Part shown: positions 1-64,000 of the stretch, piece after piece
Position numbering within the stretch: position 1 is the first letter of the stretch
Layout: each line of letters starts with the position of its first letter
Source of the DNA: Thermoplasmata archaeon
GTDB taxonomy: Archaea > Thermoplasmatota > E2 > JACPAO01 > JAHFTW01
Reading direction: 5' to 3'
Length of the DNA stretch: 64,000 nucleotides
Assembly: GCA_034667725.1 (NCBI GenBank)
Contig: JAXDQS010000003.1
Location: forward strand, 416,001 to 480,000
Notes under the pieces: model-generated
What the model saw: the letters and a program-made list of their open reading frames with translations, nothing else
Told to the model about the DNA's origin: nothing
The model's database searches: none
Made by a program: the position numbers and the translations under genes

Positions 1-992
1 AGCGCAAGGCACACCGTGGGCGTCGCTGTGTCCTCGCCGAGCAGGTGGCGCTGGAACCAGGCGAGCGCCAGCGCGTCAGGCAGGCCGCACGGGTGGCGTG
101 ACGGCGGGGCGGTGGCGTTGCCGCGCACCGGCGTGTCGAGCGAGTGCCCGCCGAGGTGGGCCACGAGGGCGACGGGGCCCGTGGCCTGGGCGTGGTTCCG
201 CAGCGCCTCGCCGAGGTCGAACAGCGAGTCGTTGGCGCCTTGGACGAACAGCGCGGGCACCGCGACACCGCCGGCTTGGTGGCTCGGGCTGCTGGCCGCG
301 AGCGCGGCGGCAAGCGAAGCCGGCACGGCGCCGTCGCGCAGCGTCTGCTCGAAGCCGGCGCGGATGTCCGGATGGATGCGGCCCTGGATGGCGGCGGACA
401 GCCAGAGCGACGCCACCCACGCCGTCTTGGGGACGCCGTTGGGCGCAAGCGCGTGCACCAAGTCGTTCCAAGTGTCCTCCGCGACGACGGCGTCGAGCCG
501 CGAGTCGAGGGCCGCCGTCAACAAGGGGAACGCACCGCCGTAGCTCTCGCCCATGGCGCCCGCCACCGGGTCGCCGGCTGCCTCCTGGCGAACCCAGTCG
601 AGGCCGGCGAGGTGGCCGAGCACCGCCTGCACGTCGCGAATCTCGAAGTCGGGGCTTGCGACCCGGGCCTGGCTGGTGGCGCGCGCCTCGCCGTGGCCGC
701 GCATGTCGATCGACACGACCGCGAGGCCCGCGTCGGTGAACGCGCGGAACGCCTCCAGCCGGGTCTCGCGCGCGCCGCCCCAGCCGTGGCTGTGCAGCAC
801 GACGGGCACGGGCGCCGCAGCACTCGCGCCTTCCGGCCGGTAGATCGTGACCGGCACCGGATGGCCGTCGAACGACGCAATGGTCAGGAACGTGGCACGC
901 TCCGGCGGCGCCGTCGAGGACCCCGGTCCCTGGCCGAGGCAGGCGCTCAGGGCGACCGCCGCGACGACCAGGACTAGGAGGGCGGGGCGCAA
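1..992 (-). CDS. Lipoprotein alpha/beta hydrolase, CocE/NonD (peptidase S15-like); 3' end runs off the window
   Basis: Not in the ORF track. Manual translation from TTG at 992 gives LRPALLVLVVAAVALSAC (lipobox), VVLHSHGWGG, IDMRGHG, nucleophile motif GESYGG and VQGANDSLF; frame stays open to position 1. Overlaps the upstream gene by 19 bp. Confidence 0.8.
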   Translation of the reverse strand, partial: MRPALLVLVVAAVALSACLGQGPGSSTAPPERATFLTIASFDGHPVPVTIYRPEGASAAAPVPVVLHSHGWGGARETRLEAFRAFTDAGLAVVSIDMRGHGEARATSQARVASPDFEIRDVQAVLGHLAGLDWVRQEAAGDPVAGAMGESYGGAFPLLTAALDSRLDAVVAEDTWNDLVHALAPNGVPKTAWVASLWLSAAIQGRIHPDIRAGFEQTLRDGAVPASLAAALAASSPSHQAGGVAVPALFVQGANDSLFDLGEALRNHAQATGPVALVAHLGGHSLDTPVRGNATAPPSRHPCGLPDALALAWFQRHLLGEDTATPTVCLA

Positions 993-2482
993 GCGGCAGG
1001 ACGAAGGCCACGGGCGCAAAAAGCCAGCAGCAGGAGCAGCAGCCCCACGCTGGCGCCCGGCGCCCGCTCGTCCGGCTGGCCGAAGTCGAACACGGGCGCG
1101 CGCTCCAGCGGCGACACCAGGTGGCGGATGGTCCGCCCCTCCCAGGTCGCCTCGGCCTCGCCCACGACGGGCACGCCAGCCACGAACGCCGGCTCCCACA
1201 GGAGGGTCGCGGTGCCGTCGGCGGCCGTCATGCCCGAGAGGCCGTCGAGCCGCACGGTCGCGTTCGCGACGGGGGCGCCGACGGGGTCGAGCACGGTGGC
1301 CTGCACCTGGTACATCGCGCGCACCGGCTTGGTGGCGGCGGTGGAGTAGCTATTGCCGTCGAGCGCGAGCAGGGTCGGGTTGGCGGCGAACACGTCGGTC
1401 TCGCCGGTGCCGTTGAACACGGTGCGCTCGACCCGCAGGCCGGCGTCCTTGACCGAGACGCCGCCGACCGAGTTGCCGGCGAGGCGGCTGTCGGCCACGC
1501 GCAGCTCGGCGTGCTCGGCGAACAGGCCGACCGTGGCCTGCGCCTCCGGCTTGGGCGAGACGTCGCAGGCGTTGACCTCGACGACGCCGGGCGTGCCAGG
1601 CACGGGCGCCGGCTGGTGCGTGAGCCCGAAGTTGCCGTAGCGCAGGCGGCAGCCATGCAGCGTGGCCGAGGAATCGACCAGGACGACGGCGTTGCGCGCC
1701 GACAGGTCCACGTCGTCCGCGACGACGGTGCTGCGGGTGGCGTGCAGCGCGACCCGGTCGGTGCGCGCCGTGACGTTGCGCAGCGTGAGTTGCGACGAGG
1801 CGACCCGGATGCCCTCGATGCCGGTGTTGAGGTCGGCGTCCTCGAGCACGAGCGTGCCGTTGAGGGCCGCGAACGCGCCGCTTGCGATGCGCACCGTGAC
1901 ATCGCGCGCGAAGGCCGCGCCGCCGTCGTGGGCGAACAGGGCGGGGCCCTTGATGTCGGCGACCGCGGTGTGGTTGAGGTAGGCGCGGCCGGTCTTTGTG
2001 GCCAGGAGGCCGCCGCCGAGGAACGACTCCGCCATGAAGCCCTCCAGGCCCCGGATCTGGACCGGGTTGCCGGGCAGGCCTTCGGCGACGAAGACGCCCT
2101 CGACGGTGACGGTGTAGCCGTAGCTGGCGTTGGCGGGCTCCATCGTGGCGGCGCGCTCGGGCGTGGAGCGCAGCTCCAGCCGGCCGCCCGCCTCGACGCG
2201 CACGTCCAAGCCTTCGCTGGCTGCGCCCAGCCACTTGTCCTGGTAGGGCGGGGAGGCGATGCGCAGCGTGCAGCCTTCAAGCACCAGGGCGCCGCCGGCC
2301 ACGACCCGGAGGTCCTGCTCGACCAGCACGGTGTCGTCGCGGCAGTGGACCTCGGTGTCGATGACCTTCCAGGCGGCTTCGCTGGACCCGTCCGCCTGCC
2401 CCTGCGCGGGCAGCGGGAGGAGGACGAGGAGGATGAGGCCGGCCAGCAGGGCGCGCCTAGGGTTCGGCGACACGGAGGTCAT
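974..2482 (-). CDS. Secreted right-handed beta-helix-like protein with C-terminal Ig-like domain and membrane anchor
   Basis: N-terminal signal peptide, repeated short beta-strand motifs (LTLRNVT, VVADDVD, LRVADSRL), DPVGAPVANATVRL motif, and a C-terminal APGASVGLLLLLLAF plus basic tail. Confidence 0.65.
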   Translation of the reverse strand: MTSVSPNPRRALLAGLILLVLLPLPAQGQADGSSEAAWKVIDTEVHCRDDTVLVEQDLRVVAGGALVLEGCTLRIASPPYQDKWLGAASEGLDVRVEAGGRLELRSTPERAATMEPANASYGYTVTVEGVFVAEGLPGNPVQIRGLEGFMAESFLGGGLLATKTGRAYLNHTAVADIKGPALFAHDGGAAFARDVTVRIASGAFAALNGTLVLEDADLNTGIEGIRVASSQLTLRNVTARTDRVALHATRSTVVADDVDLSARNAVVLVDSSATLHGCRLRYGNFGLTHQPAPVPGTPGVVEVNACDVSPKPEAQATVGLFAEHAELRVADSRLAGNSVGGVSVKDAGLRVERTVFNGTGETDVFAANPTLLALDGNSYSTAATKPVRAMYQVQATVLDPVGAPVANATVRLDGLSGMTAADGTATLLWEPAFVAGVPVVGEAEATWEGRTIRHLVSPLERAPVFDFGQPDERAPGASVGLLLLLLAFCARGLRPAACAPPS

Positions 2483-5400
2483 CCACGTTCCAGCCGGGGC
2501 CGTCCTCGAGGCTCAGGTCGCTCACGAACGAGAGCTGCACGCGCACCATTTGGCCTGCGTAGGCCGACAGGTCGAAGGTCGCGGTCTGGTAGTCGGGGCT
2601 CTGGCCCGAGAACGAGCCGAGGGTCGCGAGGGTCGCGCCGGTGGCGTCGGCGATGTTGATGTGCAGGTAGTCAAAGCCGGCCTCCGAGCCGCCCGCGACA
2701 CTCAGCGTGAACTGCGGGGCGACCGCGGTGGTGAGGTCAATCACGGGCGAGTCGAGCTTGGCGCCGCCGGAGTAAGTGTCCTCGTTGCCGACGTAGCCCA
2801 CGCCGGGGTAGGGGGCGCCGACGTACCAGTAGTGGGTGCCGCTCTGGGCGTTGGTGCCGGAGGCCGACGGCGTGGTGGCCTGGTCGACCAGCTGCCATTT
2901 GTTGAGGGAGTCGTTCGGCGTATAGCCGAGGTCGCCGCCCTCGACGTCGTCGCAGAAGTACTCGCCGCCGACGCAGGGGCCGGCGCCGCCGGGCACCGGG
3001 TTCACGGTGTCCATCACGTGCTGCACCTCGGCGAGCACGGTGGCCACGAGGGTGGTGGCGAGGTTGTTTGCGATGGCCGCGAGCGCGCCGGCGAGGCTGC
3101 CGGCCGCCGCGGCCGCGGGGCCGAGGCAGCTGACGGGCACGAACGGCAGGTCGGCGTCCATGGTGAGGCCGGTGGTGCCCTTCTCTTCGCAGGCATTGTT
3201 GCCGGCGGAGGCGCCCGAGTAGGCGTCCTTCTCGGCGCCGTCGACCAGCAGGCCGAGCGCCGCCCAGGAGGTGCTGGACTCGCCGTAGCCGCGGCTGACG
3301 GCCGGGTCGGGGACGGTGTAGCTGTCGCGGCCGGAGAGGTCCACGAGCACGCCGAGCGGGGCGTCGATGGCCGTGCCCTGCGAGCCGGCGCCGGCGCTGT
3401 AGTCGTCGCGGCCTTCGCGGTCGATGAGCACGCCGACGCCGCCCGCCGAGCCGCTGCCCTGCGAGTTGTCGCCGGCCGTGTAGGCGGCTCGGTGGGCCGG
3501 GCCGCCGCCGATGGTCTCGTCGTCGTTGTCCACGAGGACGCCGACGCCGCCTGCCGAGCCGCTGCCCTGGCTGCTGGCGCCCGCCAGGAGGCGGTCGGCC
3601 TTCACGCCGGGGCCGGCGGGGGGCGCGTCGCCGGGGCTGGCGACGGCGACCGTGCCAGGCTCGAGCGTGATGCTGGCGGCGTCCTGCAGGCCGTCGACCA
3701 GGATGCCGACGGCGCCGCGGCCGGCGCCTTGGCTGCCGGCGCCCGCGGTGTAGGCGTCGGTGCCGTCGGCGTCCACCAGGATGCCGACGCCGACGCCGAT
3801 ACCCGTGCCGGCGCCCTGCGAGCCTTCGCCCGCGGTGTAGGTGTCGTGGCCGCTGGCGTCGATGAGGACGCCGAGGAGCGGCTGCATGGGCAGAAGCACC
3901 CAGGCGGCGCCTTGGGAGCCGTCGCCGGAGACGTAGGCGTCGTCGCCGCCAGCGTCCACCAGGTAGCCGCCGCACACGGCGCGGGAGGAGCCCTGACCGG
4001 CGGCGGCCGTGTAGGTGTCGTCGCCGGAGCCGTCGAACAGCAGGCCGCCGGCGCCGTCGATGCCGGTGCAGACGCCTTGGCCGAGGTTCGAAGCCTGGTA
4101 GCGGTCGTCCCCGCTGAAGTCCAGGAGGGCGCCCAGCCCATTGCCGACTCCGAAGCCCTGCGCCGCGTAGATGTTGGCGAGATACTGGTCGTCGCCGGCG
4201 CCGTCGATGAGGAAGCCGTTGGCGAGGCCGAGGGCGGCGCCCTGCGCAAAGCCGTCGCTGGTGTTGGGCACGAGCGCTCCCGTGACGCTGTAGGTGTCGT
4301 CGCCGCTGGCGTCCACGAGGTAGTTGCCGGAGCCCTGCACCAGGCCGGTGCCGGTGTAGGTGTCGTCGCCGCCTTGGTCGAACAGGACGGCGGGCGCGGT
4401 GGGGGCGGGGAACGGCACGAAGCGGCCGCCTTGGCTGGCGGTGCCGGCGAGGTAGGTGTCGGCGCCGTGGCCGAGGTCCAGCAGGTAGCCGGCGTCGCCG
4501 GAGCCCTGCACGCGGCGGGTGCCTTGGTAGTTGTCGCTGCCGGCGCGGTCGGCCAGCACGCCGACGCCGTAGCCACCCGTGGCCGAGCCTTGCGCCGCCA
4601 TGAGGGCCGTGTAGATGTCGTCGCCGCCGTCGTCGTAGAGGACGCCCACGGCGTTGAGGCCGGCGCCCTGCGCGTAGTTGGCGGTGTCTTCGTACGTGTC
4701 CTGGCCGGCGCCGAGGTCGATGGAGATGGAGGCAGGCTCGGTGGCGCCGAGGGTGGTGGCGCCGCCGGCGCGGTTCTGGTACAGCTCGTTGCCGCCCAGG
4801 TCGACCTGGAGGACGTGGTGGACCGTGTCGGTGTCGTCGCAGGTGCCCCGCACGACCACGAGGTTCTGGGGGTCCGCGAAGATCGGCGGCTTGGGGCAGG
4901 CCGCGCTGGAGGATGCCGAGGCGGACATGGAAGGGGTCACGGCCTCGATGGTGGCCAGCAGGCTGGCGGTGGCGCGGGCCGAGGCGGTGGCGTCGGCGGC
5001 GTGGACGGCGTCGATGGCGTCGTTGACCGACGCCACCAGCGCGCCCAGGCCGGCCGCGGCCGCGGGGCTCGCGGCCTCGAAGCGGGCGGTGGCGGCCGAC
5101 AGGCGGGCCATGTCCAAGGCGCCTGGCAGGATGCCGTGGCGCAGGTAGAGGCCGACCATCGCGACGCGCAGCGCGGCGGGCGCGTGCGCCGCCGGCTCGA
5201 CGGCCGGCAGGCCGGCCGCGGCCGCGAACGCGTCCGAGGCGGACGCGGCGCCGGCGAGCGAGGCCAGGAGGGCGGCGCCGTCCGCGGCGGCCGCGCTGGG
5301 CGAGGCCAGGCGCGCGCCTTGGGCACCGAGCATCGCCTGGACGGCGGCGGCGTCGATGCCGGTCTCGCCGTCGACGCCGGCGAGGGCGAGCAGGTCGTCC

Positions 5401-5528
5401 AGCAGCAGCGTGCTGGCGGCGGGGGTCGGCGCCGGAAGGGCCGGACCCTCGGCGGTGGCGCCGCTGAAGGATGCGGTCGTGAACATGGCGGCCAGTAGAA
5501 GGGGCAGAATCCCAGGCTTGGACAACAT
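2457..5528 (-). CDS. Large secreted protein with tandem GDDxY..SQG..GxLxD repeats and a C-terminal MAM/immune-inhibitor-A-like beta-sandwich
   Basis: ATG at 5528 (MLSKPGILPLLLAAM) preceded by SD-like GGTGA. Roughly 15-18 repeats of ~25-30 aa. C-terminus has LDSPVIDLT, SEAGFDYLHI, FDLSAYAGQ and GPGWNVDDLRV. Confidence 0.75.
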   Translation of the reverse strand: MLSKPGILPLLLAAMFTTASFSGATAEGPALPAPTPAASTLLLDDLLALAGVDGETGIDAAAVQAMLGAQGARLASPSAAAADGAALLASLAGAASASDAFAAAAGLPAVEPAAHAPAALRVAMVGLYLRHGILPGALDMARLSAATARFEAASPAAAAGLGALVASVNDAIDAVHAADATASARATASLLATIEAVTPSMSASASSSAACPKPPIFADPQNLVVVRGTCDDTDTVHHVLQVDLGGNELYQNRAGGATTLGATEPASISIDLGAGQDTYEDTANYAQGAGLNAVGVLYDDGGDDIYTALMAAQGSATGGYGVGVLADRAGSDNYQGTRRVQGSGDAGYLLDLGHGADTYLAGTASQGGRFVPFPAPTAPAVLFDQGGDDTYTGTGLVQGSGNYLVDASGDDTYSVTGALVPNTSDGFAQGAALGLANGFLIDGAGDDQYLANIYAAQGFGVGNGLGALLDFSGDDRYQASNLGQGVCTGIDGAGGLLFDGSGDDTYTAAAGQGSSRAVCGGYLVDAGGDDAYVSGDGSQGAAWVLLPMQPLLGVLIDASGHDTYTAGEGSQGAGTGIGVGVGILVDADGTDAYTAGAGSQGAGRGAVGILVDGLQDAASITLEPGTVAVASPGDAPPAGPGVKADRLLAGASSQGSGSAGGVGVLVDNDDETIGGGPAHRAAYTAGDNSQGSGSAGGVGVLIDREGRDDYSAGAGSQGTAIDAPLGVLVDLSGRDSYTVPDPAVSRGYGESSTSWAALGLLVDGAEKDAYSGASAGNNACEEKGTTGLTMDADLPFVPVSCLGPAAAAAGSLAGALAAIANNLATTLVATVLAEVQHVMDTVNPVPGGAGPCVGGEYFCDDVEGGDLGYTPNDSLNKWQLVDQATTPSASGTNAQSGTHYWYVGAPYPGVGYVGNEDTYSGGAKLDSPVIDLTTAVAPQFTLSVAGGSEAGFDYLHINIADATGATLATLGSFSGQSPDYQTATFDLSAYAGQMVRVQLSFVSDLSLEDGPGWNVDDLRVAEP

Positions 5529-5729
5529 GATGAGGTCACCTTGGGGTCCGCGAAAAAACCGCGGACGCAAGCCGCTGGAGCCATGGGTGTCACTTAAGGG
5601 TCGCCGCCGAATCATGTCCCACCCGGCGTCAAGTGGGGGGGAACCGCGGCAAGCCGGATTGAAAAATGGTTGCGCTGGCCAAGCGGGCTGGCGGCCGTTG
5701 TGGGAACGTCCTCGACGCCGCGGTCGGTC

Positions 5730-5762
5730 CCCAAAAGAGGAAAGAGGGGAAAAGGAAAGTTG
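5730..5762 (-). terminator. Oligopyrimidine terminator-like tract
   Basis: On the minus strand, TTTCCTTTTCCCCTCTTTCCTCTTTT follows the stop of the 5771..6706 gene. Confidence 0.55.
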
Positions 5763-5770
5763 GCTGGGAC

Positions 5771-6706
5771 CTACATCTTCTCGTTGTTGTCCGCGGGGTT
5801 GTACAGCATCGTGATCGGGCTGATGCACTGGGGGTCGGCCGCGTCAATCAGTCCGTCCTGGTCGTTGTTGTCGATGCCGTCGCTGCACTCCGGCTCCTCG
5901 CTGGTGTCGTCGTAGCTGCTGCAGCCGGAGTCGTCGAAGTCGATGGTGGTGTCGGCGTCGGCGTTGTCGACCTTGTCGTCGCACTGGGGCGGCGTGCAGC
6001 CGACCGCGCCGACCTTCATCCAGACGTCGTAGGTGCCGGCAGAGATGCCGGCGCCGATGTTCGGGGTGAAGGGGTCCGCGCTGACCCAGTTGCCGATGAA
6101 CACCACGATCTGGCCGGCGTTCCACGGGTTGGGCGCCATGCCGGGAATGGCCGGCATCATGCAGAAGTTGGCGCGCTCGGCGTCCGTCGGGTCAAGGCCG
6201 CAATCCTTGTCGTCCTTGGACTTCTCGGGGTCCGAGCAGGCGGCGGTGGCGACCTGGGCCTGGTTGGAGTAGTCGCTGCGCAGCTGGTCGTCGTTGTCGT
6301 TGACGTTGGTGCAGATGCTGTCGAAGTCGCGGTCGTTGCAAGTGGTCATCTCGAAGCCGGTGACGAACTGGCCCGTGGTCCACTCCGCCCAGACGCTCAC
6401 CGCGACGTTGACCGGCAGGGCCGGCAGCGCGTTGCCAGGGAAGATGGCGGCGCCCGGGTTGGCCGTGCCGGCCGTGAAGCACGGGAAGGGCAGCGGGAGC
6501 GCGGGGTCGGTGCAGACGCCGGCGCCAACGCCGATGACGGGCTTGACAGTCACGCTGCCGGGGCCGAGCACGGTCAGACACTCGATCTTGTCGCCGTCCG
6601 CGTTGGTGTTGTCTTCAGCCCCACAGTTGACGTCGTAGGGCGCGCCCTGGACCGCAAGGGTGGCCGAGGCGAACATGGCCGCCAAAAGCACGTATGTCAG
6701 TTTCAT
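5771..6706 (-). CDS. Secreted Cys-rich protein with two C-terminal CxDGxDND-type putative Ca-binding repeats
   Basis: Signal peptide MKLTYVLLAAMFASATLAVQG; repeats PQCDDKVDNADADTTIDFDDSGC and PECSDGIDNNDQDGLIDAADPQC. Confidence 0.75.
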   Translation of the reverse strand: MKLTYVLLAAMFASATLAVQGAPYDVNCGAEDNTNADGDKIECLTVLGPGSVTVKPVIGVGAGVCTDPALPLPFPCFTAGTANPGAAIFPGNALPALPVNVAVSVWAEWTTGQFVTGFEMTTCNDRDFDSICTNVNDNDDQLRSDYSNQAQVATAACSDPEKSKDDKDCGLDPTDAERANFCMMPAIPGMAPNPWNAGQIVVFIGNWVSADPFTPNIGAGISAGTYDVWMKVGAVGCTPPQCDDKVDNADADTTIDFDDSGCSSYDDTSEEPECSDGIDNNDQDGLIDAADPQCISPITMLYNPADNNEKM

Positions 6707-6807
6707 TTTGTGTCAATCCTGCGGGACCTTGCCCGCGTTTCCCCGCGAAACGTGTGTCCGACATAAGCCCGTTTACCCAGCCGTTCCTCATGGGGAACGA
6801 CCTGGGT

Positions 6808-7470
6808 TCACAAGAGGACGCGTAGCCCCAGTTCGGTCGTTGACCCGTTCGTGGCCGAAGTGGCCTCGCCCGCCACCACGCTTTCCTCCGCCTCGCGCGG
6901 CAGGTCGCCGAGCGCCTCGAGCAGGCTGCTTGCGAGCACGGTGCGGCGCAGGCCGCCCTCGGACTCGACGGTCAGGAGGTCCATGTCGGCCAGCTGGCGC
7001 AGGTGCCAGCGGACGGCGCGCGGCGTGATGCCGACCTCGCGGCTGACGGCGCGCCAGCTCAGGTCCGGCTGCCGCACCAGCATCCCGAGGATGCGGCGGC
7101 GGGTGTCGCCCTGGATGCTGCTGACGGCGCGGTGGACGGTGGCGGGGCCGGCGCCGCGCGGGAAGAAGTGGACCTTGCGGCCCTCGGGGTGGGCGGCGAC
7201 CAGGCGGCCGCGCACCAGGCGCTGGAGATGGTACTTGACGTTGTCCCGGCCAAGCCCCGTGAGGCGGCCGAGCTCGGTCTCGCACAGGCCCCACTGCTGC
7301 TGGATGAGGTCGAACAGCGCCCGCCGGGTGGGGTGGGCCAGCAGGGCCGCGGCCTCGGGGTCCCGGATGGCGTCGCGCAACTCGTTGGATGGCTGGGGCG
7401 CCCGGTCGCCTTCCGTCCTAGGAGCGGGCGGATCACGGAAGCCTGCCGTCCAAGGGGAGGCGTGCGTCAC
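6808..7470 (-). CDS. Soluble tandem winged-HTH transcription regulator (COG3398/ArsR-like x2)
   Basis: LLAHPTRRALFDLIQQQWG..ELGRLTGLGRDNVKYHLQRL and TRRRILGML..EVGITPRAVRWHLRQL. Probable GTG start at 7470. Confidence 0.85.
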   Translation of the reverse strand: MTHASPWTAGFRDPPAPRTEGDRAPQPSNELRDAIRDPEAAALLAHPTRRALFDLIQQQWGLCETELGRLTGLGRDNVKYHLQRLVRGRLVAAHPEGRKVHFFPRGAGPATVHRAVSSIQGDTRRRILGMLVRQPDLSWRAVSREVGITPRAVRWHLRQLADMDLLTVESEGGLRRTVLASSLLEALGDLPREAEESVVAGEATSATNGSTTELGLRVLL

Positions 7471-7504
7471 AGCGCGCGCATTTGGATGGTGACTCAAAGG
7501 GAGA

Positions 7505-7525
7505 TTGGGCCATTTTGTTAGCCAA
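7505..7525. promoter_or_regulatory. 21-bp imperfect palindrome TTGGGCCA-N6-TAGCCAA (candidate operator)
   Basis: The same motif recurs at 10930-10950 and 10952-10972. This copy is 35-55 bp upstream of the wHTH gene start. Confidence 0.6.
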
Positions 7526-7555
7526 TCGACGCAAAGCGCGGTTTTGGGGCGCCGG

Positions 7556-10500
7556 CTATGCGGATGCCGCGGCCGGATAGATCTGCTTGACCAGCCCACG
7601 GCGCTCGCCACGGACCAAGCCGGCCTTCTCCATGCGGCGGATGTGGTAGTGCAGGCCCTTGCTGGAGACGCCCAGCGCCCGCGCCATCGAGGTGGCGTCC
7701 TGGCCGGGATGCTGCTGCACCCGCTCCAGGATCTGCTGCGCCAGCGGCGCCCGCAGCACCCGTGACTCGGCCAGCTGCGCCCGCGGGTAGCCCTTCGGGT
7801 AGTAGCAGGTGTAGCCCTGCACCTCCGAGGACTGCAGCACGCCGTGGCCCAAGAGCACGCCGAGGTGGTAGGTCACGACGCGGCGGGAACGGCCGGCGCG
7901 GCGGGCCAGTTCGCGCTGGTGGATGCCCGGGAGGGCGAAGACGAGGGCGGAGATTTGCGCGCGCACCGGGTGGTCGAGCGCGTCGCGGCCGGTGAGGCGG
8001 CTGAACTGGTACAGCAGCGCCGGCACCAAGCGCTTGCGCCAGCGGAACAGCCAGGCCAGGCCTGCGACCGCCACGGCGGCGGCCACCCAGCCCCAGGCCG
8101 AGGAGCCTCCGCCGGAGTCCGCGCTCAAGGCGGCGGCCGGGCGGGGCGCAAGGCGCGACCGGTCGCCGGCCAAGAGGCCGGCGCAGGCGTCGCCCGCGCC
8201 CGCGGCGTCGCTGTCGAGCTGGTCCGGGTTGGGGACGGTCGGGCAGTTGTCGAGGTAGAGCGCCGCGCCCTTGTCCGCGACCGTGTCGCCGTCCATGTCG
8301 GCGTCGCAGGCGTCGCCCGCCCCGTCGCGGTCGAGGTCCTCCTGGCTGGCGTTGGCGTCGAACACGCAGTTGTCGGCCAGGTCCTGGATGCCGTCGCGGT
8401 CGGTGTCGCGGCCGCCGGTGCCAGGCCGGGGCACGAAGGGCTGGTCGGCAACGTAGGGGACCGTGTCCTCGCAGGCGTCGCCCACGCCGTCCTGGTCGAG
8501 GTCGGCCTGGTCGAGGTTGGGCGTGCCAGGGCAGTTGTCGGCGGCGTCCTGGACGCCGTCGCGGTCGACGTCGGAGTCGAGGCCGCGCACGTTGACGCGC
8601 ATCGACTCGCGGTCGTAGGCGAAGCCGTCGAACGCCTCGAAGGTGAGGGTGTGGACGCCGGTGTCCCAGCCCTGCGTGACGAAGGTGTAGCTGCCGGTGG
8701 CGAAGTTGATGCCGGGCGAGGTCACGAGCGCGCCGTCGGGCTTGCCCACCACGACGCGGACGTCGAGGGTGGGGCCGTCGGAGTCCGTGGCGGCAAGCGG
8801 GATGGCGATGCTCTGGCCCGGGGTCGTGTAGATGTCCTTGAGGGTGGCGAGGTCGGGGACGCAGTTGGGGTCGCCCGGCGCCGGGTACTCGACGGTGGCC
8901 GCGGTGCTTCGGCCGTCGTCATCGTAGGCCGTCAGCGTGACCGTGACGGGGTCGGAGGTGGCGAACTGGTGGATGGCGGGGTTGCCGTCCGCGCCGTCGC
9001 CGTCGCCGAAGTCCCAAGTGAAGGTGAGCGGGGCGCCGCCGTCGGGATCGTAGGAGAGGTCGGCGAAGAAGTGGACCCGGTTGTCGACGCAGTCGGCGCC
9101 GCCGCCGCCCAGCCGGATGACGGCCACGGGGGGGACGTCGCACTCGATGACGCGCACCGGCTTGCTGACGGAGTCCCGCGCGCCGGCGTCGTCCCACACC
9201 GTGAGCTTCACCGTGTAGGTGCCGGGGAGGGCGAAGACATGGGACGCGGTTGCGGACCAAGGGTCGTAGGTGGTCGTGAGGGAGTCGCCCCACTCCCAGA
9301 GGCTCTTGTCCAAGGCGCCGACGCCCGGGGTGGAGAAGTCGTTGAACGAGCGGGCCTTGCGGGCGCACGCGACGGTCGGGTCCCAGCCGGGGGGCGTGTA
9401 GGGGCCGCGCGGGCCGGTGGGCGCCGAGCCGGTGGTGGGCGCGAAGTCGGCCACGGGCACCGGCGGGAACGAGCCCGAGGCGCTGTACCACATGCGGTTC
9501 TCGTTGCTCGACTCGACCATGATGCTCGCGAACACGTTGGAGTCGGAGACGATGCGATGCTGACCCGGCGTCACGGACAGCATCTGGCAAGCGTAGCCGC
9601 TGCTGCCGACAGGGGAACCGAGCGAGAACGGCACGCCGTCCATGTTGGCCACGGCGCCGGCGGGGCCGACGACGTAGACCGCGCGGCCGGTCCAGTCATG
9701 GTCGGGGACCCAGAAGTCAAGTTGCGGGGCCCAGCGGGTGGTGGGGCGCGGCACCAGGATGGCGGGGTCGCCGAGGACGGTGGCGGTCTGCTCGGCGGCC
9801 ACGACGGAGACGGCCACGTCCTGGGTGGCGTTGAGGTGCATGTTGGTGCCGAGGTCGAACTGATACCAAGAGCCGACGCCGGAGAGCTGGACGCCAGTGG
9901 GCGTGATGGTGAAGCCCTTGCCGGTGGCGTAGTAGCCGGAGGCGGGCGGGCTGGAGCCGCGGAACATGCTCGGCGACACTGGGACCGGGTCGATGGTGAC
10001 GTCGGTAAGGCCGGGCTTGGTGGCCACGACACGGTAGCTGTTGAAGCTCCCACCGGCGGCGCAGCCAACGTACTCGGTGCCAAGGTGGTGCGCCGGCAAA
10101 GTCGGGTCCTCGAGGTGGTTGCACTGCGAGGCGCCGGCCTTGGCGCAGAGGCTGGAGCCGAACACCGCCACCGGATGGTCGGACTCCAGGATGGAACCGG
10201 TGACGTCGCCCATCGCGTCCAGCCGGCGCGACTCGTAGGGGCCGAGCGTGAACGTGGTGGGGACGTCCTTGGCCATGGCCGGGAAGGTGGGGTCCGCGGG
10301 GGAGAAGCTGAAGCCGCTGCGGTAGACGCCATAGTCGATGTTGGCCGCCGGCGTGAGGGTCACGGTGGCGCCGTCGGCGGTGGCCACAACAGACAACGTG
10401 TTGGCGCCCTTCTCCTCGTAGTGGGCCAGGAAGTGGCTGTAGCCGAGGGCGCTCGTGGGCAGCAGGGTGCTGGCCTCGGCGACGGCGCTGCGGCCGCGGA

Positions 10501-10897
10501 TTGCGGCGAACTGGGAGACCACGATGTCGTCGCTGGTGCTGGTGAACCAGTGGACGAACAGCGGCGTGTGCAGGCGGCCGCCCGGGAACGAGTTGTCGCC
10601 GTAGGGGCTGACGTAGGTGTACAGCGCCGTGGTCATGGCGGGGACGGTCAGGGTGGCGGCCAGGCCGACCGTGGAGTTGTGGACCTCGACGGTGGCGTCC
10701 ACGGTGCCGATGTTGGAGATGGACCAGGTGGTGGACGGCGGGCCCGCCGCGGCAGTGTTGCCGGGCGAGTAGCTGAACGGCAGCGAAATCCCGATGTGCT
10801 CGGAGGCGGCGTCGGCGGAAGGGGCGCCCACCGCCACCAGCAAGGCCAGCAGGGCGGCGCCAGCTAGTGCCAAGGCTGCGCGGCCAAGACCACTCAT
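7556..10897 (-). CDS. Membrane-anchored regulator: signal peptide, IgGFc-binding-like domain, 2 PKD domains, Ig-like domain, TSP3 repeats, TM helix, cytoplasmic tandem winged-HTH
   Basis: ASTLLPTSALG, ILESDHPVAVFG, CNHLED and GDPA (IgGFc-binding-like); WEWGD, WDFGDG and GTYTVKLTV (PKD); DxDxDGxxDxxDNC repeats; TM WGWVAAAVAVAGLAWLF; LDHPVRAQI..PGIHQRELAR..YHL and a second HTH. Confidence 0.85.
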   Translation of the reverse strand: MSGLGRAALALAGAALLALLVAVGAPSADAASEHIGISLPFSYSPGNTAAAGPPSTTWSISNIGTVDATVEVHNSTVGLAATLTVPAMTTALYTYVSPYGDNSFPGGRLHTPLFVHWFTSTSDDIVVSQFAAIRGRSAVAEASTLLPTSALGYSHFLAHYEEKGANTLSVVATADGATVTLTPAANIDYGVYRSGFSFSPADPTFPAMAKDVPTTFTLGPYESRRLDAMGDVTGSILESDHPVAVFGSSLCAKAGASQCNHLEDPTLPAHHLGTEYVGCAAGGSFNSYRVVATKPGLTDVTIDPVPVSPSMFRGSSPPASGYYATGKGFTITPTGVQLSGVGSWYQFDLGTNMHLNATQDVAVSVVAAEQTATVLGDPAILVPRPTTRWAPQLDFWVPDHDWTGRAVYVVGPAGAVANMDGVPFSLGSPVGSSGYACQMLSVTPGQHRIVSDSNVFASIMVESSNENRMWYSASGSFPPVPVADFAPTTGSAPTGPRGPYTPPGWDPTVACARKARSFNDFSTPGVGALDKSLWEWGDSLTTTYDPWSATASHVFALPGTYTVKLTVWDDAGARDSVSKPVRVIECDVPPVAVIRLGGGGADCVDNRVHFFADLSYDPDGGAPLTFTWDFGDGDGADGNPAIHQFATSDPVTVTLTAYDDDGRSTAATVEYPAPGDPNCVPDLATLKDIYTTPGQSIAIPLAATDSDGPTLDVRVVVGKPDGALVTSPGINFATGSYTFVTQGWDTGVHTLTFEAFDGFAYDRESMRVNVRGLDSDVDRDGVQDAADNCPGTPNLDQADLDQDGVGDACEDTVPYVADQPFVPRPGTGGRDTDRDGIQDLADNCVFDANASQEDLDRDGAGDACDADMDGDTVADKGAALYLDNCPTVPNPDQLDSDAAGAGDACAGLLAGDRSRLAPRPAAALSADSGGGSSAWGWVAAAVAVAGLAWLFRWRKRLVPALLYQFSRLTGRDALDHPVRAQISALVFALPGIHQRELARRAGRSRRVVTYHLGVLLGHGVLQSSEVQGYTCYYPKGYPRAQLAESRVLRAPLAQQILERVQQHPGQDATSMARALGVSSKGLHYHIRRMEKAGLVRGERRGLVKQIYPAAASA

Positions 10898-10929
10898 AGG
10901 GGCACATTGGTGCATGATTCTAAACACGA

Positions 10930-10972
10930 TTGGGCCAGTCCACTAGCCAATTTGGGTCAAAACGATAGCCAA
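10930..10972. promoter_or_regulatory. Two tandem copies (22-bp period) of TTGGGYCA-N6-TAGCCAA in the divergent promoter
   Basis: TTGGGCCAgtccacTAGCCAA followed by TTGGGTCAaaacgaTAGCCAA, immediately upstream of a TATA-like TTTAGAA on the minus strand. Confidence 0.65.
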
Positions 10973-11100
10973 AGTGGGCCCAGGCTTTGTTTTCGGCAAC
11001 GCCGCGCGCGCCTGCGGGACTGCGCCTTCTCCCGGCCTTCCCCGCAATTTCAGCGGTCGGTCCACTCTGGCTTTTATTCGGTGGACCCTTTCGTTTTCCC

Positions 11101-12576
11101 ATGCGGCGACCGTCCCTGCTCCCGCTTCTTGCGCTCGTGGCGCTCGTGGCCGCCGCGCTGCCCCACGCCGCGGCCGAGGGCTACGACGGCGGCGACGGCG
11201 GGCTCCTGGGCGGCCTTGGCGATCTGGACCGCCTGCTGCCCGGCCCCGACGACCCCGGGCCTGAGGTGGCCCCGGTGGAGTTGCCTGCCGTCGAGGAGCC
11301 GCCCCTCGTCGCCGACGCGCTCGAAGCGGTCCGCCTGGTGCGCGACCTGGCGCTCAAGCTCGGCACGCCCATGCCCAAGGTCGACCTCTCGATGCTGACC
11401 GACCTGATCGCCCCGTCCGCGCCGTGCGCCCCGCCCGCCGTTTGCCCGCCCCCGCCGCCCCCGCCGCTGTCGCCGGGCCCCACGGTCTCTGTCGGGCCCG
11501 CGCTGGAGGACGACCCGGAGCCCTCCGTCGTCCCGGGGGCGGCCCGCGAGCGGCCCACGCCCGAGGAACCGGCCTGCCGCGACCCGGCCTGCGGCGCCCT
11601 CCCTCTCCTGGGAGCGCTTCTCGCGACGCCTGGCGACGGCCGCGCCGACGCTGCCCAGCCGCCGCACCGCGCCGCCCCGGTGCAGGACCAGGACAAGGAC
11701 GGCATCGGCGACGAAGCCGACAGCTGCCCCGTCGACCCCAATCCGCTCCAGGAAGACCTCGACCGCGACGGCGTGGGCGACGCCTGCGACCCCGACCTGG
11801 ACGGCGACGGCATCGCCGAGGACGGGCCGTTCGGGGACAACTGCCCCACCGTCCCGAACCCGGACCAGCTCGACAGCGACGCCGCGGGCGCGGGCGACGC
11901 CTGCGCCGACGCCGCCCCCGCCCCAAGCCTCAAGGGCCGCGCCCCCGGCCGCCTCGCCGCGGCGCCCGCGTGGGAGTTCCCCTGGTGGCTGCTCGGCGCC
12001 CTCGCCGCCGCCACGGGAGCCGCCGCCGCGTGGACGCACCGCCGCAAGGCCCCCCTGCTGTTCGCCCTGCTGTTCTCCCGCCTCGCCGGCGACGACATCC
12101 CCTCCCAGCCGGCCCGGTCGCGCATCCTCAAGGAGGTCGCCGCCGCGCCCGGCATCCACTTCAACGAGCTCGCGCGCCTGTCCGCCTGCGGCCGCAGCGC
12201 GCTGCGCCACCACTTGCGCGTGCTGCAGCGCTCCGGCCACGTCCGCCTGCGCGCCTCCGGCCGCTACGTCTGCGTGTACCCCGCCGACGTCCAGCCCCGC
12301 CACGCCGAAGGCTTCCTCAAGAGCGCGCTGGCCTGCCGCGTCCAGGCGATCGTCGTGGGCAACCCCGGCATCACCGTCGCCGAGGCCGCCCGCCAGCTCG
12401 GCGTCAAGTACGGCGCCGCCGCCTACCACATGCGGCGCCTCGGCGACGCCGGCGTCGTGCAGTTGCACGGCTGGCCGATTCGGGCGTTCCCCGCGACCAC
12501 CGCGGCAGGCACCGCGGAGGCTGGGGCGCCGCCTGCGTTCGGCGCGGGCACGGCGCGGCCGGGGCTCCAGACCTAG
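11101..12576 (+). CDS. Membrane-anchored regulator: signal peptide, Pro-rich linker, TSP3 repeats, TM helix, tandem winged-HTH
   Basis: [19 protein letters not shown] signal; [14 protein letters not shown] and [12 protein letters not shown] repeats; [21 protein letters not shown]; [16 protein letters not shown] and [22 protein letters not shown] lies ~25 nt upstream. Confidence 0.85.
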
Positions 12577-12692
12577 CGTCCCGCGCATCCTGCCGCCGCG
12601 CGCATGTTCCCATCTTGGAAGGTCGCCGCCGTCAACCTCGCCGGCCCGGGGACGCTTTCGAGCGAGGTGTTCACGCTGGGCGCGGCGATTTG

Positions 12693-12773
12693 AAAAAGGA
12701 AGGTCCAGCGGGTCCCTCCTTTTTCTTTTTCTCGGATTTGCGTGAGCAGCAGCGGCGACCTGACTTTTTTTTT
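12693..12773. terminator. Bidirectional terminator-like region between convergent genes
   Basis: Inverted repeat AAAAAGGAAGG...CCTCCTTTTT followed by T-tracts. Confidence 0.55.
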
Positions 12774-12904
12774 GGAGCATCCGGGCCAAAGTCCGGGCAA
12801 CCCAGCTTCGCCCAACCGGTTCGCAAGAATGGGTGCTTCAGCCACCTCGTCCACAACCCGGCCCGATGCAGCGTTTGAGCAGATTCCGGAACGTGGCCAC
12901 GAAC

Positions 12905-14935
12905 CTACAAAGGTCCGCAGGTCGGCACGATGCCGCCGTATCCCCCGTTGTTGCCGGGGTTGCCAGGCGGCAGGGAGCCAGAGGAGGCCGTGCCCGCCGA
13001 ACCGCCGGGCGCTCCAGGTGCGCCAGGCGTGGCGGCGCCCGGGGCACCGCCTGCACCACCAGGCGCCCCTGCTCCGGGTGCGCCTCCTGCCAGCAGGCCG
13101 GGGGCGCCGTTGCCGCCATCGCCGCCGTGGCCCGCAAGGCCGCCCCAAGCGATGGCGTCGCCGCCGTTCCCACCCGGGTAGCCGTAGAGTCCTTCGCCGC
13201 CGGGTCCGCCCGTGGCCGCGTTGCCTGCGCCGCCACTGTTTCCTGCGCCCCCGGGGCCGCCGGCGCCGCCGTTGATGCCGCAGGCACCCGTTCCGCCGTT
13301 GCCACCGGAGCCGCCGCGTCCGCCTTGGGCGCTCGCGGAGCCGCCGGCACCCCCTGGGCAGCCTGCACCGCCGCCCCCGCCAAACGCCGGAGAGGCGGGA
13401 GACCCGGGTGTACCATCGGTGCCGGGGTGGCCGGAAGCGCCGCTGGCCGGCGGAGCCCCGTCGGCGCCGTCAAAGCCGTCAAAGCCAGGGTCGCCGTCAC
13501 CATTGCCGCTGCCGCCGGCACCTCCGGCGCCGCACGCAGTCTCGGTCCCCCCGCTGCCGGACGTGTTGTCGCAGTCCGCATCCACCTGGTCCGCCAGGAG
13601 GCTAGATTCGGATGCCGAATAGAGGACAACGGCGCCGCCGTCCCCGCCATCGCCGCCGCGGGCCGAGTTGATGCCGAGCAGGTTGCGAAGGAGGGTGGCG
13701 TGCCCGCCCCTGCCGCCCGCGCCTGAGGCGTAGGTGGACGGGCTGCCGGAAAAGGAGGCTGCTCCGAAGTAGAGGTTTCCGCCTTGGCCGCCGTGGCCAC
13801 CGGTGGCGGGCGCGGCGGCTTCGGTGGCCGCGTCGCCGCCGTCGCCGCCGTCGCCTGAGCGCGTCATGCCGGAGAGCGTGATGCTGCCAGCGGGCGCCAG
13901 GAGCATCAGGAGACCACCGCCTTCGCCGTTGGTGGCGATGGCACCTGAGCTTCCCGACGCGCCCGTGGCGCTTGCCAAGGTGCCGGTGACGCCGACGTTG
14001 CCAGACTTGGAGACCAGGACGAGGTGGGACCCGGGGCGGCTGGTCGTCATGGTGCCGCCGATCAGGATGTCGCCGTCGGCGATGATGCAGGTGTCGCCGT
14101 CAAATTCCGTGGTGTAGCCAGGGGCGAGGGTGTAGCTGGGGTGGCGGTAGGTGCCTGACGGCAACACGGCATGGTGGACGGGCGTCTGGTACCAAGGCGA
14201 GGCCGAGTCGCAGGACAGCGCCCCAGACGGAATCGAAGAGGTCGGAGCGCTGACTGTGTAGGTGTTGACGGCGCCACTGGCAGGCGCTTCCAAGGCGAAC
14301 AGGCTGATGTGGCCCTCGTTGACGGCGTCAAGCCACGCCAGGTCCACCGTCACGGATTCTGCGGGGCCCGTCACGCTGCAATCGGTGCCAGCGACCTGCG
14401 AGAACATCGGAACCGGGGTTCCGTCGCTTGTGAGCTGGAACGTGACGTATTGGCTGCGGGAGTAGGCCGTGACGGAGCCCATGGGGAAGTCGGCGTTGTT
14501 GCAGAATGTAGGGGCCGTGGTGGTCGTGTAGCCGTCGTACTTGCCGTTGGAGATGCCGCTCGGCTGGCAGAAGCCGCCCGCATCGTCGTAGCCAGCGCTC
14601 GCATAGCACAAGCCGCCGCGACCGCCGGAGCCCAACTGGGCGGCGTCTCCGTTGGACTCGCAGACCGTCAAGCCGAGGAGCACATCGCCTTGCCGTAGGC
14701 CCGACACGCTGCCCCCTAGGCACAACAAGTCGACGAGGAAACCGAGGATGGCGTGGAGCGGATCTGCAGCCAGCAGGTCGCAGGCCAGCATCGTTGGGTC
14801 GTCGGCAGGCATGCGGGCGCCGATGGAGTCGGTCCATTGTGCAGCGTCGCTCCCCGTCATGTGGTGGGCAGACGCATCCGAAACCAGGGGCATCAGCAGA
14901 AGACCGGCCAGCAGGGGGACAACCGTTCGCGTCAT
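12905..14935 (-). CDS. Secreted protein with Cys-containing N-terminal domain and long Gly-rich (GGxGG/GxxG) C-terminal region
   Basis: Signal peptide MTRTVVPLLAGLLLMPLVSDASA; about 300 aa of GGAGG/GAPG/GDGG repeats. Codon usage is less GC3-biased than neighbouring genes. Confidence 0.75.
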   Translation of the reverse strand: MTRTVVPLLAGLLLMPLVSDASAHHMTGSDAAQWTDSIGARMPADDPTMLACDLLAADPLHAILGFLVDLLCLGGSVSGLRQGDVLLGLTVCESNGDAAQLGSGGRGGLCYASAGYDDAGGFCQPSGISNGKYDGYTTTTAPTFCNNADFPMGSVTAYSRSQYVTFQLTSDGTPVPMFSQVAGTDCSVTGPAESVTVDLAWLDAVNEGHISLFALEAPASGAVNTYTVSAPTSSIPSGALSCDSASPWYQTPVHHAVLPSGTYRHPSYTLAPGYTTEFDGDTCIIADGDILIGGTMTTSRPGSHLVLVSKSGNVGVTGTLASATGASGSSGAIATNGEGGGLLMLLAPAGSITLSGMTRSGDGGDGGDAATEAAAPATGGHGGQGGNLYFGAASFSGSPSTYASGAGGRGGHATLLRNLLGINSARGGDGGDGGAVVLYSASESSLLADQVDADCDNTSGSGGTETACGAGGAGGSGNGDGDPGFDGFDGADGAPPASGASGHPGTDGTPGSPASPAFGGGGGAGCPGGAGGSASAQGGRGGSGGNGGTGACGINGGAGGPGGAGNSGGAGNAATGGPGGEGLYGYPGGNGGDAIAWGGLAGHGGDGGNGAPGLLAGGAPGAGAPGGAGGAPGAATPGAPGAPGGSAGTASSGSLPPGNPGNNGGYGGIVPTCGPL

Positions 14936-15312
14936 GGAACCGCGCGCATCACTCCATGGTCTCGATTAGTCGTTGAGGCCAAAGTGGGTGCAGGGGACAC
15001 CGTCGCTAATCCCATGGTGCGGCTTTTGCCTGATCAGCATCAAGGGCGCCCCAATCGCGTTGCGCCCAACCATGGCACGCCATTGCACCATCCCGGGCAG
15101 CGGCTTCGATGCCACTCCGACCGTCAAGTTCGGCGCCGCTAGCTCAAGCGACGGCCGCATGCTCCTGCAAGCTCGTCGTGCGTCCCGCCATCCCCCGGTG
15201 CGTTCCTTTTAAGAAGCAGCCCCGAGTCGCCGCATCGTCCCTCTTGGGCGCCGGACGGGCCGTTCCATCCCGTCTTCTCCGTGGAGCCGGCGCATCCGAT
15301 GATGGAACGATT

Positions 15313-15398
15313 GCCCAGGTAGTCTAGACCGGTAAGGCGCAAGCCTGGAAAGCTTGTGGGGGGAAACTCCCGCGTGAGTTCAAATCTCACCCTGGGCG
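15313..15398 (+). tRNA. tRNA-Ser (anticodon GGA)
   Basis: Acceptor stem GCCCAGG/CCTGGGC, anticodon arm CAAGC-CTGGAAA-GCTTG, long variable arm, T arm GTGAG-TTCAAAT-CTCAC, discriminator G, no encoded CCA. Confidence 0.95.
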
Positions 15399-15547
15399 CT
15401 GAAAGAAGCCCATAGGTCAGTCTCATTTGGTCGGTCCTGCGGTCCTCGACCGCGAATCCCTGCCAAACTCCTGCCCGCCTTAAGCCGCGTTCCCAACCGG
15501 GTCCTCGGGGAACGAAGCGGCAAAAGTGCCACACTTGTGCCGAAAGC

Positions 15548-15868
15548 CTACGCCAACGCCGGCAACTGCACTTCCAGCACCCCTTCCCGCACCCGCGTCG
15601 GGTACACGGTCAGCGCGCCGGCCCACTCTTCACCAGGACGGGGGCGCCCGGTGGCCAAATCAAAAGTCGCCGTGTGCATGGGGCAGGTCAGCATCCGCCC
15701 CGCCAGCGTGCCGTCGGCCAACGCCCCGAACTTGTGGGGGCAATGCGGCGTCATGGCGTGCACCTCGCCCTCGGCGCGCACCATGAGGACCGCGACGCCG
15801 GCGACGGTGCGCTCCTGCATCTGGCCTTCGGCAAGCTCGGCCGCGGGGCCCACGGCGTGCCATCCCAT
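15548..15868 (-). CDS. Rieske [2Fe-2S] ferredoxin
   Basis: CPH...CPMH motifs and FDLATG; about 106 aa. Confidence 0.9.
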   Translation of the reverse strand: MGWHAVGPAAELAEGQMQERTVAGVAVLMVRAEGEVHAMTPHCPHKFGALADGTLAGRMLTCPMHTATFDLATGRPRPGEEWAGALTVYPTRVREGVLEVQLPALA

Positions 15869-15947
15869 GCCGGTCAACGCCGTGGCCAGGCGCCCCCTCG
15901 TATAAAGGAGGGGAGCCTTCAAGACGGGAACACCCCGTCGCCGGCCC

Positions 15948-16820
15948 ATGGCCCAGTCCACCGTCCAGTCCGCCCTGAAGCTCACGCCGATGGCGAACAA
16001 GCTCGTCAACTACGGCACGACCCCGAACGGCATCGCCGTCATCGAGCTGGCGTCGGACTCGGCGGGCGCCCCGCTGGCCGCCGGCGCGTCGGGCCCGAAC
16101 ACCTACACGCACGAGATGATGCGCGACCTCGACGAGGCCATCCTGAAGGCCCGCTTCGACGACGCCGTGTCGGTCATCGTCCTCACCGGCAACGGCGAGA
16201 AGTTCTTCTCCGCGGGCGCCAGCATCCAGATGCTCAACCGCGTCACGCCCGGCTACAAGTATTTCTTCTGCCTGCACGCCAACGAGACGCTGTCGCGCCT
16301 GGAGCAGACCCCGAAGCTGGTGATCGCGGCCCTCAACGGCCACGCGGTCGGCGGCGGCCTCGAGATCGCGATGGCGGCGGACCTGCGCATCGCGCGCAAG
16401 GACGCCGGAAAGGTCGGCCTCCCCGAGATCAACCTGGGCGTGCTGGCTGGCACCGGCGGCACCCAGCGCCTGGCCCGCATGGTGGGCAAGACCAAGGCCA
16501 TCGAGCTCATGGTCACGGGCACCAACATCAGCTTCGAGAAGGCCGCCGAATTGGGTCTCGTCAACATCATCCTGGAGGGCGACGCCGCCGCCTTCCGCCG
16601 CGACGTGCTGGACTGGGCCGCCCAGTTCTGCCCGCCCAACAAGGCCGCCCTCGCCTCCGGCATGATCAAGCGCGCCGTGCAAAGCGGCGCCGAGGTCCCC
16701 CTCGAGTACGGTCTTGCCATGGAGCGCGAGATGCAGGCCAAGCTGTTCGCCTCCAAGGACGCCAAGGAAGGCATCGCGGCCTACGTCGAGAAGCGCGTGG
16801 CCGACTTCAAGGGCAACTGA
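15948..16820 (+). CDS. Enoyl-CoA hydratase/isomerase (crotonase family)
   Basis: FFSAGA, AALNGHAVGGGLEIA and GLPEINLGVLAGTGGTQRL motifs. Confidence 0.9.
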   Translation: MAQSTVQSALKLTPMANKLVNYGTTPNGIAVIELASDSAGAPLAAGASGPNTYTHEMMRDLDEAILKARFDDAVSVIVLTGNGEKFFSAGASIQMLNRVTPGYKYFFCLHANETLSRLEQTPKLVIAALNGHAVGGGLEIAMAADLRIARKDAGKVGLPEINLGVLAGTGGTQRLARMVGKTKAIELMVTGTNISFEKAAELGLVNIILEGDAAAFRRDVLDWAAQFCPPNKAALASGMIKRAVQSGAEVPLEYGLAMEREMQAKLFASKDAKEGIAAYVEKRVADFKGN

Positions 16821-16883
16821 GCGCCTCGCGGCGGCCGGTTGCCGGCATCCCTCCGCTTCCTAGCGGGACGCGGATGGCCTGGC

Positions 16884-17372
16884 ATGGCCCGCGCCGCGCA
16901 AGCCAAGGCACGCCCCCAGCAAGGCACCCCGCGGTCGGCCCGCCCGCGCCGCCCCTTGGCCGGCGACGACGCCTCCGAGGTGCAGGCGTTCCTCGACGGG
17001 TTCGCGGCCGCCGTCACGGCCGGCGACGGCAAGGCCGCGGCGGCCTGCTTCGACTACCCGGCCCTGATGGTCATGGGCGACGCCACGCAGCCGTTGGAGG
17101 AGCCCGAGGCGGTGGCGGCGTTCTTCGCGCAGGCGCCGGAGCAGTACCACGCCAAGGGCATCGAGGACACGCGGGCCGACATCCAGGACGTCGAGTGGCT
17201 CAACGACCGCCTGGTGCTGGTGCGCACGCACTTCCCGTACCTGGACGCGGCCGGCGCCGACACGGGCGACGGCGAGACCTCCCTGTACCTGATGCGGCGG
17301 CGCAAGGACGGCAGCCTGGGCCTGTGCGTCGCGGTCCCGCTAGGCACCGACTCCGGCCGGGATGCGCCCTGA
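16884..17372 (+). CDS. SnoaL/NTF2-like domain protein
   Basis: VQAFLDGFAAAVTAGDGKAAAACFDYP followed by a beta-strand pattern typical of the NTF2 fold. Confidence 0.6.
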   Translation: MARAAQAKARPQQGTPRSARPRRPLAGDDASEVQAFLDGFAAAVTAGDGKAAAACFDYPALMVMGDATQPLEEPEAVAAFFAQAPEQYHAKGIEDTRADIQDVEWLNDRLVLVRTHFPYLDAAGADTGDGETSLYLMRRRKDGSLGLCVAVPLGTDSGRDAP

Positions 17373-17423
17373 GTCAAACGGTCGGCTGGGCATCTTCATA
17401 ACCCCCAGGCGGTCGTGCGGGTC

Positions 17424-19451
17424 ATGGACGCGTCCCGCGCCTTCGCCTGCCTGCTGCTCGCGGCACTGCTGGCGCCCGCCCCCACCCAAGCCAGCCACGA
17501 TGGCGACCGCCTCGACTACGCGGGCACGCTCGACCTGCTGCGCACGTTCGGCCTGCGCTTCGGCGGCGACCCCGTCGAGAACCAGACCGTCAAGGCGGCC
17601 TCGCTCGACCTGGTGCCCATGGGCGACCTGGACGGCGACGGCGCCGACGACGTGGTGGCCAGCGTGTACCGCTACGGCGCGGACGTCGAGGTCCGGCGCA
17701 CCGTGCAGGCGCTGTCGGGCCGCGACCTGGCCACGGTGGTGTGGAACCTGCCCATCGCCGACGGCCAGTCCGCCAGCATGGTGGGCGACCTGGACGGCGA
17801 CGGCCTCGGCGACGTCATCAAGTCCGCCTCCCACGGCGAGGTCACCGCCTACCCGACCTCGGTCGGCTTCGCCACCGCCGGCCCGATGGCGTACGGCTTC
17901 GACTTCGACCGCGAGGTATTCTCCGGCAAGGGCCTGAAGCAGCTCCACAAGCAGGCCGACCACAACGCCCAGGACTCCACCGAGGCGTCCGCGTTCCCCC
18001 CGGCCGGCTACGTCGACGCAAGCCGCTCGACCTATGACGTCAACGGCCTCGTCCCCCTCGGCCAAGGCGGCTTCGGCACCCTCGGCTTCACCTACGACTC
18101 CACCGACACCTTCGCCTTCACGCCCGCGGGCTACAGCTGGGCCGGCTCGGAGCGCACCCACGCCTCCTACACCGGAAGCGGCGGCACCGTCGCGTTCGAG
18201 GGCGACCTGCAGGACGTCCAAGGCGTCGCGGCCGCCCAGCTGGACGGCGCCGGCGGCGACGACTTCGGCTTCCTGGTGGCCGAGGACGCCCTCGAGACGT
18301 ACAGCTACGGCATGGGGGCGCCGCCCCTGTCGCAGGCGCGCAGCCACCGCGTCGCCGCGGTCGGCGGCGTGGACGGCAAGCTGCTGTGGGAGCGCGTGTT
18401 CGAGACGGAGCCCGCCCCCGCCCTGCTGCGCGAGGCCGCCCTGCTGCCGCTCGGCGACCTCGACGGCGACGGCAACGACGAGCTGGAGTTCCTCCACTTT
18501 GCCAGCAGCGACGGCGCCAGCCTGGCGGGCGCCGTGCGCATCCTGTCCGGCAAGGACGGCGCCACCCTGCACGAAGTCGCCGTCTCGTCCGACGTCCTCA
18601 CGGTCGCGCTGCCCTACGGCGACCTGGAAGGCGACGGCAAGGACGAGGTCCTGGCGGCCGCCATCACGTTCAGCACCGGCGACGTCAAGGCCGGCCCCGC
18701 CAAAGGCGACCTGGTGCAAATCTGGAGCGTGCCCGTCACGGACCAAGGGCCCCTGACCCTCCACGGCGACGAGCACTCGGACTGGACCGGCGACGGCGCC
18801 CCGGACCTGGTGCTCCTGAGCGAGACCGGCGACGACGGCCGCGCCGTCAAGGTCGAGGCGCTCGACGGCCGCACCGGCAAGCCCGCCTGGGTGCTGGAGC
18901 GCGACGACGTCGAAAGCATCCGCGTGGTGGAGGACGTCAGCGGCGTCGGCGCCGTGGACCTGTTCGTCGGCTACGCCACCGACGCGGAGGACCTGACCAA
19001 CGCCACCGTCAGCTTCGAGCTCCTGGCCGGCGAGACCGGCGCCGTCGTCCTCGGCAGCACCTTGGTGCAGCCGGGCGGCGCCTACGACGAGATCGGCCTC
19101 CTCGCCCGCACCCTCGGCGACCTGGACGGCGAGGGCGGCCCCGAGTTCGGGGTCCGCGTCAGCCGCAGCGACGACGACATCGACGACGGCGCCCCCACGA
19201 TGGAGTGGCGCGTGTTCGCCGGCACCGCCGGCGCCGAGACCATCGTCGTCACGCCGCCGCCCGCGGCGTCCGGCACCGACGCCGTCCCCGCGCCCGTCCA
19301 AGTGTCGCGCGCGGCGCCGCCCGAGGTCCACGACGCCCCGCCGGCCAGCGCGACCGAGGAGCCCGCCAAGGGCTCGCCGCCCGCGAGCCTGGCGGCCGCG
19401 GTGGCCGTCCTGGCGGCCGTCGCCGTGCTGGCCGCGCGCCGCCGCGCCTGA
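17424..19451 (+). CDS. Secreted FG-GAP-repeat (GDLDGDG) beta-propeller with C-terminal membrane anchor
   Basis: Signal peptide; at least six GDLDGDGxDD/E-like motifs; Pro/Ala/Thr stalk; KGSPPASLAAAVAVLAAVAVLAARRRA anchor. Confidence 0.8.
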   Translation: MDASRAFACLLLAALLAPAPTQASHDGDRLDYAGTLDLLRTFGLRFGGDPVENQTVKAASLDLVPMGDLDGDGADDVVASVYRYGADVEVRRTVQALSGRDLATVVWNLPIADGQSASMVGDLDGDGLGDVIKSASHGEVTAYPTSVGFATAGPMAYGFDFDREVFSGKGLKQLHKQADHNAQDSTEASAFPPAGYVDASRSTYDVNGLVPLGQGGFGTLGFTYDSTDTFAFTPAGYSWAGSERTHASYTGSGGTVAFEGDLQDVQGVAAAQLDGAGGDDFGFLVAEDALETYSYGMGAPPLSQARSHRVAAVGGVDGKLLWERVFETEPAPALLREAALLPLGDLDGDGNDELEFLHFASSDGASLAGAVRILSGKDGATLHEVAVSSDVLTVALPYGDLEGDGKDEVLAAAITFSTGDVKAGPAKGDLVQIWSVPVTDQGPLTLHGDEHSDWTGDGAPDLVLLSETGDDGRAVKVEALDGRTGKPAWVLERDDVESIRVVEDVSGVGAVDLFVGYATDAEDLTNATVSFELLAGETGAVVLGSTLVQPGGAYDEIGLLARTLGDLDGEGGPEFGVRVSRSDDDIDDGAPTMEWRVFAGTAGAETIVVTPPPAASGTDAVPAPVQVSRAAPPEVHDAPPASATEEPAKGSPPASLAAAVAVLAAVAVLAARRRA

Positions 19452-19461
19452 GCCCCCTGCG

Positions 19462-20085
19462 CTAGGGGTGCTGGGTGCCGGCGACCATCTGGCGCACGGC
19501 GTCCTGCTCCATCTTCTTCTTCTGCGCCGCGGTGAGGTTGGCGGGCCAGCCGAGGCTCCAGGCGTGGCCGAAGGGGTCGCGCAGCTGCCCGTAGCGGTCG
19601 CCCCAGAACTGGTCCGCCAATGGCATGATGGGGCTGGCGCCGTTGTCCATGGCGCGCTTCCACACCTCGTCGAGGTCCTTGCGCTGGAGGTGCAGCGTCA
19701 CGCCCACCATCTTGTCCGGCACCGGCCCCGCGAACGGGTCGGCCAGCATCAGGGTCGAGTCGCCCAGCTGGAGGGTGGCGTGCATCAGCTTCCCGTTGGG
19801 CAGCGGCATCCGGGCCAGCTCCTTGGCGCCGAACACCGTGCCGTACCAGCGGATCGCCGCCTCGGCGCCGTCCACCACCAGGTGCGGCGTCACGGCATGG
19901 AACGGCGCCTTGCCGGAGCCGGGCGCGCCCGAGCCGTCGGCCTTGCGCCCGCCGGCCGCCGCCTTCTTGGGCGCGGCCTTGCGGACGACCGTCTTGGAAG
20001 GCTTGGAGCGCTTGGCGGCCGCCTTGCGGACGGTCTTCGAGGCCTTGGCGGGCTGGGGTTTCTTGGCGGGCTTGCGGGCGGCCAT
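19462..20085 (-). CDS. VOC/PhnB glyoxalase-family protein with N-terminal Lys/Ala-rich extension
   Basis: VTPHLVVDGAEAAIRWY, MHATLQLGDS and DQFWGDRYGQLRDPFGHAW motifs. Confidence 0.9.
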   Translation of the reverse strand: MAARKPAKKPQPAKASKTVRKAAAKRSKPSKTVVRKAAPKKAAAGGRKADGSGAPGSGKAPFHAVTPHLVVDGAEAAIRWYGTVFGAKELARMPLPNGKLMHATLQLGDSTLMLADPFAGPVPDKMVGVTLHLQRKDLDEVWKRAMDNGASPIMPLADQFWGDRYGQLRDPFGHAWSLGWPANLTAAQKKKMEQDAVRQMVAGTQHP

Positions 20086-20159
20086 CGCGGCGCCATCCGG
20101 CAGACCCTATTTCTTTCTGCGGGCAGCCATCTTTTTTTGGCGGCGCCGCTGCCGGCGGC

Positions 20160-20546
20160 ATGGACCCGGTCATCCACTTCGAGCTGCCTGCCGACGACGT
20201 GGCCCGCGCCCGCCGCTTCTACGAGGCCGCCTTCGGGTGGCGGATGGCCTCGCCGCCCGGCGGCGCCTACACCTTCATCACGACGACGCCGACGGACCCC
20301 AAGACCATGATGCCCCAGAAGCCCGGCGGCATCAACGGCGGCATGATGGCCCGCCCGCCCATGCTCAAGGGCCCGGCCATCATCGTCCAGGTGGACGACC
20401 TGGAGGCCGCGGTGGCGCGCATCGAGAAGGCCGGCGGCAAGAAGGTGTGGGGCCCGCAGGACGTCGGGCCCGGCCGCAGCGCCTACTTCGTCGACACCGA
20501 AGGCAGCGCCGTCGGGCTGTTCCAGCCGAAAGCGCCCCCCGGCTGA
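20160..20546 (+). CDS. VOC/glyoxalase family protein
   Basis: VIHFELPADDVARARRFY, GGINGGM and YFVDTEG motifs. Confidence 0.9.
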   Translation: MDPVIHFELPADDVARARRFYEAAFGWRMASPPGGAYTFITTTPTDPKTMMPQKPGGINGGMMARPPMLKGPAIIVQVDDLEAAVARIEKAGGKKVWGPQDVGPGRSAYFVDTEGSAVGLFQPKAPPG

Positions 20547-20550
20547 ACGC

Positions 20551-20718
20551 CTAGCGGTGGCGCCGGAAGGTCCCGAAGCCGCGGCCGCGGGTCGCCCGCG
20601 CCACGGAAGCCTCGGACCACATGTTCGGCCGCATCCGCTTCTCGGCCAGGCTCAAGTGGCTGGGACGGAGTGGCGACTTCTTGGCGTGGTGCCTGCGGCT
20701 GGAGTCGAAGGTGGCCAT
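20551..20718 (-). CDS. Small basic protein (55 aa), unknown function
   Basis: MATFDSSRRHHAKKSPLRPSHLSLAEKRMRPNMWSEASVARATRGRGFGTFRRHR. Almost all codons end in G/C, and it fills the gap between the VOC and boxB-like genes. Confidence 0.5.
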   Translation of the reverse strand: MATFDSSRRHHAKKSPLRPSHLSLAEKRMRPNMWSEASVARATRGRGFGTFRRHR

Positions 20719-20821
20719 GCTGAAGGTTCTCTTTGCGCCCCGAGATGGGGCTGGCGTTGTGGGACGCCTCCAGGAGGGGCCCGACCGCACCCCTCTTATC
20801 CGAGGAACCTTAGGGAACCTC

Positions 20822-21940
20822 ATGGCCCAGGCCGCAAGCGTCCCGACCACCTTCGACGACTGGGTCGCGCAGTTTGGCGACTGGCAGAAGAAGGTCGGCT
20901 TCGACACCGCCTGGCTGGGCGACTACCGCTTCGAGGCCAAGTACGACTTCGACAACGTGGCGCCCCACATCGAGTACGGCGACTACAAGGGCCGCCCGAA
21001 GTGGGAGCGTCCGCTGCAAATCCCGCACCAGAACATCCGCGACGCCCTGATGCACCTCATCACGGTCCAGGGCGACACCGAGTTCGCCTCCGTCGAGCAG
21101 CAGCGCCACCTCCTGGCCTCGGCGCCCACCGAGTACGACCGCAAGTCCGCGCTGCGCATCATGGCGGAGGAGCAGCGCCACGGCTGGCAGATGTGCCACC
21201 TCCTGATGACGCACTTCGGCCCCGAGGGCGCCCGCGAGGCCCAGAAGCTCTTGCAGCGCGACGCCAACGACGGCAACCGCCTGCTCGGCTCCTTCAACGA
21301 GCCCACCAAGAACTGGCTCGACTTCTTCGTGTTCACGATGTTCGTGGACCGCGACGGCAAGTACCAGCTCAAGATGCTCTCCACCAGCGCCTTCAAGCCG
21401 CTCGCGGCCTCGATGGGCCCGATGCTCAAGGAGGAGGCGTTCCACCTCGGCACCGGCAGCAACGGCCTGCGCCGCATCGTCAAGGCCGGCGTCATCCCCA
21501 TCCCCGTCCTGCAGCGCAGCTTCAACCGCTGGATCCCGACCGCCTACGACCTGTTCGGCAAGGACGGCAGCACCTCCAGCGAATGGGCCTACGTCTGGGG
21601 CCTCAAGGGCCGCTACGACGAGGCCGAGAACACCGCCCCCGTCGACAAGCGCATGCTCAACCGCGACGCCCGCGAGCTGTACCGCCAGGAGATCGCGCGC
21701 GAGGTCGAGATCATCAACAAGTCGGTGCCCGACGGCCAACCCAAGCTCTACGTGCCGGCGCCCAGCTTCCACCGCGCCATCGGCCCCGACGTCGGCGCCG
21801 AGGTCACCCCGGCCGGCGAGGCCTGGAAGGGCAAGGGCAGCTACGCCGACTACCTCGCCACCGTGCTCCCCACCAAGGAGGACGACGACGTGCTCGCCGA
21901 GTGCTTTAAGCGGGAATGGATCGCCTCCAAGGCGGCGTAG
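20822..21940 (+). CDS. BoxB-like ferritin-fold diiron aromatic-CoA epoxidase subunit (PaaA/BoxB family)
   Basis: QGDTEFASVEQQRHL, EEQRH, LGSFNE, DRDGKYQL and EEAFH match BoxB core motifs, including two ExxH diiron ligand sets. Confidence 0.8.
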   Translation: MAQAASVPTTFDDWVAQFGDWQKKVGFDTAWLGDYRFEAKYDFDNVAPHIEYGDYKGRPKWERPLQIPHQNIRDALMHLITVQGDTEFASVEQQRHLLASAPTEYDRKSALRIMAEEQRHGWQMCHLLMTHFGPEGAREAQKLLQRDANDGNRLLGSFNEPTKNWLDFFVFTMFVDRDGKYQLKMLSTSAFKPLAASMGPMLKEEAFHLGTGSNGLRRIVKAGVIPIPVLQRSFNRWIPTAYDLFGKDGSTSSEWAYVWGLKGRYDEAENTAPVDKRMLNRDARELYRQEIAREVEIINKSVPDGQPKLYVPAPSFHRAIGPDVGAEVTPAGEAWKGKGSYADYLATVLPTKEDDDVLAECFKREWIASKAA

Positions 21941-21947
21941 GCGCGGC

Positions 21948-22481
21948 ATGAGCCCGCTGCAAGCCTTCTTCGAGCAGGTCCCGGCCCTCTACCGCGCGGC
22001 CCAGGCGCCCGTCCACGACTCCTACCAACGGCTGCTCTACACCATCGAGCACCCGCTGGCGGAGCCCGTGACCGACGCCATCGAGCAGGCGTTCGGCCTG
22101 CCCCGCCCCAAGTGGGCCGGCCACCTGCGCCGCGACGCCATCGCGCTCCTGGACGCCCACCACTACCCGGCGACGGCGCCCATCTCGGACCTGCCGGCGG
22201 TCAGCGGCCTCGACCTGCGCACCCTCAGCCATTACCTGCACTTCTTCCACCATGCCTACCCCATCTACGACGAGGCCTCCTGCAAGGGCCTGGCCAGGCT
22301 CGGGTTCGAGGTGCCGTTCGTGCGAGAGCGCGATGCCGACGTGTACGGCGCCTACATCCAGGCCATCGAGACGCTGAAGGAGCGCATCCCGTTCTGGGAC
22401 GTGCCGGAGACCAACGTGTACCTCACGCGCATCGTGCAAGGGGCCTTGCAACAATTTGGGGCCACGACCAATCAACGCTGA
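21948..22481 (+). CDS. Hypothetical protein, possible HhH-like motif
   Basis: Strong coding bias, 7 bp after the boxB-like stop; SGLDLRTLSHYLHFFHHAYPIYD. Confidence 0.65.
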   Translation: MSPLQAFFEQVPALYRAAQAPVHDSYQRLLYTIEHPLAEPVTDAIEQAFGLPRPKWAGHLRRDAIALLDAHHYPATAPISDLPAVSGLDLRTLSHYLHFFHHAYPIYDEASCKGLARLGFEVPFVRERDADVYGAYIQAIETLKERIPFWDVPETNVYLTRIVQGALQQFGATTNQR

Positions 22482-22512
22482 GGTTTTCTGGGCACGCGGT
22501 TCTCCAGGGTGC

Positions 22513-22671
22513 ATGAGCGACAATCCATGGCCTGGCATCCATGCTCGACGCGAACGCGATGCTGCGCGCTCCGCGGCGGTGTCCGCCCGTGCAGAGGTCG
22601 ACCACCTGCGTGCAAGGATCGCCAGGTTGGAAGCACAAGTCAAGTCGCTTGGGGAAGAGCCGGTTTCCTAG
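22513..22671 (+). CDS. Small coiled-coil protein (52 aa)
   Basis: MSDNPWPG...AEVDHLRARIARLEAQVKSLG heptad pattern; abuts the stop of the convergent gene. Confidence 0.45.
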   Translation: MSDNPWPGIHARRERDAARSAAVSARAEVDHLRARIARLEAQVKSLGEEPVS

Positions 22672-23733
22672 CTACACCGGATGCCGCCGCGCCATCCCCT
22701 GCGCCGCCACCCGCCACGCCCGCGGCTTGGCCGGCGGCACCCGGACGCGGGCCGCCGCCACGACCTCGCGCAACAGCGCGGGGTCGAGGAGGGCCAGGTC
22801 GCGCACGCCGGTGACGCCGTGCTCCGCCAGCGCCCGCGCCGCGCGCAGGTCCATGCCGTGCACGAGCGCGAGCTTTGCGGCGGTGCGCAGCGTCGGCGTG
22901 TGCTTGCGCGGGATGCCGACGGCGCGCGCAAACCGCCCTAGGTTCACCTCGACGACGGTGTCGAGGACGCGCAGCCCGGCCGCCTCCAGCCGGGCGCGGT
23001 CGTCGCCGCGCGGCGCCACGTCCCAGCCGAGGAACATGGTGCTGGGCTGGCCACGGTGGCGCCAGGCGTTCCAGGCCGCGCCGGCCGCCACCAGGCCGAG
23101 GAACGCCAGCGGCAGCCACTTCGACCACGGGCCCGACGGCAGCAGCGCGCTCGCGAACGACAGGGCGACGGCCCAGAACAGCGACACCGCGACGCCAGCG
23201 GCCGTGAGCCAGACGGCCAGTTTCCGCAGCGGCAGGCCGGCCAAGAGGCCGAGGAGGCAGGCGGCGATGGCGCCGGAGCCGAACCCGGGCAGGAAGTAGA
23301 AGCCCGCGACGGCCCAGACGCCCCACTTTTGGACCCAGTGGCGCTTGGCCACCGCCTCGCGCTCGAGGGTCGAGATGGGCCGGTCGATCCAGTGGAACTG
23401 GCGCAGCCGGCGGAACGCGAACGCCAGCGCCACAAGGCTGACGAGCACCGTGGCGGCGTCTTGGCTGGCGTTGAGGAGCGCCACCAGCCAGAGCGGCAGC
23501 GGGTCGGCCTGCGCGTAGGCGGACAGCATCGCCGGCTCGCGGCCGATCGCGAGGGTCGTGCCGGCAAGTTGGAGCGCCTGCCCGCCGCGGCCGACGAGGA
23601 ACGCGAAGCCCAGGACGGAGGCCCAGGCCGCCAGCGCGACGCCGGCGGCGGCCATGGTCCAGCGCAGTTCCGTCGGAATCCTGCGCTTCCCGCGCAGGTC
23701 CCGGCGGACGGCGCGGGCCAGGTCCTTGTCCAT
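22672..23733 (-). CDS. Membrane protein (small multidrug export/DedA-like) with C-terminal HhH (DUF4332-like) domain
   Basis: ATG at 23733; multiple TM segments; VQKWGVWAVAGFYFLPGFGSG; LALVHGMDLRAARALAEHGVTGVRDLA. Confidence 0.65.
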   Translation of the reverse strand: MDKDLARAVRRDLRGKRRIPTELRWTMAAAGVALAAWASVLGFAFLVGRGGQALQLAGTTLAIGREPAMLSAYAQADPLPLWLVALLNASQDAATVLVSLVALAFAFRRLRQFHWIDRPISTLEREAVAKRHWVQKWGVWAVAGFYFLPGFGSGAIAACLLGLLAGLPLRKLAVWLTAAGVAVSLFWAVALSFASALLPSGPWSKWLPLAFLGLVAAGAAWNAWRHRGQPSTMFLGWDVAPRGDDRARLEAAGLRVLDTVVEVNLGRFARAVGIPRKHTPTLRTAAKLALVHGMDLRAARALAEHGVTGVRDLALLDPALLREVVAAARVRVPPAKPRAWRVAAQGMARRHPV

Positions 23734-23756
23734 GCGGAATTTTGGGCGTGGCGTCC

Positions 23757-25586
23757 TCAAGGCTCTGCCGGAGCCGGCACCACTTGGAGGCCCTGCCATT
23801 GCTGGAGCGACCAGCAGAACGGGTTGTCGGCGGGGTCGCGGACGAACGGGCGCGGGCCGAGGATGACCAACAGCTCCTGGGCACGGGTGAGGCTGACGTT
23901 GAGGCGGCGGTGGTCCTCGTGCGGCTTGGCCGGCTTGAGGGTGGTGAGGTCGAACAGGATGGCGCGGCGCTCGTTGCCCTGGAAGGCATCGACGGTGGCG
24001 GCGGTCATGCGCGCGAGCGGGGCGTCGCGGGCCTTGTCGTGCGCGAGCGCCTGGAACGCCTCGGCCTGGGCCCGGAACGGCGTGATGTAGCCCAGCTCGT
24101 CCGGACGGAAGCCCTGCTTGGCAAGCTCGGCGGCCATGCGCCAGGCGAGGCGGGCGTGCGTCGGGTTGGCGCGGCTGGTGCCGACCTGCTCGGCCTTGTT
24201 GCCGGGGACGGCGGTGGTGTCGAGCCAGACGACGGGCTGGGTGACGCGGTGGCCGGCGAGGGTGAGGCTGATGGGCTTGCCTGGGTTGGCGCTGCGGACC
24301 CGGCCGCCATAGACGGCGTCCTGGCTCCAGGCGTAGATGCGGGGATGGCAGCGGAACTGCTCGTCCAAGAGCACGGCGAGGTCGGGGCGCAGCATCTGCA
24401 GGAGCTCGAAGTGGCTGCGCTTCTGGTTCTCGTCGCGGGAGGCGCGCCGGCCGCGCACGATGGGCGGAAGCTGCAACGGGTCGCCGACCAGCACCAGGCG
24501 GCGGGCGACGAAGTGCGCCAGCGCGGTCTTGGGGAAGGCGTTCATGCCGGCCTCGTCCACGATGACGGTGTCGAACGGGCGCACCTCCTGGTTGTCCTGG
24601 TCGGCGGCCAGCACGGCGGAGGCGAGTGCGTCCAAGGTCATGCCGACGATGGGGTGCTTGTCCTGGAGGTTGGCGAACAGCGGCTTGGCGTCCTCCTCCT
24701 CGGGGTCCATGCGGAAGCTGCTGACCCGCTTGTTGAGGTGCGCCAGGTCGGCGCTGACGCGGCCCGCCTCGCCCAGCCGCACCGTCCGGTCGGCCAGCCG
24801 CGGCTCGGCCGCCAAGGCCTTCCGGAGGGCGTTGTCGATGGCGACGTGGGTGTGGCTCACGACGAGGACGGTGCGGTCGCGGCGCGCCTCCATCTTCAAC
24901 AACTGCGCGATCACCGTGGTCTTGCCGGTGCCGGGCGGGCCCTGCACCAGCAGGATGCCGCCTTCCGGCAGCGCGGCCGCCGCCGCCAGCGCCTTGGCCT
25001 GGCCCGGGCGGAGGCCTGGAGCATCGACCGCGCCGCCGCGCGCAAGCGGCGGCAGGGCGTCGGCGCGCTCCAGGTCGCCGTAGCCGGCGTGGCGGCGCTT
25101 GACCACCAGGAACGCCTTGAGGAGGTTGCGGTGGATGGTGGCGTTCGACTGGGGCGACAGCAGCACGGTGGCGCCGCGCCGCAGCGAGCCCCAGGCGCGG
25201 TCGTCGGCCAAGAGCTCGAGGTGGCCGCCCGCCTTCTGGAGGATTTCGACGGGCGTGGAGTCCTCGGCGCCGCCGTCCAGGAAGCCCTCGACCCGGCTGC
25301 CGGCCACGACCCAGCGCGGGTTGCCCTCGACGACCTGGACCCGCAGGTGCGCGCCGTCGCCCTCCTCGCGCGCCTCGTCCACCGCGGCCGTGAGGCGCTT
25401 CGCCTCGCCGTCCTCCTCCTCGGCCGCGATCTCCTCGCGCAACGCCTGGACGTGCTCCGCGAACCCGGGCACGCGGGCATCGACCAGCGGCTGGGTGTCC
25501 AAGGCGTGGCAGCCCGAGCAGGCCGTGACCAGGCTGGCGCCGAAGCGGACCGTCCGGGTCGCGCCCCCGCAGCACCGGCAAGCCAC
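23757..25586 (-). CDS. Superfamily 1 (Upf1/DNA2/NAM7-like) helicase with N-terminal CxxC..CxxC ribbon
   Basis: QGPPGTGKT, SHTHVAIDN, DEAG, VGDPLQLPP, QFRCHP, ITPFRAQ, TVDAFQGNE and RRLNVSLTRA motifs. Probable GTG start (MACRCCGG...CSGC). Confidence 0.9.
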   Translation of the reverse strand: MACRCCGGATRTVRFGASLVTACSGCHALDTQPLVDARVPGFAEHVQALREEIAAEEEDGEAKRLTAAVDEAREEGDGAHLRVQVVEGNPRWVVAGSRVEGFLDGGAEDSTPVEILQKAGGHLELLADDRAWGSLRRGATVLLSPQSNATIHRNLLKAFLVVKRRHAGYGDLERADALPPLARGGAVDAPGLRPGQAKALAAAAALPEGGILLVQGPPGTGKTTVIAQLLKMEARRDRTVLVVSHTHVAIDNALRKALAAEPRLADRTVRLGEAGRVSADLAHLNKRVSSFRMDPEEEDAKPLFANLQDKHPIVGMTLDALASAVLAADQDNQEVRPFDTVIVDEAGMNAFPKTALAHFVARRLVLVGDPLQLPPIVRGRRASRDENQKRSHFELLQMLRPDLAVLLDEQFRCHPRIYAWSQDAVYGGRVRSANPGKPISLTLAGHRVTQPVVWLDTTAVPGNKAEQVGTSRANPTHARLAWRMAAELAKQGFRPDELGYITPFRAQAEAFQALAHDKARDAPLARMTAATVDAFQGNERRAILFDLTTLKPAKPHEDHRRLNVSLTRAQELLVILGPRPFVRDPADNPFCWSLQQWQGLQVVPAPAEP

Positions 25587-25671
25587 GGGCGCGGCGAGAG
25601 GGCCGCCCCATTTGAGGACGGTTGCCGCGACACGCACCCTCAAGGGCAACCCCCTCCCACAAAGGGGGGCC

Positions 25672-25857
25672 ATGCCCCTCGGACGCACCAGCCCCCTCTG
25701 CCAGCGAACCGGTTGCAGCCATCCCCAGAACGGGCCGGCCGCCACCGGCCATTTCCACGGTTCCGGCCGTCGTCCCGGCCAAGGCCCCTGCAAGGCGCCC
25801 GCCTGCGAGTGCGCGGCGTTCCAGCCCGAGGCCGAATTGGCGCCCCTGGCCGCCTGA
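25672..25857 (+). CDS. Small Cys/His-rich putative zinc-binding protein 1 (61 aa)
   Basis: CQRTGCSHP..GHFHGSGR..GPCKAPACECAAF; paralog of the next gene. Confidence 0.7.
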   Translation: MPLGRTSPLCQRTGCSHPQNGPAATGHFHGSGRRPGQGPCKAPACECAAFQPEAELAPLAA

Positions 25858-25901
25858 CACCAAGCGTCGGCCTTTAGCATCCGCGCGGCTCCGATGGGGC
25901 C

Positions 25902-26132
25902 GTGCCAGGAAGATGCCAGCGGCCCGCCTGCGGCCACCCCAAGACCGGATACGGACGCGAAGGCCACTACATCGGCTCCGGCCGGAAGGGCAAGTGGGGC
26001 GAAGGCGCCTGCAAGGCCAAGGGCTGCGACTGCACGGCCTACGTCCAGCCGCCCGAGGAGGCCGCCAAGCCCCGGCTGGGCCTCCAGCCCGGCTGGACCG
26101 GCGCCCCCGAGGAAGGACCGCCCGTCCGGTAG
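25902..26132 (+). CDS. Small Cys/His-rich putative zinc-binding protein 2 (76 aa)
   Basis: CQRPACGHP..GHYIGSGR..GACKAKGCDCTAY. Confidence 0.7.
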   Translation: MPGRCQRPACGHPKTGYGREGHYIGSGRKGKWGEGACKAKGCDCTAYVQPPEEAAKPRLGLQPGWTGAPEEGPPVR

Positions 26133-26166
26133 GAACGCCCATCAAGGACCCCTCCGTCCCGGCGGC

Positions 26167-26964
26167 GTGGCCCTCCGGCACGAGCTCGACGCGAAGGCCG
26201 GCATCCTCCGCCTCGTGCTGGCCCGCCCCGAGAAGAAGAACGCCCTCGACCTGACCACGCTGGCCGCCCTCGCCACCGCCTTGGAGGCCGCCCGCGACGA
26301 CCCCGCCGTCCGGGTCGTGGTCCTGGCGGCCGACGGCGACGCCTTCAGCGCCGGCGGCGACATCGAGGTCATGCGCCAGTTCGCCGGCGACGCGCAGGCG
26401 ACCCTGGCCCGGCTGCGTGGCGGCCTCAACCGCCTGGTCGCGGCCATCCACGCCCACCCCAAGCCGGTGCTGGCCGAGGTGCAGGGGAACGCCTACGGCG
26501 CCGGCGCCATCCTCGCGTTCCAATGCGACCTCACGGTGGCTGCCGAGGAGGCGACCTTCAGCCTGAGCTTCCGCCACGTCGGGCTGGTCCCCGACACCGG
26601 CGGCACCTGGCTGCTGCCGCGCGCCGTCGGCCTGCAACGCGCCAAGCACCTGGCCTGGACCGCGGCGCCGTTCTCGGCCGCCGAGGCCGCCGCCTGGGGG
26701 CTGGTCCTGAAGGCCGTGCCGCGCACGCAGCTCGCGGGCACGGTGCGCAACCTGGCCCAGGCGCTCGCCGACGGCCCCGCCGCGACCATGGCGCTCGCCA
26801 AGCGCGCGCTCCAGGAGAACCAGCACGCCGGGCTGGGCGAGGCGCTGGAGCGCGAGGCCCACCTGCAGGCGGCGGCGTTCCTGACGCCGGAGCACGCCGA
26901 AGGCCGCGATGCGTTCTTCGCACGCCGGAAGCCGGATTTCCGAGGCCTGGGGCGCAAGGCCTAA
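26167..26964 (+). CDS. Enoyl-CoA hydratase/isomerase, PaaG-like
   Basis: RPEKKNAL, AFSAGGDI and FRHVGLVPDTGGTWLLPRAVG (catalytic Asp pattern of PaaG-like isomerases). Confidence 0.85.
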   Translation: MALRHELDAKAGILRLVLARPEKKNALDLTTLAALATALEAARDDPAVRVVVLAADGDAFSAGGDIEVMRQFAGDAQATLARLRGGLNRLVAAIHAHPKPVLAEVQGNAYGAGAILAFQCDLTVAAEEATFSLSFRHVGLVPDTGGTWLLPRAVGLQRAKHLAWTAAPFSAAEAAAWGLVLKAVPRTQLAGTVRNLAQALADGPAATMALAKRALQENQHAGLGEALEREAHLQAAAFLTPEHAEGRDAFFARRKPDFRGLGRKA

Positions 26965-26989
26965 AGGGCGGCAAGGGAACCGGCCCCCG

Positions 26990-27598
26990 ATGCGCGCCCT
27001 CCTGGCCATCCTCCTCCTGACGACGGCCCTGCTGGCCGGCTGCACCGGCGGCACCGACGACCCCGCCACGACGGCCGCCTCCTCCCCGAGCACGACGGGC
27101 GACGCCTCCGGCCTCGACTCCTCCACCACCGCCGCGCCGCCCACCACCTCGGGGACCAGCACAAGCCAGGCCACGACGGGCACCAACGGCACCACCACGA
27201 CTGGCACCACCACGACCAACACCACCACGACCGGCGGCGGCAACCAGACCACCGGCCCCAGCACCCCCGACCCCGTGTCGCAGGAGTGCGCCATCGGCGG
27301 CGGCGTCTACGGCAACACGGCCCAGTCCTGCACCCTGCCCGACTTCGCCTCCAGCAACGGCGCCTCGTTCACCAAGGGCACCGCCACCTTCACGTACCAA
27401 GGCAACGCGCTGCCCCAGCCCACCCTGCTGCTCACCGACGGCGCCGGCAACGAGATCGCCTCCGCGAGCGGCGCCTCCCCCATCACCATCAACCTCGACG
27501 GCAAGGTCCCCGCCGGCGCCCTCGTCCAGATCACCGGCAAGGCCTCCGCTGTCCTGTTCGCGGGCTTCGGCGGCACGCTCAAGGTCGACCTGTCCTAG
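26990..27598 (+). CDS. Lipoprotein with Thr/Ser-rich linker and beta-sandwich domain
   Basis: MRALLAILLLTTALLAGC lipobox and poly-Thr stalk. Confidence 0.8.
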   Translation: MRALLAILLLTTALLAGCTGGTDDPATTAASSPSTTGDASGLDSSTTAAPPTTSGTSTSQATTGTNGTTTTGTTTTNTTTTGGGNQTTGPSTPDPVSQECAIGGGVYGNTAQSCTLPDFASSNGASFTKGTATFTYQGNALPQPTLLLTDGAGNEIASASGASPITINLDGKVPAGALVQITGKASAVLFAGFGGTLKVDLS

Positions 27599-27645
27599 AG
27601 AAGCCCGCCACGAAGCTCAAGTAAGCCGGGCGCCGCGTGGCCTCC

Positions 27646-28107
27646 ATGCGCGCCCTGCCGCCCATCCTCGCCCTCGTCCTGTTTGCCGGCTGCGCCTCGG
27701 ACATGGACACGCCGGAGCAGCCTGCCGCCGTGCCCGACGCACCCGGCGGGACCCCGGGCGCCGTCGCGGCCGCGCCCGCCACGCCGACCCCGGTCGAGGC
27801 CAGCTGCGACCTGCCGGCCGCCGCGGCCGTCCTCACCACGACCACCTGCGACCCGGGGACCGTCACGCCCGACGCCGGCGCGTTCACCATGGGCACCGTG
27901 ACCTTGACCGGCCAGCCCGCCGCGGTGCCGGCCACGCTGCGGATCCTGGACGAGGCCGGCAACCTGCTTGGCGAGGCCACCGGCCCGCTGCCGCTCACGG
28001 CCACCCTCGCCAAGGTCCCGGCGGGAGCGTTCAAGCCCGTGGCGGAAGCCAGCCAGACCGGCGGCACCGTCCTCGTCGACGGCGTGGCCGCGTTCAGCTT
28101 CGCCTAA
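27646..28107 (+). CDS. Lipoprotein, paralog of the upstream gene
   Basis: MRALPPILALVLFAGC; shares C-x13-C, FTxGT, TLxxxDxAGN, GxxPxT and KVPAGA with 26990..27598. Confidence 0.8.
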   Translation: MRALPPILALVLFAGCASDMDTPEQPAAVPDAPGGTPGAVAAAPATPTPVEASCDLPAAAAVLTTTTCDPGTVTPDAGAFTMGTVTLTGQPAAVPATLRILDEAGNLLGEATGPLPLTATLAKVPAGAFKPVAEASQTGGTVLVDGVAAFSFA

Positions 28108-28139
28108 GAAGCCTTCAAACCGGGAGCACCTCCCGCGCC

Positions 28140-29024
28140 GTGGACATCCGCTCCGTCGCGGTCGTGGGGGCCGGCACCATGGGCGCCGGCATCGCCCAGG
28201 TCGCGTGCCAGGCCGGCTACGAGACCCACCTCGTCGACGCCAGCCCCGCCAGCCTCGACAAGGGCACCGCCGCCATCCATGCCTTCTGGGCCAAAGGCGT
28301 CGCGAAGGGCAAGACCACGCCCGCGCAGCGTGCCGCCTGGGAGGCGCGGCTGCATCCCGGCGGCGAGCTGGCGGCCGCCGTGGCGCGCGCCGACCTGGTG
28401 ATCGAGGCGGTGCCGGAGTCCTTGGACCTGAAGCGCAAGGTGTTCGCCGCCGCCGACGCCGCCGCCCCCGCCCATGCGATCTTGGCCACCAACACCTCCA
28501 GCCTGAGCGTTGCCGCCATCGCCGCCGCCACCAAGCGCCCCGGCCGCGTCCTCGGGATGCACTTCTTCAACCCGGTCCCGCTGATGCAGCTCCTGGAGCT
28601 CGTCCGGCACGACGGCACCGACCCGGCCACCCTCGACGCCGCGCAGCAGGTCGGCAAGGCGATGGGCAAGTCCACCATCGTGGTGCGCGACGTCCCCGGC
28701 TTCGCCACCAGCCGCCTCGGCATCGTCCTCGGCAACGAGGCCATGCGGATGCTGGAGGAAGGGGTCGCCTCCGCCCGCGACATCGACACCGCGATGCGCC
28801 TCGGCTACGGCCACCCCATGGGGCCCCTGGAGCTGTCGGACCTGGTCGGCCTCGACGTCCGGCAAGCCATCGGCGACTACCTGCACGCCCAGTTCGGCGG
28901 CGCCCACTACCGCAACCCGCAACTGGTGCGCGACCTCGTGGCCAAAGGCGAGCTGGGCAAGAAGACCGGGAAAGGCATCTACGACTGGGGCGACGGCACC
29001 CCGCGGGAGCGCGTGCTGCGATGA
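28140..29024 (+). CDS. 3-hydroxyacyl-CoA dehydrogenase
   Basis: VVGAGTMGAGIA, IEAVPE, TNTSS, GMHFFNP, HPMGPL and LGKKTGKG motifs. Confidence 0.95.
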   Translation: MDIRSVAVVGAGTMGAGIAQVACQAGYETHLVDASPASLDKGTAAIHAFWAKGVAKGKTTPAQRAAWEARLHPGGELAAAVARADLVIEAVPESLDLKRKVFAAADAAAPAHAILATNTSSLSVAAIAAATKRPGRVLGMHFFNPVPLMQLLELVRHDGTDPATLDAAQQVGKAMGKSTIVVRDVPGFATSRLGIVLGNEAMRMLEEGVASARDIDTAMRLGYGHPMGPLELSDLVGLDVRQAIGDYLHAQFGGAHYRNPQLVRDLVAKGELGKKTGKGIYDWGDGTPRERVLR

Positions 29025-29773
29025 GCCTGGTCTCCGCCCGCGACGACGGCCGCGTCCGCGTCCTCACCCTGGAGCGGCCCGAGGCGCGCAACGCCCTCAA
29101 CGCCCAGATCCGGCTCGACCTCATCCTCGCCTTGCAGGAGGCCGAGAACGACGCCAGCGTCGGCGCCGTGGTCGTCACCGGCTCCGGCACGGCGTTCGCC
29201 GCCGGCGCCGACCTCCGCGAACTCCTTGCCCGCACCCCCGAGCAGCAACGCGCGTTTCTCGCCCCGCCCAACGTCTACGGCATCGTCGAGGGCCTCCGCA
29301 AGCCGGTCGTCGCCGCCCTCAACGGCCACGCCCTCGGCGCCGGGCTCGAGCTTGCCACCGCCTGCGACCTCCGGGTCTGCGGCGCCGAGGCCAAGCTCGG
29401 CCAGCCGGAGGTGACCCTCGGCCTCGTCCCGGGCGGCGGCGGCACGCAGCGGCTCGTCCGCCTCGTCGGCCACGGCGCCGCCAGCCGCCTGGTCCTCACG
29501 GGCGACGCCATCGACGCCGCCGAGGCGCTGCGCATCGGCCTCGTGGACCTCGTCGTCCCGAAGGGCGCGGTGGTCGCGGAGGCCGTCCGGCTCGCCCAGG
29601 CGATGGCGCGCCACGACGCCGCCGCGCTCGCCGCCGCGAAGCAGGCGCTGGCGGCCGGGCGCGACCTGCCCTACGCCCAAGGGCTCGCCAAGGAGGTCGA
29701 GCTGTTCCTCGGCCTGCACGCCAGCCCGGTGGCGCGGGCGCGCATCGAGGCGTTCCTGGGCAAGGCGAAGTGA
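29021..29773 (+). CDS. Enoyl-CoA hydratase (PaaF-like)
   Basis: RPEARNAL, AFAAGADL, NGHALGAGLELA and GQPEVTLGLVPGGGGTQRL. ATGA overlap with the upstream gene. Confidence 0.9.
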   Translation: MSLVSARDDGRVRVLTLERPEARNALNAQIRLDLILALQEAENDASVGAVVVTGSGTAFAAGADLRELLARTPEQQRAFLAPPNVYGIVEGLRKPVVAALNGHALGAGLELATACDLRVCGAEAKLGQPEVTLGLVPGGGGTQRLVRLVGHGAASRLVLTGDAIDAAEALRIGLVDLVVPKGAVVAEAVRLAQAMARHDAAALAAAKQALAAGRDLPYAQGLAKEVELFLGLHASPVARARIEAFLGKAK

Positions 29774-29776
29774 GCG

Positions 29777-30601
29777 ATGCGCCCCATCGACGCCCACGTC
29801 CACGTCAACCGCTTCGACCTCATGACGCCGGCGGCGCACGCCTTGATCGCGCAGAACCCGACGTTCCCCCAGATGGAGCGCTTCGTGCGCGACCCCGACG
29901 CGTTCCTTGCCCACCTGGACGCCGAGGGCATCGAGGCGGCGTGGCTGGTCAACTACTGCGCCAAGGAGGTCATGGGCTACGGCTGGGAGGTCAACCCCTG
30001 GATCGCCGAATACTGCGCCGCGGACCCGAGGCGGCTGGTCGCGGTGGGCGGCTACGACCCCCGCCACGACGGGGACGGCGCGGCCGCCATCGGCCGGCTG
30101 CGGGACCTCGGCGTGCGGGCCCTCAAGCTCCATCCCGTCCACCAGCGCGTCTCGCCCGCCGACCCCGCGCTGTGGCCCGCCTACGCCCGGCTGGAGGAGC
30201 TTGGGATGCCGCTGCTGGTCCACACCGGCACGAGCATCTTCCCGGGTGCCGACAACGCGCACGCCACCGTCGCCCCGCTGGCGCAGGTGCTCGCCGCCTT
30301 CCCCGGCCTGCCCGTCATCCTGTGCCACGGCGGCCGCCCCAACGAGACGGCGCAGGCGCTCGCCCTCCTGGACCGGTTCCCCAACGCGCGCATCGACCTC
30401 TCCTCCTGCCCGCCGGCCCGGCTGCCGCACTACTTCGGCGACCTCGCCGCCCGCGCCGACCGGTTCCTCTGGGGCAGCGACTGGCCCGGCCCCAAGGTCC
30501 CTGGCATGGGCGCCAACGTGGCCGCGTTCCGCGCCCTCGGCCTGCCCGCCGCCGCCGAGGAGCAAATCCTGTGGCGCAACGCCCGCGCCTTGGTCCCCTA
30601 G
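29777..30601 (+). CDS. Amidohydrolase-2 family metallo-hydrolase
   Basis: IDAHVH, LKLHP, VHTG, CHGG and WGSDWP motifs. Confidence 0.9.
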   Translation: MRPIDAHVHVNRFDLMTPAAHALIAQNPTFPQMERFVRDPDAFLAHLDAEGIEAAWLVNYCAKEVMGYGWEVNPWIAEYCAADPRRLVAVGGYDPRHDGDGAAAIGRLRDLGVRALKLHPVHQRVSPADPALWPAYARLEELGMPLLVHTGTSIFPGADNAHATVAPLAQVLAAFPGLPVILCHGGRPNETAQALALLDRFPNARIDLSSCPPARLPHYFGDLAARADRFLWGSDWPGPKVPGMGANVAAFRALGLPAAAEEQILWRNARALVP

Positions 30602-30663
30602 GGATTCGGTCGGCGCCAAACGACCTGGCAAGGCCTATGGACCCGACGGCGCTGCTGGAGGCC

Positions 30664-31605
30664 ATGCGCGTCCGCGTCCTGGCCGCCCTCCTGGTGCTCG
30701 CCTCCGGCTGCGTCACCCTGCCCGTCCCGCCCCAGGACTGCGGCGCGCTGGCCGCCGGCCCGAGCGGCAACGCCCCGCTCATCCCCGCGCTGCGCGACGA
30801 CCCCGAGGCCCTCCTCGGCCTGCTGCTGGCCGCCATCGGCGACCCGGCCGTCGGCGAGCTGCAAAGCACGTTCCAGGGCGACCGGGAGACGTTCGAGGCG
30901 GCGACCGCCGCGGGCGCCACCGCCACGCTCCAGACCCAGGCCGGCGCGTTCCGCGGCTTCTGGTACGAGCGCGACGGCCACGCCGCCGCCTACACCGCCG
31001 CCGCGGCCGCCAAGCTGCTGGCGCCCGTGCTGGCCCGCCTGGGCCTCGACCTGCCCGTCGCGCAGGAGGGGCCCGTCGCGTGGGGCCACCACGGCGAGGA
31101 GTCCGCCCGCGCGAGCAGCAGCCTCTACCTCGCCGGCCGGCCGGTGGCGAACCCGCAGCGCTACCTGCCGCAGCCCTACGACTGGGGGCTGCCGCTGGCG
31201 GCCTCCGCAGCACTCGACACCGGCGGCCGCGGCGGCCACAACTCCACCGACATCCGCGTCGACCCCTTGGTGGTGCTGCCCGACCCCGCCACGCTGCTCG
31301 ACGACGCCGCCCTCGCCGCCAAGGGCGAGGCGTGGGTCGCCTGCCGCGTCGCGGGCACCTGGCTCGAAGGCCCGGTCGAGGGCTGGGTGGACCGCGACGC
31401 CTGGTTCGTGGTCGACGGCTCGGTCGCCGCCGCCGTCCTGGTCGAGTACGGCGCGCCCTGCCCGCCCGGCGCCTGGAACGACGGCCTGCGCCACGAGGCC
31501 ACGGTCCTGGTGGACGCCGCCACCGGCGCCATCCTCGACGTCGAGCCGGGCCGCTGGAACTGCATCGGCGTCCCCGCGCCCGACGAGGCCGTGCTGCCCG
31601 GCTAA
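30664..31605 (+). CDS. Hypothetical lipoprotein, possible C-terminal PepSY-like motif
   Basis: MRVRVLAALLVLASGC; VLVDAATGAIL. Confidence 0.65.
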   Translation: MRVRVLAALLVLASGCVTLPVPPQDCGALAAGPSGNAPLIPALRDDPEALLGLLLAAIGDPAVGELQSTFQGDRETFEAATAAGATATLQTQAGAFRGFWYERDGHAAAYTAAAAAKLLAPVLARLGLDLPVAQEGPVAWGHHGEESARASSSLYLAGRPVANPQRYLPQPYDWGLPLAASAALDTGGRGGHNSTDIRVDPLVVLPDPATLLDDAALAAKGEAWVACRVAGTWLEGPVEGWVDRDAWFVVDGSVAAAVLVEYGAPCPPGAWNDGLRHEATVLVDAATGAILDVEPGRWNCIGVPAPDEAVLPG

Positions 31606-31766
31606 AGACGCTCGCAGGATTTGGGGAAGTCATTTCGGAGCACGAGGGGCGTGGCGGATTCTAGGAGGCCGACGCAGACGTGCCCGGAGGGCACGGCGAG
31701 GAGGCCGACGACGAAGCCGCCCGTCCCGCGCCGGTCCGAAATCTGAACCAAATCCGGAGAGCGTCT
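31606..31766. other. 161-bp intergenic element with nested inverted repeats (MITE-like or structured RNA)
   Basis: Paired segments AGACGCTC/GAGCGTCT, GGATTT/AAATCC and ATTTCGGA/TCCGAAAT; internal direct repeat AGGAGGCCGACG x2 around a CGTGCCC/GGGCACG hairpin. Confidence 0.4.
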
Positions 31767-31767
31767 G

Positions 31768-32565
31768 TTAAGGGACGCGCGCCAGCCAGTCCAGCAAGGT
31801 GCGGTGGAACGGCTCCGGCTGCTCGACCGGGGAGGCGTGGCCGGCGTCGGGGACCATGAAGAACTCGCTGCCGCGGAACGCCTGCGCCATCCGCATCGCG
31901 CCGTCCATCGGGGTGATCTGGTCGAGCTCGCCGGCCACCACCAGGCACGGGATGTTGAGGCCCGACAGCTTGCCGCGCATGTCCGGGCGGTCCATCATGC
32001 CCTGCACCGCAAGCACGGCGCCGGCCGGCGGCTGCTCGCGCATCAACGTCTCCAGCAGGTCGGGCACGGCCAGGTAGGCCTGGCGGGTCTTGTCGGACAC
32101 CAGCTTCGGCATCATCGCGTCCACCGCGGCGGCCATGCCGCGCGCCTGCAAGTCTGCGATGAGCTTGCGGCGGCCCGCCTTCGCCTCGTCCGAGTCGGCC
32201 TCGGCGCGCGTGTCCACCAGCACGAGGCCGGACAGCAGCTCGCGGTGCCGCAGCGCCAACTGGAGCGCGACGTAGCCGCCCATGCTGAAGCCCACCACGA
32301 TGCAGCGCCGCAGGCCCTTGTCCTCCAGCAACTGCGCCACGTCGCGCGCCATCGCCTCCATGGAGGCGGGCGCCGCGACGGGCGAGCGGCCGTGGCCGCG
32401 CAGGTCGGGCACGACGACGCGGTAGCCGGCGGACGCCAGCACGGGGACGGTGGCCTTCCACATCCGACCGTCGAACGGGAAGCCGTGCAGCAGCACGACG
32501 GGGCGGCCCTTGTCGGGGCCCATGGTTTCGCAGTGCAGCGGCGCGGGCGCGGGCGGCGCGGGCAT
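31768..32565 (-). CDS. Alpha/beta hydrolase (enol-lactonase-like)
   Basis: LLHGFP, PDLRGHG, GFSMGG, GELD and AGHAS motifs. Confidence 0.9.
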   Translation of the reverse strand: MPAPPAPAPLHCETMGPDKGRPVVLLHGFPFDGRMWKATVPVLASAGYRVVVPDLRGHGRSPVAAPASMEAMARDVAQLLEDKGLRRCIVVGFSMGGYVALQLALRHRELLSGLVLVDTRAEADSDEAKAGRRKLIADLQARGMAAAVDAMMPKLVSDKTRQAYLAVPDLLETLMREQPPAGAVLAVQGMMDRPDMRGKLSGLNIPCLVVAGELDQITPMDGAMRMAQAFRGSEFFMVPDAGHASPVEQPEPFHRTLLDWLARVP

Positions 32566-33404
32566 CAGGCGAACCTCGGCTGGCGCTTCTCGCGGAACGC
32601 CGCGACGCCCTCGACAAAGTCGGCGGTCCCCGCCGCGGCGGCGATGAGGCCGCGCTCGGCGTCGAGCTGGGCCGCGAACGAGGCGGCCGCCTGCGACTCC
32701 AGGAGCCGCTTGGTGGAGCCGCGGCTCAGGCGCGACCAGGCGCCCCACTTGCGCGCGACCTCCAAGGCACGCGGCAGCAGTTGATCGTCCGGCACCACCT
32801 CGTCCACCAGACCGCACGCCAGCGCGTCGTCGGCGCCCAGCACCTGGTTCTCGAACAGGAACCGGCGCGTGCGCTGCTCCCCGATCAGGCGCGGCAGCAG
32901 CCAGGTGGCGCCGCCGTCGGGGCTGAGGCCCATGCGGAAGTAGCTGGCGGCGAAGCGGGCGCCCGGCCCGGCGACGCGCGCGTCGGCCACCAGGGCCAGG
33001 CCGAGGCCGCCGCCGGCCGCGACCCCGTTGACCGCGGCCACGAGCGGCTTGTCGCCGACGTGGAGCGCGTGCAGCAGCGGGTGCAGCTCGGCGGTGGCGT
33101 CGAGGACCCACTGGGTCGCGGTGCCGGTGGCGATGCCGTGCTCGAAGGCGCCCACGTCGGCGCCGCTCGAGAACGCCTTGCCGGAGCCGGTGAGGACGAT
33201 GGCGCGCACCGCGTCGTCCAAGAGCAAGCCGCCGAACACCTGGCGGAGGTGGCGCAGCAGGACGGGGTCGAACGAGTTCATCGACTCGGCGCGCGTGAAC
33301 TGCACGACGGCGACCCCGCCCTCCTCGTGCCGCAGCGCGACCTGGGAGGCGGGGCTGGGCGGGTCCGTGACCTGGCGGACGGGGGCGGGCGTCTTGACGT
33401 GCAT
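32565..33404 (-). CDS. Enoyl-CoA hydratase/isomerase, PaaG-like
   Basis: AFSSGADV, VNGVAAGGGLGLA and GLSPDGGATWLLPRLIG motifs. Confidence 0.85.
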   Translation of the reverse strand: MHVKTPAPVRQVTDPPSPASQVALRHEEGGVAVVQFTRAESMNSFDPVLLRHLRQVFGGLLLDDAVRAIVLTGSGKAFSSGADVGAFEHGIATGTATQWVLDATAELHPLLHALHVGDKPLVAAVNGVAAGGGLGLALVADARVAGPGARFAASYFRMGLSPDGGATWLLPRLIGEQRTRRFLFENQVLGADDALACGLVDEVVPDDQLLPRALEVARKWGAWSRLSRGSTKRLLESQAAASFAAQLDAERGLIAAAAGTADFVEGVAAFREKRQPRFA

Positions 33405-33439
33405 GGGGGCCCGATGGGGGGCGGGACTTAGGGCTTGTC

Positions 33440-33898
33440 TCAGAGGCGGAACCCGAGCTTCACGGCGCCGTCCGCCTGGACCGCGGCCGCGCCTTCCTCG
33501 GCGGGGAAGAGCGAGACGGTCCAGGAGCCGGCGCGCGGGTTCGGCACCTCGAGCCGGAGCGGCGAGGTCCCGGAGACCTGATGCTCGCCGCCGTTGAGCT
33601 GGAGCAGCAAGGCGCAGGCGGGGCCGGAGGCGCAGGTCCACTTGGCGGTCGCCTCCAGCAAGGTGGCGTTCTCGGCCACCTTGAGCCTGGCGCCCTGGAG
33701 CCCGGGGCCGGTGGTCATCCCGAAGGCCGGGGTGCCGGCGCCGTCGAAGGTGAACGGGAAGGTCGCGTTCTGGGGCAGCGGGTCGGCCGGCGTGGGTTCC
33801 GGAACGCCCACATCAGGGCTGGGCATGGCGTCGTCGCCCAGGGAGGCGCAGCCGGACAGCAGCAACAGGGACAACAGGGGCAGGAGGCGCGCGGCCAT
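33440..33898 (-). CDS. Lipoprotein with PPC-like beta-sandwich
   Basis: LLLLSGC lipobox; GTSPLRLEVPNPRAGSWTV. Confidence 0.7.
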   Translation of the reverse strand: MAARLLPLLSLLLLSGCASLGDDAMPSPDVGVPEPTPADPLPQNATFPFTFDGAGTPAFGMTTGPGLQGARLKVAENATLLEATAKWTCASGPACALLLQLNGGEHQVSGTSPLRLEVPNPRAGSWTVSLFPAEEGAAAVQADGAVKLGFRL

Positions 33899-33949
33899 GG
33901 CTCCCGCTTCGCGGCCGGGTATTTCAGCAGATTGCGCGTTTTGCCGAAG

Positions 33950-35392
33950 TCACGCGAGGCTGACGTTCACGTTCTTGGTGCGCGTGTAGAAGCCCATGGC
34001 GTCGCGGCCCTGCTCGGCGCCGATGCCGGACTTCTTCCAGCCGGTGAACGGCGTCTGCGGGAACGTGATGGGGTATTCGTTGACGGACACCATGCCGCAT
34101 TGCAGGTCGCGGGCGATGCGGTGGGCGCTCGCCAAGTCCTTGGTCCAGACGCCGTTCAGGAGGCCGAAGTCGGAGTCGTTGGCGAGGCGGACGGCGTCAT
34201 CCACGCCCGCGAACGGCATGACGCTCAGCACGGGGCCGAAGATCTCCTCGCGCCAGACGGGGTTGCTGGCCTCGACGCCGGTGAAGATGGTGGGCTCGAC
34301 GAAGGCGCCGGCCGCAAGCTCGGGGCTGGCGGGGGCCTTGCCGCCCAAGACCAGCTTGGCGCCCTTGTCGGTGCCCTTCTCCACCAGGCCGAGGACCGAC
34401 TTGCGCTGGCCTTGGCTGACCATCGAGCCGATGCGGACGCCGTCGGCGGTGCCAGGGCCGATCTTCCAGCCGGCCGCCTCGGTCTTGACGGCCTCCACGA
34501 GCGCGTCGTGGATGGACTCGTGGGCCAAGAGGCGCGAGCCGGCCCAGCACATCTGGCCGGCGTTCATGAAGATGCCAAAGCAGATGCCCTTCGCGGCCTT
34601 CTTGAGGTCGGCGTCGGGCAGGACGACGTGGGCGCCCTTGCCGCCAAGCTCCAGCGTGACGGGCGTGACGTTGTTGGCGGCGGCCTTCATGACCTCGACG
34701 CCGGTGGGCACGGAACCCGTGAGCGAGACGCCGTCGACGCCGGGGTGGGCCGCGAGCCGGCTGCCGACCTCGCCGCCAGGGCCAGTGAGGACTTGGAGGA
34801 CGCCCTTCGGAAGGCCCGCCTCCTCGGCGAGCTTGGCCCATTGCAGGAGCGACAGGGGCGTCAGGCTGGCCGGCTTGGCGATGACGGTGCAGCCGGCGGC
34901 CAGGGCAGGCGCGATGGAGCGGACCGCCAACTGGAGCGGGAAGTTCCACGGCACGATGTGGGCGGTGACCCCGAGCGGCTGCTGGAGGGTGTAGTCGAGG
35001 CGGTCGCCGGGGACGGGGATGGTGCGGCCCTCCACCTTGTCGGTCCAGCCGGCGAAGTAGTCCAGCGTCGAGGCGGCAAAGCGGACGTCGCCGGCGGCCT
35101 CCTTGAGGGTCTTGCCGTTGTTGCGCGACTCCGTCAGGGCGAGCTCCTTGGCGTTGGCGGTGGTGAGCCAGGCCAGCTTCTGCAGGATGCGCCCGCGCTG
35201 GGCGGGATCCATGGTGCGCCACTCCTTGGACTCGAAGGCGGCGCGGCTGGCGGCCACTGCGGCGTCGACGTCGGCGCGGGTGCCCTGCGGGACCTGGGCG
35301 AGGACCTGGCCGGTGGCGGGGTCGAGGACGGGGGCGGTGGGGCGGTCGGAGGTCCATTCCCCGCCGAGGAGCATCGCAGCCGGTTGCGTCAT
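33950..35392 (-). CDS. NAD(P)-dependent aldehyde dehydrogenase
   Basis: PWNFP, KPA, LTGS, LELGGK, NAGQMC and EEIFGPV motifs. Confidence 0.95.
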   Translation of the reverse strand: MTQPAAMLLGGEWTSDRPTAPVLDPATGQVLAQVPQGTRADVDAAVAASRAAFESKEWRTMDPAQRGRILQKLAWLTTANAKELALTESRNNGKTLKEAAGDVRFAASTLDYFAGWTDKVEGRTIPVPGDRLDYTLQQPLGVTAHIVPWNFPLQLAVRSIAPALAAGCTVIAKPASLTPLSLLQWAKLAEEAGLPKGVLQVLTGPGGEVGSRLAAHPGVDGVSLTGSVPTGVEVMKAAANNVTPVTLELGGKGAHVVLPDADLKKAAKGICFGIFMNAGQMCWAGSRLLAHESIHDALVEAVKTEAAGWKIGPGTADGVRIGSMVSQGQRKSVLGLVEKGTDKGAKLVLGGKAPASPELAAGAFVEPTIFTGVEASNPVWREEIFGPVLSVMPFAGVDDAVRLANDSDFGLLNGVWTKDLASAHRIARDLQCGMVSVNEYPITFPQTPFTGWKKSGIGAEQGRDAMGFYTRTKNVNVSLA

Positions 35393-35459
35393 GGGGGGCG
35401 GGAGGGGAACGGGGGTGAAAACCGATCGGTGGACGGTTCGCGGCGGATTCCTGGGGGTC

Positions 35460-35671
35460 CGTGGAATCTGTGTCTAGTGGCGCCCGCTACGAGCACTGAT
35501 TTTCCCAGATTTGGAAGATTCCCACAGACCATCTGTGGAATTCTGTTCCTAGGCCCTGCCAACTCCAAAGCCAAGGTCTGTGGAATCTGTGTCTAGTTGC
35601 GGCCGTGACGAGCACCGATTCTCTCAGATCCAGAAGATTCCCACAGAACTCTGTGTGGAAGCTGTGTCCAG
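35460..35671 (-). repeat. REP/BIME-like hairpin repeat cluster A
   Basis: Two ~70-nt units plus insert module; consensus (transcript sense) CTGGACACAGATTCCACAGAGTTCTGTGGGAATCTTCCGAATCTGnGnGAATCRGTGCYCGT. Confidence 0.85.
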
Positions 35672-35677
35672 CCGCCG

Positions 35678-36298
35678 CTAAGGATCCGGCGCCTCGGCCT
35701 GCATCCCCAGCCCGAACCGTAGCCCCACCTCGATCTCCAGGAGGTCGAACCGCCGGTCGAGCTTGCGCATCAGGTCCAGCACGGCCTTGGCGTACTTCTT
35801 GCGGTCGCGGTGGATGGCCGGCGCGTCCTCGTCGTCGGGCAGGAACTCGGGGGCCGCCAGGCTCGCGATGGTGGGGATGCCGGGGGCCCATTGCACGAGG
35901 TCGCCGCGGCCGCCGCGCGAGTGGCCGTGCTCGTCCGGCTTGGTGAGGTACTCGTAGAGCGGGTGCGACAGCAGGAGGTCGTCGAGCTCGGCGTGGCTGA
36001 CGTTGCGCGCCATCCAGTCGGCCACGAGGTCCTCGGGCACGAGCCAGCCGTCGTCGTCGGGGCAGTCCACGATCAGGAGGCGCTCGTCCTCGGAGCCGGC
36101 GAGGGACTCCTTGCGGAAGCCGCGTTGGGGGATGACGCGGCAGATGGTGCCGCCGCCCTCGAACTCGAACGGGAGGTCGCGGTCGTCCCAGAACGGCTCG
36201 CGGGCCACGAGCTGGAGCGGGCCGGCGCCTTGGCAGAGCGGGTGCGACAGGAGGGCAACGAGGTGGTCCCAGGGGCCGGCGGCGCGTGGCGGCATCAT
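35678..36298 (-). CDS. Hypothetical protein (206 aa)
   Basis: Coding-like acidic ORF with ATGA overlap to the upstream amidohydrolase; LLSHPL occurs twice. Confidence 0.65.
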   Translation of the reverse strand: MMPPRAAGPWDHLVALLSHPLCQGAGPLQLVAREPFWDDRDLPFEFEGGGTICRVIPQRGFRKESLAGSEDERLLIVDCPDDDGWLVPEDLVADWMARNVSHAELDDLLLSHPLYEYLTKPDEHGHSRGGRGDLVQWAPGIPTIASLAAPEFLPDDEDAPAIHRDRKKYAKAVLDLMRKLDRRFDLLEIEVGLRFGLGMQAEAPDP

Positions 36299-37329
36299 GG
36301 CCCCTCCACCACGAACCCGGGCTTGCCCGTGCCCAGCGGCTGCCAGGGCGTCTCCGGAAGGACGACGAGGTCGAGGCTGGCGCCCTTCTTGGGCGGCCAG
36401 GCGGCCGGCAGCCCGGCAACACGGCGGGCGTTCCAGGTCGCCATCCGCAGCAGGTCCGCGACGGCGAGCTTCGGGTGCCAGGCTTGCAGCTGCGCCAACT
36501 CCATCCAGAGGTTGCCGTCGTGGAGCATGCCGTTGTCGGTCCCGACGGCGAGCGCGAGGCCGGCGTCCAGCATGGCGGGCACGGGGGTCTTGATGCCGTA
36601 CCAGGCGTTGCTGCGCGGGCACACCACCACCGGGACGTCGGCGTCGGCGGTGGCGCCCCATTCGCGCGGCGTCGCCCGCGTCATGTGCACCAGGAACGCC
36701 GGGTCGAGCGCCAGGATGTGCCCCAGCGGCTCCGGGCGGGCCTCGCTGGCGTGCAGCGCGAACGGCTTGCCGGCGCGGTGGGCCGCCTCCGACCACGCCT
36801 CCACGTCGCCCGGGTCGGCGAAGTCGCGCAGCGCCGACAGCCCGATGCCGTCGCACGCCGCCGCCAGCTCCTTGGCCTCGGCGTCGTCGAAGCCGGGCTC
36901 GCGCGGCCGGCCGAACACGCGCACCGGCACGCCGAGCTCGTCCGCGAGGCCGCGCAGCAGCGCCACGCCCGCCATGCCGCCCTCGCGGAAGTCGAGGACG
37001 GCGGCGGTGCCGATGGCGGCCATCTCGTCGGTGTAGGCCTGGATGCCGGCCGCGACCTCCTCGGGGCGGGCGCGGGCCAGCTCGCGTTGCTTCCAGCCGC
37101 CGGGCCCGACCAGCTCGTGGACGGTGCGCGGCTTGCCGGGCCGGGTGCGCAGGCAGGCGTCCGCGACGTGGGTGTGCGCGTTGACGGGCGCCGGCACGAT
37201 CCAGCCGCGCGCGTCCGGCTTGCCGTCTGGCTTGCCTTCGCCCCACGCCACCGCGCGGCCGCCGTCGGCCTCCAGCCAGCCCTCGAGGACTTCGTCCTGG
37301 AGGAGGATCCGGCCGGCGAACAGCGCCAC
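36295..37329 (-). CDS. Amidohydrolase (nucleoside/cytosine deaminase-like)
   Basis: NAHTH, HASE, VHMT, CPRSN and GTDN motifs. Confidence 0.85.
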   Translation of the reverse strand: MALFAGRILLQDEVLEGWLEADGGRAVAWGEGKPDGKPDARGWIVPAPVNAHTHVADACLRTRPGKPRTVHELVGPGGWKQRELARARPEEVAAGIQAYTDEMAAIGTAAVLDFREGGMAGVALLRGLADELGVPVRVFGRPREPGFDDAEAKELAAACDGIGLSALRDFADPGDVEAWSEAAHRAGKPFALHASEARPEPLGHILALDPAFLVHMTRATPREWGATADADVPVVVCPRSNAWYGIKTPVPAMLDAGLALAVGTDNGMLHDGNLWMELAQLQAWHPKLAVADLLRMATWNARRVAGLPAAWPPKKGASLDLVVLPETPWQPLGTGKPGFVVEGP

Positions 37330-37386
37330 GCCGCACGCATGGGCCGGCCCGGCAAAGCCTTGATGGGCGGCCCGGTGGCGAGCGCG

Positions 37387-38877
37387 ATGGGGCCCGGGGT
37401 CGTGCTGGCGGTGGACGAAGGCACGACCGGCGTCACCGCCTTGGTGCTGGACGCCGCCGGCGGCGTCGTGGGCCGCGCCTACCGCGAGGTCGGGCAGGCG
37501 TACCCGCGGCCGGGCTGGGTCGAGCAGGACGCGGCGGCCATGCTGGAGGCGGTCGTGTGGACCGGCCGCGCCGCCCTGCGCACCGCCAAGGCCGAGCCGC
37601 GCGACGTCGTGGCCGTGGGCCTTGCCAACCAGCGCGAGACGACGGTGCTGTGGGACCGCGACACCGGCGCCCCCGCGGCCCCCGCCATCGTGTGGCAGGA
37701 CCGCCGCACGGCCCCGCGCTGCGCCGACCTGCGGCCGCAATGGGCGGCCAAGATTCGTCGCCGCACCGGCCTCGTCCTGGACCCGTACTTCTCCGCCACC
37801 AAGCTGGAATGGCTGCTGCGCGACGGGCCCGGCAACGACCGGCTGCTCCAGAAGGCGCGTGAAGGGCGGCTCGCGGCCGGCACCGTGGACGCCTGGCTGC
37901 TGCACCAGCTCACGGGCCAGCACGCCACCGACCCGACCAACGCCAGCCGCACCATGCTGTGGGACATCCACAAGGGCGCCTGGGACGATGAGCTGCTGGA
38001 GCTGTTCGGCGTGCCGGAGCGGCTGCTGCCCGAGGTGCGGCCATCCAGCGGCGACTTCGGCACCACCGAGGCGTTCGGCCACCCAATGCCCGTCCTGGGC
38101 GTCGCGGGCGACCAGCAGGCGGCGCTGTTCGGGCAGGCCTGCACCAAAGCCGGCGAGGCAAAGTCCACCTACGGCACCGGCTGCTTCCTCCTCCAGCACA
38201 CGGGCGGCGACGCCATCCGAAGCCGCCACGGCCTCCTCACCACCCGCGCCGCCTCCACCGGCCGCGCCGCCCAGTTCGCCCTCGAAGGCAGCGTGTTCTC
38301 CGCCGGCAGCGCCATCCAATGGCTGCGCGACCAGCTTGCCCTCCTGCGCGCCGCCCCCGAAGCCGACGCGCTGGCCGAGCAGGTCCCCGACGCCGGCGGC
38401 GTCATGGTCGTGCCCGCCTTCACCGGCCTGGGCGCGCCCCATTGGGACCCCGACGCCCGCGGCGCCGTCCTTGGCCTCAGCCGCGGCTCCGACCGCCGCC
38501 ACCTCGCCCGCGCCGTGCTGGAGGCCATCGCGTTCCAGGCCACCGAGGTCATGGCCGCCATGCAGAAGGACTCTCAGCTCCCGATCCCCCGCCTGCGCGT
38601 CGACGGCGGCGCCGCCCAAAGCGCCCCGATGCTCCAGTTCCAGGCCGACCTGCTGCAACGCCCCGTCGTCCGCCCCGCCAACCTGGAGACCACCGCCATG
38701 GGCGCCGCCTGCCTCGCCGGCCTGGCCGCCGGCGCGTGGAAGCTCGCCGACCTCCGGAAGCCGCGCGCCGGCGACGCCGTCGTCGCGCCCACGATGGCCG
38801 CCGCGGCCGCGAAGCGCCGCATGGCCCAGTGGCGCAAGGCGGTCGCGGCGGTGCGGGCGTACGGGGCGGGCGCATGA
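37387..38877 (+). CDS. glpK: Glycerol kinase
   Basis: DEGTT, NQRETT, WQDRRT, DPYFSATK, TNASRT, GDQQAALFGQ, KSTYGTGCF and GAPHWD motifs. Confidence 0.93.
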   Translation: MGPGVVLAVDEGTTGVTALVLDAAGGVVGRAYREVGQAYPRPGWVEQDAAAMLEAVVWTGRAALRTAKAEPRDVVAVGLANQRETTVLWDRDTGAPAAPAIVWQDRRTAPRCADLRPQWAAKIRRRTGLVLDPYFSATKLEWLLRDGPGNDRLLQKAREGRLAAGTVDAWLLHQLTGQHATDPTNASRTMLWDIHKGAWDDELLELFGVPERLLPEVRPSSGDFGTTEAFGHPMPVLGVAGDQQAALFGQACTKAGEAKSTYGTGCFLLQHTGGDAIRSRHGLLTTRAASTGRAAQFALEGSVFSAGSAIQWLRDQLALLRAAPEADALAEQVPDAGGVMVVPAFTGLGAPHWDPDARGAVLGLSRGSDRRHLARAVLEAIAFQATEVMAAMQKDSQLPIPRLRVDGGAAQSAPMLQFQADLLQRPVVRPANLETTAMGAACLAGLAAGAWKLADLRKPRAGDAVVAPTMAAAAAKRRMAQWRKAVAAVRAYGAGA

Positions 38878-39467
38878 GCGGCCGGCGCCGCGCCATCGCG
38901 ACTTTGTGGACCCTGTTCGCCCTGCTGTGGGTGGCGATGGCCATCGCGCCGCTCGACCGCGGCGACTGGCTGCTGGAGAACCTGCTGGTGTTCCTCGGCG
39001 TGCCCGCCTTCTGGCTGCTGCACCGCCGCGTCCCGTTGTCGCTCGGGTCGCACGCCTTGGTCGTGGCCTTCCTGTCGCTGCACGTCGTCGGCGCGCACTG
39101 GAGCTACGCCCGGGTGCCCATCGATTGGGCCGCCCTCGGCTTCGAGCGCAACCACTACGACCGCGTCGTCCACTTCGCCTACGGCCTGCTGCTGGCGCCG
39201 CCCATCCTGGAATGGCTGGAGCGCACCGGCCGGGGCAAAGGCCTCTGGGGCGCCGGCCTCGCCGTGCAGGCCATCCTGGCCTCGTCGGCCCTCTACGAGA
39301 TCGTCGAGTGGCTCACCGCGATCGTCGTCGCCCCCGACCTGGGCGCGGCCTTCCTCGGCACCCAAGGCGACGAGTTCGACGCCGTCACCGACATGGCGCT
39401 GGCCGGGCTGGGCGCCGTGGTGGCGATGGGGGCGTGGGTGGTGGCAAGGCGCGTCAGGTCGCCTTGA
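38874..39467 (+). CDS. DUF2238/YjdF family membrane protein
   Basis: DWLLEN, RNHYDRVVHF, YEIVEW and FLGTQGD motifs. Confidence 0.85.
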   Translation: MSGRRRAIATLWTLFALLWVAMAIAPLDRGDWLLENLLVFLGVPAFWLLHRRVPLSLGSHALVVAFLSLHVVGAHWSYARVPIDWAALGFERNHYDRVVHFAYGLLLAPPILEWLERTGRGKGLWGAGLAVQAILASSALYEIVEWLTAIVVAPDLGAAFLGTQGDEFDAVTDMALAGLGAVVAMGAWVVARRVRSP

Positions 39468-39837
39468 CGACCATCGCCATGCCCGAAGTCATCGTGCCAT
39501 GGAAACGGCACCAGACATGGTAGGTCCCGGCGGTCGCGAAGGTGAAGGAGGTGTCGCTGCCCACCTCTACCGTCTGGTTCAGCTTGGTCACCTCGATCGG
39601 GTCGCCCACCCAGTGGATGGTGACGGTGTGGCGGCGCGCGCCCTCGTTGTCGAAGCGGACCAGCGTCCCCTTGGCGACGTCCAGGGTGGTCGGGTCGAAC
39701 ATGTTGTCGCGCAGCGCCACCTCGTCCGCGTCCTGGGCGCCGGTGGTCGGCGTCGTGGAGGTGGACTTGTTGCCGTCGTTCGCCATGCAGCCGGAAAGCA
39801 GGAGCGCCACGGCCAAGCTGGCCAGGAGGACTTTCAT
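39454..39837 (-). CDS. Cupredoxin (halocyanin/plastocyanin-like) lipoprotein
   Basis: LLSGC lipobox; type-1 Cu ligands HTV ... CRFH..GM. Confidence 0.9.
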   Translation of the reverse strand: MKVLLASLAVALLLSGCMANDGNKSTSTTPTTGAQDADEVALRDNMFDPTTLDVAKGTLVRFDNEGARRHTVTIHWVGDPIEVTKLNQTVEVGSDTSFTFATAGTYHVWCRFHGTMTSGMAMVVKAT

Positions 39838-39893
39838 GCGTCGGCCAGGAAGAAAGCGGGTTTGACGGTGTTGCTGGCGGCAAACGGCGAAGG

Positions 39894-40099
39894 GTGTCCA
39901 GTCGGGGCGCGCGACGGGCACCGATTTCCCCAGATTCGGAAGATTCCCACAGAACTCTGTGGAATCTGTGTCCAGCCGGCGGCCCGCGACGAGCACTGAT
40001 TTCCTCAGATTGGGAAGATTCCCACAGAACTCTGTGGAATCTGTGTCCAGTGGGCGTTCACCCACCATCTACCGAACCCACCCAAGACACCGAGCGTCT
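39894..40099 (-). repeat. REP/BIME-like hairpin repeat cluster B
   Basis: Two near-identical units (39913-39965, 39988-40050), plus a flanking CTCGGTGTC...GGTTC module shared with cluster C. Confidence 0.85.
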
Positions 40100-40111
40100 G
40101 GTTGCTCCGAC

Positions 40112-41473
40112 TTACGCCTTGCTGGCCTTGAGCGCCTCGCCCAGCACGTCCATGGCGCCGTCGACCTGCTCGCGGTTGACGTTGAGGCTCGGGATGACGC
40201 GCAGGCTCGACTTGCCGCACGCCAACAAGATCAAACCGCGCTTCCAGGCGGCCTGCTCGACGGCGTCGCGGACCTTGGGGTCGGGCACGCGGCCCTTGCC
40301 CACGAACTCGAACGCGCGCATGAGCCCGAGGCCGCGGTGGTCGCCGATGGCCTTGTGGCCGTCCCGCAGCTCGTCCATGCGCTTCTGGAGATGCACACCC
40401 ATCTTGGCCGCGTTCTCGACGAGACGCTCGTCCTGCAGCACGTCGAGGGTGGCGAGGCTGGCGGCGCAGCCGACGAGGTTGCCGCCGTAGGTGTTGGAGT
40501 GCTTGCCCTTCTCGCGGAAGTCGAGGTCCTTGCGGACGGCGCAGGCGCCGATGGGGAAGCCGGAGCCCATCGCCTTGGCCATCGCCACGATGTCGGCGCG
40601 GATGCCGAAATGCTCGGTGGCGAACCACTTGCCGGTGCGGCCGAAGCCGGTCTGGACCTCGTCGGCGGCCAGCAGGATGCCGTGCTCGTCGCACAGCTTG
40701 CGGAGCATGACGGGGAACTGCTTGGGGGGGACGACGTAGCCGCCCTCGCCTTGGACGGGCTCCCAGAAGACGGCGGCGGTGTCGTGCGGCGGCATCAGGG
40801 TCTCGAACAGCACCTCGATCGACTCGATGGCGCGGTTGGCCAGCTCCTCGGGCTCCTCGTAGCCGTCGATGTGCCAGATGTTGCGGAACGGGTTGGGGAA
40901 CGGCGCGTGGAACACGCCGGGCATGGTGGGGAAGAAGCCCTCCTTGTGCCGGATCTTGGAGGCGGTCAGGGACAGGGCGCCTTGGGTGCGGCCGTGGAAC
41001 GCGCCGATGAACGCCAAGAACAGGGGGCGGCCGCCGTGGTGCTTGGCGACCTTGATGGCGGCCTCGTTGGCCTCGGTGCCGGACTGGCAGAAGAACACCT
41101 TGGACTCGCCCTCGATGGGCACGATGCCGGACAGGCGCTCGGCGAGGCGGGCCTGCTCCTCGTAGTAGAAGTCGGTGCCCGCGAAGTGCATCAAGCGCGC
41201 CGCCTGGTCCTGCACGGCCTGGACCACGCGCGGGTGGCAATGGCCGGTGTTCAGGACCCCGATGCCGGAGGCGAAGTCCAGGAGGATGTTGCCGTCGGCG
41301 TCCTCGACCACGACGCCGCGGCCCGTGACGGCCGTGACGGGGGCGGTCTTGGTCGTGGTGACGAGGTAACGGTCGTCGCGCTCGACGATGGCCCGCGTCT
41401 TCGGGCCCGGCAGCTCCGTCACGAGCTGCGGCCGCGTCTCCTTCCCGGTGATGCGGGTCTGCGCCACCTGCAT
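40112..41473 (-). CDS. Class III PLP aminotransferase (4-aminobutyrate/acetylornithine aminotransferase family)
   Basis: SGTEANEAA, FHGRT, EPVQGEGG, DEVQTGFGRTG, AKAM and HSNTYGGN motifs. Confidence 0.92.
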   Translation of the reverse strand: MQVAQTRITGKETRPQLVTELPGPKTRAIVERDDRYLVTTTKTAPVTAVTGRGVVVEDADGNILLDFASGIGVLNTGHCHPRVVQAVQDQAARLMHFAGTDFYYEEQARLAERLSGIVPIEGESKVFFCQSGTEANEAAIKVAKHHGGRPLFLAFIGAFHGRTQGALSLTASKIRHKEGFFPTMPGVFHAPFPNPFRNIWHIDGYEEPEELANRAIESIEVLFETLMPPHDTAAVFWEPVQGEGGYVVPPKQFPVMLRKLCDEHGILLAADEVQTGFGRTGKWFATEHFGIRADIVAMAKAMGSGFPIGACAVRKDLDFREKGKHSNTYGGNLVGCAASLATLDVLQDERLVENAAKMGVHLQKRMDELRDGHKAIGDHRGLGLMRAFEFVGKGRVPDPKVRDAVEQAAWKRGLILLACGKSSLRVIPSLNVNREQVDGAMDVLGEALKASKA

Positions 41474-41579
41474 TGCGTTGCCCAGATGGGGCTTGAGGGA
41501 AAAGCCGTGCCGGTTGGTGGCAGGCCGGCCGCCGGCCGCCCAGTCAGCCTCATCAAGCACCCGAAGGTCGCGCCCTCCG

Positions 41580-43409
41580 ATGCCGGACAAGACCGACCTC
41601 GTGATGGAGCTCGCCAAGCGCCGCGGCTTCCTGTGGCCTGCCTACGAGGTGTACGGCGGCGCCGCCGGCTTCTACGACTACGGCCCCCTCGGCGCCACCA
41701 TGAAGAAGCGCTTCGAGGACCTGTGGCGCCACGTCTTCGTCCGCACCGAGGCGACCCCGATGGCGGAGATCTTCTGCCCACGCGTGACGCCGGAGGAGGT
41801 CCTGGTCGCCTCCGGGCACGTCGCCGAGTTCACCGACATGGTGGTCAAGTGCGCCAAGGGCCACCCGTCGCGCGCCGACCACCTCGTCGCCGCCGCCGGC
41901 TACGTGGGCAACGCGGGCGTCCTCAAGGGCCCCGAGCTGGACGCCGAGCTGGCCCGCCTGAAGGCCAAGTGCCCGACGTGCGGCGAGACCAAGTTCTCCC
42001 CGGCGGCGCGCCAGAACCTGATGAACCAGACCGAGATCGGCCCCGGCTCCGGCCGCGTCGGCTACCTGCGCCCCGAGACGGCGCAAGGCATCTTCGTGGA
42101 CTTCCCGCTCTTGTTCCGGCACTTCCGCGAGCGGTTGCCGTTCGGCGTCGTGCAGCTCGGGGGCAGCAACCGCAACGAGATCTCCCCGCGCCAGGGGATG
42201 CTGCGCCTGCGCGAGTTCTCGATGATGGAGGCCGAGGTGTTCTACGACCCTGGCGCCAAGACCCATCCCCGCTTCCACGAGGTCGCCGGCCGCACCGCCA
42301 CCTTCGTGCCCCAGACGGACGAGAAGCCGCGCGAGGTCAGCTTCGGCGAGGCCGTGTCGTCCAAGATGGTCAACAACGAGGCGCTGGCCTACTGGCTGGC
42401 CCGCACCCAGGAGTTCCTGGTGGCCGCCGGCCTCGACCCCAAGCGGCTGCACTTCCGCCAGCACCTCAAGGACGAGATGGCCCACTACGCGGCCGACTGC
42501 TGGGACGCCGAGTTCCACTCCGAACGCTACGGCTGGGTCGAGTGCGTCGGGGTCGCCGACCGCGGCAGCTACGACCTGTCGCAGCACGCCAAGCATTCCG
42601 GCAAGGACGAGAAGCATCCCGCCACCGGCGAGACCGTCCGCAAGCCCAACGCCGAGTTCCTGCGCTACGTCGCCCCGCAGGCTCCCGTCACGCTCGCCAC
42701 CACCCACTTCGCGCCGTCGAAGAAGTTCTTCCCGACCTTGAAGCAGAAGGCGAAGGCCGCCGAGTGGGCGATGCAGGACGCCTCGCCGTACGCCAAGGAG
42801 GCCGCCCAGCGGGGGCTCGCAGGTCCTTGGGCCGAGCGCCACGAGCGCTACCTCCTGACCGAGAAGGAGACGGGCCGCGTCGCCGCCACCCAACCGCTCA
42901 CGCTCACGGTGCAAGGCGAGCAGGTCGAGGTGCCCGCCGAATGCCACGACGTCGTGACCCTGGAGGCGACCATCCAAGGCCGCCGCGTCATCCCCTGCGT
43001 CATCGAGCCCAGCTTCGGGGTGGACCGGATCCTGTACGCCATCTGGGAGCACGCCCTGGAGGCCGGCGAGAAGAACGGCGAGGCCTACACCCGGCTCCGG
43101 TTGAGCCCCAAGGTCGCCCCGATCCAGGTCGCGGTGCTGCCGCTCACCGGCAAGGACGGCCTGCCCGAGCGCGCCGCCGAGGTCGAATGGAGCCTGCGCC
43201 AGGCCGGCTTCCTCACCGATCTGGACGAGTCGGGCAGCATCGGCCGGCGCTACGCCCGCCAGGACGAGGTCGGCACGCCGTTCTGCGTCACCGTGGACAA
43301 CGAGACGCTGGGCGACGGCGCCGCGACGGTGCGGGAGCGCGACACGGGCGCGCAGGTGCGGGTGCCGCTGGGGAAGCTGGCGGCCGAGCTGCGCTCTCGC
43401 CTCAGCTAG
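41580..43409 (+). CDS. glyS: Glycine--tRNA ligase, archaeal/eukaryotic alpha2 type
   Basis: RRGF, YDYGPLG, YLRPETAQG, RNEISPR, EMAHYA, GVADR, IEPSFG and SIGRRYARQDEVGTPF motifs. Confidence 0.96.
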   Translation: MPDKTDLVMELAKRRGFLWPAYEVYGGAAGFYDYGPLGATMKKRFEDLWRHVFVRTEATPMAEIFCPRVTPEEVLVASGHVAEFTDMVVKCAKGHPSRADHLVAAAGYVGNAGVLKGPELDAELARLKAKCPTCGETKFSPAARQNLMNQTEIGPGSGRVGYLRPETAQGIFVDFPLLFRHFRERLPFGVVQLGGSNRNEISPRQGMLRLREFSMMEAEVFYDPGAKTHPRFHEVAGRTATFVPQTDEKPREVSFGEAVSSKMVNNEALAYWLARTQEFLVAAGLDPKRLHFRQHLKDEMAHYAADCWDAEFHSERYGWVECVGVADRGSYDLSQHAKHSGKDEKHPATGETVRKPNAEFLRYVAPQAPVTLATTHFAPSKKFFPTLKQKAKAAEWAMQDASPYAKEAAQRGLAGPWAERHERYLLTEKETGRVAATQPLTLTVQGEQVEVPAECHDVVTLEATIQGRRVIPCVIEPSFGVDRILYAIWEHALEAGEKNGEAYTRLRLSPKVAPIQVAVLPLTGKDGLPERAAEVEWSLRQAGFLTDLDESGSIGRRYARQDEVGTPFCVTVDNETLGDGAATVRERDTGAQVRVPLGKLAAELRSRLS

Positions 43410-43410
43410 A

Positions 43411-43468
43411 CCACGGATCGCACGGATTCCACAGACCTTTGAATCCGTGCGATCCGTGGAATCCGTGG
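43411..43468 (+). repeat. Perfect 19-bp hairpin related to the repeat family, directly after the glyS stop
   Basis: CCACGGATCGCACGGATTC, 11-nt loop, GAATCCGTGCGATCCGTGG; contains GATTCCACAGA like the other clusters. Confidence 0.75.
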
Positions 43469-43541
43469 TTGGACGCGGCGAAGGCCGAAGGCCAGCCGCC
43501 GTCCGCCAAGTCCTTTCAACCCCTCCCCCCAATGCTTATCG

Positions 43542-44558
43542 ATGGACAACGCCGAGCTGGCGGCCCTCCTGGAAGGCTGGGCGGACGTGCAGGAGCAGAA
43601 CGGCTCCCGCGGCTACCGCACCCGGGCCTACCGCACCGCCGCCGGCCGCATCGCCACCTGGCCCGAGCCCCTCGAAGCCATGGCCAAGGCCGGCAAGGAC
43701 CTCCAAGTCATCCCGGGCGTGGGCCCCTCGATCGCGGCGCGCATCCACCAGGTGCTGGCCGCCGGCGGCTGGCCCGAGGTGCAGCAGGAGATGGCGGCGC
43801 CGAAGGCCGACCACGTCCGCCGCCCGGTGCGCACCGGGTTGTGGGCGGCCCTGAAGGGCGACCTGCACAGCCACACCAACGCCACCGACGGCCGCGACAC
43901 GATGCTCGCGATGGCGCGCGAGGCCGAGGCGCGCGGCTACGAGTACGTCGCCATCACCGACCACTCCAAGGACACCCGGGTCGCCGGCGGCCTATCGGAG
44001 GAGCGGATGAAGCTCCACCTGCAACGCATCCGGCGCCTCGACCAGGAGCTCGACGGCATCACCGTGCTCGCGGGCGCCGAGGTGGACATCTTGCGCGACG
44101 GCCGCCTCGACTACCCCGACGCGCTGCTGCAGGAGATGGACGTCGTGGTCTGCTCCGTCCACTTCCGCCACAAGCTCACGGGCCCCGAGCAGACGGCGCG
44201 CATCCTCGCCGGCATGGCCAACGACCACGCCGACATCCTCGGGCACCCCACCGGCCGCCGCGAAGGCCTCCGCCCCGGCATGGAGCTCGACCTGGAGCGC
44301 ATCACCGACGCAGCCGCCGACCAAGGCTGGGCCCTCGAGATGAACGGCAGCCCGGAGCGCATGGACCTTGATGCCGCCGGCGCCAAGCTATGCGCCGCCA
44401 AGGGCGTCCTCGTGAGCTGCGACTCCGACGCCCACAGCCTGCGCGAGTTCAACCAGTCCCGCAACGCCTGCCGCGAGGCCGAGCGCGCCGGCTTGACCCC
44501 GAAGCAAATCCTCAACACCCGCGGCCTGCGCGACCTGCGCAAGGCCCTGCGCAGCTGA
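43542..44558 (+). CDS. PolX N-terminal HhH domain fused directly to a PHP domain (no polymerase core)
   Basis: RAYRTAA and IPGVGPSIA, then GDLHSHT..DG, ITDHS, GAEVDI, GHPTGR, LEMNG and DSDAH. Only 338 aa. Confidence 0.85.
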   Translation: MDNAELAALLEGWADVQEQNGSRGYRTRAYRTAAGRIATWPEPLEAMAKAGKDLQVIPGVGPSIAARIHQVLAAGGWPEVQQEMAAPKADHVRRPVRTGLWAALKGDLHSHTNATDGRDTMLAMAREAEARGYEYVAITDHSKDTRVAGGLSEERMKLHLQRIRRLDQELDGITVLAGAEVDILRDGRLDYPDALLQEMDVVVCSVHFRHKLTGPEQTARILAGMANDHADILGHPTGRREGLRPGMELDLERITDAAADQGWALEMNGSPERMDLDAAGAKLCAAKGVLVSCDSDAHSLREFNQSRNACREAERAGLTPKQILNTRGLRDLRKALRS

Positions 44559-44628
44559 CCTCCCTTCCGGGGTTTGTCCCGCGCGCGCCCAAAAAGCAAA
44601 TCCCCCATGGTTCTGTGAATTCCATATC

Positions 44629-44901
44629 GTGAAGCGCGTCGTCGGCGTGCAATGCACGATGTGTGGCGTCCGCGGAGTCCTCGAAGGGCAAGAAGCCTGG
44701 GAGTTCACGCGATCCTATCCCGACGGCGCCTTCGTCTGGTGCGGCCGGCACGACTGCCCGGGAATCCTCGTGCCGTGGCCCTCCGAGCTGCCCGGCCGCG
44801 TGGCCTGGGAGCCCTCCCGGGACCAGCCCGGCGGCGGACCCGAGGTCCGCGCCGGGGCTGGCCCGGAGCCGGGCGGGCCTACGCGGCGGCGCCCGCCTTG
44901 A
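44629..44901 (+). CDS. Small putative Zn-ribbon protein
   Basis: CTMC ... CGRHDC; GTG start. Confidence 0.5.
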   Translation: MKRVVGVQCTMCGVRGVLEGQEAWEFTRSYPDGAFVWCGRHDCPGILVPWPSELPGRVAWEPSRDQPGGGPEVRAGAGPEPGGPTRRRPP

Positions 44902-46318
44902 CGCGCACCAGGACGGCCTCGCTGGCGTTGTTGTCGCCGGCGTCCTTGCCTTCGGCGCCGCACTTCTCGACGCAGGCGTCCACGAAGGCGGCGTACACCG
45001 TGCCGTTGCGGGCCGTGGCGTCGATGAAGTCCACCATGCCGGGGCAGCGGCCGCCGTCGCCGCAGGGGCCGATGACGAGCGGGTCGAGGCCGTCGCCGGC
45101 GCGGATGGTCTCGAGGCGGGGCGCGGCGGTGCCGGCGCCGGTGACGAGGGTGACGAAGGCGAACCAGCGGGCGCTGGCCAGGTCGTCGCCGGTCGTGTTG
45201 TCCTGGGTGCCGGGGTAGGCGAGCGCGACGCGGCCGTCCTCCAGGGTCGTCATGGCGGGCAGGGTGGCCGCGACGCCGAAGGGGGTGGCGGTGATGGGGG
45301 CGCCCCAGGTCGCGCCGTGGTCGGTGCTGGTGAACAGCATGAGGTGGCCGTCCTGGGCGACGACGGCGTAGTGGACGGTGCCGTTGGCGTCGACCGCGAC
45401 CACGGGGTCGGGGGCCTCCTGGACGGGCCGCTCGGTGACGGCGCGGGTCGTCCAGGTCAGGCCAGAGTCCTCGGACACGTGCAGCCGGCTGAGGCCGCAG
45501 TGGACCTCGGGCAGGTAGAGCACGCCGTCCTGGGACGCCTTGAGGTGGCCGTGCAGGCTGCTGGCCGGGCCGGGGATCGCGGTCTCGCCGACGGTGGCGG
45601 TGGTGCTGCACGGCTCGCCGCCGTCTGCGCTGGCGGGGACGGCGGGGCCGAAGACCAGGCCGCCGTCGAGGCTCTGGGCGCACATGATGGCGTACACCGA
45701 GTTGACGCAGGTCACGACGACGTTCGGGTAGCCGACCGTGGTCGCCGGGGAGCGGGGCGCCGCGGCCACGATGGTCTGGTGGTCCCACGGCGGCGAGGCA
45801 CCGCAGCCCTTCGGGTTCGAGGTCCAGGCCGCGCCTTGGTCGTCGCTCCAGGAGAGCGTCGAGCACAGCAGGATGGGCGCCATCGCGAACTGGAAGACGC
45901 GGCCGGTGGCGGCGTCGACGTAGACGTACGGGTCGTTGGTCTCGGGCGGGGCCGGCTGGCCGGTCGGAAGCCGGGGGCCGACGTCCGCCCAGGTGACGCC
46001 GTCGTCCTGCGACAAGTGGACGCCGGGGCCGAAGCCGACCGCGACGCCGTTTTCGGGGGTGGTGGCGTAGTAGATGTTGCCGTCCGCGTCGACGCCGAGG
46101 GTGGGCTCGAACGCCGCGACGCCCAGCGGCAGGACGTCGGCCACCAGGTCAGGGAGCGCCCAGGCATCCAAGGCGGTGGCGTTGCCGTCGTGCAGGAACA
46201 AGTGGGGCGGCAGCGTCAGCGGCTGCGGGTCCTCGGTCGGGGTCGGCGGGGCGACGGGCGTGGTGCAGCCCGCCAGCAGGGCGGTGGCCAGCAGGGCGGC
46301 AAGGAGGAAGGCGCGCAT
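44879..46318 (-). CDS. Lipoprotein with BNR/Asp-box repeats (sialidase-like propeller)
   Basis: LLAGC; SQDDGVTW, SDDQGAAW, SLDGG, SEDSGLTW and STDHGATW. Confidence 0.85.
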   Translation of the reverse strand: MRAFLLAALLATALLAGCTTPVAPPTPTEDPQPLTLPPHLFLHDGNATALDAWALPDLVADVLPLGVAAFEPTLGVDADGNIYYATTPENGVAVGFGPGVHLSQDDGVTWADVGPRLPTGQPAPPETNDPYVYVDAATGRVFQFAMAPILLCSTLSWSDDQGAAWTSNPKGCGASPPWDHQTIVAAAPRSPATTVGYPNVVVTCVNSVYAIMCAQSLDGGLVFGPAVPASADGGEPCSTTATVGETAIPGPASSLHGHLKASQDGVLYLPEVHCGLSRLHVSEDSGLTWTTRAVTERPVQEAPDPVVAVDANGTVHYAVVAQDGHLMLFTSTDHGATWGAPITATPFGVAATLPAMTTLEDGRVALAYPGTQDNTTGDDLASARWFAFVTLVTGAGTAAPRLETIRAGDGLDPLVIGPCGDGGRCPGMVDFIDATARNGTVYAAFVDACVEKCGAEGKDAGDNNASEAVLVRVKAGAAA

Positions 46319-46384
46319 GGGTCGCCCAGGGAGGGCTGGGGTTCTTGGGGCTTATGGATGGGACGTGGCTGCGGAGGGCGGTCC

Positions 46385-46560
46385 GCGACGGGCACCGATT
46401 TCCCCAGATTCGGAAGATCTCCACAGAACTCTGGGGAATCTGTGTCCAGCCGGCGGCCCCGCGACGAGCACTGATTCGCACAGATTCGGAAGATTCCCAC
46501 AGAAGTCTGTGGAATCTGTGTCCAGTCGGGCGCACAACAGAACCACCGAGGACACCGAGA
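46385..46560 (-). repeat. REP/BIME-like hairpin repeat cluster C
   Basis: Two units plus the flanking module shared with cluster B. Confidence 0.85.
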
Positions 46561-46567
46561 CTCCGGC

Positions 46568-47311
46568 TCAACGCACGGACGCCTGCCGTACCCGCTCGAA
46601 GCACAGGGCGGCCGCCGCGGCCGCCACGTTGAGGCTCAGGTCGCCGCCCGGGGTCGGGATGCACACCCGCGCGTCGAGCGCCTCCAGGCTGCCGCGCGAC
46701 AGGCCCTCCGACTCCGATCCCAGCACCAGGCAGACGGCGCCCGTGAGCCGCAGGTCCCACGGCGCCTTGCCGCCGTTGGCGTCCGCGCCCACGATCCACA
46801 CGCCCTCGCGCCGCAGCGTGCTCAGGGCGGTCGCAAGGTTGCCCACCCGCGCCACCGGGAGCATAGAGAACGCGCCGGCCGCCGACTTCAGGGCACCTTG
46901 GCCGATGCTCGCGGTGCCGCGCTCGGGGACGATGAGGCCGTGCGCGCCGGCCAGGAGGGCGCTGCGGGCGATGGCGCCGAGGTTCTGCGGGTCCTCGACG
47001 CCGTCCACGGCCACCACGAACGGCTCCTCGCCCGCCGCGCGCGCCTGCTCGACCAGGTCCTTGACGCTGTGCTCGGGCAAGGGCTCGACGATGGCGGCGA
47101 CCCCTTGCAGTCCGGAGCCGGCGATGCGCACCAGGTCGCCGGGCAGCACGTAGTTCACCACCAGCCCGCGGCGCGCCGCCTCCAGGGTGATGTCGCGCAG
47201 GCGGGGGTCGGCGGCCTGGTCGCGCGCCACCAGGACGGAATGGACCTCGCGGCTGCTGCGGAGCGCCTGGAGCACGGCGTGGCGGCCCGCGATGCCGACG
47301 CGCTCGCTCAT
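46568..47311 (-). CDS. SPOUT rRNA 2'-O-methyltransferase, RlmB/TrmH family
   Basis: GRHAV, DGVEDPQNLGAIARSA, KSAAGA, LGSESEG and SLNVAAA motifs. Confidence 0.9.
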   Translation of the reverse strand: MSERVGIAGRHAVLQALRSSREVHSVLVARDQAADPRLRDITLEAARRGLVVNYVLPGDLVRIAGSGLQGVAAIVEPLPEHSVKDLVEQARAAGEEPFVVAVDGVEDPQNLGAIARSALLAGAHGLIVPERGTASIGQGALKSAAGAFSMLPVARVGNLATALSTLRREGVWIVGADANGGKAPWDLRLTGAVCLVLGSESEGLSRGSLEALDARVCIPTPGGDLSLNVAAAAAALCFERVRQASVR

Positions 47312-48453
47312 GCCGTCGGCACGCCGGGCGCGCCGGATAGGCGTTGCCAAGCGACGACGGCCACGGCCGCGACCGCCCCGGCCGCCGCGAAGCCGCCGAA
47401 CAGCCACGCCGGCCCCTGCGCGTCCAGCAGGGCGCCGCCCGCCAGGCCGCCCGCCAAGGCGGCGAGGCCGGCGGCGGCGTGGTAGACGCCCAGCGCGGTG
47501 CCGGTGCGGGAGCCGGCGAGGTCGGCGGCCAAGGCGCGGCCGGTGCCCTCGCTGGCGGCGAAGCCGAGGCCGAGCAGGAAGAAGCCGCCGCCCAGCGCCA
47601 GCGGGCCGTCCGACCAGGCCAAGAGGACGCAGGCGAGGGCGAGCAGCACGCAGCCGGCGGCGAGCACCCGGGGCTTGCCGTGCTGGTCCGCCCAGGCGCC
47701 GATCGGGTAGGCGCCGGCGGCGTAGGTGACGTTGAACAGCAGGTACCAGCCCACCGCGGGCAGGATGCCGTCGCTGCCGGCGCGCAGCAGGAAGAAGGTC
47801 GGCGCGGCGTGGAACAGCGCGACCAGGCAGCCGACGGCGACGTAGGCGCGGAAGCTCGGGTGCGGCCGCTCGTCCGGGGCGTAGCGGGGGCGCGCCGTCG
47901 GCTCCTTCAGCCACGCCAGCGGGAGGGCGGCGGCAAGCCCCGCGACGGCCGCGACCCAGAGGGCGCCGCCCGGCCCAAGCCGGGTCCAAGCCAAGAGGGC
48001 GAGCAGCAGCAGGATGCCGAGGACGGCGCCGGCGGTGTCGGCGGCGCGGTGGAACGCGAACGCCCGGCCGCGCTCGCGGGCCGGCAGCGCTTGGCTCAGG
48101 ATGGCGTCGCGCGGCGCGGTGCGCATCCCCTTGCCGATGCGGTCGAGGCTGCGCCAGCCCAGCACCGCCGGCCACGCCGTCGCGGTCGCCAGCCCGACGC
48201 GCGCCAAGGCGGCGCCCAGGTAGCCGGCGGCCACCAGCGGGCGTTGGCGGCGAATCCGGTCGCCGAGGCGGCCGCCGACCCACTTCGAGAGGTGGCCGAT
48301 GGCCTCGGACAGGGCGGCCACGAAGCCGATGGCAAGGCCGGAGGCGCCGGCGCCCGCCAGCACGAACGGCAGCAGGGCGGTCACCATCTCGCCCGAGACG
48401 TCCATCAGGAGGCTGGTCGCGGCAAGGACGCGCACCGTCTGCCAGCCGGACAC
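47308..48453 (-). CDS. MFS transporter
   Basis: DVSGEMV, LDRIGKGMRTAPRDA and FHRAADTAGA; about 12 hydrophobic segments. Confidence 0.9.
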   Translation of the reverse strand: MSGWQTVRVLAATSLLMDVSGEMVTALLPFVLAGAGASGLAIGFVAALSEAIGHLSKWVGGRLGDRIRRQRPLVAAGYLGAALARVGLATATAWPAVLGWRSLDRIGKGMRTAPRDAILSQALPARERGRAFAFHRAADTAGAVLGILLLLALLAWTRLGPGGALWVAAVAGLAAALPLAWLKEPTARPRYAPDERPHPSFRAYVAVGCLVALFHAAPTFFLLRAGSDGILPAVGWYLLFNVTYAAGAYPIGAWADQHGKPRVLAAGCVLLALACVLLAWSDGPLALGGGFFLLGLGFAASEGTGRALAADLAGSRTGTALGVYHAAAGLAALAGGLAGGALLDAQGPAWLFGGFAAAGAVAAVAVVAWQRLSGAPGVPTA

Positions 48454-48504
48454 GCCCCGGCCACTCGCGCTTGCTTGAAAGCCTGGCCGCCCCGTTCCGG
48501 TCCC

Positions 48505-49377
48505 GTGGCGGACCTGCGGTCGCGGCGGCCCGAGAACGCCCCGGGCGGGTTCTTCGTGGACGCGACCTGCATCGACTGCGACACTTGCCGCTGGATGGCG
48601 CCCGGCACCTTCGCCCGCGTCGGCCGCCAGAGCGCCGTCGCCCATCAGCCCGCGTCGCCCGCCGAGGAGCGGGCCGCGCTGCAAGCGCTCGTGAGCTGCC
48701 CGACCGCGAGCATCGGCGCGCCGCCGGGGTCTGCCGTGGCGGCGGTGGCCGGCGACTTCCCGCTGCCCGTGACGCCGCACGTGGGGCACTTGGGCTACCA
48801 CAGCGAGGCGTCGTTCGGCGGCGCGGCCTGGCTGCTGCGGCACCCCGAGGGCAACGTCATGGTGGACGCGCCCCGGTTCGCGGCGCCCTTGGCCAAGCGC
48901 ATCGAGGCGCTCGGCGGCTTGCGCCTGATCGTGCTGACCCACCGCGACGACGTCGCCGACCACGACAAGTGGGCCCGCCGCTTCGGGGCCGAGCGGGTGC
49001 TGCACGAACGGGACGCGCCCGTGCCCGGCGGCCCCGTGGAACGGCTCCTGATGGGCGACGACCCGGTGGAGCTGCTGCCCGGCTTGTGGGCGATCCCGAC
49101 GCCCGGCCACACCCGCGGCCACACGTGCTACCTGTGGGAAGGCGACGGCGGCGTGCTGTTCACCGGCGACCACCTCGCCTACGACGACGAAGCCGGGCGT
49201 CTGGAGGCCTGGCCGGACGTGTGCTGGTTCGACTGGGGCGCCCAGACCGCCTCGATGCGCAAGCTGCTGGCGCACGACTTCGAATGGGTGCTGCCGGGCC
49301 ACGGCCGCAAGGGGCACCTCCCCGGCCGCATGAAGGACGAGCTGGCGCGCCTCGTGGCCTGGATGGAGCGGCAGTGA
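48505..49377 (+). CDS. Ferredoxin-MBL-fold metallo-hydrolase fusion
   Basis: CIDCDTC...CP, THRDDVADH, PGHTRGH, TGDHL and LPGHG motifs. Confidence 0.9.
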   Translation: MADLRSRRPENAPGGFFVDATCIDCDTCRWMAPGTFARVGRQSAVAHQPASPAEERAALQALVSCPTASIGAPPGSAVAAVAGDFPLPVTPHVGHLGYHSEASFGGAAWLLRHPEGNVMVDAPRFAAPLAKRIEALGGLRLIVLTHRDDVADHDKWARRFGAERVLHERDAPVPGGPVERLLMGDDPVELLPGLWAIPTPGHTRGHTCYLWEGDGGVLFTGDHLAYDDEAGRLEAWPDVCWFDWGAQTASMRKLLAHDFEWVLPGHGRKGHLPGRMKDELARLVAWMERQ

Positions 49378-50102
49378 CCGAGCGCCTCTGGCTGACGCAG
49401 CCGCGCCGCGCCACCGCCATCGCGAAGGTCGTCGCCGTCGAAGGCGGCCTGTTCGCGCTCGACCGCAGCCTGTTCGCGCCCACCTCCCGGCTGTGCCGCC
49501 ACCCGCAGCCGCACGACATGGGCATGGTGTGGATCGACGGCGGCGAGAAGCGCAAGCTCGTGCGCGTCCTCGATCGCGGCGGCAGGCTCTGGCACCAGCT
49601 GCGCGGCACCGTGCCCCCGGTCGGCGCCACCCTCAACTGCCAGCTCGACCAGGAGCGGCGGGAGAAGGAGTCGCGGGCCCACACCGCGATGCACCTGCTG
49701 CTGGTGGCGTTGCAGCGCGCCGGCGCGGGCCCGTTGGTGGCGGACCCCACGGTCAAGGGGGGCGGCACCTTTCGCCTCGACTTCGCGCAAGCCCCCGCGC
49801 CCAAGCTGCTGGCGGCAGCCCTCGCGCAGGCCAACCAATGGGTGCAGGACAACCGCCCCGTCCGCGTCGAGCACGTGCTGCGCGGCATGGAAACCAAGGT
49901 GTTGGATGCCCAGCAGTTCGAGGTGCCCGACCCCTATCCTGGCCCCGACGGCAGCGTCCCGGCCGCACGGGTCGAGGGCGTCTGCTGCCTGCCGTGCGAC
50001 GGCACCCACGTCGAGCGGACCCTCAAGGTCGGCCGCGTCGTCGTCGCGCAAGCCCACCGCGGCGCCGGCGGCTTCGTCGTCGTGGGGCGCGTGGGCGGCT
50101 AG
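49374..50102 (+). CDS. AlaX-like free-standing tRNA-editing protein
   Basis: QPHDMG and Zn ligand motifs HTAMH and PCDGTH; GTGA overlap with the upstream gene. Confidence 0.75.
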   Translation: MTERLWLTQPRRATAIAKVVAVEGGLFALDRSLFAPTSRLCRHPQPHDMGMVWIDGGEKRKLVRVLDRGGRLWHQLRGTVPPVGATLNCQLDQERREKESRAHTAMHLLLVALQRAGAGPLVADPTVKGGGTFRLDFAQAPAPKLLAAALAQANQWVQDNRPVRVEHVLRGMETKVLDAQQFEVPDPYPGPDGSVPAARVEGVCCLPCDGTHVERTLKVGRVVVAQAHRGAGGFVVVGRVGG

Positions 50103-50812
50103 GCGACGCGGATGGGGCCGAGGCGGCCCGTGCAGCCCTGCCCCTTCAGGCTGACGCTGCGCCCGCCCGCGATGGGCTCCAGCGTGATGAGGCCGAAGCC
50201 GGGCGTGAACGACGCGATGGCGGGGGCGTTGCGCCAGTCCAGCACGGGCTGGCCGTCGATCCAGCCCTGGATGCGCCGCGCCTGCGGCTCGACCTGGAAG
50301 CGGAGCGCGTGCATCTGGCCGGGCGTGGAGGCCGGGCCGTCGGCGATGGCCGTGAACGCCTGCTCCTGCGGGATGAGGCCCGGGATGTGCAGCCGCTCGA
50401 ACAGGATGGCCGTGCGCGCCCCGTTGGCAAGCCCGTCCAGGACGTAGCCGCCCGCGAAGTCCATGAGGTTGAAGCTCGCGAAGCCGTGGCCCCAGGCCGT
50501 CGTGGTGGCGCCGTGCATGGTGGCGCCGAGGATGGTCTCCACCACGAGGCCCTCCTTGGGGACCGGGATCTGGCGGCTGCAGGCCACCAGGTGCTTGGGG
50601 TTGTCGAAGATCTGCACCTGGTCGTGGCTGCGGGTGAAGCGCGGCGCGGACAGCTCCAGCAGGCCGTCCTTCGTGGTCGCCTTGGCGCCTGGCTCGGCCC
50701 AGTGCCACATCGTGCCGTCGCCGGCGGGGAAGGCCGCGGGGGTCCAGGCCTTGAGCGAGTCGGGGCCCCAGGATTCGAAGGCCTGCGACCCGGGCTGCAT
50801 GGTGGCGTGCAT
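50099..50812 (-). CDS. Hypothetical beta-sandwich protein (DUF6081-like)
   Basis: Coding bias; FTRSHDQVQIFDNPKHL. The family call is from memory only. Confidence 0.55.
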   Translation of the reverse strand: MHATMQPGSQAFESWGPDSLKAWTPAAFPAGDGTMWHWAEPGAKATTKDGLLELSAPRFTRSHDQVQIFDNPKHLVACSRQIPVPKEGLVVETILGATMHGATTTAWGHGFASFNLMDFAGGYVLDGLANGARTAILFERLHIPGLIPQEQAFTAIADGPASTPGQMHALRFQVEPQARRIQGWIDGQPVLDWRNAPAIASFTPGFGLITLEPIAGGRSVSLKGQGCTGRLGPIRVA

Positions 50813-50916
50813 GGCCTGTCCGACGGCGGGGCAGGGATAAGCCATGCCGACCGCAACAACTCGCGAGGAGTTGCAACCAGCGCAACCTTGATGCCCACCG
50901 GCGCCCAACCCCTTCC

Positions 50917-51078
50917 ATGGCCGGCGGCTACGAGAACGAGGACGTCCAGGCCGAGCTGGAGGAGCTGCGCCGCAAGAAGGAGGCCGAGCTGCGCGCCTGG
51001 ATGGAGGAGGAGCGGCGCGAGCGCGAACGCCGCAAGCTGGAACGCGAAGCGCGCGACGGGGACGTCACGCCACCTTGA
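50917..51078 (+). CDS. Small charged helical protein (53 aa)
   Basis: MAGGYENEDVQAELEELRRKKEAELRAWMEEERRERERRKLEREARDGDVTPP; high GC3; below the ORF-track size cutoff. Confidence 0.6.
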   Translation: MAGGYENEDVQAELEELRRKKEAELRAWMEEERRERERRKLEREARDGDVTPP

Positions 51079-51529
51079 TCGAGTAGCTGGCCCCAAGCTG
51101 CGCCATTCCCTCGACGGCGACCCGCGCCGTGCCGGCCGGCACCCTGCCCTCGGGAGCCTCGGGGATGCGCTCGCCCGCGTCGTCAAGCCACACCAGGCAG
51201 GCGCCGGCGGCGTTGAGGTCCGCCGAGCTCACCGACGGCCCCTCGTAAGTGCGGTTCCATGCCGCCTGCGGCACGGGCTGGAGGTCCTGGCCCGCCGGCA
51301 GCTCACCCGGCTGCTGGCTGTCCGGCAGCACGCACGGGCCGACGCTGTCGAGGGTGCCGTTGATGTAGATGGGCGCCAGCGCGGTGGCGATGGCGATCAC
51401 CATGCCCGAGGTGGCGTCTTGGGGTTGGCTGCCCCCGGTGGCCGCGTCGGTCGTGGAGGCCGCGAGGTCGTCGGACGGGCCGGTGCAGCCGGCAAGCAGG
51501 AGGCAGGCGAGCAGGAACGCAGCGCGCAT
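51065..51529 (-). CDS. Hypothetical lipoprotein
   Basis: MRAAFLLACLLLAGC lipobox. Confidence 0.7.
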   Translation of the reverse strand: MRAAFLLACLLLAGCTGPSDDLAASTTDAATGGSQPQDATSGMVIAIATALAPIYINGTLDSVGPCVLPDSQQPGELPAGQDLQPVPQAAWNRTYEGPSVSSADLNAAGACLVWLDDAGERIPEAPEGRVPAGTARVAVEGMAQLGASYSIKVA

Positions 51530-51628
51530 GACGCTGGAGCCGCCTCTCGACCTACTTGAGCAGATTGGCGGCCATGTGGCGCCGGACGGTTCCGCAACGC
51601 CCATGAGCCCACGCCCCGCTCGGAGGCC

Positions 51629-51781
51629 ATGGCCCCGGCCCCCGACCCGAAGGTGAACGTGAACCGCGCCGACAAGACCGGCGACGACCGCATGGCGATG
51701 TTCCGGGAGCTGGCGAAGCACACCAAGCCCACGGGGCCGTCGGCCAAGGGCAAGAGCAGCGACGGCAGCGAAGAGGAGTAA
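51629..51781 (+). CDS. Small hypothetical protein (50 aa)
   Basis: GGAGG upstream; MAPAPDPKVNVNRADKTGDDRMAMFRELAKH...; high GC3. Confidence 0.55.
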   Translation: MAPAPDPKVNVNRADKTGDDRMAMFRELAKHTKPTGPSAKGKSSDGSEEE

Positions 51782-51789
51782 GCGGGCGA

Positions 51790-52041
51790 CTGGACACAGA
51801 TTCCCCAGACCTCTGTGGGAATCTTCCGAATCTGAGGGAATCCGTGCTCGTCGCGGCCGCAACTAGACACAGATTCCACAGAGTTCTGTGGGAATCTTCC
51901 GAATCTGAGCGAATCGGTGCCCGTCGGGTGACCGACGCACACAGATTCCATAGACCCTGACTTTGGTTCTGGCGGGGCCTAGCCAAAAATTCCACAGGGT
52001 TCTGTGGGAATCTTCCAAATCTGGGAAAATCAGTGCCCGTC
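51790..52041 (+). repeat. REP/BIME-like hairpin repeat cluster D
   Basis: Three units, the third with an internal insert module; starts 8 nt after the upstream stop. Confidence 0.85.
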
Positions 52042-52049
52042 CCGCGCCT

Positions 52050-53495
52050 TCACTCTTCCTCGCCGTCCCCGCCCATCGCGTCCCGGATCTCCGCCTCGGC
52101 CTCCGCCGCCGTCCCGCCCAGGGCCTTGGCGGCCCGCCGTGCCGCCTTGTCGTCCAGCTCCTCTTGGGTCTTGTGGGCGCCGAGGTAGAACTTCGCGCCG
52201 ATCTTGCGGTACCACTTGTAGGCGGCGCCTTCCTTGCGGGTGCGGCTGCCGAAGTAGAGGTGGCGGCGCGTCACCTCGCCCAGCCACTCCTCGGGGACCT
52301 GCAGGAACCGGTTGGGGTCCTTGTTGAGCTCGACGATGACGCGGCGCACGGCCACCATGGCGTCCGCCTCCGACAGGCCGCGGTCCTCCAGGCGCTCGGC
52401 GTGGTTGCGCTCCAGCATGGCCTCCTCGATGACCTCCAGCAGGCGGTAGAACAGTTGTCCGCGCTTCTGGGTCTTGACGGGGCGGAAGTGGCGCAGCAGC
52501 AGCTTGTCGTCGGACTGGAGCTTCTGCATCGGCCCGGCGTGGGCGAAGAACAGGGTCTTGGTGACCTCGGCGGGGTCGGGGTCGCCGGTCTTGCGGTGCG
52601 CCGTGAGGTAGCGTTCGACCAGGACATGCGGGTCGGGGCTCACCTGCAGCGCCTCCGCCACCTCGGGCCCCACCTTGGCGCCGGACAGGCCGGCGCGCAG
52701 GTGCTTGATGGCCTCCTCGGCGGGCGTCGGCTTGGCGCTGGCCGGCTTGGCCACGGGCTCGGACGGCTCCGTGGGGGCCGCGCCTTCGACGGGCGGGGCG
52801 GGCTCCGGGTCGCCTTGGCCGGCCTCCAGCACCAGCTCGCCGGCGATCTCCACTTCCTTGAGGCGGTCGAACCAGCCGTTGGCCTTGGCCGCCTCCAAGG
52901 CCTGCTCGGGGCCGCGGCGGGACAGCTGGACGGAGCCGGGCGGGAGCCGCAGCAGCCGCTCGTCGACGTCCTCCTTGCGGCGCGACCGAACAAGCTCTGC
53001 CACTTCGAGGTAGGCCTTCGGCGTCAGGTTGCGGTTCGCGATCGCCAGCAGCCGGGTCTTGTCGAGGGTGCCGTCGGACCACATCTGGTGGTAGACCGGC
53101 GGGAGGAACAGCAGGTTGCGCGCCGCCACCGCCTGCGGCCCGCCCGTCCACTCCTTGGCCGCCTGGGTGTGGCTCTGCTGCGTCCGCTGGCAATGCAGGT
53201 TGTACGCCAGCGCCTGCACGAAGGGATCCTCGATGTAGGGCACCAGGCGCACGGGCAGCTGGTCGAGGGCGAACCGCACCGCCGTCGACTCGCCGGCCTC
53301 GACCCGCTGCAATTCGGCCCGCAGCGCCGCCTCGCAGCGCTCCACGACGTCCGCCACCGCCCCGCGCAGCAGCCGGTCGCCGGCGCGCAGGGTCTCGATG
53401 GCGCGCTCGACGTGGCGCGCGAACAGCCTGTGCTGCGCCGGGTTGAGGCGGGGCAACGGACCCTGGATGGCCTGCGCTACAAAGACCTCTCGCAC
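52050..53495 (-). CDS. Hypothetical two-domain protein, N-terminal half weakly ParB-like
   Basis: AGDRLLRGA, LPVRLV..ALAYNL..QR and LLFLPPVYHQMWSDGTL; Pro/Ala linker. Confidence 0.6.
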   Translation of the reverse strand: MREVFVAQAIQGPLPRLNPAQHRLFARHVERAIETLRAGDRLLRGAVADVVERCEAALRAELQRVEAGESTAVRFALDQLPVRLVPYIEDPFVQALAYNLHCQRTQQSHTQAAKEWTGGPQAVAARNLLFLPPVYHQMWSDGTLDKTRLLAIANRNLTPKAYLEVAELVRSRRKEDVDERLLRLPPGSVQLSRRGPEQALEAAKANGWFDRLKEVEIAGELVLEAGQGDPEPAPPVEGAAPTEPSEPVAKPASAKPTPAEEAIKHLRAGLSGAKVGPEVAEALQVSPDPHVLVERYLTAHRKTGDPDPAEVTKTLFFAHAGPMQKLQSDDKLLLRHFRPVKTQKRGQLFYRLLEVIEEAMLERNHAERLEDRGLSEADAMVAVRRVIVELNKDPNRFLQVPEEWLGEVTRRHLYFGSRTRKEGAAYKWYRKIGAKFYLGAHKTQEELDDKAARRAAKALGGTAAEAEAEIRDAMGGDGEEE

Positions 53496-53536
53496 GGCGG
53501 CGGCAGCCTTGAAGCGGTCGCGCCCGTTGCGCCGGC

Positions 53537-54307
53537 ATGGCGTCCTCGTTCCGCGCCGACCTCCTGGACGGCAAGGCGGCCGTCGTCACCGGCGGGGGCT
53601 CCGGCATCGGCCTCGCCATCGCGCAGGCGTTGGCGGGCCACGGCGCCACCGTCACCGTCGCAAGCCGCGACGCCGCCCGCCTTGCCGCGGCCGCGCAGCG
53701 CATCGGGTCGCGAGCCCGGGCGCACGCGTGCGACGTGCGCGACGCGGCCGCGGTGGCGCGGCTGGCGAAGGCGGTGGGGCCTGCGGACATCGTCGTGAAC
53801 GCGGCGGCCGGCAACTTCCCGGCGCCGTTCTCGGCGATGAGCGAGAACGCCTGGCGCACGGTGGTGGACATCGTGCTGCACGGCACCGCCAACGTCTGCC
53901 GCTCCTTCGGGCCGGCCCTGCGCGACGGCGCCTCCGTGGTCAACGTGGTCGCGGGTTACGCTTGGACGGGCGCGCCGGGCGTCAGCCACTCGGGGGCAGC
54001 CAAGGCCGGTGTGCTGAACCTCACCAAGAGCCTGGCCGTCGAATGGGCGCCGCGGGCGCGGGTCAACGCCGTGAGCCCCGGCCCCATCGACGGCACCGAG
54101 GGCATCCGGCGCCTTGCCGATGACCTGGGGCTTCGGGCGCAGATGGAGGCGGCCGTGCCGATGCGGCGGATGGGGACGCCGGAGGAGGTCGCGCAGGCGT
54201 GCCTGTTCCTCGCGAGCCCAGCGGCCAGCTACGTCACCGGCACGTGCCTGGTGGTGGACGGCGGCATGGACGCCAAGGGGCCGTTTGGGTCGCTGCTCTT
54301 AGGCTAG
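53537..54307 (+). CDS. SDR oxidoreductase, 2,4-dienoyl-CoA reductase-like
   Basis: TGGGSGIG, NAAAGNF, HSGAAKAG and SPGPI motifs. Confidence 0.88.
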   Translation: MASSFRADLLDGKAAVVTGGGSGIGLAIAQALAGHGATVTVASRDAARLAAAAQRIGSRARAHACDVRDAAAVARLAKAVGPADIVVNAAAGNFPAPFSAMSENAWRTVVDIVLHGTANVCRSFGPALRDGASVVNVVAGYAWTGAPGVSHSGAAKAGVLNLTKSLAVEWAPRARVNAVSPGPIDGTEGIRRLADDLGLRAQMEAAVPMRRMGTPEEVAQACLFLASPAASYVTGTCLVVDGGMDAKGPFGSLLLG

Positions 54308-55740
54308 CCCTGCGTGGGCATGAACACGCCGACGTCCTCGTCCGCCAGCAGCCGCACGCCGCCCGCCTGCCGCGCGAACTGCGGGTGGCTGATGACGTCG
54401 CTCGGCGCCGCCGCCGTGTTGCTCCAAGCCCCCAGCAGCCAGCCGTCGGCGTCGATGGTGGTCTCGAAGAAGTCGCCCAGGCGGCGGTCGCCGGCGGGGT
54501 CGCCCAAGGCGGCGTCGGCCTCGCAGGTCGTGCCTTGCTGGCAGATGGGGCCGACGTGGATCGGGTCGGGCGTGAACGGCACCACCGTCACCGACGGCGA
54601 CGCGCCGGTGGCGTCCAGCACGAAGGCCGTGTAGACGCGCCACTCGCCCGCGTAGGACTCGCTGGGGTCGTCGTCGACGCTGCCGATCCAGGAGACGGCG
54701 AACCGGCCGGCGGAGCCCGCCGAAATCCACGGCCAGACATAGGTGCCGTTGCCCGCCAACCCGAGGCCGAGGCGCGCGTGCGGCGTGAGGTCGAAGACCC
54801 ACGGCCAGGTGGCGCCCTCGTCGGGGGTGCCGGCGGCCCACAGGCCGTGCTCGCCTTGGGCCCAGGCGGTCCAGACGTTGCCGGCGGCGTCGAGGGCGGG
54901 CTCGGTCATCATGCGGGCGCCGCCGTCGGAGGCGTTGACGGGGGCGCGGGGCTCGCTCCAAGTGCGGCCGCCGTCGGTCGAGACCGTGATGCCGGTGCCG
55001 TTGCAGCCTTGGACGAGGTGGCCGTTGCGGGCGTCGGCGACCACGTCGGAGTTGCACGGGGTGTTGCCGCGGTCCTCCCAGGTGAGGCCCATGTCGGTGC
55101 TGGCGCGGAAGTCGGCGCCGGGCCCGAAGTAGTTGGCCGTGAAGTAGAGCTCGCCCTGGTAGGAGGCGAGCCACTGCCGGTCGACGGGGCCGCCGGAGGC
55201 CAGCGGGTTGCCGGTGAGCCAGGTGCGGCCGTCGTCGAGGCTGCACGCGACGCTTGCGGCGGCGAGGGCCTCCAGGTCGGTGGTGCAGACGGTGCCGTCG
55301 GCCAGGACCGTGAACTCGGGGTCGGAGACGCCGGCGCCGGGGCCGCGGGGGCCTTCCTCCATCTCGTTGAGGCCGACGTGCGTCCAGGTGGCGCCGTGGT
55401 CGGTGCTGCGCCACAGGAAACTCTGGCCCGCGTAGGGCGTCAAGAGCTCCTCGGGAAGCGGGTCGTCGCCCGGCCGGTAGTGGGTGAAGCCGGGATGCGC
55501 CGACACCAGGATGGTGCCCGAGGGCAGGACCGCGACGACGGGCTCGCCGCCGGCGCGCACGGTGTCGACCAGGACGGGGGCCGCGAACACGGGCAGGTCG
55601 GAAAGCGGCAGTCCCGTGAAGCCGGGCACGGCAGGGAGGCGCTCGACCTCCGCCGGCGGCTGGGGCGCGTCGTCGGGCTGGGTCTGGATGCAGCCCGCCA
55701 AGAGGGCAAGGACGAGGCAGGCGGCGGCCAGGAGGCGCAT
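54304..55740 (-). CDS. Lipoprotein with BNR/Asp-box repeats
   Basis: LLAGC; STDHGATW, SLDDGRTW, STDMGLTW, STDGGRTW; DRQW; LGDFFE. Confidence 0.85.
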   Translation of the reverse strand: MRLLAAACLVLALLAGCIQTQPDDAPQPPAEVERLPAVPGFTGLPLSDLPVFAAPVLVDTVRAGGEPVVAVLPSGTILVSAHPGFTHYRPGDDPLPEELLTPYAGQSFLWRSTDHGATWTHVGLNEMEEGPRGPGAGVSDPEFTVLADGTVCTTDLEALAAASVACSLDDGRTWLTGNPLASGGPVDRQWLASYQGELYFTANYFGPGADFRASTDMGLTWEDRGNTPCNSDVVADARNGHLVQGCNGTGITVSTDGGRTWSEPRAPVNASDGGARMMTEPALDAAGNVWTAWAQGEHGLWAAGTPDEGATWPWVFDLTPHARLGLGLAGNGTYVWPWISAGSAGRFAVSWIGSVDDDPSESYAGEWRVYTAFVLDATGASPSVTVVPFTPDPIHVGPICQQGTTCEADAALGDPAGDRRLGDFFETTIDADGWLLGAWSNTAAAPSDVISHPQFARQAGGVRLLADEDVGVFMPTQG

Positions 55741-55818
55741 GGAGGCGACTCCCAAGCGGCGGGCATAATGGTTGTGGCGGGGCGCGCAACTTTTCCCCCC
55801 GCCCTGGGTGGCCGCGGC

Positions 55819-56685
55819 ATGGAGGCCTCGATCGGCGCCACGCTCGTCACCGTGGCGATCCTGCTGTTCGGGGCGCTTCCGCTCTCGGCCGCCCTCACCC
55901 TGCTGCTGTTCTTCCCCCTGCGGGGCTGGGTGTGGGGCCGGGCCCATGCCGCCCGCGTGCTGCACCGCCACGGCATCGCGCTCGTGGCCTTGGTGGCGAT
56001 GCTGGTGCCGGAGAACCTCGAGTCCTGGATCGACCCGGAGGTGACGGCGATGCTGCCGTGGCGGGACGCGCCGACCGCCTTCATCGCCTCCTACGAGGGC
56101 GGCTTCCACGCCTGGCTCCAGGCCCTCCCCGGCCAGACCTTCCTGCTGCCCGTCCTGGCCGTCGTCTACCTCGCCGGCTTCCCCTACATCATCATCGCCG
56201 CCGTCGTGCATGGCGTCTGGCGCGACGACGGCGCCCGCGCCCGCCAGGCCGCCGCCGCCTACGCCCTCTGCTTCGCCATCGCGCTGCCGTTCTACCTGCT
56301 AGTGCCGGTCGACGAGGTCTGGCACCATTTCGGCCCCGGCAACGACGGCCCCGTCCGCCAGCTTGCCATGCAGCAGTACCCGCTGGTGCGCGACCACCTG
56401 TACGCCTTCAACGAGGTCAACAACTGCCTGCCCAGCCTGCACACCGCCATCAGCGTCGCCATGGCCTTGATCGTGCGCGGCACCCCGCGCTTCGGCAGGT
56501 TCGCGGCCGTCCTGGCCGGCCTCATCGTCGCTTCCACGATGTACCTGGGCATCCATTGGGTGACCGACGTCGTGGCCGGCCTGGGGCTCGCCTGGCTGGC
56601 CGTCTTCCTTGCTCGCCGCTTTTATCCTGCACAGGAAACCCTTCCCGTCGAAGCAACGGCCGAAGCCTCGTCGGATGGCTTATAG
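55819..56685 (+). CDS. PAP2-superfamily membrane protein (IPC-synthase-like)
   Basis: NCLPSLH and YLGIHWVTDVVAG motifs; multiple TM helices. Confidence 0.85.
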   Translation: MEASIGATLVTVAILLFGALPLSAALTLLLFFPLRGWVWGRAHAARVLHRHGIALVALVAMLVPENLESWIDPEVTAMLPWRDAPTAFIASYEGGFHAWLQALPGQTFLLPVLAVVYLAGFPYIIIAAVVHGVWRDDGARARQAAAAYALCFAIALPFYLLVPVDEVWHHFGPGNDGPVRQLAMQQYPLVRDHLYAFNEVNNCLPSLHTAISVAMALIVRGTPRFGRFAAVLAGLIVASTMYLGIHWVTDVVAGLGLAWLAVFLARRFYPAQETLPVEATAEASSDGL

Positions 56686-56739
56686 CCGGCCCCCGGTCTT
56701 GAAGGGCATCCGGCGCCCCCGCGGCGCCGTCGTGCTCGC

Positions 56740-57318
56740 ATGGCCGATCCCGCTTGGTCCGTCTTGGTGCGGGCGCATCCGCTGGCCATGCTGGTCATGG
56801 TGTTCCTGCTGGACGGCCTCGGCATCCCCCTGATGCCCGAGATCGCCATGCTCCTGGCCTTCGGCACCGACCCGACCTGGCAATGGGGCCTGACCATCGT
56901 CGCCCTCGCCGTCGCCTTGGAGGTCCTCGCCACCGCCCTCGTCTGGGGCGTCCTGGGCGCCATCGGCCTCCCCCGCCGCCTCCAGCGCGTCATGGACACC
57001 TACGCCGGCGCCATGCTGGTCAGCGACGAGCGCCTGCTCTTGGTCAACCGCTTCGTCCCCGTCCTCCCCGTCGTCGGCGCCTTCATCCGGGCCCGCCAGT
57101 GGCGCGTCGGCCTCAGCCTGTTCTACGTCGGCCTCGGCTCCGCCATCAAGTACGGGTTGCTGGTGACGCTTGCCGGCGCGGCCTACGAGTACTTCTCCAG
57201 CGCCTGGGCGTTGGGCATCAGCCTCGGCCTGGCCGGCGCCTTCATCGCGGTGTCGTGGGGCTTCGCGATGCGGCGCTGGTGGGTCGGGCGGCGCGACCAG
57301 GCGCCTGAGGCTGCGTAA
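56740..57318 (+). CDS. DedA/VTT-like membrane protein
   Basis: LLDGLGIPLMPE and NRFVPVLP motifs. Confidence 0.65.
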   Translation: MADPAWSVLVRAHPLAMLVMVFLLDGLGIPLMPEIAMLLAFGTDPTWQWGLTIVALAVALEVLATALVWGVLGAIGLPRRLQRVMDTYAGAMLVSDERLLLVNRFVPVLPVVGAFIRARQWRVGLSLFYVGLGSAIKYGLLVTLAGAAYEYFSSAWALGISLGLAGAFIAVSWGFAMRRWWVGRRDQAPEAA

Positions 57319-57339
57319 GGAAACCGACCTCACCGCCAA

Positions 57340-57519
57340 CTGGACACAGATTCCACGGACCTTCTGTGGGAATCTTCCGAATCTGTGCGAATCAGTGCTC
57401 GTCGCGGGGCCGACTGAGCACAGATTCCACAGACCCTGGCTTTGGTCCTGGCGGGGCCCAGCCAAAAAATTCAACAGAGTTCTGTGGGAATCTTCCGAAT
57501 CTGTGCGAATCAGTGCCCG
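57340..57519 (+). repeat. REP/BIME-like hairpin repeat cluster E
   Basis: Two units, the second with the insert module also seen in A and D. Confidence 0.85.
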
Positions 57520-57592
57520 GTTCCGTGGGTGCCTTGCCAACCCTGGACGCACGGAAGCCCACCGGAGACCCAGCGTTCCATCGGTGCGTCCA

Positions 57593-58951
57593 TCAGACCA
57601 GCTTGAGGACTTCCATGCCGCGGCCCAGGTCGCCGGTGAAGACGTAGCCGTTCCAGGCGCGGGCGTTCCAGGTGTTGATGCCCTCGGCCTGGTACTGGTC
57701 CAGCATGACGGGGGCCTTGGGGTCCGAGAAGTCGATCAGCAGCACGCCGGCGGAGTACCAGGCGATGACGATCTTGTCCTCGCCGGGCAGGACGGTGCCG
57801 AAGTGGGCCGTGCAGTTGGGGACCGCGGTGTAGGCGCTGCCCGCGGCCTGGCCGGCGACACTAGGATCTTGGTGGGGCTCGGTCGGCACGGCGGGCGCCT
57901 GCGGGGCGACGGTGGGCGGGGAGATCCAGCTCAGCATCACCGGGTCGGCCGGGTTCGAGATGTCGTAGAACCACAAGGCGCCCAGCGGCGTGGACAAGCC
58001 CGTCGTCTCCTCCTGGGCGAAGCAGGCGCCGGGGTTGCCGCCGCCGCGGTGCTCGTCGCCGATCAGCAGGATGTCGCCGTCGTTCGAGGCGGCCGCGAAG
58101 TGGTGCAGGTTGCGCGCCGGCGTCGTCCCGATGCCCGTCGGGTTGGGCGGGATGGGCGGGTTGGCGATGGGGGAGCCGACGATGGGCGAGTCCAGGTCCG
58201 ACACGAAGCCGAGGAGCTTGATGTTGAAGTCGCGCTTGGTGACGTCGAGCTCGGTCAGGTCCCAGATCTCGGTGCGCTGGATGGCGGCGCAGTAGGCGCG
58301 CAGCGTGCCCTGGCCGAAGACGCCGCTGAAGGTGGTGCCGTGGCAGCCGTGGGTGCCGAAGTCGCCCAGGATGCGCGGGTTGTAAGGGTCGGAGGCGTCG
58401 ATGAGCGCGTTCGAGCCGCCCACACCCTTGGACGGGTTGTTGAAGACGTACTCGGTGCCGGGGACGACGGCGATGTTGTGGTTCGCCTCGAACTCGACGA
58501 TGCTGGCAAACCTGGGGTTGTGGACGTCGGTGACGTCCCAGAAGTGCATGCCGTTGGTCTGGGTCGCAAGCACGAGGGTGCGGCGGCCGTCGGGGTGCGC
58601 GATGACGTCCGCCTTGCGGCTGTAGGGCGTCTCGGAGTCGTCGGGGCTGTCGTAGACCAGCTTGGGGTGGGTCGGGTCCGAGATGTCGGCGATGAAGAAG
58701 CCCTCGTTCTGCGCGGAGCCGAAGACGTAGTCGCCGGCCACGACGTTGCCCGAGCCGATCGGGTAGGCGGTGCCGTTGTCCCACGTGAGGCGGGCGACGG
58801 GCTCGAGGCCGACGGCGCGGGGCGGCTGGACCGAGGCGAAGCTGGGCTCCATGCTGAAGCCGGCGGGCTGCGGGGGCAGCGGCTCGTCGGGGTTGGTGCA
58901 GCCGGCCAGGAGAGCGGTGGCCAGGAGAAGGACAGGCAGAAGGGCGCGCAT
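57593..58951 (-). CDS. LVIVD-repeat lipoprotein
   Basis: LLAGC; DISDPTHP, DVTDVHNP, CHG, HHF, GDE, CTAH, WYSAG and RGMEVLKL. Confidence 0.85.
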   Translation of the reverse strand: MRALLPVLLLATALLAGCTNPDEPLPPQPAGFSMEPSFASVQPPRAVGLEPVARLTWDNGTAYPIGSGNVVAGDYVFGSAQNEGFFIADISDPTHPKLVYDSPDDSETPYSRKADVIAHPDGRRTLVLATQTNGMHFWDVTDVHNPRFASIVEFEANHNIAVVPGTEYVFNNPSKGVGGSNALIDASDPYNPRILGDFGTHGCHGTTFSGVFGQGTLRAYCAAIQRTEIWDLTELDVTKRDFNIKLLGFVSDLDSPIVGSPIANPPIPPNPTGIGTTPARNLHHFAAASNDGDILLIGDEHRGGGNPGACFAQEETTGLSTPLGALWFYDISNPADPVMLSWISPPTVAPQAPAVPTEPHQDPSVAGQAAGSAYTAVPNCTAHFGTVLPGEDKIVIAWYSAGVLLIDFSDPKAPVMLDQYQAEGINTWNARAWNGYVFTGDLGRGMEVLKLV

Positions 58952-59002
58952 CAGGGCCGAGGTCGGATGGGGGGGCAAAAGCGTTGCGGCAGTTGGACGG
59001 CC

Positions 59003-60235
59003 TTAGACCAGCGCCAGCACGTCCAGCCCGCGCTGCGAGTCGGCGGCGTACACGTGCCCTTCGTGGTAGCGTGCCTCCCACACCGAGGTCGGGGCGGCCT
59101 GGTGGACGGCGGCCACCTGGCGGGCCGCGGCGGGGTCGCTGAAGTCGACGAGGACGGTGCCGCCGGCGTACCAGCCGAGGACGATGAGGTCGTGGCCGTC
59201 GATGACGTCGCCCAGGTGCGTGCTGCAGTAGGCCGTCGGGCCGGGGGTCTCCTGGGCGCCGACCTGGTCGTACTCGAGCTGGAAGTAGCCGACGGGGGTC
59301 GGGTCGGCCAGGTCGGAGATGTCGAAGAACCAGAGCGCCGAGGTCGGGTAGCCGGCGGTGTCGGAGCAGGGCGGGGAGGGGGTCAGCACGCCCGCGAACT
59401 CGTCGCCCAGCACCAGCAGGGTGCCGTTGCGCGCGTCCCAGACGCCGTGGTGGATGTTGGTGCCGGGCCAGTCGATGACCTGCTGGATGACCGGGTTCAG
59501 CGGGTCGGTCGTGTCCCAGATCATGGTGTCCGAGACGCCGGCGCAGTAGGCGCGGTGCAGCTCGGCGTTGAAGGTCATCTCGTGGCAGGTGGTGGCGGTG
59601 ACGGGGCGGGGCGTGCCGCCGACGGTCACGACGACGGCCGGGAACGGGAACACCTTGACCGTCGGCTTGGCGGGGTCGGTGAAGTCGAGGATATCCACTT
59701 GGCCGGTCTCGCCGGCGCCGGGGACGTGGGTGCTGATGCTGCGCGAGTTGTAGACGACGGCGGTGCCGGGCACGACGGCGATGGTGTGCGAGCCAGGCAG
59801 GTCCACCGTGGTGACGACGAAGGGCGCTTCGGGCTGGGTCACGTCCACCAAGAGGACCGAGGCGAGGCCGCCGTTGGCCATGACGGCGTACCGGTGCCCG
59901 TTGGGGTGCAGGAAGACCTCGACGTCGCGGGTGTTCTCGGTGCCGTCGGCGCCGCTGGAGACCAGGACGGGGGCCGTCGGGTCGGAGACGTCCACGATGC
60001 GCAGGCCCGCGCTGCCCGACTGGTAGACGAGGTCGCGGTCCGCCTCGATCCAGATGCCCAGCGTGCTGTTGCCCTCCGCGTTCAGGAGGAACTGCATCCC
60101 GGTGAGGGGCTCGGGCACGCCGAGGGGGGCTTGCGCGGCGGGCGGGGACTCGGTCGGCGGCGCCGTCGGGTCGTCCTGGACGCTGATGCAGCCGGCGGCC
60201 AGGAGGGCGGCAAGAAGGACAAGGAGGGCGCGCAC
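59003..60235 (-). CDS. LVIVD-repeat lipoprotein (tandem paralog)
   Basis: LAAGC; DVSDPTAP, CHE, IHHG, GDE, CSTH, WYAGG and RGLDVLAL. Confidence 0.85.
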   Translation of the reverse strand: MRALLVLLAALLAAGCISVQDDPTAPPTESPPAAQAPLGVPEPLTGMQFLLNAEGNSTLGIWIEADRDLVYQSGSAGLRIVDVSDPTAPVLVSSGADGTENTRDVEVFLHPNGHRYAVMANGGLASVLLVDVTQPEAPFVVTTVDLPGSHTIAVVPGTAVVYNSRSISTHVPGAGETGQVDILDFTDPAKPTVKVFPFPAVVVTVGGTPRPVTATTCHEMTFNAELHRAYCAGVSDTMIWDTTDPLNPVIQQVIDWPGTNIHHGVWDARNGTLLVLGDEFAGVLTPSPPCSDTAGYPTSALWFFDISDLADPTPVGYFQLEYDQVGAQETPGPTAYCSTHLGDVIDGHDLIVLGWYAGGTVLVDFSDPAAARQVAAVHQAAPTSVWEARYHEGHVYAADSQRGLDVLALV

Positions 60236-60294
60236 GGGCTCGCGACGGGGAGCGCGGGGCAAGACCGTTTCGGCCGCCCTGGCGCCCTGGCACC

Positions 60295-60801
60295 TTATTC
60301 GTACTCGAACTGCCGCGAGTGGACCCACGCGATCAGGTCGAGCGCCACCTCGCACGACTCCGACACCTCGGGGTTCGGGTCGTGCAGGAACCGCTCCAGA
60401 ACGGGGACCGACGCCAGCTCGCCGATGGCACCCAAGGCCTCGGCGCATTCGTGGCGCACCATGACGTGCTCGTGCGGCTTCGCCAGCACCTCGGTCAGGA
60501 ACGGGACGGCGTGCGGGTCGCCCATCTGGCCGAGGACGTAGGCCAGCTCGTGGCGCAGCAGGGCGCTGGGGTCCGCGAACGCGGCCGCCAGCGCCTCGAC
60601 CGCCTCGGCGCCGCCGCGGTTCCGCAGCGCGAACACGGCGCGCATGCGCTGGAACATCGGCAGGCCGCGGTCCAGCAGGCGGGCGCGCAGCTCCGGCACG
60701 GTGGGGACGCCGGGCTTCGCCAGGTCTTGCGGCGGGGCGGGGTCCGTGCTGGTGTAGCCGGTCGCCTCGCGCATGGCGGCGAGCTGCGCCTTGCGGTCCA
60801 T
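60295..60801 (-). CDS. Half-length deoxyhypusine hydroxylase (DOHH)-like HEAT-repeat protein
   Basis: DPAPP, RAVFALRN, SALLRHELAYVLGQM, MVRHECAEALGAIG and ESCEVALD. HE motifs at H84-E85 and H117-E118, 33 aa apart. Confidence 0.8.
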   Translation of the reverse strand: MDRKAQLAAMREATGYTSTDPAPPQDLAKPGVPTVPELRARLLDRGLPMFQRMRAVFALRNRGGAEAVEALAAAFADPSALLRHELAYVLGQMGDPHAVPFLTEVLAKPHEHVMVRHECAEALGAIGELASVPVLERFLHDPNPEVSESCEVALDLIAWVHSRQFEYE

Positions 60802-60826
60802 GGCCGTTTCCAGGGGGCGGGCGACT

Positions 60827-62365
60827 TCAGGCTTGCGGCGCGGCGGGGCGCTCCAGGAGCGGGGTGCCGCCGGACTGGAGGGCGGCGCGGATCTCGATGT
60901 ACTTGCCGCCCTGGAGCGGGTCGGCGGGGTAGGCGATGAACAGCCGGCCGTCGGGGGTCGCCTCGGCCTCGAAGAAGTCCAGGAGGGCGCGGTCGGAGCC
61001 GGTGGGCTGGCAGGTGCCGCCGCGGGTGCAGACGCCGCCGAGGTGGACGTCGGGGTCCACGATGGTCTCGACGACGGTGGCGTTCGGGGTGCCGAAGCCG
61101 TCGAGCACCCAGGTGCGCAGGCCCCATTGGGCGGGCTCGTAGTCGGAGTCGGTCATGGTGGTGCCGACCAGGGCGGCCACGGCGAACCGGTCGCCGGCGC
61201 CGCCGACCACCCACGGCATGATGGGGCTGGCCTTGACCATCGCGTCGCCAGGCAGGACCGTCATGACCTCCATGGCGGCGGGCGGGTCCCAGGTGGCGCC
61301 GCCGTCGGCGCTGCGCAGCAGCCACAGGCTCGTGCCCATGGGCGCCGCCCCTGTGGGCATGGCGGACGGCCAGAAGTCGGTGGCGTAGGCGACGACGACG
61401 GTGCCATCGCCGGTGACGTCGAGGGCGGGCGCCATGTGCAGGCCGCTCCAGTGGCCGCCGGTGTCGGTGGTCCGCCAGGTGGCGCCGGTGTCGAGGATTT
61501 CCCACGTGCGGCCGCCGTCGCGGGTGCGGGCGACCTTCATGGTGAACTCCTGGCTGCCGTAGAGGATGGCCGCGGGCGCGGTGCTCGGCTGCGTGAACGG
61601 GATGTAGGCCGTGGTGGCGTCGGGGGCGAAGGCGACGGGGCCCAGCCAGCCGATGTCGCTGCCGAGGGCGAGCGCGCCGGTCCAGGTGGCGCCGCCGTCG
61701 AAGGTGGTGTTGACGAGGACGGCGCGGCCCTGCTGCTTGCCGTCCATGTCCTTGCCGGAGCCCATCCAGGCGACGACGAGGTGGCCGGGGGCGCCGGCGG
61801 CCATCCATTGCCGGTCGCTGCCTTCGCCCTGCTCGACGACGCTGCCCAGGTACGTCCAGTTGCCGTCGCGCCAGGCGTGGACCTGGATGCCGCCGCCGCC
61901 CAGGTTGCTGGCGTAGAGCGTGCCGGCGGCGTCGACCGCGACCTCGGCGTCGCCGTTGGCGGCCGGGCCGTCGTCGGAGTAGCGGCCGTCGCCGGCGCGG
62001 TTGAGGCGGGTCCAGGTGGCGCCGTCGTCGGTGGAGCGGTACACTAGGCCGTGGCCGCAAGTGTCCTGGCCCGGCACGTCGACGAGGTAGAAGCCGGCGT
62101 CGCAGCCGGGGAAGGCCACCGCGAGGGAGCCGTCGAGGGCGGCCCAGGCGCTGGGCTCGCCGCCGCCGTACACGGGGCCGGTCTTGGCGATGGCGCCGAG
62201 GAGGGTGAAGGTGGGGGCCTCCAGGGCGGCGGGCTCGACGGCGCCTTGCAGCACGTGGGTCCAGGGCGCGGGCGGGGTCGGAGCGGACGGCTGGGGGTCC
62301 GGGTCCGTGGGGTTGGTGCAGCCGGCCACGAGGGCGAGGACCGCGAGGAGGGCGAAAGCGCGCAT
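60827..62365 (-). CDS. Lipoprotein with BNR/Asp-box repeats
   Basis: LVAGC; GGEP, STDDGATW, DRQW, TRDGGRTW, SADGGATW and LLDFFE. Confidence 0.85.
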   Translation of the reverse strand: MRAFALLAVLALVAGCTNPTDPDPQPSAPTPPAPWTHVLQGAVEPAALEAPTFTLLGAIAKTGPVYGGGEPSAWAALDGSLAVAFPGCDAGFYLVDVPGQDTCGHGLVYRSTDDGATWTRLNRAGDGRYSDDGPAANGDAEVAVDAAGTLYASNLGGGGIQVHAWRDGNWTYLGSVVEQGEGSDRQWMAAGAPGHLVVAWMGSGKDMDGKQQGRAVLVNTTFDGGATWTGALALGSDIGWLGPVAFAPDATTAYIPFTQPSTAPAAILYGSQEFTMKVARTRDGGRTWEILDTGATWRTTDTGGHWSGLHMAPALDVTGDGTVVVAYATDFWPSAMPTGAAPMGTSLWLLRSADGGATWDPPAAMEVMTVLPGDAMVKASPIMPWVVGGAGDRFAVAALVGTTMTDSDYEPAQWGLRTWVLDGFGTPNATVVETIVDPDVHLGGVCTRGGTCQPTGSDRALLDFFEAEATPDGRLFIAYPADPLQGGKYIEIRAALQSGGTPLLERPAAPQA

Positions 62366-62528
62366 GGACGGGGGACTTCGGGGGCCCGTCATCAAGCTTC
62401 GGGGCCGGGCGATGCAGCGAAACGCCGGGTTGGCACCCGTTTGGATGCAGGATCGCAGCGGTCGGTCCAACATGCTCTTGCAGGGCCCTGGGTTTGGGCG
62501 GCCCGGTCCTCGGACCACGTGAACACCC

Positions 62529-62909
62529 ATGAAGACGACAACCCTGCTTGTGCTGGCCGCCGCCAGCCTGCTGCTTTTGACTGCCGCGCCGGCCAACGCC
62601 ATCCGCATCAACGGGCCTTCGCTCGTCGTGCCGTGCGAGCCGACCCCGCCCCCGTCCAGCGGCGGCCTCAACGGCTTCCTCGAGGGCGCCCTGCACGGCG
62701 CCACCACCGAGCTGTGCAACCAGTACGACGCCCTGATGGTCGAGGTCAACCGCGTGTACGGCGAGACCGTCACCAAGGCCAACGAGGTCGTGGACCAGGT
62801 CGAGCCCTTGGTCGAGGAGCAGCAGGACTTCGCCTGCGTCCTCATGTACGGCGAGCCGGACCCCCAGCCCGAGCGCGACCTCTGCCGCGAGATCGTCATC
62901 GGCGTCTGA
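62529..62909 (+). CDS. Small secreted protein with 4 Cys
   Basis: Signal peptide MKTTTLLVLAAASLLLLTAAPANA; pyrimidine tract after the stop. Confidence 0.65.
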   Translation: MKTTTLLVLAAASLLLLTAAPANAIRINGPSLVVPCEPTPPPSSGGLNGFLEGALHGATTELCNQYDALMVEVNRVYGETVTKANEVVDQVEPLVEEQQDFACVLMYGEPDPQPERDLCREIVIGV

Positions 62910-62956
62910 GCCAACCCGGTCCTGCGGTTCCCCTTCTCCCCCTTTTCCTTGCGTTT

Positions 62957-64000
62957 CTAGGCGCGGCGCACCAGGCTCTTGGCCGTCATGGCCGTGGGCA
63001 CGGGCAGGCCCATCAGGTCCAGCAGGGTGGGGCTGACGTTCTCCAAGGCGCCGCCGTGGGCCAGCGACTCGCCCTTGCGGCCGTTGACCAAGAGCAGCGG
63101 GCTGGGGTTCATCGTATGCTTGGTGACGGGTTCGCCGGGCTTGCCGTCCACGACCTTGCACATCTCCTCGGCGTTGCCGTGGTCGGCGGTGATGAGCGTG
63201 ACGAAGCCCAGCTCGGTGGCGACCTGGACGACGCGGTTGAGGCAGTTGTCCACGAACTCGACGGCCCGGATGGTGGCGTCCAGCTTGCCGGTGTGCCCGA
63301 CCATGTCCGGGTTGGCGTAGTTGACGACGAGGAAGTCGTGGCCGCCGGAGCCGAGCGCCCACAGCAGCCTGTCGGTGACCTCGCCGGCCGACATCTCGGG
63401 CGCCAGGTCGTAGGTGGCCACCCGCGGGCTCGGCACCAAGAGGCGCTCCTCGCCCGGAAACGGCGCCTCCCGGCCGCCGTTGAAGAAATAGGTGACATGG
63501 GCGTACTTCTCGGTCTCCGCGACGTGGAACTGCGTCAGGCCCAGCTTCGACAGGTGCTCAGCCAAACAGTCCTCGACCTTCTGCTGCCCATACGCGACGT
63601 GCAGGCCGGGCCAGCCCTCGAAGCCCTTGTCGTACTGCGTCATGCAGACCCACAGCAGGTCCGCGACCTTGGGGCGCGCGAAGCCGGTGAACGCCGGGTC
63701 CATGAACGCCCGCGTGACCTGCCGGCTGCGGTCGGGGCGGAAGTTGAGCCAGACCACGGCGTCGCCGGCGCGCACCACGCCCGCCGGGTCCACGACGGCG
63801 GGCTCGACGAACTCGTCGCCCTTGCCGGCGGCGTTGGCGGCGGCCACGGCGGCGTGCGCGCTCGGGAACCGGGCGCCCTTGGCCTCGGTGTAGAGCCGGT
63901 ACGCGGCCTCGGTGCGCTCCCAGCGCGCGTCGCGGTCCATGGCGTAGTAGCGGCCCGTGAAGTCGGCGATGCGGCCGACGCCGGCCTCGCGGAGTTGCCG
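62957..64000 (-). CDS. gpmI: 2,3-bisphosphoglycerate-independent phosphoglycerate mutase (5' part outside window)
   Basis: GRYYAMDRD, NFRPDR, AETEKYAHVTYFFNGG, NPDMVGHTG and TADHGNAE motifs. Confidence 0.95.
   Translation of the reverse strand, partial: RQLREAGVGRIADFTGRYYAMDRDARWERTEAAYRLYTEAKGARFPSAHAAVAAANAAGKGDEFVEPAVVDPAGVVRAGDAVVWLNFRPDRSRQVTRAFMDPAFTGFARPKVADLLWVCMTQYDKGFEGWPGLHVAYGQQKVEDCLAEHLSKLGLTQFHVAETEKYAHVTYFFNGGREAPFPGEERLLVPSPRVATYDLAPEMSAGEVTDRLLWALGSGGHDFLVVNYANPDMVGHTGKLDATIRAVEFVDNCLNRVVQVATELGFVTLITADHGNAEEMCKVVDGKPGEPVTKHTMNPSPLLLVNGRKGESLAHGGALENVSPTLLDLMGLPVPTAMTAKSLVRRA

Follow-up and report, generated by a model that had tools for sequence, protein, structure and literature searches.

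To our knowledge, little is known of how archaea sense their surroundings, and most of the signalling parts so far recognised are borrowed from bacteria. A locus in the genome (2.3-Mb, 71% GC) of an uncultured soil archaeon of the Thermoplasmatota raises the question of whether a surface protein and a transcription regulator can be one and the same molecule, and, if so, how its outer part might govern its inner one. Here we consider three genes in a 64,000-nucleotide stretch of this genome (the window) which, judged from their sequences, look like a small circuit joining the cell surface to gene control.

Gene structure, ectodomains and membrane topology

All three genes, at 6808..7470 (– strand), 7556..10897 (–) and 11101..12576 (+), are coding by codon-position GC (GC3 93–95%), which bears out the coordinates, including the starts, given in the original prediction. 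The second (GC3 94%) encodes a large receptor-like regulator of 1113 aa, in the order signal peptide, IgGFc_binding-like domain, two PKD domains, TSP3 stalk, transmembrane (TM) helix and tandem winged helix-turn-helix (wHTH), an assignment drawn from Pfam, TM and charge analysis and an AF2 model of the tail. The divergent third gene (GC3 95%) encodes a small receptor-like regulator of 491 aa, in which a signal peptide and a Pro-rich acidic region precede TSP3 repeats (11656-11907), a TM helix (11977-12033) and a tandem wHTH (12112-12462), a layout identical to that of its sister paralog (L001). By Pfam, the 220-aa product of the first gene is two wHTH and nothing else.

The IgGFc_binding-like head of the large receptor (9527..10474, –; PF17517, E 2.8e-34, 119 bits against a cut-off of 25.6) has no ortholog in 12 congeneric genomes. 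Two PKD stretches (1.2e-21) and three of TSP_3 were also found by Pfam, the latter forming a membrane-proximal stalk of the Ca-binding type (8183..8605, –; E 1.4e-20), while TSP_3 in the small receptor reached 1.1e-12. The thrombospondin type-3 repeat model (PF02412; DxDxDG..D..DNC) scores 73.1 and 47.8 bits in the two receptors, above its cut-off of 25. Their scores against the MtsC cell-cohesion protein (NF047638; 94.4 and 72.3 bits) come from the TSP3 repeats only and lie below the equivalog cut-off of 350. Both ectodomains are acidic (pI 4.1–4.2), and neither contains a classical ligand-sensor domain. At least 20 further genes for surface proteins in this genome contain the TSP3 module of the large receptor, and at least six ordinary surface proteins carry the identical head–PKD–TSP3–TM chassis, ending in a short basic tail. 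Because the chassis is that of ordinary surface proteins, the TSP3 segment looks like a generic stalk rather than a dedicated Ca sensor; sensing of contact, ligand or Ca, the role first suggested for the ectodomains, is conjectural. As regards homotypic sensing, no adjacent surface-protein gene matches either ectodomain at E≤1e-4.

By the Wimley-White scale, two stretches of each long protein score best as membrane segments, its N-terminal signal peptide and a single helix directly before the wHTH; none was found in the 220-aa protein. The single TM helix of the large receptor (8039..8095, –), followed by RWRKR, is supported by its Wimley-White value (–6.8 kcal/mol), by the positive-inside rule and by a helix in the AF2 model, and that of the small receptor has borderline hydrophobicity by the Kyte-Doolittle scale (1.2). 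Some 10–30 residues separate helix from wHTH. In 15 tethered paralogs taken together, K and R number 13 on the outer side of the TM helix versus 48 on the inner side, and the wHTH tails are basic (pI 11). The positive-inside rule therefore places the tails in the cytoplasm, so that by sequence rules the receptors would be single-pass type-I proteins. Pfam and Wimley-White together thus uphold the architecture first predicted, namely signal peptide, TSP3-ending ectodomain, one TM helix and tandem wHTH, and the charge distribution answers the concern that the wHTH might be extracellular.

The tandem wHTH module and known regulators

The tail of the large receptor (7577..7966, –) consists of an HTH_HVO_0163_N domain and an ArsR-type HTH_24/HTH_20 domain, and Pfam finds the same two wHTH in the small receptor. 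Scores against PF24266 (HTH_HVO_0163_N) are 46.8, 55.4 and 39.5 bits for the three proteins, all above the gathering cut-off of 31. Against the NCBIfam model for ArsR/SmtB metalloregulators (NF033788, HTH_metalloreg), the soluble protein scores 64.3 bits versus a cut-off of 55, and the two tethered proteins 33.9 and 33.3 bits, below it. Sequence matches of the large receptor's wHTH in the PDB are 5duk, YgaV, ArsR and HlyU, and ArsR/SmtB, YgaV and HlyU are DNA-binding proteins; the ArsR-type recognition-helix pattern (HHL..L...GLV, then R.G....Y) is kept in both wHTH halves. In the AF2 model of the tail (pLDDT 89) the TM helix runs straight into wHTH1, followed by wHTH2, both of them canonical, and the best single-domain Foldseek match is ArsR 6j05 (rmsd 1.6 A, 28% identity). 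Complex prediction for the two receptors' TM+wHTH tails with alignments gave a score of 0.00, which speaks neither for nor against binding, and the heterodimerisation first suggested is a conjecture.

Tandem winged helices serve protein or RNA binding too. The tails might accordingly be protein-interaction modules (cf. ScpB, ESCRT-II, cullins) that couple surface proteins to a cytoplasmic partner, and the top whole-model fold matches (SelB, ScpB, RPC62, ESCRT-II) are indeed tandem winged-helix proteins binding protein or RNA. We consider this quite improbable: those matches all have low TM-scores (~0.3), whereas both halves match DNA-binding ArsR/MarR-type families with the recognition-helix pattern retained, the tails are very basic, and a private palindromic box lies in two of the promoters (see below).

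The three wHTH modules are only 20–36% identical to one another. The soluble protein does have the tandem wHTH without membrane parts, as predicted, but it is a distant member of the family, 20% identical to the large receptor's tail and placed in a separate, soluble clade, and is not a recent copy of either tail.

Proteins that combine a predicted DNA-binding domain with one or more predicted TM regions have been defined and counted, in archaea too, as transmembrane transcription regulators (TTRs; Demey et al., 2023; PMC10269533), and both receptors belong to this class. Both suit the broader notion of a one-component regulator tethered to the membrane. Like the prototypes ToxR, TcpP and CadC, they have DNA-binding, transmembrane and extracytoplasmic parts in a single polypeptide; TTRs are moreover mostly single-pass, and lineage-specific expansions are known. 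The receptors nevertheless fall outside the ToxR/CadC type, in which an OmpR/PhoB-type wHTH is N-terminal and cytoplasmic and the periplasmic sensor C-terminal (N-in). Here, signal peptide and ectodomain are N-terminal and the tandem wHTH, of ArsR/MarR or, more closely, ArsR/HVO_0163 type, is C-terminal (type-I; N-out, C-in). They are also more densely represented: this 2.3-Mb genome has at least 16 genes for tethered members, versus the 4 ± 2 TTRs reported per archaeal genome (PMC10269533). ArnR and ArnR1, the membrane-bound archaellum regulators of Sulfolobus acidocaldarius, are likewise archaeal HTH-containing one-component proteins, but the HTH lies in the N-terminal region of ArnR (PMC13286277), which lacks a large ectodomain, and we detected no sequence relation between ArnR and the receptors.

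The module has its wHTH fold, recognition-helix motif and wing in common with the soluble archaeal regulators of the ArsR/SmtB and PF24266 families. A classical ArsR protein contains a single wHTH, pairs with itself as a homodimer and has metal sites (alpha3 or alpha5), whereas here two diverged wHTH lie in one chain and two of the three proteins are membrane-tethered; in the AF2 model, the tandem fusion would replace the ArsR-type homodimer. The eukaryotic membrane-tethered transcription factors Notch, SREBP and ATF6 are likewise built from a large part outside the cytoplasm, a single TM helix and a cytoplasmic part directed to DNA. The analogy is one of principle only, as they have no homology to the archaeal receptors; they are known for proteolytic release, which would be a candidate mechanism here. 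Since an archaeon has no nucleus, release is not required. The best reading of these sequence comparisons is that the receptors represent an uncharacterised TTR variant, new by its predicted type-I topology and C-terminal ArsR-like tandem wHTH.

Private promoter boxes and possible mechanisms

The 21-bp palindromic box TTGGCTA-N7-G(A/G)CCCAA occurs, in its exact form, three times in the 2.3-Mb genome, and all three copies are in this locus. Two of them, abutting with a 22-bp period (10930..10972, –), stand immediately before the TATA-like TTTAGAAT, at 33 nt from where the large receptor gene begins, and the third (7505..7525, –) precedes the beginning of the soluble wHTH gene by 32 nt. The box is thus at the same offset from the start in both promoters and in no other promoter; matches with up to two mismatches are as numerous in the genome as in the control. 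The locus is species-specific; 12 congeneric genomes yielded no counterpart, which leaves nothing with which to footprint the box phylogenetically. The confinement of the box to two promoters supports the idea that the large receptor and the soluble protein are linked, and its sharing by both argues for their co-regulation over a hierarchy; the original view of the soluble wHTH as a second tier gains no support from it. Upstream of the small receptor gene, a different palindrome (GGTCCAC-N15-GTGGACC; 11059..11087, +) brackets a TATA-like TTTTATT, ending 13 nt before the gene start, with the TATA-like element 22 nt before it. With two copies in the genome versus one in the control, it is not distinguished from chance, and we regard it as a weak candidate operator.

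The explanation we favour, and judge somewhat likelier to be right than wrong, is that the receptors are tethered type-I TTRs predicted to bind DNA at the three private boxes. Outside the cell, an acidic adhesin-type surface domain would be displayed on a PKD/TSP3 stalk; inside, the two wHTH of the basic ArsR/HVO_0163-type module would serve as a built-in pseudo-dimer, binding DNA at or near the membrane. The likely targets would be the three boxes, which immediately precede the TATA-like elements of the genes for the large receptor and the soluble wHTH. Given this placement, how much of the surface protein there is, or what state it is in, would act back on the promoter of its own gene and also on a soluble regulator able to act elsewhere. 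The analysis shows the gene structure, the domains, the topology by sequence rules, the size and expansion of the family and the uniqueness and placement of the boxes; that the tails bind DNA, which of the three proteins would occupy the box, what the signal is, and whether the tail works tethered or released are points that we infer.

Regulated proteolysis could alternatively free the tandem wHTH, through shedding and then intramembrane cleavage (cf. SREBP, Notch, RseA), leaving a fragment of ~17 kDa to diffuse to the boxes and other targets. The type-I topology with a TM helix rich in small residues (Ala/Gly) suits this model, as do the two to three M50 site-2 proteases and one rhomboid encoded in the genome; and a wHTH held 10–30 residues from the membrane might reach DNA more easily once released. 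The proteases say nothing specific, however, because site-2 protease and rhomboid are found in all 14 of the 14 control genomes. The abundance of Ala and Gly may follow from a base composition of 71% GC, no recognisable cleavage motif turned up, and bacterial ToxR-type regulators act while tethered (PMC10269533). Overall we think release rather unlikely.

Equally, we give a rather low probability to a dosage feedback that involves no external signal, in which the tail is a regulator of surface proteins fused to its own product and makes synthesis self-limiting. Membrane insertion would then sequester or position the regulator, and the ectodomain would be an adhesin or enzyme, not a sensor. Such a scheme would accommodate the chassis held in common with at least six ordinary, short-tailed surface proteins, the private box in the receptor's own promoter, the secreted or surface proteins that are its neighbours in the surrounding island, and a family tree in which soluble and tethered forms are interspersed (~3 changes needed). 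It sits less well with the neighbourhoods of soluble family members, which lie beside TSP3-type surface genes no more often than expected (3 observed vs ~2, an estimate), and adjacent surface genes have no ectodomain in common with the receptors.

A large family and an inverted repeat

The family to which the three proteins belong has ~30 members in this genome, at least 16 tethered and ~14 soluble, and relatives of the same order have 13–81 matches per genome. Its breadth was established by an exhaustive profile search, which returned 23,977 clusters at E≤1e-3 and 2,216 at E≤1e-30, whereas a word-index search with the TM+wHTH part gave just two weak relatives. Among the best 150 clusters, nearly all have an N-terminal extension and a match running from the TM helix to the C-terminal end; matches in control genomes are archaeal only. 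The family is very large and is expanded in this lineage. An enrichment of family genes beside TSP3-type surface genes was also considered, and was dropped on the counts given above.

Our literature search returned only the general TTR census (PMC10269533); it turned up no described member of the family and no experiment on one. For the papers searched, this bears out the earlier statement that the architecture is uncharacterised, but the layout is met very widely and falls under a catalogued class. Accounting for ~1% of genes in these genomes, with thousands of variants and no studied member, the family could be a major lineage-specific coupling of cell surface to transcription. The locus offers a convenient entry point, in that three proteins and a 21-bp genome-unique box in two of three promoters make DNA-binding specificity, autoregulation and tethered-versus-released action directly testable. 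New here are the private box, the chassis common with ordinary surface proteins, and an in-frame 73-nt inverted repeat.

The left arm of this repeat (8179..8251, –) encodes the last TSP3 repeat of the large receptor in frame, and the right arm (11836..11908, +) is in frame in the small receptor gene. The arms are 97% identical, with a 52-nt exact core at which independent k=31 contigs break inside both genes. This break favours the reading that the fusions are assembly artefacts, joined at the repeated TSP3 segment. Single independent contigs nevertheless span TSP3–TM–wHTH of both genes with 0 differences (6700-8208 and 11879-12700), and another, also with 0 differences, covers both heads and the shared promoter region (8201-11886). 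Either joining at the repeat yields signal peptide–ectodomain–TSP3–TM–wHTH, and this layout is shared by thousands of clusters and, within the genome, by at least 14 further genes, so that this reading, hardly credible in our estimate, is already close to refuted. No strand-changing joint at the repeat was present among the contig joints listed, though the contigs cannot exclude a minor inverted form.

A bolder conjecture, unlikely as we consider it, is that the main transmembrane signalling of the phylum consists of a large set of fast-evolving surface proteins, each with its own tandem wHTH and private operator, acting tethered or by Notch-like release, and that the 73-nt repeat might allow a DNA inversion that swaps the two ectodomains between tails. 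If true, inversion at the repeat would rewire input to output.

Architecture and topology of the three putative regulators

Long open frames are common in the window because its GC content is 72%, and real genes were picked by codon-position GC. This measure returned the frames 6808..7470(-), 7556..10897(-) and 11101..12576(+), with GC3 of 93–95% and GC2 near 55%, in exact agreement with the coordinates originally predicted for the three genes. The window is C3:416001–480000 of a genome of 2.32 Mb (26 contigs, roughly 90% complete). One soil-metagenome run contains 99% of the window; short exact fragments of the large ectodomain also turn up, at low depth, in a second soil study. Over 6700–8208, 8201–11886 and 11879–12700, Logan contigs of the probable source run agree with the window without any difference, and their breaks are confined to the 52-nt exact core of an inverted repeat, either resolution of which gives the same architecture. 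These independent contigs span the TSP3–TM–wHTH junctions without differences and so lend them separate support; an origin of the fusions as assembly artefacts is essentially excluded.

Pfam places an IgGFc_binding domain in the large protein (1113 aa; residues 152–467 in P0001 numbering), followed by two PKD and three TSP_3 stretches, then HTH_HVO_0163_N (988–1048) and HTH_24/HTH_20 (1061–1107). The 491-aa small receptor contains TSP_3 followed by the same wHTH pair, and the 220-aa soluble protein the pair only. NCBIfam adds only ArsR-type matches and sub-threshold MtsC matches, the latter due to the TSP3 repeats; the soluble protein passes its HTH_metalloreg cut-off.

Both long proteins carry a typical N-terminal signal peptide. 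By the Wimley–White octanol scale their most membrane-favourable 19-mers are this peptide and one helix right before the wHTH (–6.8 kcal/mol in the large protein, –5.0 kcal/mol in the small receptor), and the soluble protein has no membrane-favourable segment. Across 15 tethered paralogs in this genome, lysine and arginine flanking the TM helix number 13 in the 15 outer residues versus 48 in the 15 inner ones, and the tails have a pI of 11, the ectodomains 4.1–4.2. Together, this layout, charge bias and pI contrast place the wHTH modules in the cytoplasm rather than outside the cell, as the original prediction requires. Proteolytic release of the receptor tail seems an unlikely mode of action.

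An AF2 model of the last 184 residues of the large protein (pLDDT 89) has the TM helix running on into helix 1 of wHTH1, then a linker helix and wHTH2. The tail's sequence matches are DNA-binding proteins (5duk, YgaV, ArsR, HlyU, SmtB), a single tail domain superposes on ArsR at 1.6 Å, and the ArsR pattern of recognition helix and wing is preserved in each half. Taken whole, the model is weakly like tandem-WH proteins, among them SelB, ScpB and RPC62 (TM-score about 0.3); that the tandem WH has a non-DNA role is, in our judgement, very improbable. The best-supported reading of these sequence features is that both receptors would be membrane-tethered one-component regulators of a new variant, with type-I topology and a C-terminal tandem ArsR-like wHTH that may serve as a built-in pseudo-dimer. 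In the original prediction such receptors might, speculatively, also sense Ca or contact and heterodimerise. Two Cys in wHTH1 are common to the small receptor (12112–12462) and its sister paralog L001 [..(A/G)CGR.. and ..YVCVY..]; by analogy, the pair recalls ArsR alpha3 metal or redox sites.

A common stalk and an inverted repeat

The organism's ordinary surface proteins have the same PKD/TSP3–TM chassis, with a short basic tail at the end. The membrane-proximal PKD/TSP3 stalk occurs in at least 20 genes of this genome (e.g. C2:98216–99649, C10:162112–163323, C10:280507–281421, C1:217670–218608, C3:10794–11951, C6:72365–73261), and because those inspected end in a TM helix and short basic tail, TSP3 appears to be the organism's generic surface-protein stalk.

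The two receptor genes have in common a 73-nt inverted repeat (8179–8251/11836–11908; 97% identity, 52 nt exact). It lies in the same reading frame in each gene and codes there for the last TSP3 repeat. Recombination here would flip a 3.6-kb segment, exchanging ectodomains between the wHTH tails; no sign of such head exchange was seen among the joints listed for the Logan contigs. Alternatively, the repeat could reflect gene conversion between neighbouring genes.

Candidate operators and the variable island

The whole genome contains exactly three copies of the element TTGGCTA-N7-G(A/G)CCCAA. Two of them lie end to end at 10930–10972 (22-bp period), ending 33 nt before the start of the large gene and directly followed by the TATA-like TTTAGAAT; the third (7505–7525) lies 32 nt before the start of the soluble gene. 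With up to two mismatches there are 11 genome matches versus 9 in the control, which marks the box as a private element rather than a general promoter motif. The promoter-proximal half-box (CCCAATC plus a TATA-like element) has four genome matches versus one in the control, and also precedes a tethered paralog that is a weak sister of the large receptor (L003, C11:51864) and the SRP-receptor gene ftsY (C5:171822). The small receptor's promoter carries GGTCCAC-N15-GTGGACC flanking TTTTATT, a pattern no rarer than chance in the genome.

We suggest that the private boxes are the regulator's putative local operator and would couple the large receptor to the soluble regulator within a single circuit. 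A signal-free dosage feedback, in which a surface protein acts on its own promoter, has in its favour the box in the receptor's own promoter and the chassis common to receptors and ordinary surface proteins; we give it a low probability. Downstream of the soluble regulator lie three genes in one orientation, all encoding signal-peptide proteins without Pfam families, which are possible targets of the proposed circuit: 5771–6706 (-) (311 aa; Cys/Asp-rich C-end with D-x-D-x-DG-like motifs), 2457–5570 (-) (1037 aa; weak InhA-like MAM match) and 974–2482 (-) (502 aa; C-terminal TM helix).

Positions 1–15300 have no collinear counterpart in any of 12 congeners, nor was an ortholog of the IgGFc_binding-like head found in these genomes. 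From 15311, a tRNA-Ser and an enoyl-CoA hydratase gene are 80–98% conserved; the tRNA-Ser (15313–15399), where GC falls to 66%, bounds an island of secreted/surface-protein genes and the three regulators. The ORF at 12905–14935 (-) (676 aa; signal peptide, Gly/Pro-rich C-terminal third, no Pfam match) has a GC3 of about 80%, versus 94–97% in its neighbours, and may be a foreign or fast-evolving surface gene.

Distribution of the family

PF24266 matches 36 places in this genome, at least 15 of which encode signal peptide, ectodomain, TM helix and tandem wHTH by GC3 and hydropathy analysis. A 16th tethered member, recognised through its PKD/TSP3 stalk [C12:~38600–41638 (+)], is, at 53% identity across the PKD/TSP3 part, the paralog closest to the large receptor and likewise ends in a TM helix and tandem wHTH; because it escaped the PF24266 scan, the numbers given for tethered members are lower bounds. 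About 14 members are soluble. Tethered members alone make up about 0.7% of genes, in contrast to the 0.13% (4 ± 2 per archaeal genome) found in a census of transmembrane transcription regulators (PMC10269533). In the family tree, the soluble protein groups within a clade of soluble members that is distant from both receptors, and L001 is the sister of the small receptor; about three changes between tethered and soluble states are required.

A profile of 16 members from this genome (A1), searched against 1.84 billion representative proteins, yielded 23,977 matching clusters at E ≤ 1e-3, of which 2,216 reach E ≤ 1e-30. In almost all of the best 150 clusters, 100–930 residues precede the matched part, which extends from the TM helix through to the C-end; one of the clusters is annotated 'wHTH transcriptional regulator [Thermoplasmatota archaeon]'; our literature search found no paper describing a family member. 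At E ≤ 1e-10, genomes of the same order carry 13–81 matches each, versus 0–9 in the class's other orders. Of 101 genomes sampled across the phylum, 62 have a match at E ≤ 1e-30, and high numbers are also reached in several other families among the matches listed, where a count of about 31 is a lower bound. Long-frame family members stand in tandem arrays of three to four genes in related genomes (G008:C1:172–183 kb, G016:C17:19–29 kb, G004:C5:372–378 kb).

What the first reader, a model, noticed from the sequence alone, without database searches (positions are those of the whole stretch)
60295..60801. Half-size deoxyhypusine hydroxylase homolog: possible homodimeric proto-DOHH in an archaeon
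Seen: a complete 168-aa ORF with two HE motifs 33 aa apart. Known (recalled): eukaryotic DOHH (~300 aa) is an internal duplication of two HEAT arms, each with two HE motifs 33 aa apart (human H56/H89 and H207/H240), that together bind a diiron centre and hydroxylate eIF5A. This protein shares DOHH-specific strings from both arms: DPAPP, FALRN, MVRHECAEALGAI and ESCEVALD from the C-arm, and SALLxHELAYxLGQM from the N-arm. Archaea have aIF5A and deoxyhypusine synthase, but a canonical DOHH is generally reported as absent. Inference: a single-arm protein that homodimerises into a working diiron hydroxylase, either resembling the pre-duplication ancestor of DOHH or derived from a eukaryote by transfer.
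Basis: partly seen in the sequence, partly recalled or inferred. Interest (0 to 1): 0.85.

Follow-up and report, generated by a model that had tools for sequence, protein, structure and literature searches.

The report
Half-size archaeal deoxyhypusine hydroxylase homologue
An uncultured Thermoplasmatota archaeon carries a real, conserved gene equal to one of the two halves of the eukaryotic iron enzyme that finishes the hypusine modification of translation factor 5A, an enzyme that the papers I read say archaea lack; two copies probably pair to form the iron site.

Summary
Window 60295-60801 (-) encodes a 168-aa protein whose best solved relative is human deoxyhypusine hydroxylase (DOHH, 4D4Z; E 1.3e-64). 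It aligns to both DOHH arms and has two His-Glu motifs 33 residues apart.

- **Host and pathway:** the genome is a 2.3-Mb Thermoplasmatota MAG. It has one copy of this gene, a canonical deoxyhypusine synthase and an aIF5A with the PGKHG loop.
- **Distribution:** the gene is half-size everywhere I looked. It was in 107 of 401 sampled Thermoplasmatota genomes and 407 species genomes overall, including Marine Group II. It occurred only in families that also carry haem-copper oxidase.
- **Conservation:** all metal- and substrate-binding residues shared by both eukaryotic arms are invariant.
- **Dimer:** a homodimer model scored 0.85 against 0.11 for the best control, with both histidines and the invariant DPAP motif at the interface. 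This pass may reflect the solved human arm-to-arm packing.
- **Origin:** the archaeal proteins lie outside both crown eukaryotic arm clades and are closer to each arm than the arms are to each other. The root is unresolved, so ancestor-like form and ancient transfer both stay open.

Activity is untested. I found no paper describing this, but JGI pipelines already auto-name these proteins, and this scan found the family before on other DNA.

The parts
60295..60801 (-). Gene for the 168-aa half-size DOHH homologue (P0001), stop codon included
   Evidence: ORF list and translation; human DOHH 4D4Z at E 1.3e-64; GC3 0.964 and an excess of synonymous codon changes; AlphaFold2 monomer at pLDDT 91.4 with four HEAT helix pairs, best Foldseek match 4d4z at TMq 0.79
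60730..60744 (-). DPAPP motif (residues 20-24) in the N-terminal extension; it matches the inter-arm linker of eukaryotic DOHH
   Evidence: D20 P21 A22 P23 are invariant in 46 archaeal sequences. The motif is present before the C-arm in 235 of 238 eukaryotic DOHH and missing before the N-arm. Residues 19 and 21-23 touch the partner subunit in the dimer model
60547..60552 (-). First His-Glu motif (H84 E85), equivalent to human H56/E57 and H207/E208
   Evidence: Invariant in the archaeal alignment and in both arms of 238 eukaryotic DOHH; H84 lies at the predicted dimer interface
60448..60453 (-). Second His-Glu motif (H117 E118), equivalent to human H89/E90 and H240/E241
   Evidence: Invariant; H117 lies at the predicted dimer interface and touches M114 and L81 of the partner
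60529..60534 (-). G91 Q92, equivalent to human G63/G214 followed by Gln
   Evidence: Invariant in archaeal proteins and in both eukaryotic arms; at the predicted interface. The role of G63/G214 in substrate binding is recalled from published human DOHH mutagenesis and was not re-read here

Best explanation
The gene encodes a single-arm deoxyhypusine hydroxylase. Each 168-aa chain is one four-HEAT-repeat arm carrying two His-Glu motifs. Two identical chains pack face to face, with the N-terminal DPAPP segment of each reaching onto the other. This brings four His and four Glu together into the same non-haem diiron site that the N- and C-arms form within one eukaryotic DOHH chain. Using O2, the dimer would hydroxylate the deoxyhypusine side chain that deoxyhypusine synthase builds on the Lys of the SKPGKHG loop of aIF5A, giving mature hypusine. 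Shown here: homology, residue conservation, single copy, presence of the two pathway partners, and restriction to lineages with aerobic respiration genes. Inferred: dimerisation (model only), iron binding, the substrate and the activity.
For: 1. It is specifically related to DOHH, not to generic HEAT proteins. Human DOHH scores E 1.3e-64 and both arms match. All longer relatives are eukaryotic two-arm DOHH of about 300 aa at 45-58% identity. The best structural match is 4d4z.
2. H84, E85, G91, Q92, R116, H117, E118 and E121 are invariant in 46 archaeal sequences. The same residues are near-invariant in both arms of 238 eukaryotic DOHH.
3. The genome has one copy only, so a two-arm site needs a homodimer.
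4. The homodimer model with 2 Fe scored ipSAE 0.85, 0.84 and 0.85 against 0.11 for the best of 3 controls. Partner pLDDT was at least 85 and the runs shared at least 76% of their contacts. In the tool's calibration, 20 of 30 solved homomers and 1 of 23 solved monomers reached the mark; those counts hold only roughly here, because I supplied my own alignment and a ligand rode along. The interface holds H84, H117, M114 and DPAP 21-23, and most of the invariant residues lie in or next to it.
5. The substrate pathway is present. Canonical DHS scores NF002294 at 390 bits against a cut-off of 350. IF-5A scores NF003076 at 163 bits against 138 and has the SKPGKHGAAK loop.
6. Distribution fits an O2-dependent enzyme. 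The gene is in 107 of 401 sampled Thermoplasmatota genomes. Every family that has it also has haem-copper oxidase subunit I. The oxidase-negative families f4, f5, f6, f7 and f22, plus f9, which has only two weak oxidase matches, gave 0 of 156.
7. Selection is purifying.
Against: There is no biochemical evidence for iron, dimer or activity in any member. The dimer pass may come from the model's memory of the intramolecular arm-to-arm packing in solved human DOHH, so it shows likeness rather than binding. The gene is not linked to DHS or aIF5A in this genome: DHS lies 134 kb away and aIF5A is on another contig. Several aerobic Thermoplasmatota families lack the gene (f25, f26, f27, f29, f37), so it is dispensable for aerobic life. 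It also cannot explain hypusine reported in other archaea such as Sulfolobus. In Marine Group II the gene sits directly behind a menaquinone (futalosine) gene, which suggests another possible substrate. I could obtain no expression data.
Confidence: 0.7

Rival explanations
1. It is a diiron DOHH-like hydroxylase that acts on another substrate, for example a quinone intermediate or another amine, and not on aIF5A.
For: In 50 of the 80 fetched loci, all of them Marine Group II, the gene lies 4-6 bp downstream of and co-directional with an MqnA/MqnD-family gene (PF02621, E 7e-61), beside an MqnC-like radical-SAM gene. The pair stays together in both Poseidoniaceae and Thalassarchaeaceae although the flanking genes are rearranged. 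The gene is nowhere linked to DHS or aIF5A.
Against: None of 32 genomes of the window's own family has any PF02621 match, yet 17 of 18 sampled there carry the gene. The menaquinone link is therefore not general. Identity of 45-58% to eukaryotic DOHH across domains, with every shared active-site residue invariant, fits a substrate that is itself conserved between archaea and eukaryotes, namely the IF5A hypusine loop.
Confidence: 0.12
2. On origin: the archaeal gene is a stand-alone C-arm, carrying part of the linker, that reached Thermoplasmatota from a stem or early eukaryote. On this view it is not a form that predates the duplication.
For: The DPAPP extension is shared with the linker plus C-arm and is missing before the N-arm. 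The archaeal profile scores the C-arm higher in 232 of 238 eukaryotic DOHH, 184 against 147 bits on average. A quick outgroup-rooted tree joined archaeal and C-arm rows (SH-aLRT 98). Named hits come from one archaeal phylum only. The AU test does not reject an archaeal plus C-arm clade (p 0.14).
Against: In the careful tree the C-arms (98/98) and the N-arms (96/93) are each one clade and every archaeal row lies outside both, so a crown eukaryote is not the donor. Holding N and C arms together is not rejected either (p 0.24), and in the larger set that tree scored 40.7 log-likelihood units better than the quick free tree. Over the core, P0001 is 48.4% identical to N-arms and 51.1% to C-arms, while N and C arms of one protein share only 40.9%. 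At the 8 arm-discriminating columns the archaeal consensus matches N in 3, C in 3 and neither in 2. That mosaic is expected of an unspecialised single arm. The outgroup branches are very long, so its rooting is unreliable.
Confidence: 0.3
3. It is a non-catalytic HEAT-repeat scaffold or binding protein that only resembles DOHH.
For: Pfam and NCBIfam see only generic HEAT and PBS-lyase repeats, and NCBI mostly names these proteins 'HEAT repeat domain-containing'.
Against: Generic HEAT proteins score tens of orders of magnitude worse than DOHH and lack the His-Glu pairs. The metal ligands are invariant across more than 40 diverged archaeal sequences, which a scaffold role would not require.
Confidence: 0.04

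Closest known systems
Eukaryotic deoxyhypusine hydroxylase (human DOHH, PDB 4D4Z/4D50; yeast Lia1; EC 1.14.99.29; KEGG K06072)
   Same: The HEAT-repeat arm fold is the same, as are the two His-Glu motifs 33 residues apart, the G-Q after the first motif, the MVRHE and SCEVALD strings and the DPAPP segment. Identity is 45-58%. The likely substrate pathway, DHS plus IF5A, is present.
   Different: It has one arm of 168 aa, not two fused arms of about 300 aa, so the diiron site must be built by a symmetric homodimer. It is found in archaea. Its core is equally like both arms. No activity has been shown.
PBS-lyase-type HEAT repeat proteins (CpcE/CpcF, NblB, E. coli YibA; Pfam PF03130, PF13646) and designed alphaRep proteins
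   Same: The repeat type is the same. These are the only Pfam and NCBIfam models that match.
   Different: They have no His-Glu pairs and no DPAPP motif, and they score far lower: NblB 32 bits against a cut-off of 300, and CpcE structure 5n3u at E 5e-05.
Half-size DOHH homologues of Marine Group II and other Thermoplasmatota, noted earlier in this scan and auto-named 'deoxyhypusine monooxygenase' by JGI
   Same: They belong to the same family, with 55-61% identity to the Marine Group II proteins, the same length and the same motifs.
   Different: This copy belongs to a high-GC clade of groundwater and sediment MAGs. It lacks the menaquinone-gene neighbour seen in Marine Group II.

Membership tests
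Deoxyhypusine hydroxylase (DOHH/Lia1, EC 1.14.99.29) | Specific sequence homology to DOHH above generic HEAT proteins | tested here: met
   phmmer against PDB gives human DOHH at E 1.3e-64 with both arms matched. All longer relatives are eukaryotic DOHH. The best Foldseek match is 4d4z.
Deoxyhypusine hydroxylase (DOHH/Lia1, EC 1.14.99.29) | His-Glu metal-binding motifs, two per arm and 33 residues apart | tested here: met
   H84/E85 and H117/E118 are invariant in 46 archaeal sequences and in both arms of 238 eukaryotic proteins. One archaeal subgroup has a spacing of 32.
Deoxyhypusine hydroxylase (DOHH/Lia1, EC 1.14.99.29) | Two HEAT arms in one chain (four His-Glu motifs, about 300 aa) | tested here: not met
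   The protein has 168 aa and one arm. All archaeal relatives are 150-185 aa and the genome has a single copy. I therefore file it as a variant, not a canonical member.
Deoxyhypusine hydroxylase (DOHH/Lia1, EC 1.14.99.29) | Two arms packed to form one diiron site (here by homodimerisation) | tested here: inconclusive
   The dimer model scored 0.85 against 0.11 for the best control, with the His residues at the interface. This is a model only, and it may reflect memory of the solved human structure.
Deoxyhypusine hydroxylase (DOHH/Lia1, EC 1.14.99.29) | Iron content and O2-dependent hydroxylation of deoxyhypusine-IF5A | not testable with these tools
   This needs purified protein and mass spectrometry. 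The indirect support is that DHS and aIF5A are present and that the gene is confined to families carrying haem-copper oxidase.
PBS-lyase HEAT-like repeat proteins (PF03130; CpcE/NblB type) | Reaches the curated score of a named lyase or NblB equivalog | tested here: not met
   NblB scores 32 bits against a cut-off of 300 and CpcE scores 19.7 against 330. Only the repeat-level Pfam models pass.

The most novel reading that the evidence does not exclude
The half-size gene keeps the pre-duplication, homodimeric state of deoxyhypusine hydroxylase. On this reading, aerobic Thermoplasmatota, including the abundant ocean Marine Group II archaea, make fully hydroxylated hypusine with it, and the eukaryotic two-arm enzyme arose by duplication and fusion of such an archaeal gene.
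Probability: 0.3. Interest if true: 0.85.

Novelty: new variant of a known kind. Interest (0 to 1): 0.7.

Why it matters
Papers on archaeal hypusination state that no DOHH orthologue has been found in archaeal genomes and that the archaeal pathway is therefore unsolved (PMC6105217). My full-text searches found no paper that links DOHH to Thermoplasmatota, Marine Group II or Asgard archaea. A single-arm DOHH would provide three things.

- A candidate enzyme for hypusine formation in a large, ecologically important archaeal group.
- A natural test of whether the diiron site can be built by a symmetric homodimer.
- A concrete starting point for the origin of a eukaryotic signature enzyme by duplication and fusion.

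All three can be tested directly with a small, soluble protein. Two limits apply. Annotation pipelines already label these proteins 'deoxyhypusine monooxygenase', and this scan has reported the same family several times on other genomes. What is new lies in the biology and the literature, not in the databases.

Tried and rejected
- **Rooting the arm tree.** I used generic HEAT segments from giant repeat proteins as outgroup. The root moved between runs, from inside the N-arms to inside the archaeal grade. The outgroup branches were 1.4-9 changes per site, so I draw no direction of descent from them.
- **The quick 101-row tree.** It was not the best tree, because the constrained search found one 40.7 log-likelihood units better. 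I do not rely on its topology.
- **A role in menaquinone synthesis.** I considered this because of the Marine Group II gene order and downgraded it, because the window's whole family lacks MqnA/D.
- **Operon logic in the window.** The neighbours are BNR-like and LVIVD-repeat secreted proteins and iPGM, which gives no functional hint.
- **PF01287 as an aIF5A probe.** It found nothing, but it also missed Haloferax among the controls. TIGR00037 and NF003076 found the gene.
- **Other archaeal phyla.** I could not search Asgard, Thermoproteota or Halobacteriota genome by genome. The only evidence is that all named hits among the best 80 of 407 species genomes, and all named protein hits, are Thermoplasmatota or mislabelled MAGs.

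Full report
**What is there.** Window 60295-60801 on the minus strand is a complete ORF from ATG to TAA, 168 aa, kept as P0001. The window is 72% GC, so long open frames occur in all six frames. This frame has the signature of a real gene in such DNA: GC is 0.775, 0.45 and 0.964 at codon positions 1, 2 and 3. Against five of six relatives from the same family, codon changes that keep the amino acid (37-58) outnumber amino-acid changes (24-40); in the sixth the counts are 37 against 38. The two His-Glu motifs lie at residues 84-85 and 117-118, and DPAPP at residues 20-24. I checked their coordinates on the DNA.

**What it resembles.** Pfam and NCBIfam recognise only generic HEAT and PBS-lyase repeats. 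Against the Protein Data Bank, human deoxyhypusine hydroxylase (4D4Z/4D50) stands alone at E 1.3e-64.
- There are two aligned stretches. Query 39-162 matches the N-arm (chain 16-139, 103 bits).
- Query 13-165 matches the linker plus C-arm (chain 146-293, 119 bits).
- An AlphaFold2 monomer built on 46 archaeal sequences has mean pLDDT 91.4. It has four HEAT helix pairs after a less confident N-terminal 35 residues. Its best structural match is again 4d4z, at TMq 0.79 and 47% identity, well ahead of designed alphaRep proteins.

**The host and the pathway.** The window lies in a 2.32-Mb assembly of 26 contigs, estimated 90% complete.
- The closest homologues carry NCBI names such as Thermoplasmatota or Thermoplasmata archaeon.
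- The genome has exactly one match to P0001.
- It has a canonical deoxyhypusine synthase at C3:342153-343022, which scores NF002294 at 390 bits against a cut-off of 350.
- It has a second DHS-like paralogue that falls below every curated cut-off.
- It has one aIF5A, scoring NF003076 at 163 bits against 138, whose loop reads SKPGKHGAAK. This is the conserved hypusination site.
- It also has a haem-copper oxidase subunit I.

**The family.** The near-length search gave 1726 proteins. The best 120 are mostly 165-195-aa archaeal proteins at 67-88% identity. JGI auto-names many of them 'deoxyhypusine monooxygenase', and NCBI mostly calls them 'HEAT repeat domain-containing'. The longer-length search returned only eukaryotic two-arm DOHH of about 300 aa at 45-58% identity.

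In a sample of 401 Thermoplasmatota genomes, 107 carry the gene. Wherever I read the gene out of a locus it was 150-185 aa. The per-family counts were f1 (the window's family) 17/18, f12 22/36, f14 7/9 and f30 51/58, and zero in many others. A scan of one genome per prokaryotic species found 407 species with a relative. The best 80 are all Thermoplasmatota or loosely labelled MAGs. They include Poseidoniaceae and Thalassarchaeaceae, which are Marine Group II.

There are two subtypes:
- The window's family and Marine Group II have His-Glu motifs 33 residues apart, as in eukaryotes.
- Families f2, f3, f14, f21, f31, f32 and f36 have a spacing of 32.

**Conservation.** In 46 archaeal sequences (alignment A1) the invariant residues are D20 P21 A22 P23, M49 F50 R52, F57, R60, S79 L81, H84 E85, A87, G91 Q92, L102, V115 R116 H117 E118, E121, G124, L135, D141, S149 and V152. 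In 238 eukaryotic DOHH cut into arms, H, E, G, Q, R, H, E and E at the equivalent positions are invariant or nearly so in both arms. From memory of the published human structure and mutagenesis, which I did not re-read here, H56, H89, E90, H207, H240 and E241 bind the two irons. E57, E208, G63 and G214 are needed to bind deoxyhypusine-eIF5A. All of these have invariant equivalents in the half-size protein.

**Homodimer.** With one arm and one gene copy, a DOHH-type site needs two chains. The complex test used two copies, alignment A1 and two Fe(II).
- The scores were ipSAE 0.85, 0.84 and 0.85, against 0.11 for the best of three controls.
- Partner pLDDT was at least 85, and the runs shared at least 76% of their contacts.
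- In the tool's calibration the mark was reached by 20 of 30 solved homomers and 1 of 23 solved monomers. Those counts hold only roughly here, because I supplied my own alignment and a ligand rode along.
- The interface is symmetric. It contains H84, H117, M114, L81, G91, Q92, E121, G124, S149, V152 and the DPAP motif (19, 21-23).
- Most of the invariant residues therefore lie in or next to it.

The caveat is important. Human DOHH is solved, and its two arms pack in this way within one chain. The pass may therefore show likeness to that structure and not binding.

**Oxygen.** I searched haem-copper oxidase subunit I (PF00115) in the same 401 genomes.
- Every family with the half-size gene also has the oxidase (f1, f2, f3, f12, f14, f21, f30, f31, f32, f36).
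- The families without the oxidase (f4, f5, f6, f7, f22), plus f9, which has only two weak oxidase matches, have 0 of 156 genomes with the gene.
- Some oxidase-positive families lack it (f25, f26, f27, f29, f37).
- The gene is thus confined to, but not universal in, lineages with aerobic respiration genes, as expected for an O2-dependent accessory enzyme.
- Relatives are not independent, so I offer this as a pattern and not as a statistic.

**Gene neighbourhood.** In the window the gene follows, 25 bp downstream and on the same strand, a BNR-like secreted protein. It precedes two LVIVD-repeat lipoproteins, and iPGM lies further upstream. None of these bears on translation.

In Marine Group II the gene lies 4-6 bp behind an MqnA/MqnD-family gene, beside an MqnC-like radical-SAM gene and priS. 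That pair stays together although the flanks differ between the two families. This suggested a rival substrate. However, none of 32 genomes of the window's family has any MqnA/D match, while 17 of 18 sampled there carry the gene. The link is therefore lineage-specific.

**Origin.** I cut 238 eukaryotic DOHH into arms using a profile of A1.
- The C-arm scores higher than the N-arm in 232 of them (184 against 147 bits). This is largely because the match to the C-arm starts at the DPAPP linker, which the N-arm lacks.
- Over the shared core (residues 40-160), P0001 is 48.4% identical to N-arms and 51.1% to C-arms. N and C arms of the same protein share only 40.9%.
- At the eight columns where the two arms are each conserved but differ, the archaeal consensus matches N in three, C in three and neither in two.
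- The archaeal protein therefore looks like an unspecialised arm, not like a C-arm.

The trees gave the following.
- A quick outgroup-rooted tree joined archaeal and C-arm rows.
- A careful tree of 64 rows gave N-arms (96/93) and C-arms (98/98) as clades. All archaeal rows lay outside both and the backbone was weak.
- AU tests reject neither N plus C together (p 0.24) nor archaeal plus C together (p 0.14).
- In the 101-row set, the tree holding N and C together was 40.7 log-likelihood units better than the quick free tree.

I conclude that a recent transfer from a crown eukaryote is disfavoured. The choice between a form that predates the duplication and an ancient stand-alone C-type arm is open.

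**Literature and earlier notes.** Bassani et al. [quoted passage not shown] Full-text searches that paired DOHH or hypusine with Thermoplasmatota, Asgard, Marine Group II or 'deoxyhypusine monooxygenase' plus archaea found nothing relevant. The held library lacks many subscription papers, so this is not proof that no report exists.

This scan has reported the same family at least six times on other genomes, mostly Marine Group II. Those notes agree with what I found independently here.

**Verdict.** This is a real and strongly conserved single-arm DOHH homologue in an archaeon that has the rest of the hypusine pathway. The most likely function is a homodimeric diiron deoxyhypusine hydroxylase (confidence 0.7). 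It is a new variant of a known kind. It is interesting because it contradicts a standing statement in the field and is easy to test. Its score is limited because the family is already auto-annotated in databases, has been seen repeatedly in this scan and has no biochemical support.

Noticed in passing
L065:3044-4456 and L066:2928-4459 (Marine Group II loci); 50 of 80 fetched loci: In Poseidoniaceae and Thalassarchaeaceae the half-size DOHH gene lies 4-6 bp downstream of, and co-directional with, an MqnA/MqnD-family menaquinone gene. An MqnC-like radical-SAM gene and priS lie nearby. The pair stays together although the flanks are rearranged.
   Followed up: yes
G000:C2:107388-108314 (L003:1501-2427), outside the window: The genome has a second deoxyhypusine-synthase-like paralogue. 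It is below all curated NCBIfam cut-offs and scores similarly for DHS, homospermidine synthase and 1,9-bis(guanidino)-5-aza-nonane synthase models, so it may be a polyamine enzyme and not a second DHS.
   Followed up: partly
L021, L026 (families f3 and f2, same order as the window's genome) against L016-L020 (Marine Group II): The window's family has the subtype with His-Glu motifs 33 residues apart, and its protein is 55-61% identical to Marine Group II proteins. The two sister families of its own order carry the 32-spacing subtype at 53-54% identity. The gene tree may therefore not follow the species tree, through transfer within the phylum or old paralogy.
   Followed up: partly
window 54307-56298 (-), 57596-58978 (-), 59006-60268 (-), 60830-62200 (-): A run of same-strand genes for secreted or lipobox proteins with BNR/sialidase-like and LVIVD repeats surrounds the DOHH-like gene. 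The LVIVD protein at 59006-60268 has an LLAAGC lipobox. The long upstream extension of its ORF, which overlaps the DOHH gene, is probably not translated.
   Followed up: partly
window 60802-60826 and the equivalent stretch of L005-L008: The roughly 14 bases before the start codon are conserved among close relatives in the window's family (CTGGAA.GG type, e.g. ccctggaaacggccATG). This may be a ribosome-binding or other translation signal in the 25-bp gap after the upstream gene.
   Followed up: no
G243:C36:95396-95845 and G267:C122:4347-4766: Two Marine Group II-type genomes have copies with in-frame stops (1 TGA; 1 TAG plus 1 TAA). These may be pseudogenes or assembly errors.
   Followed up: no
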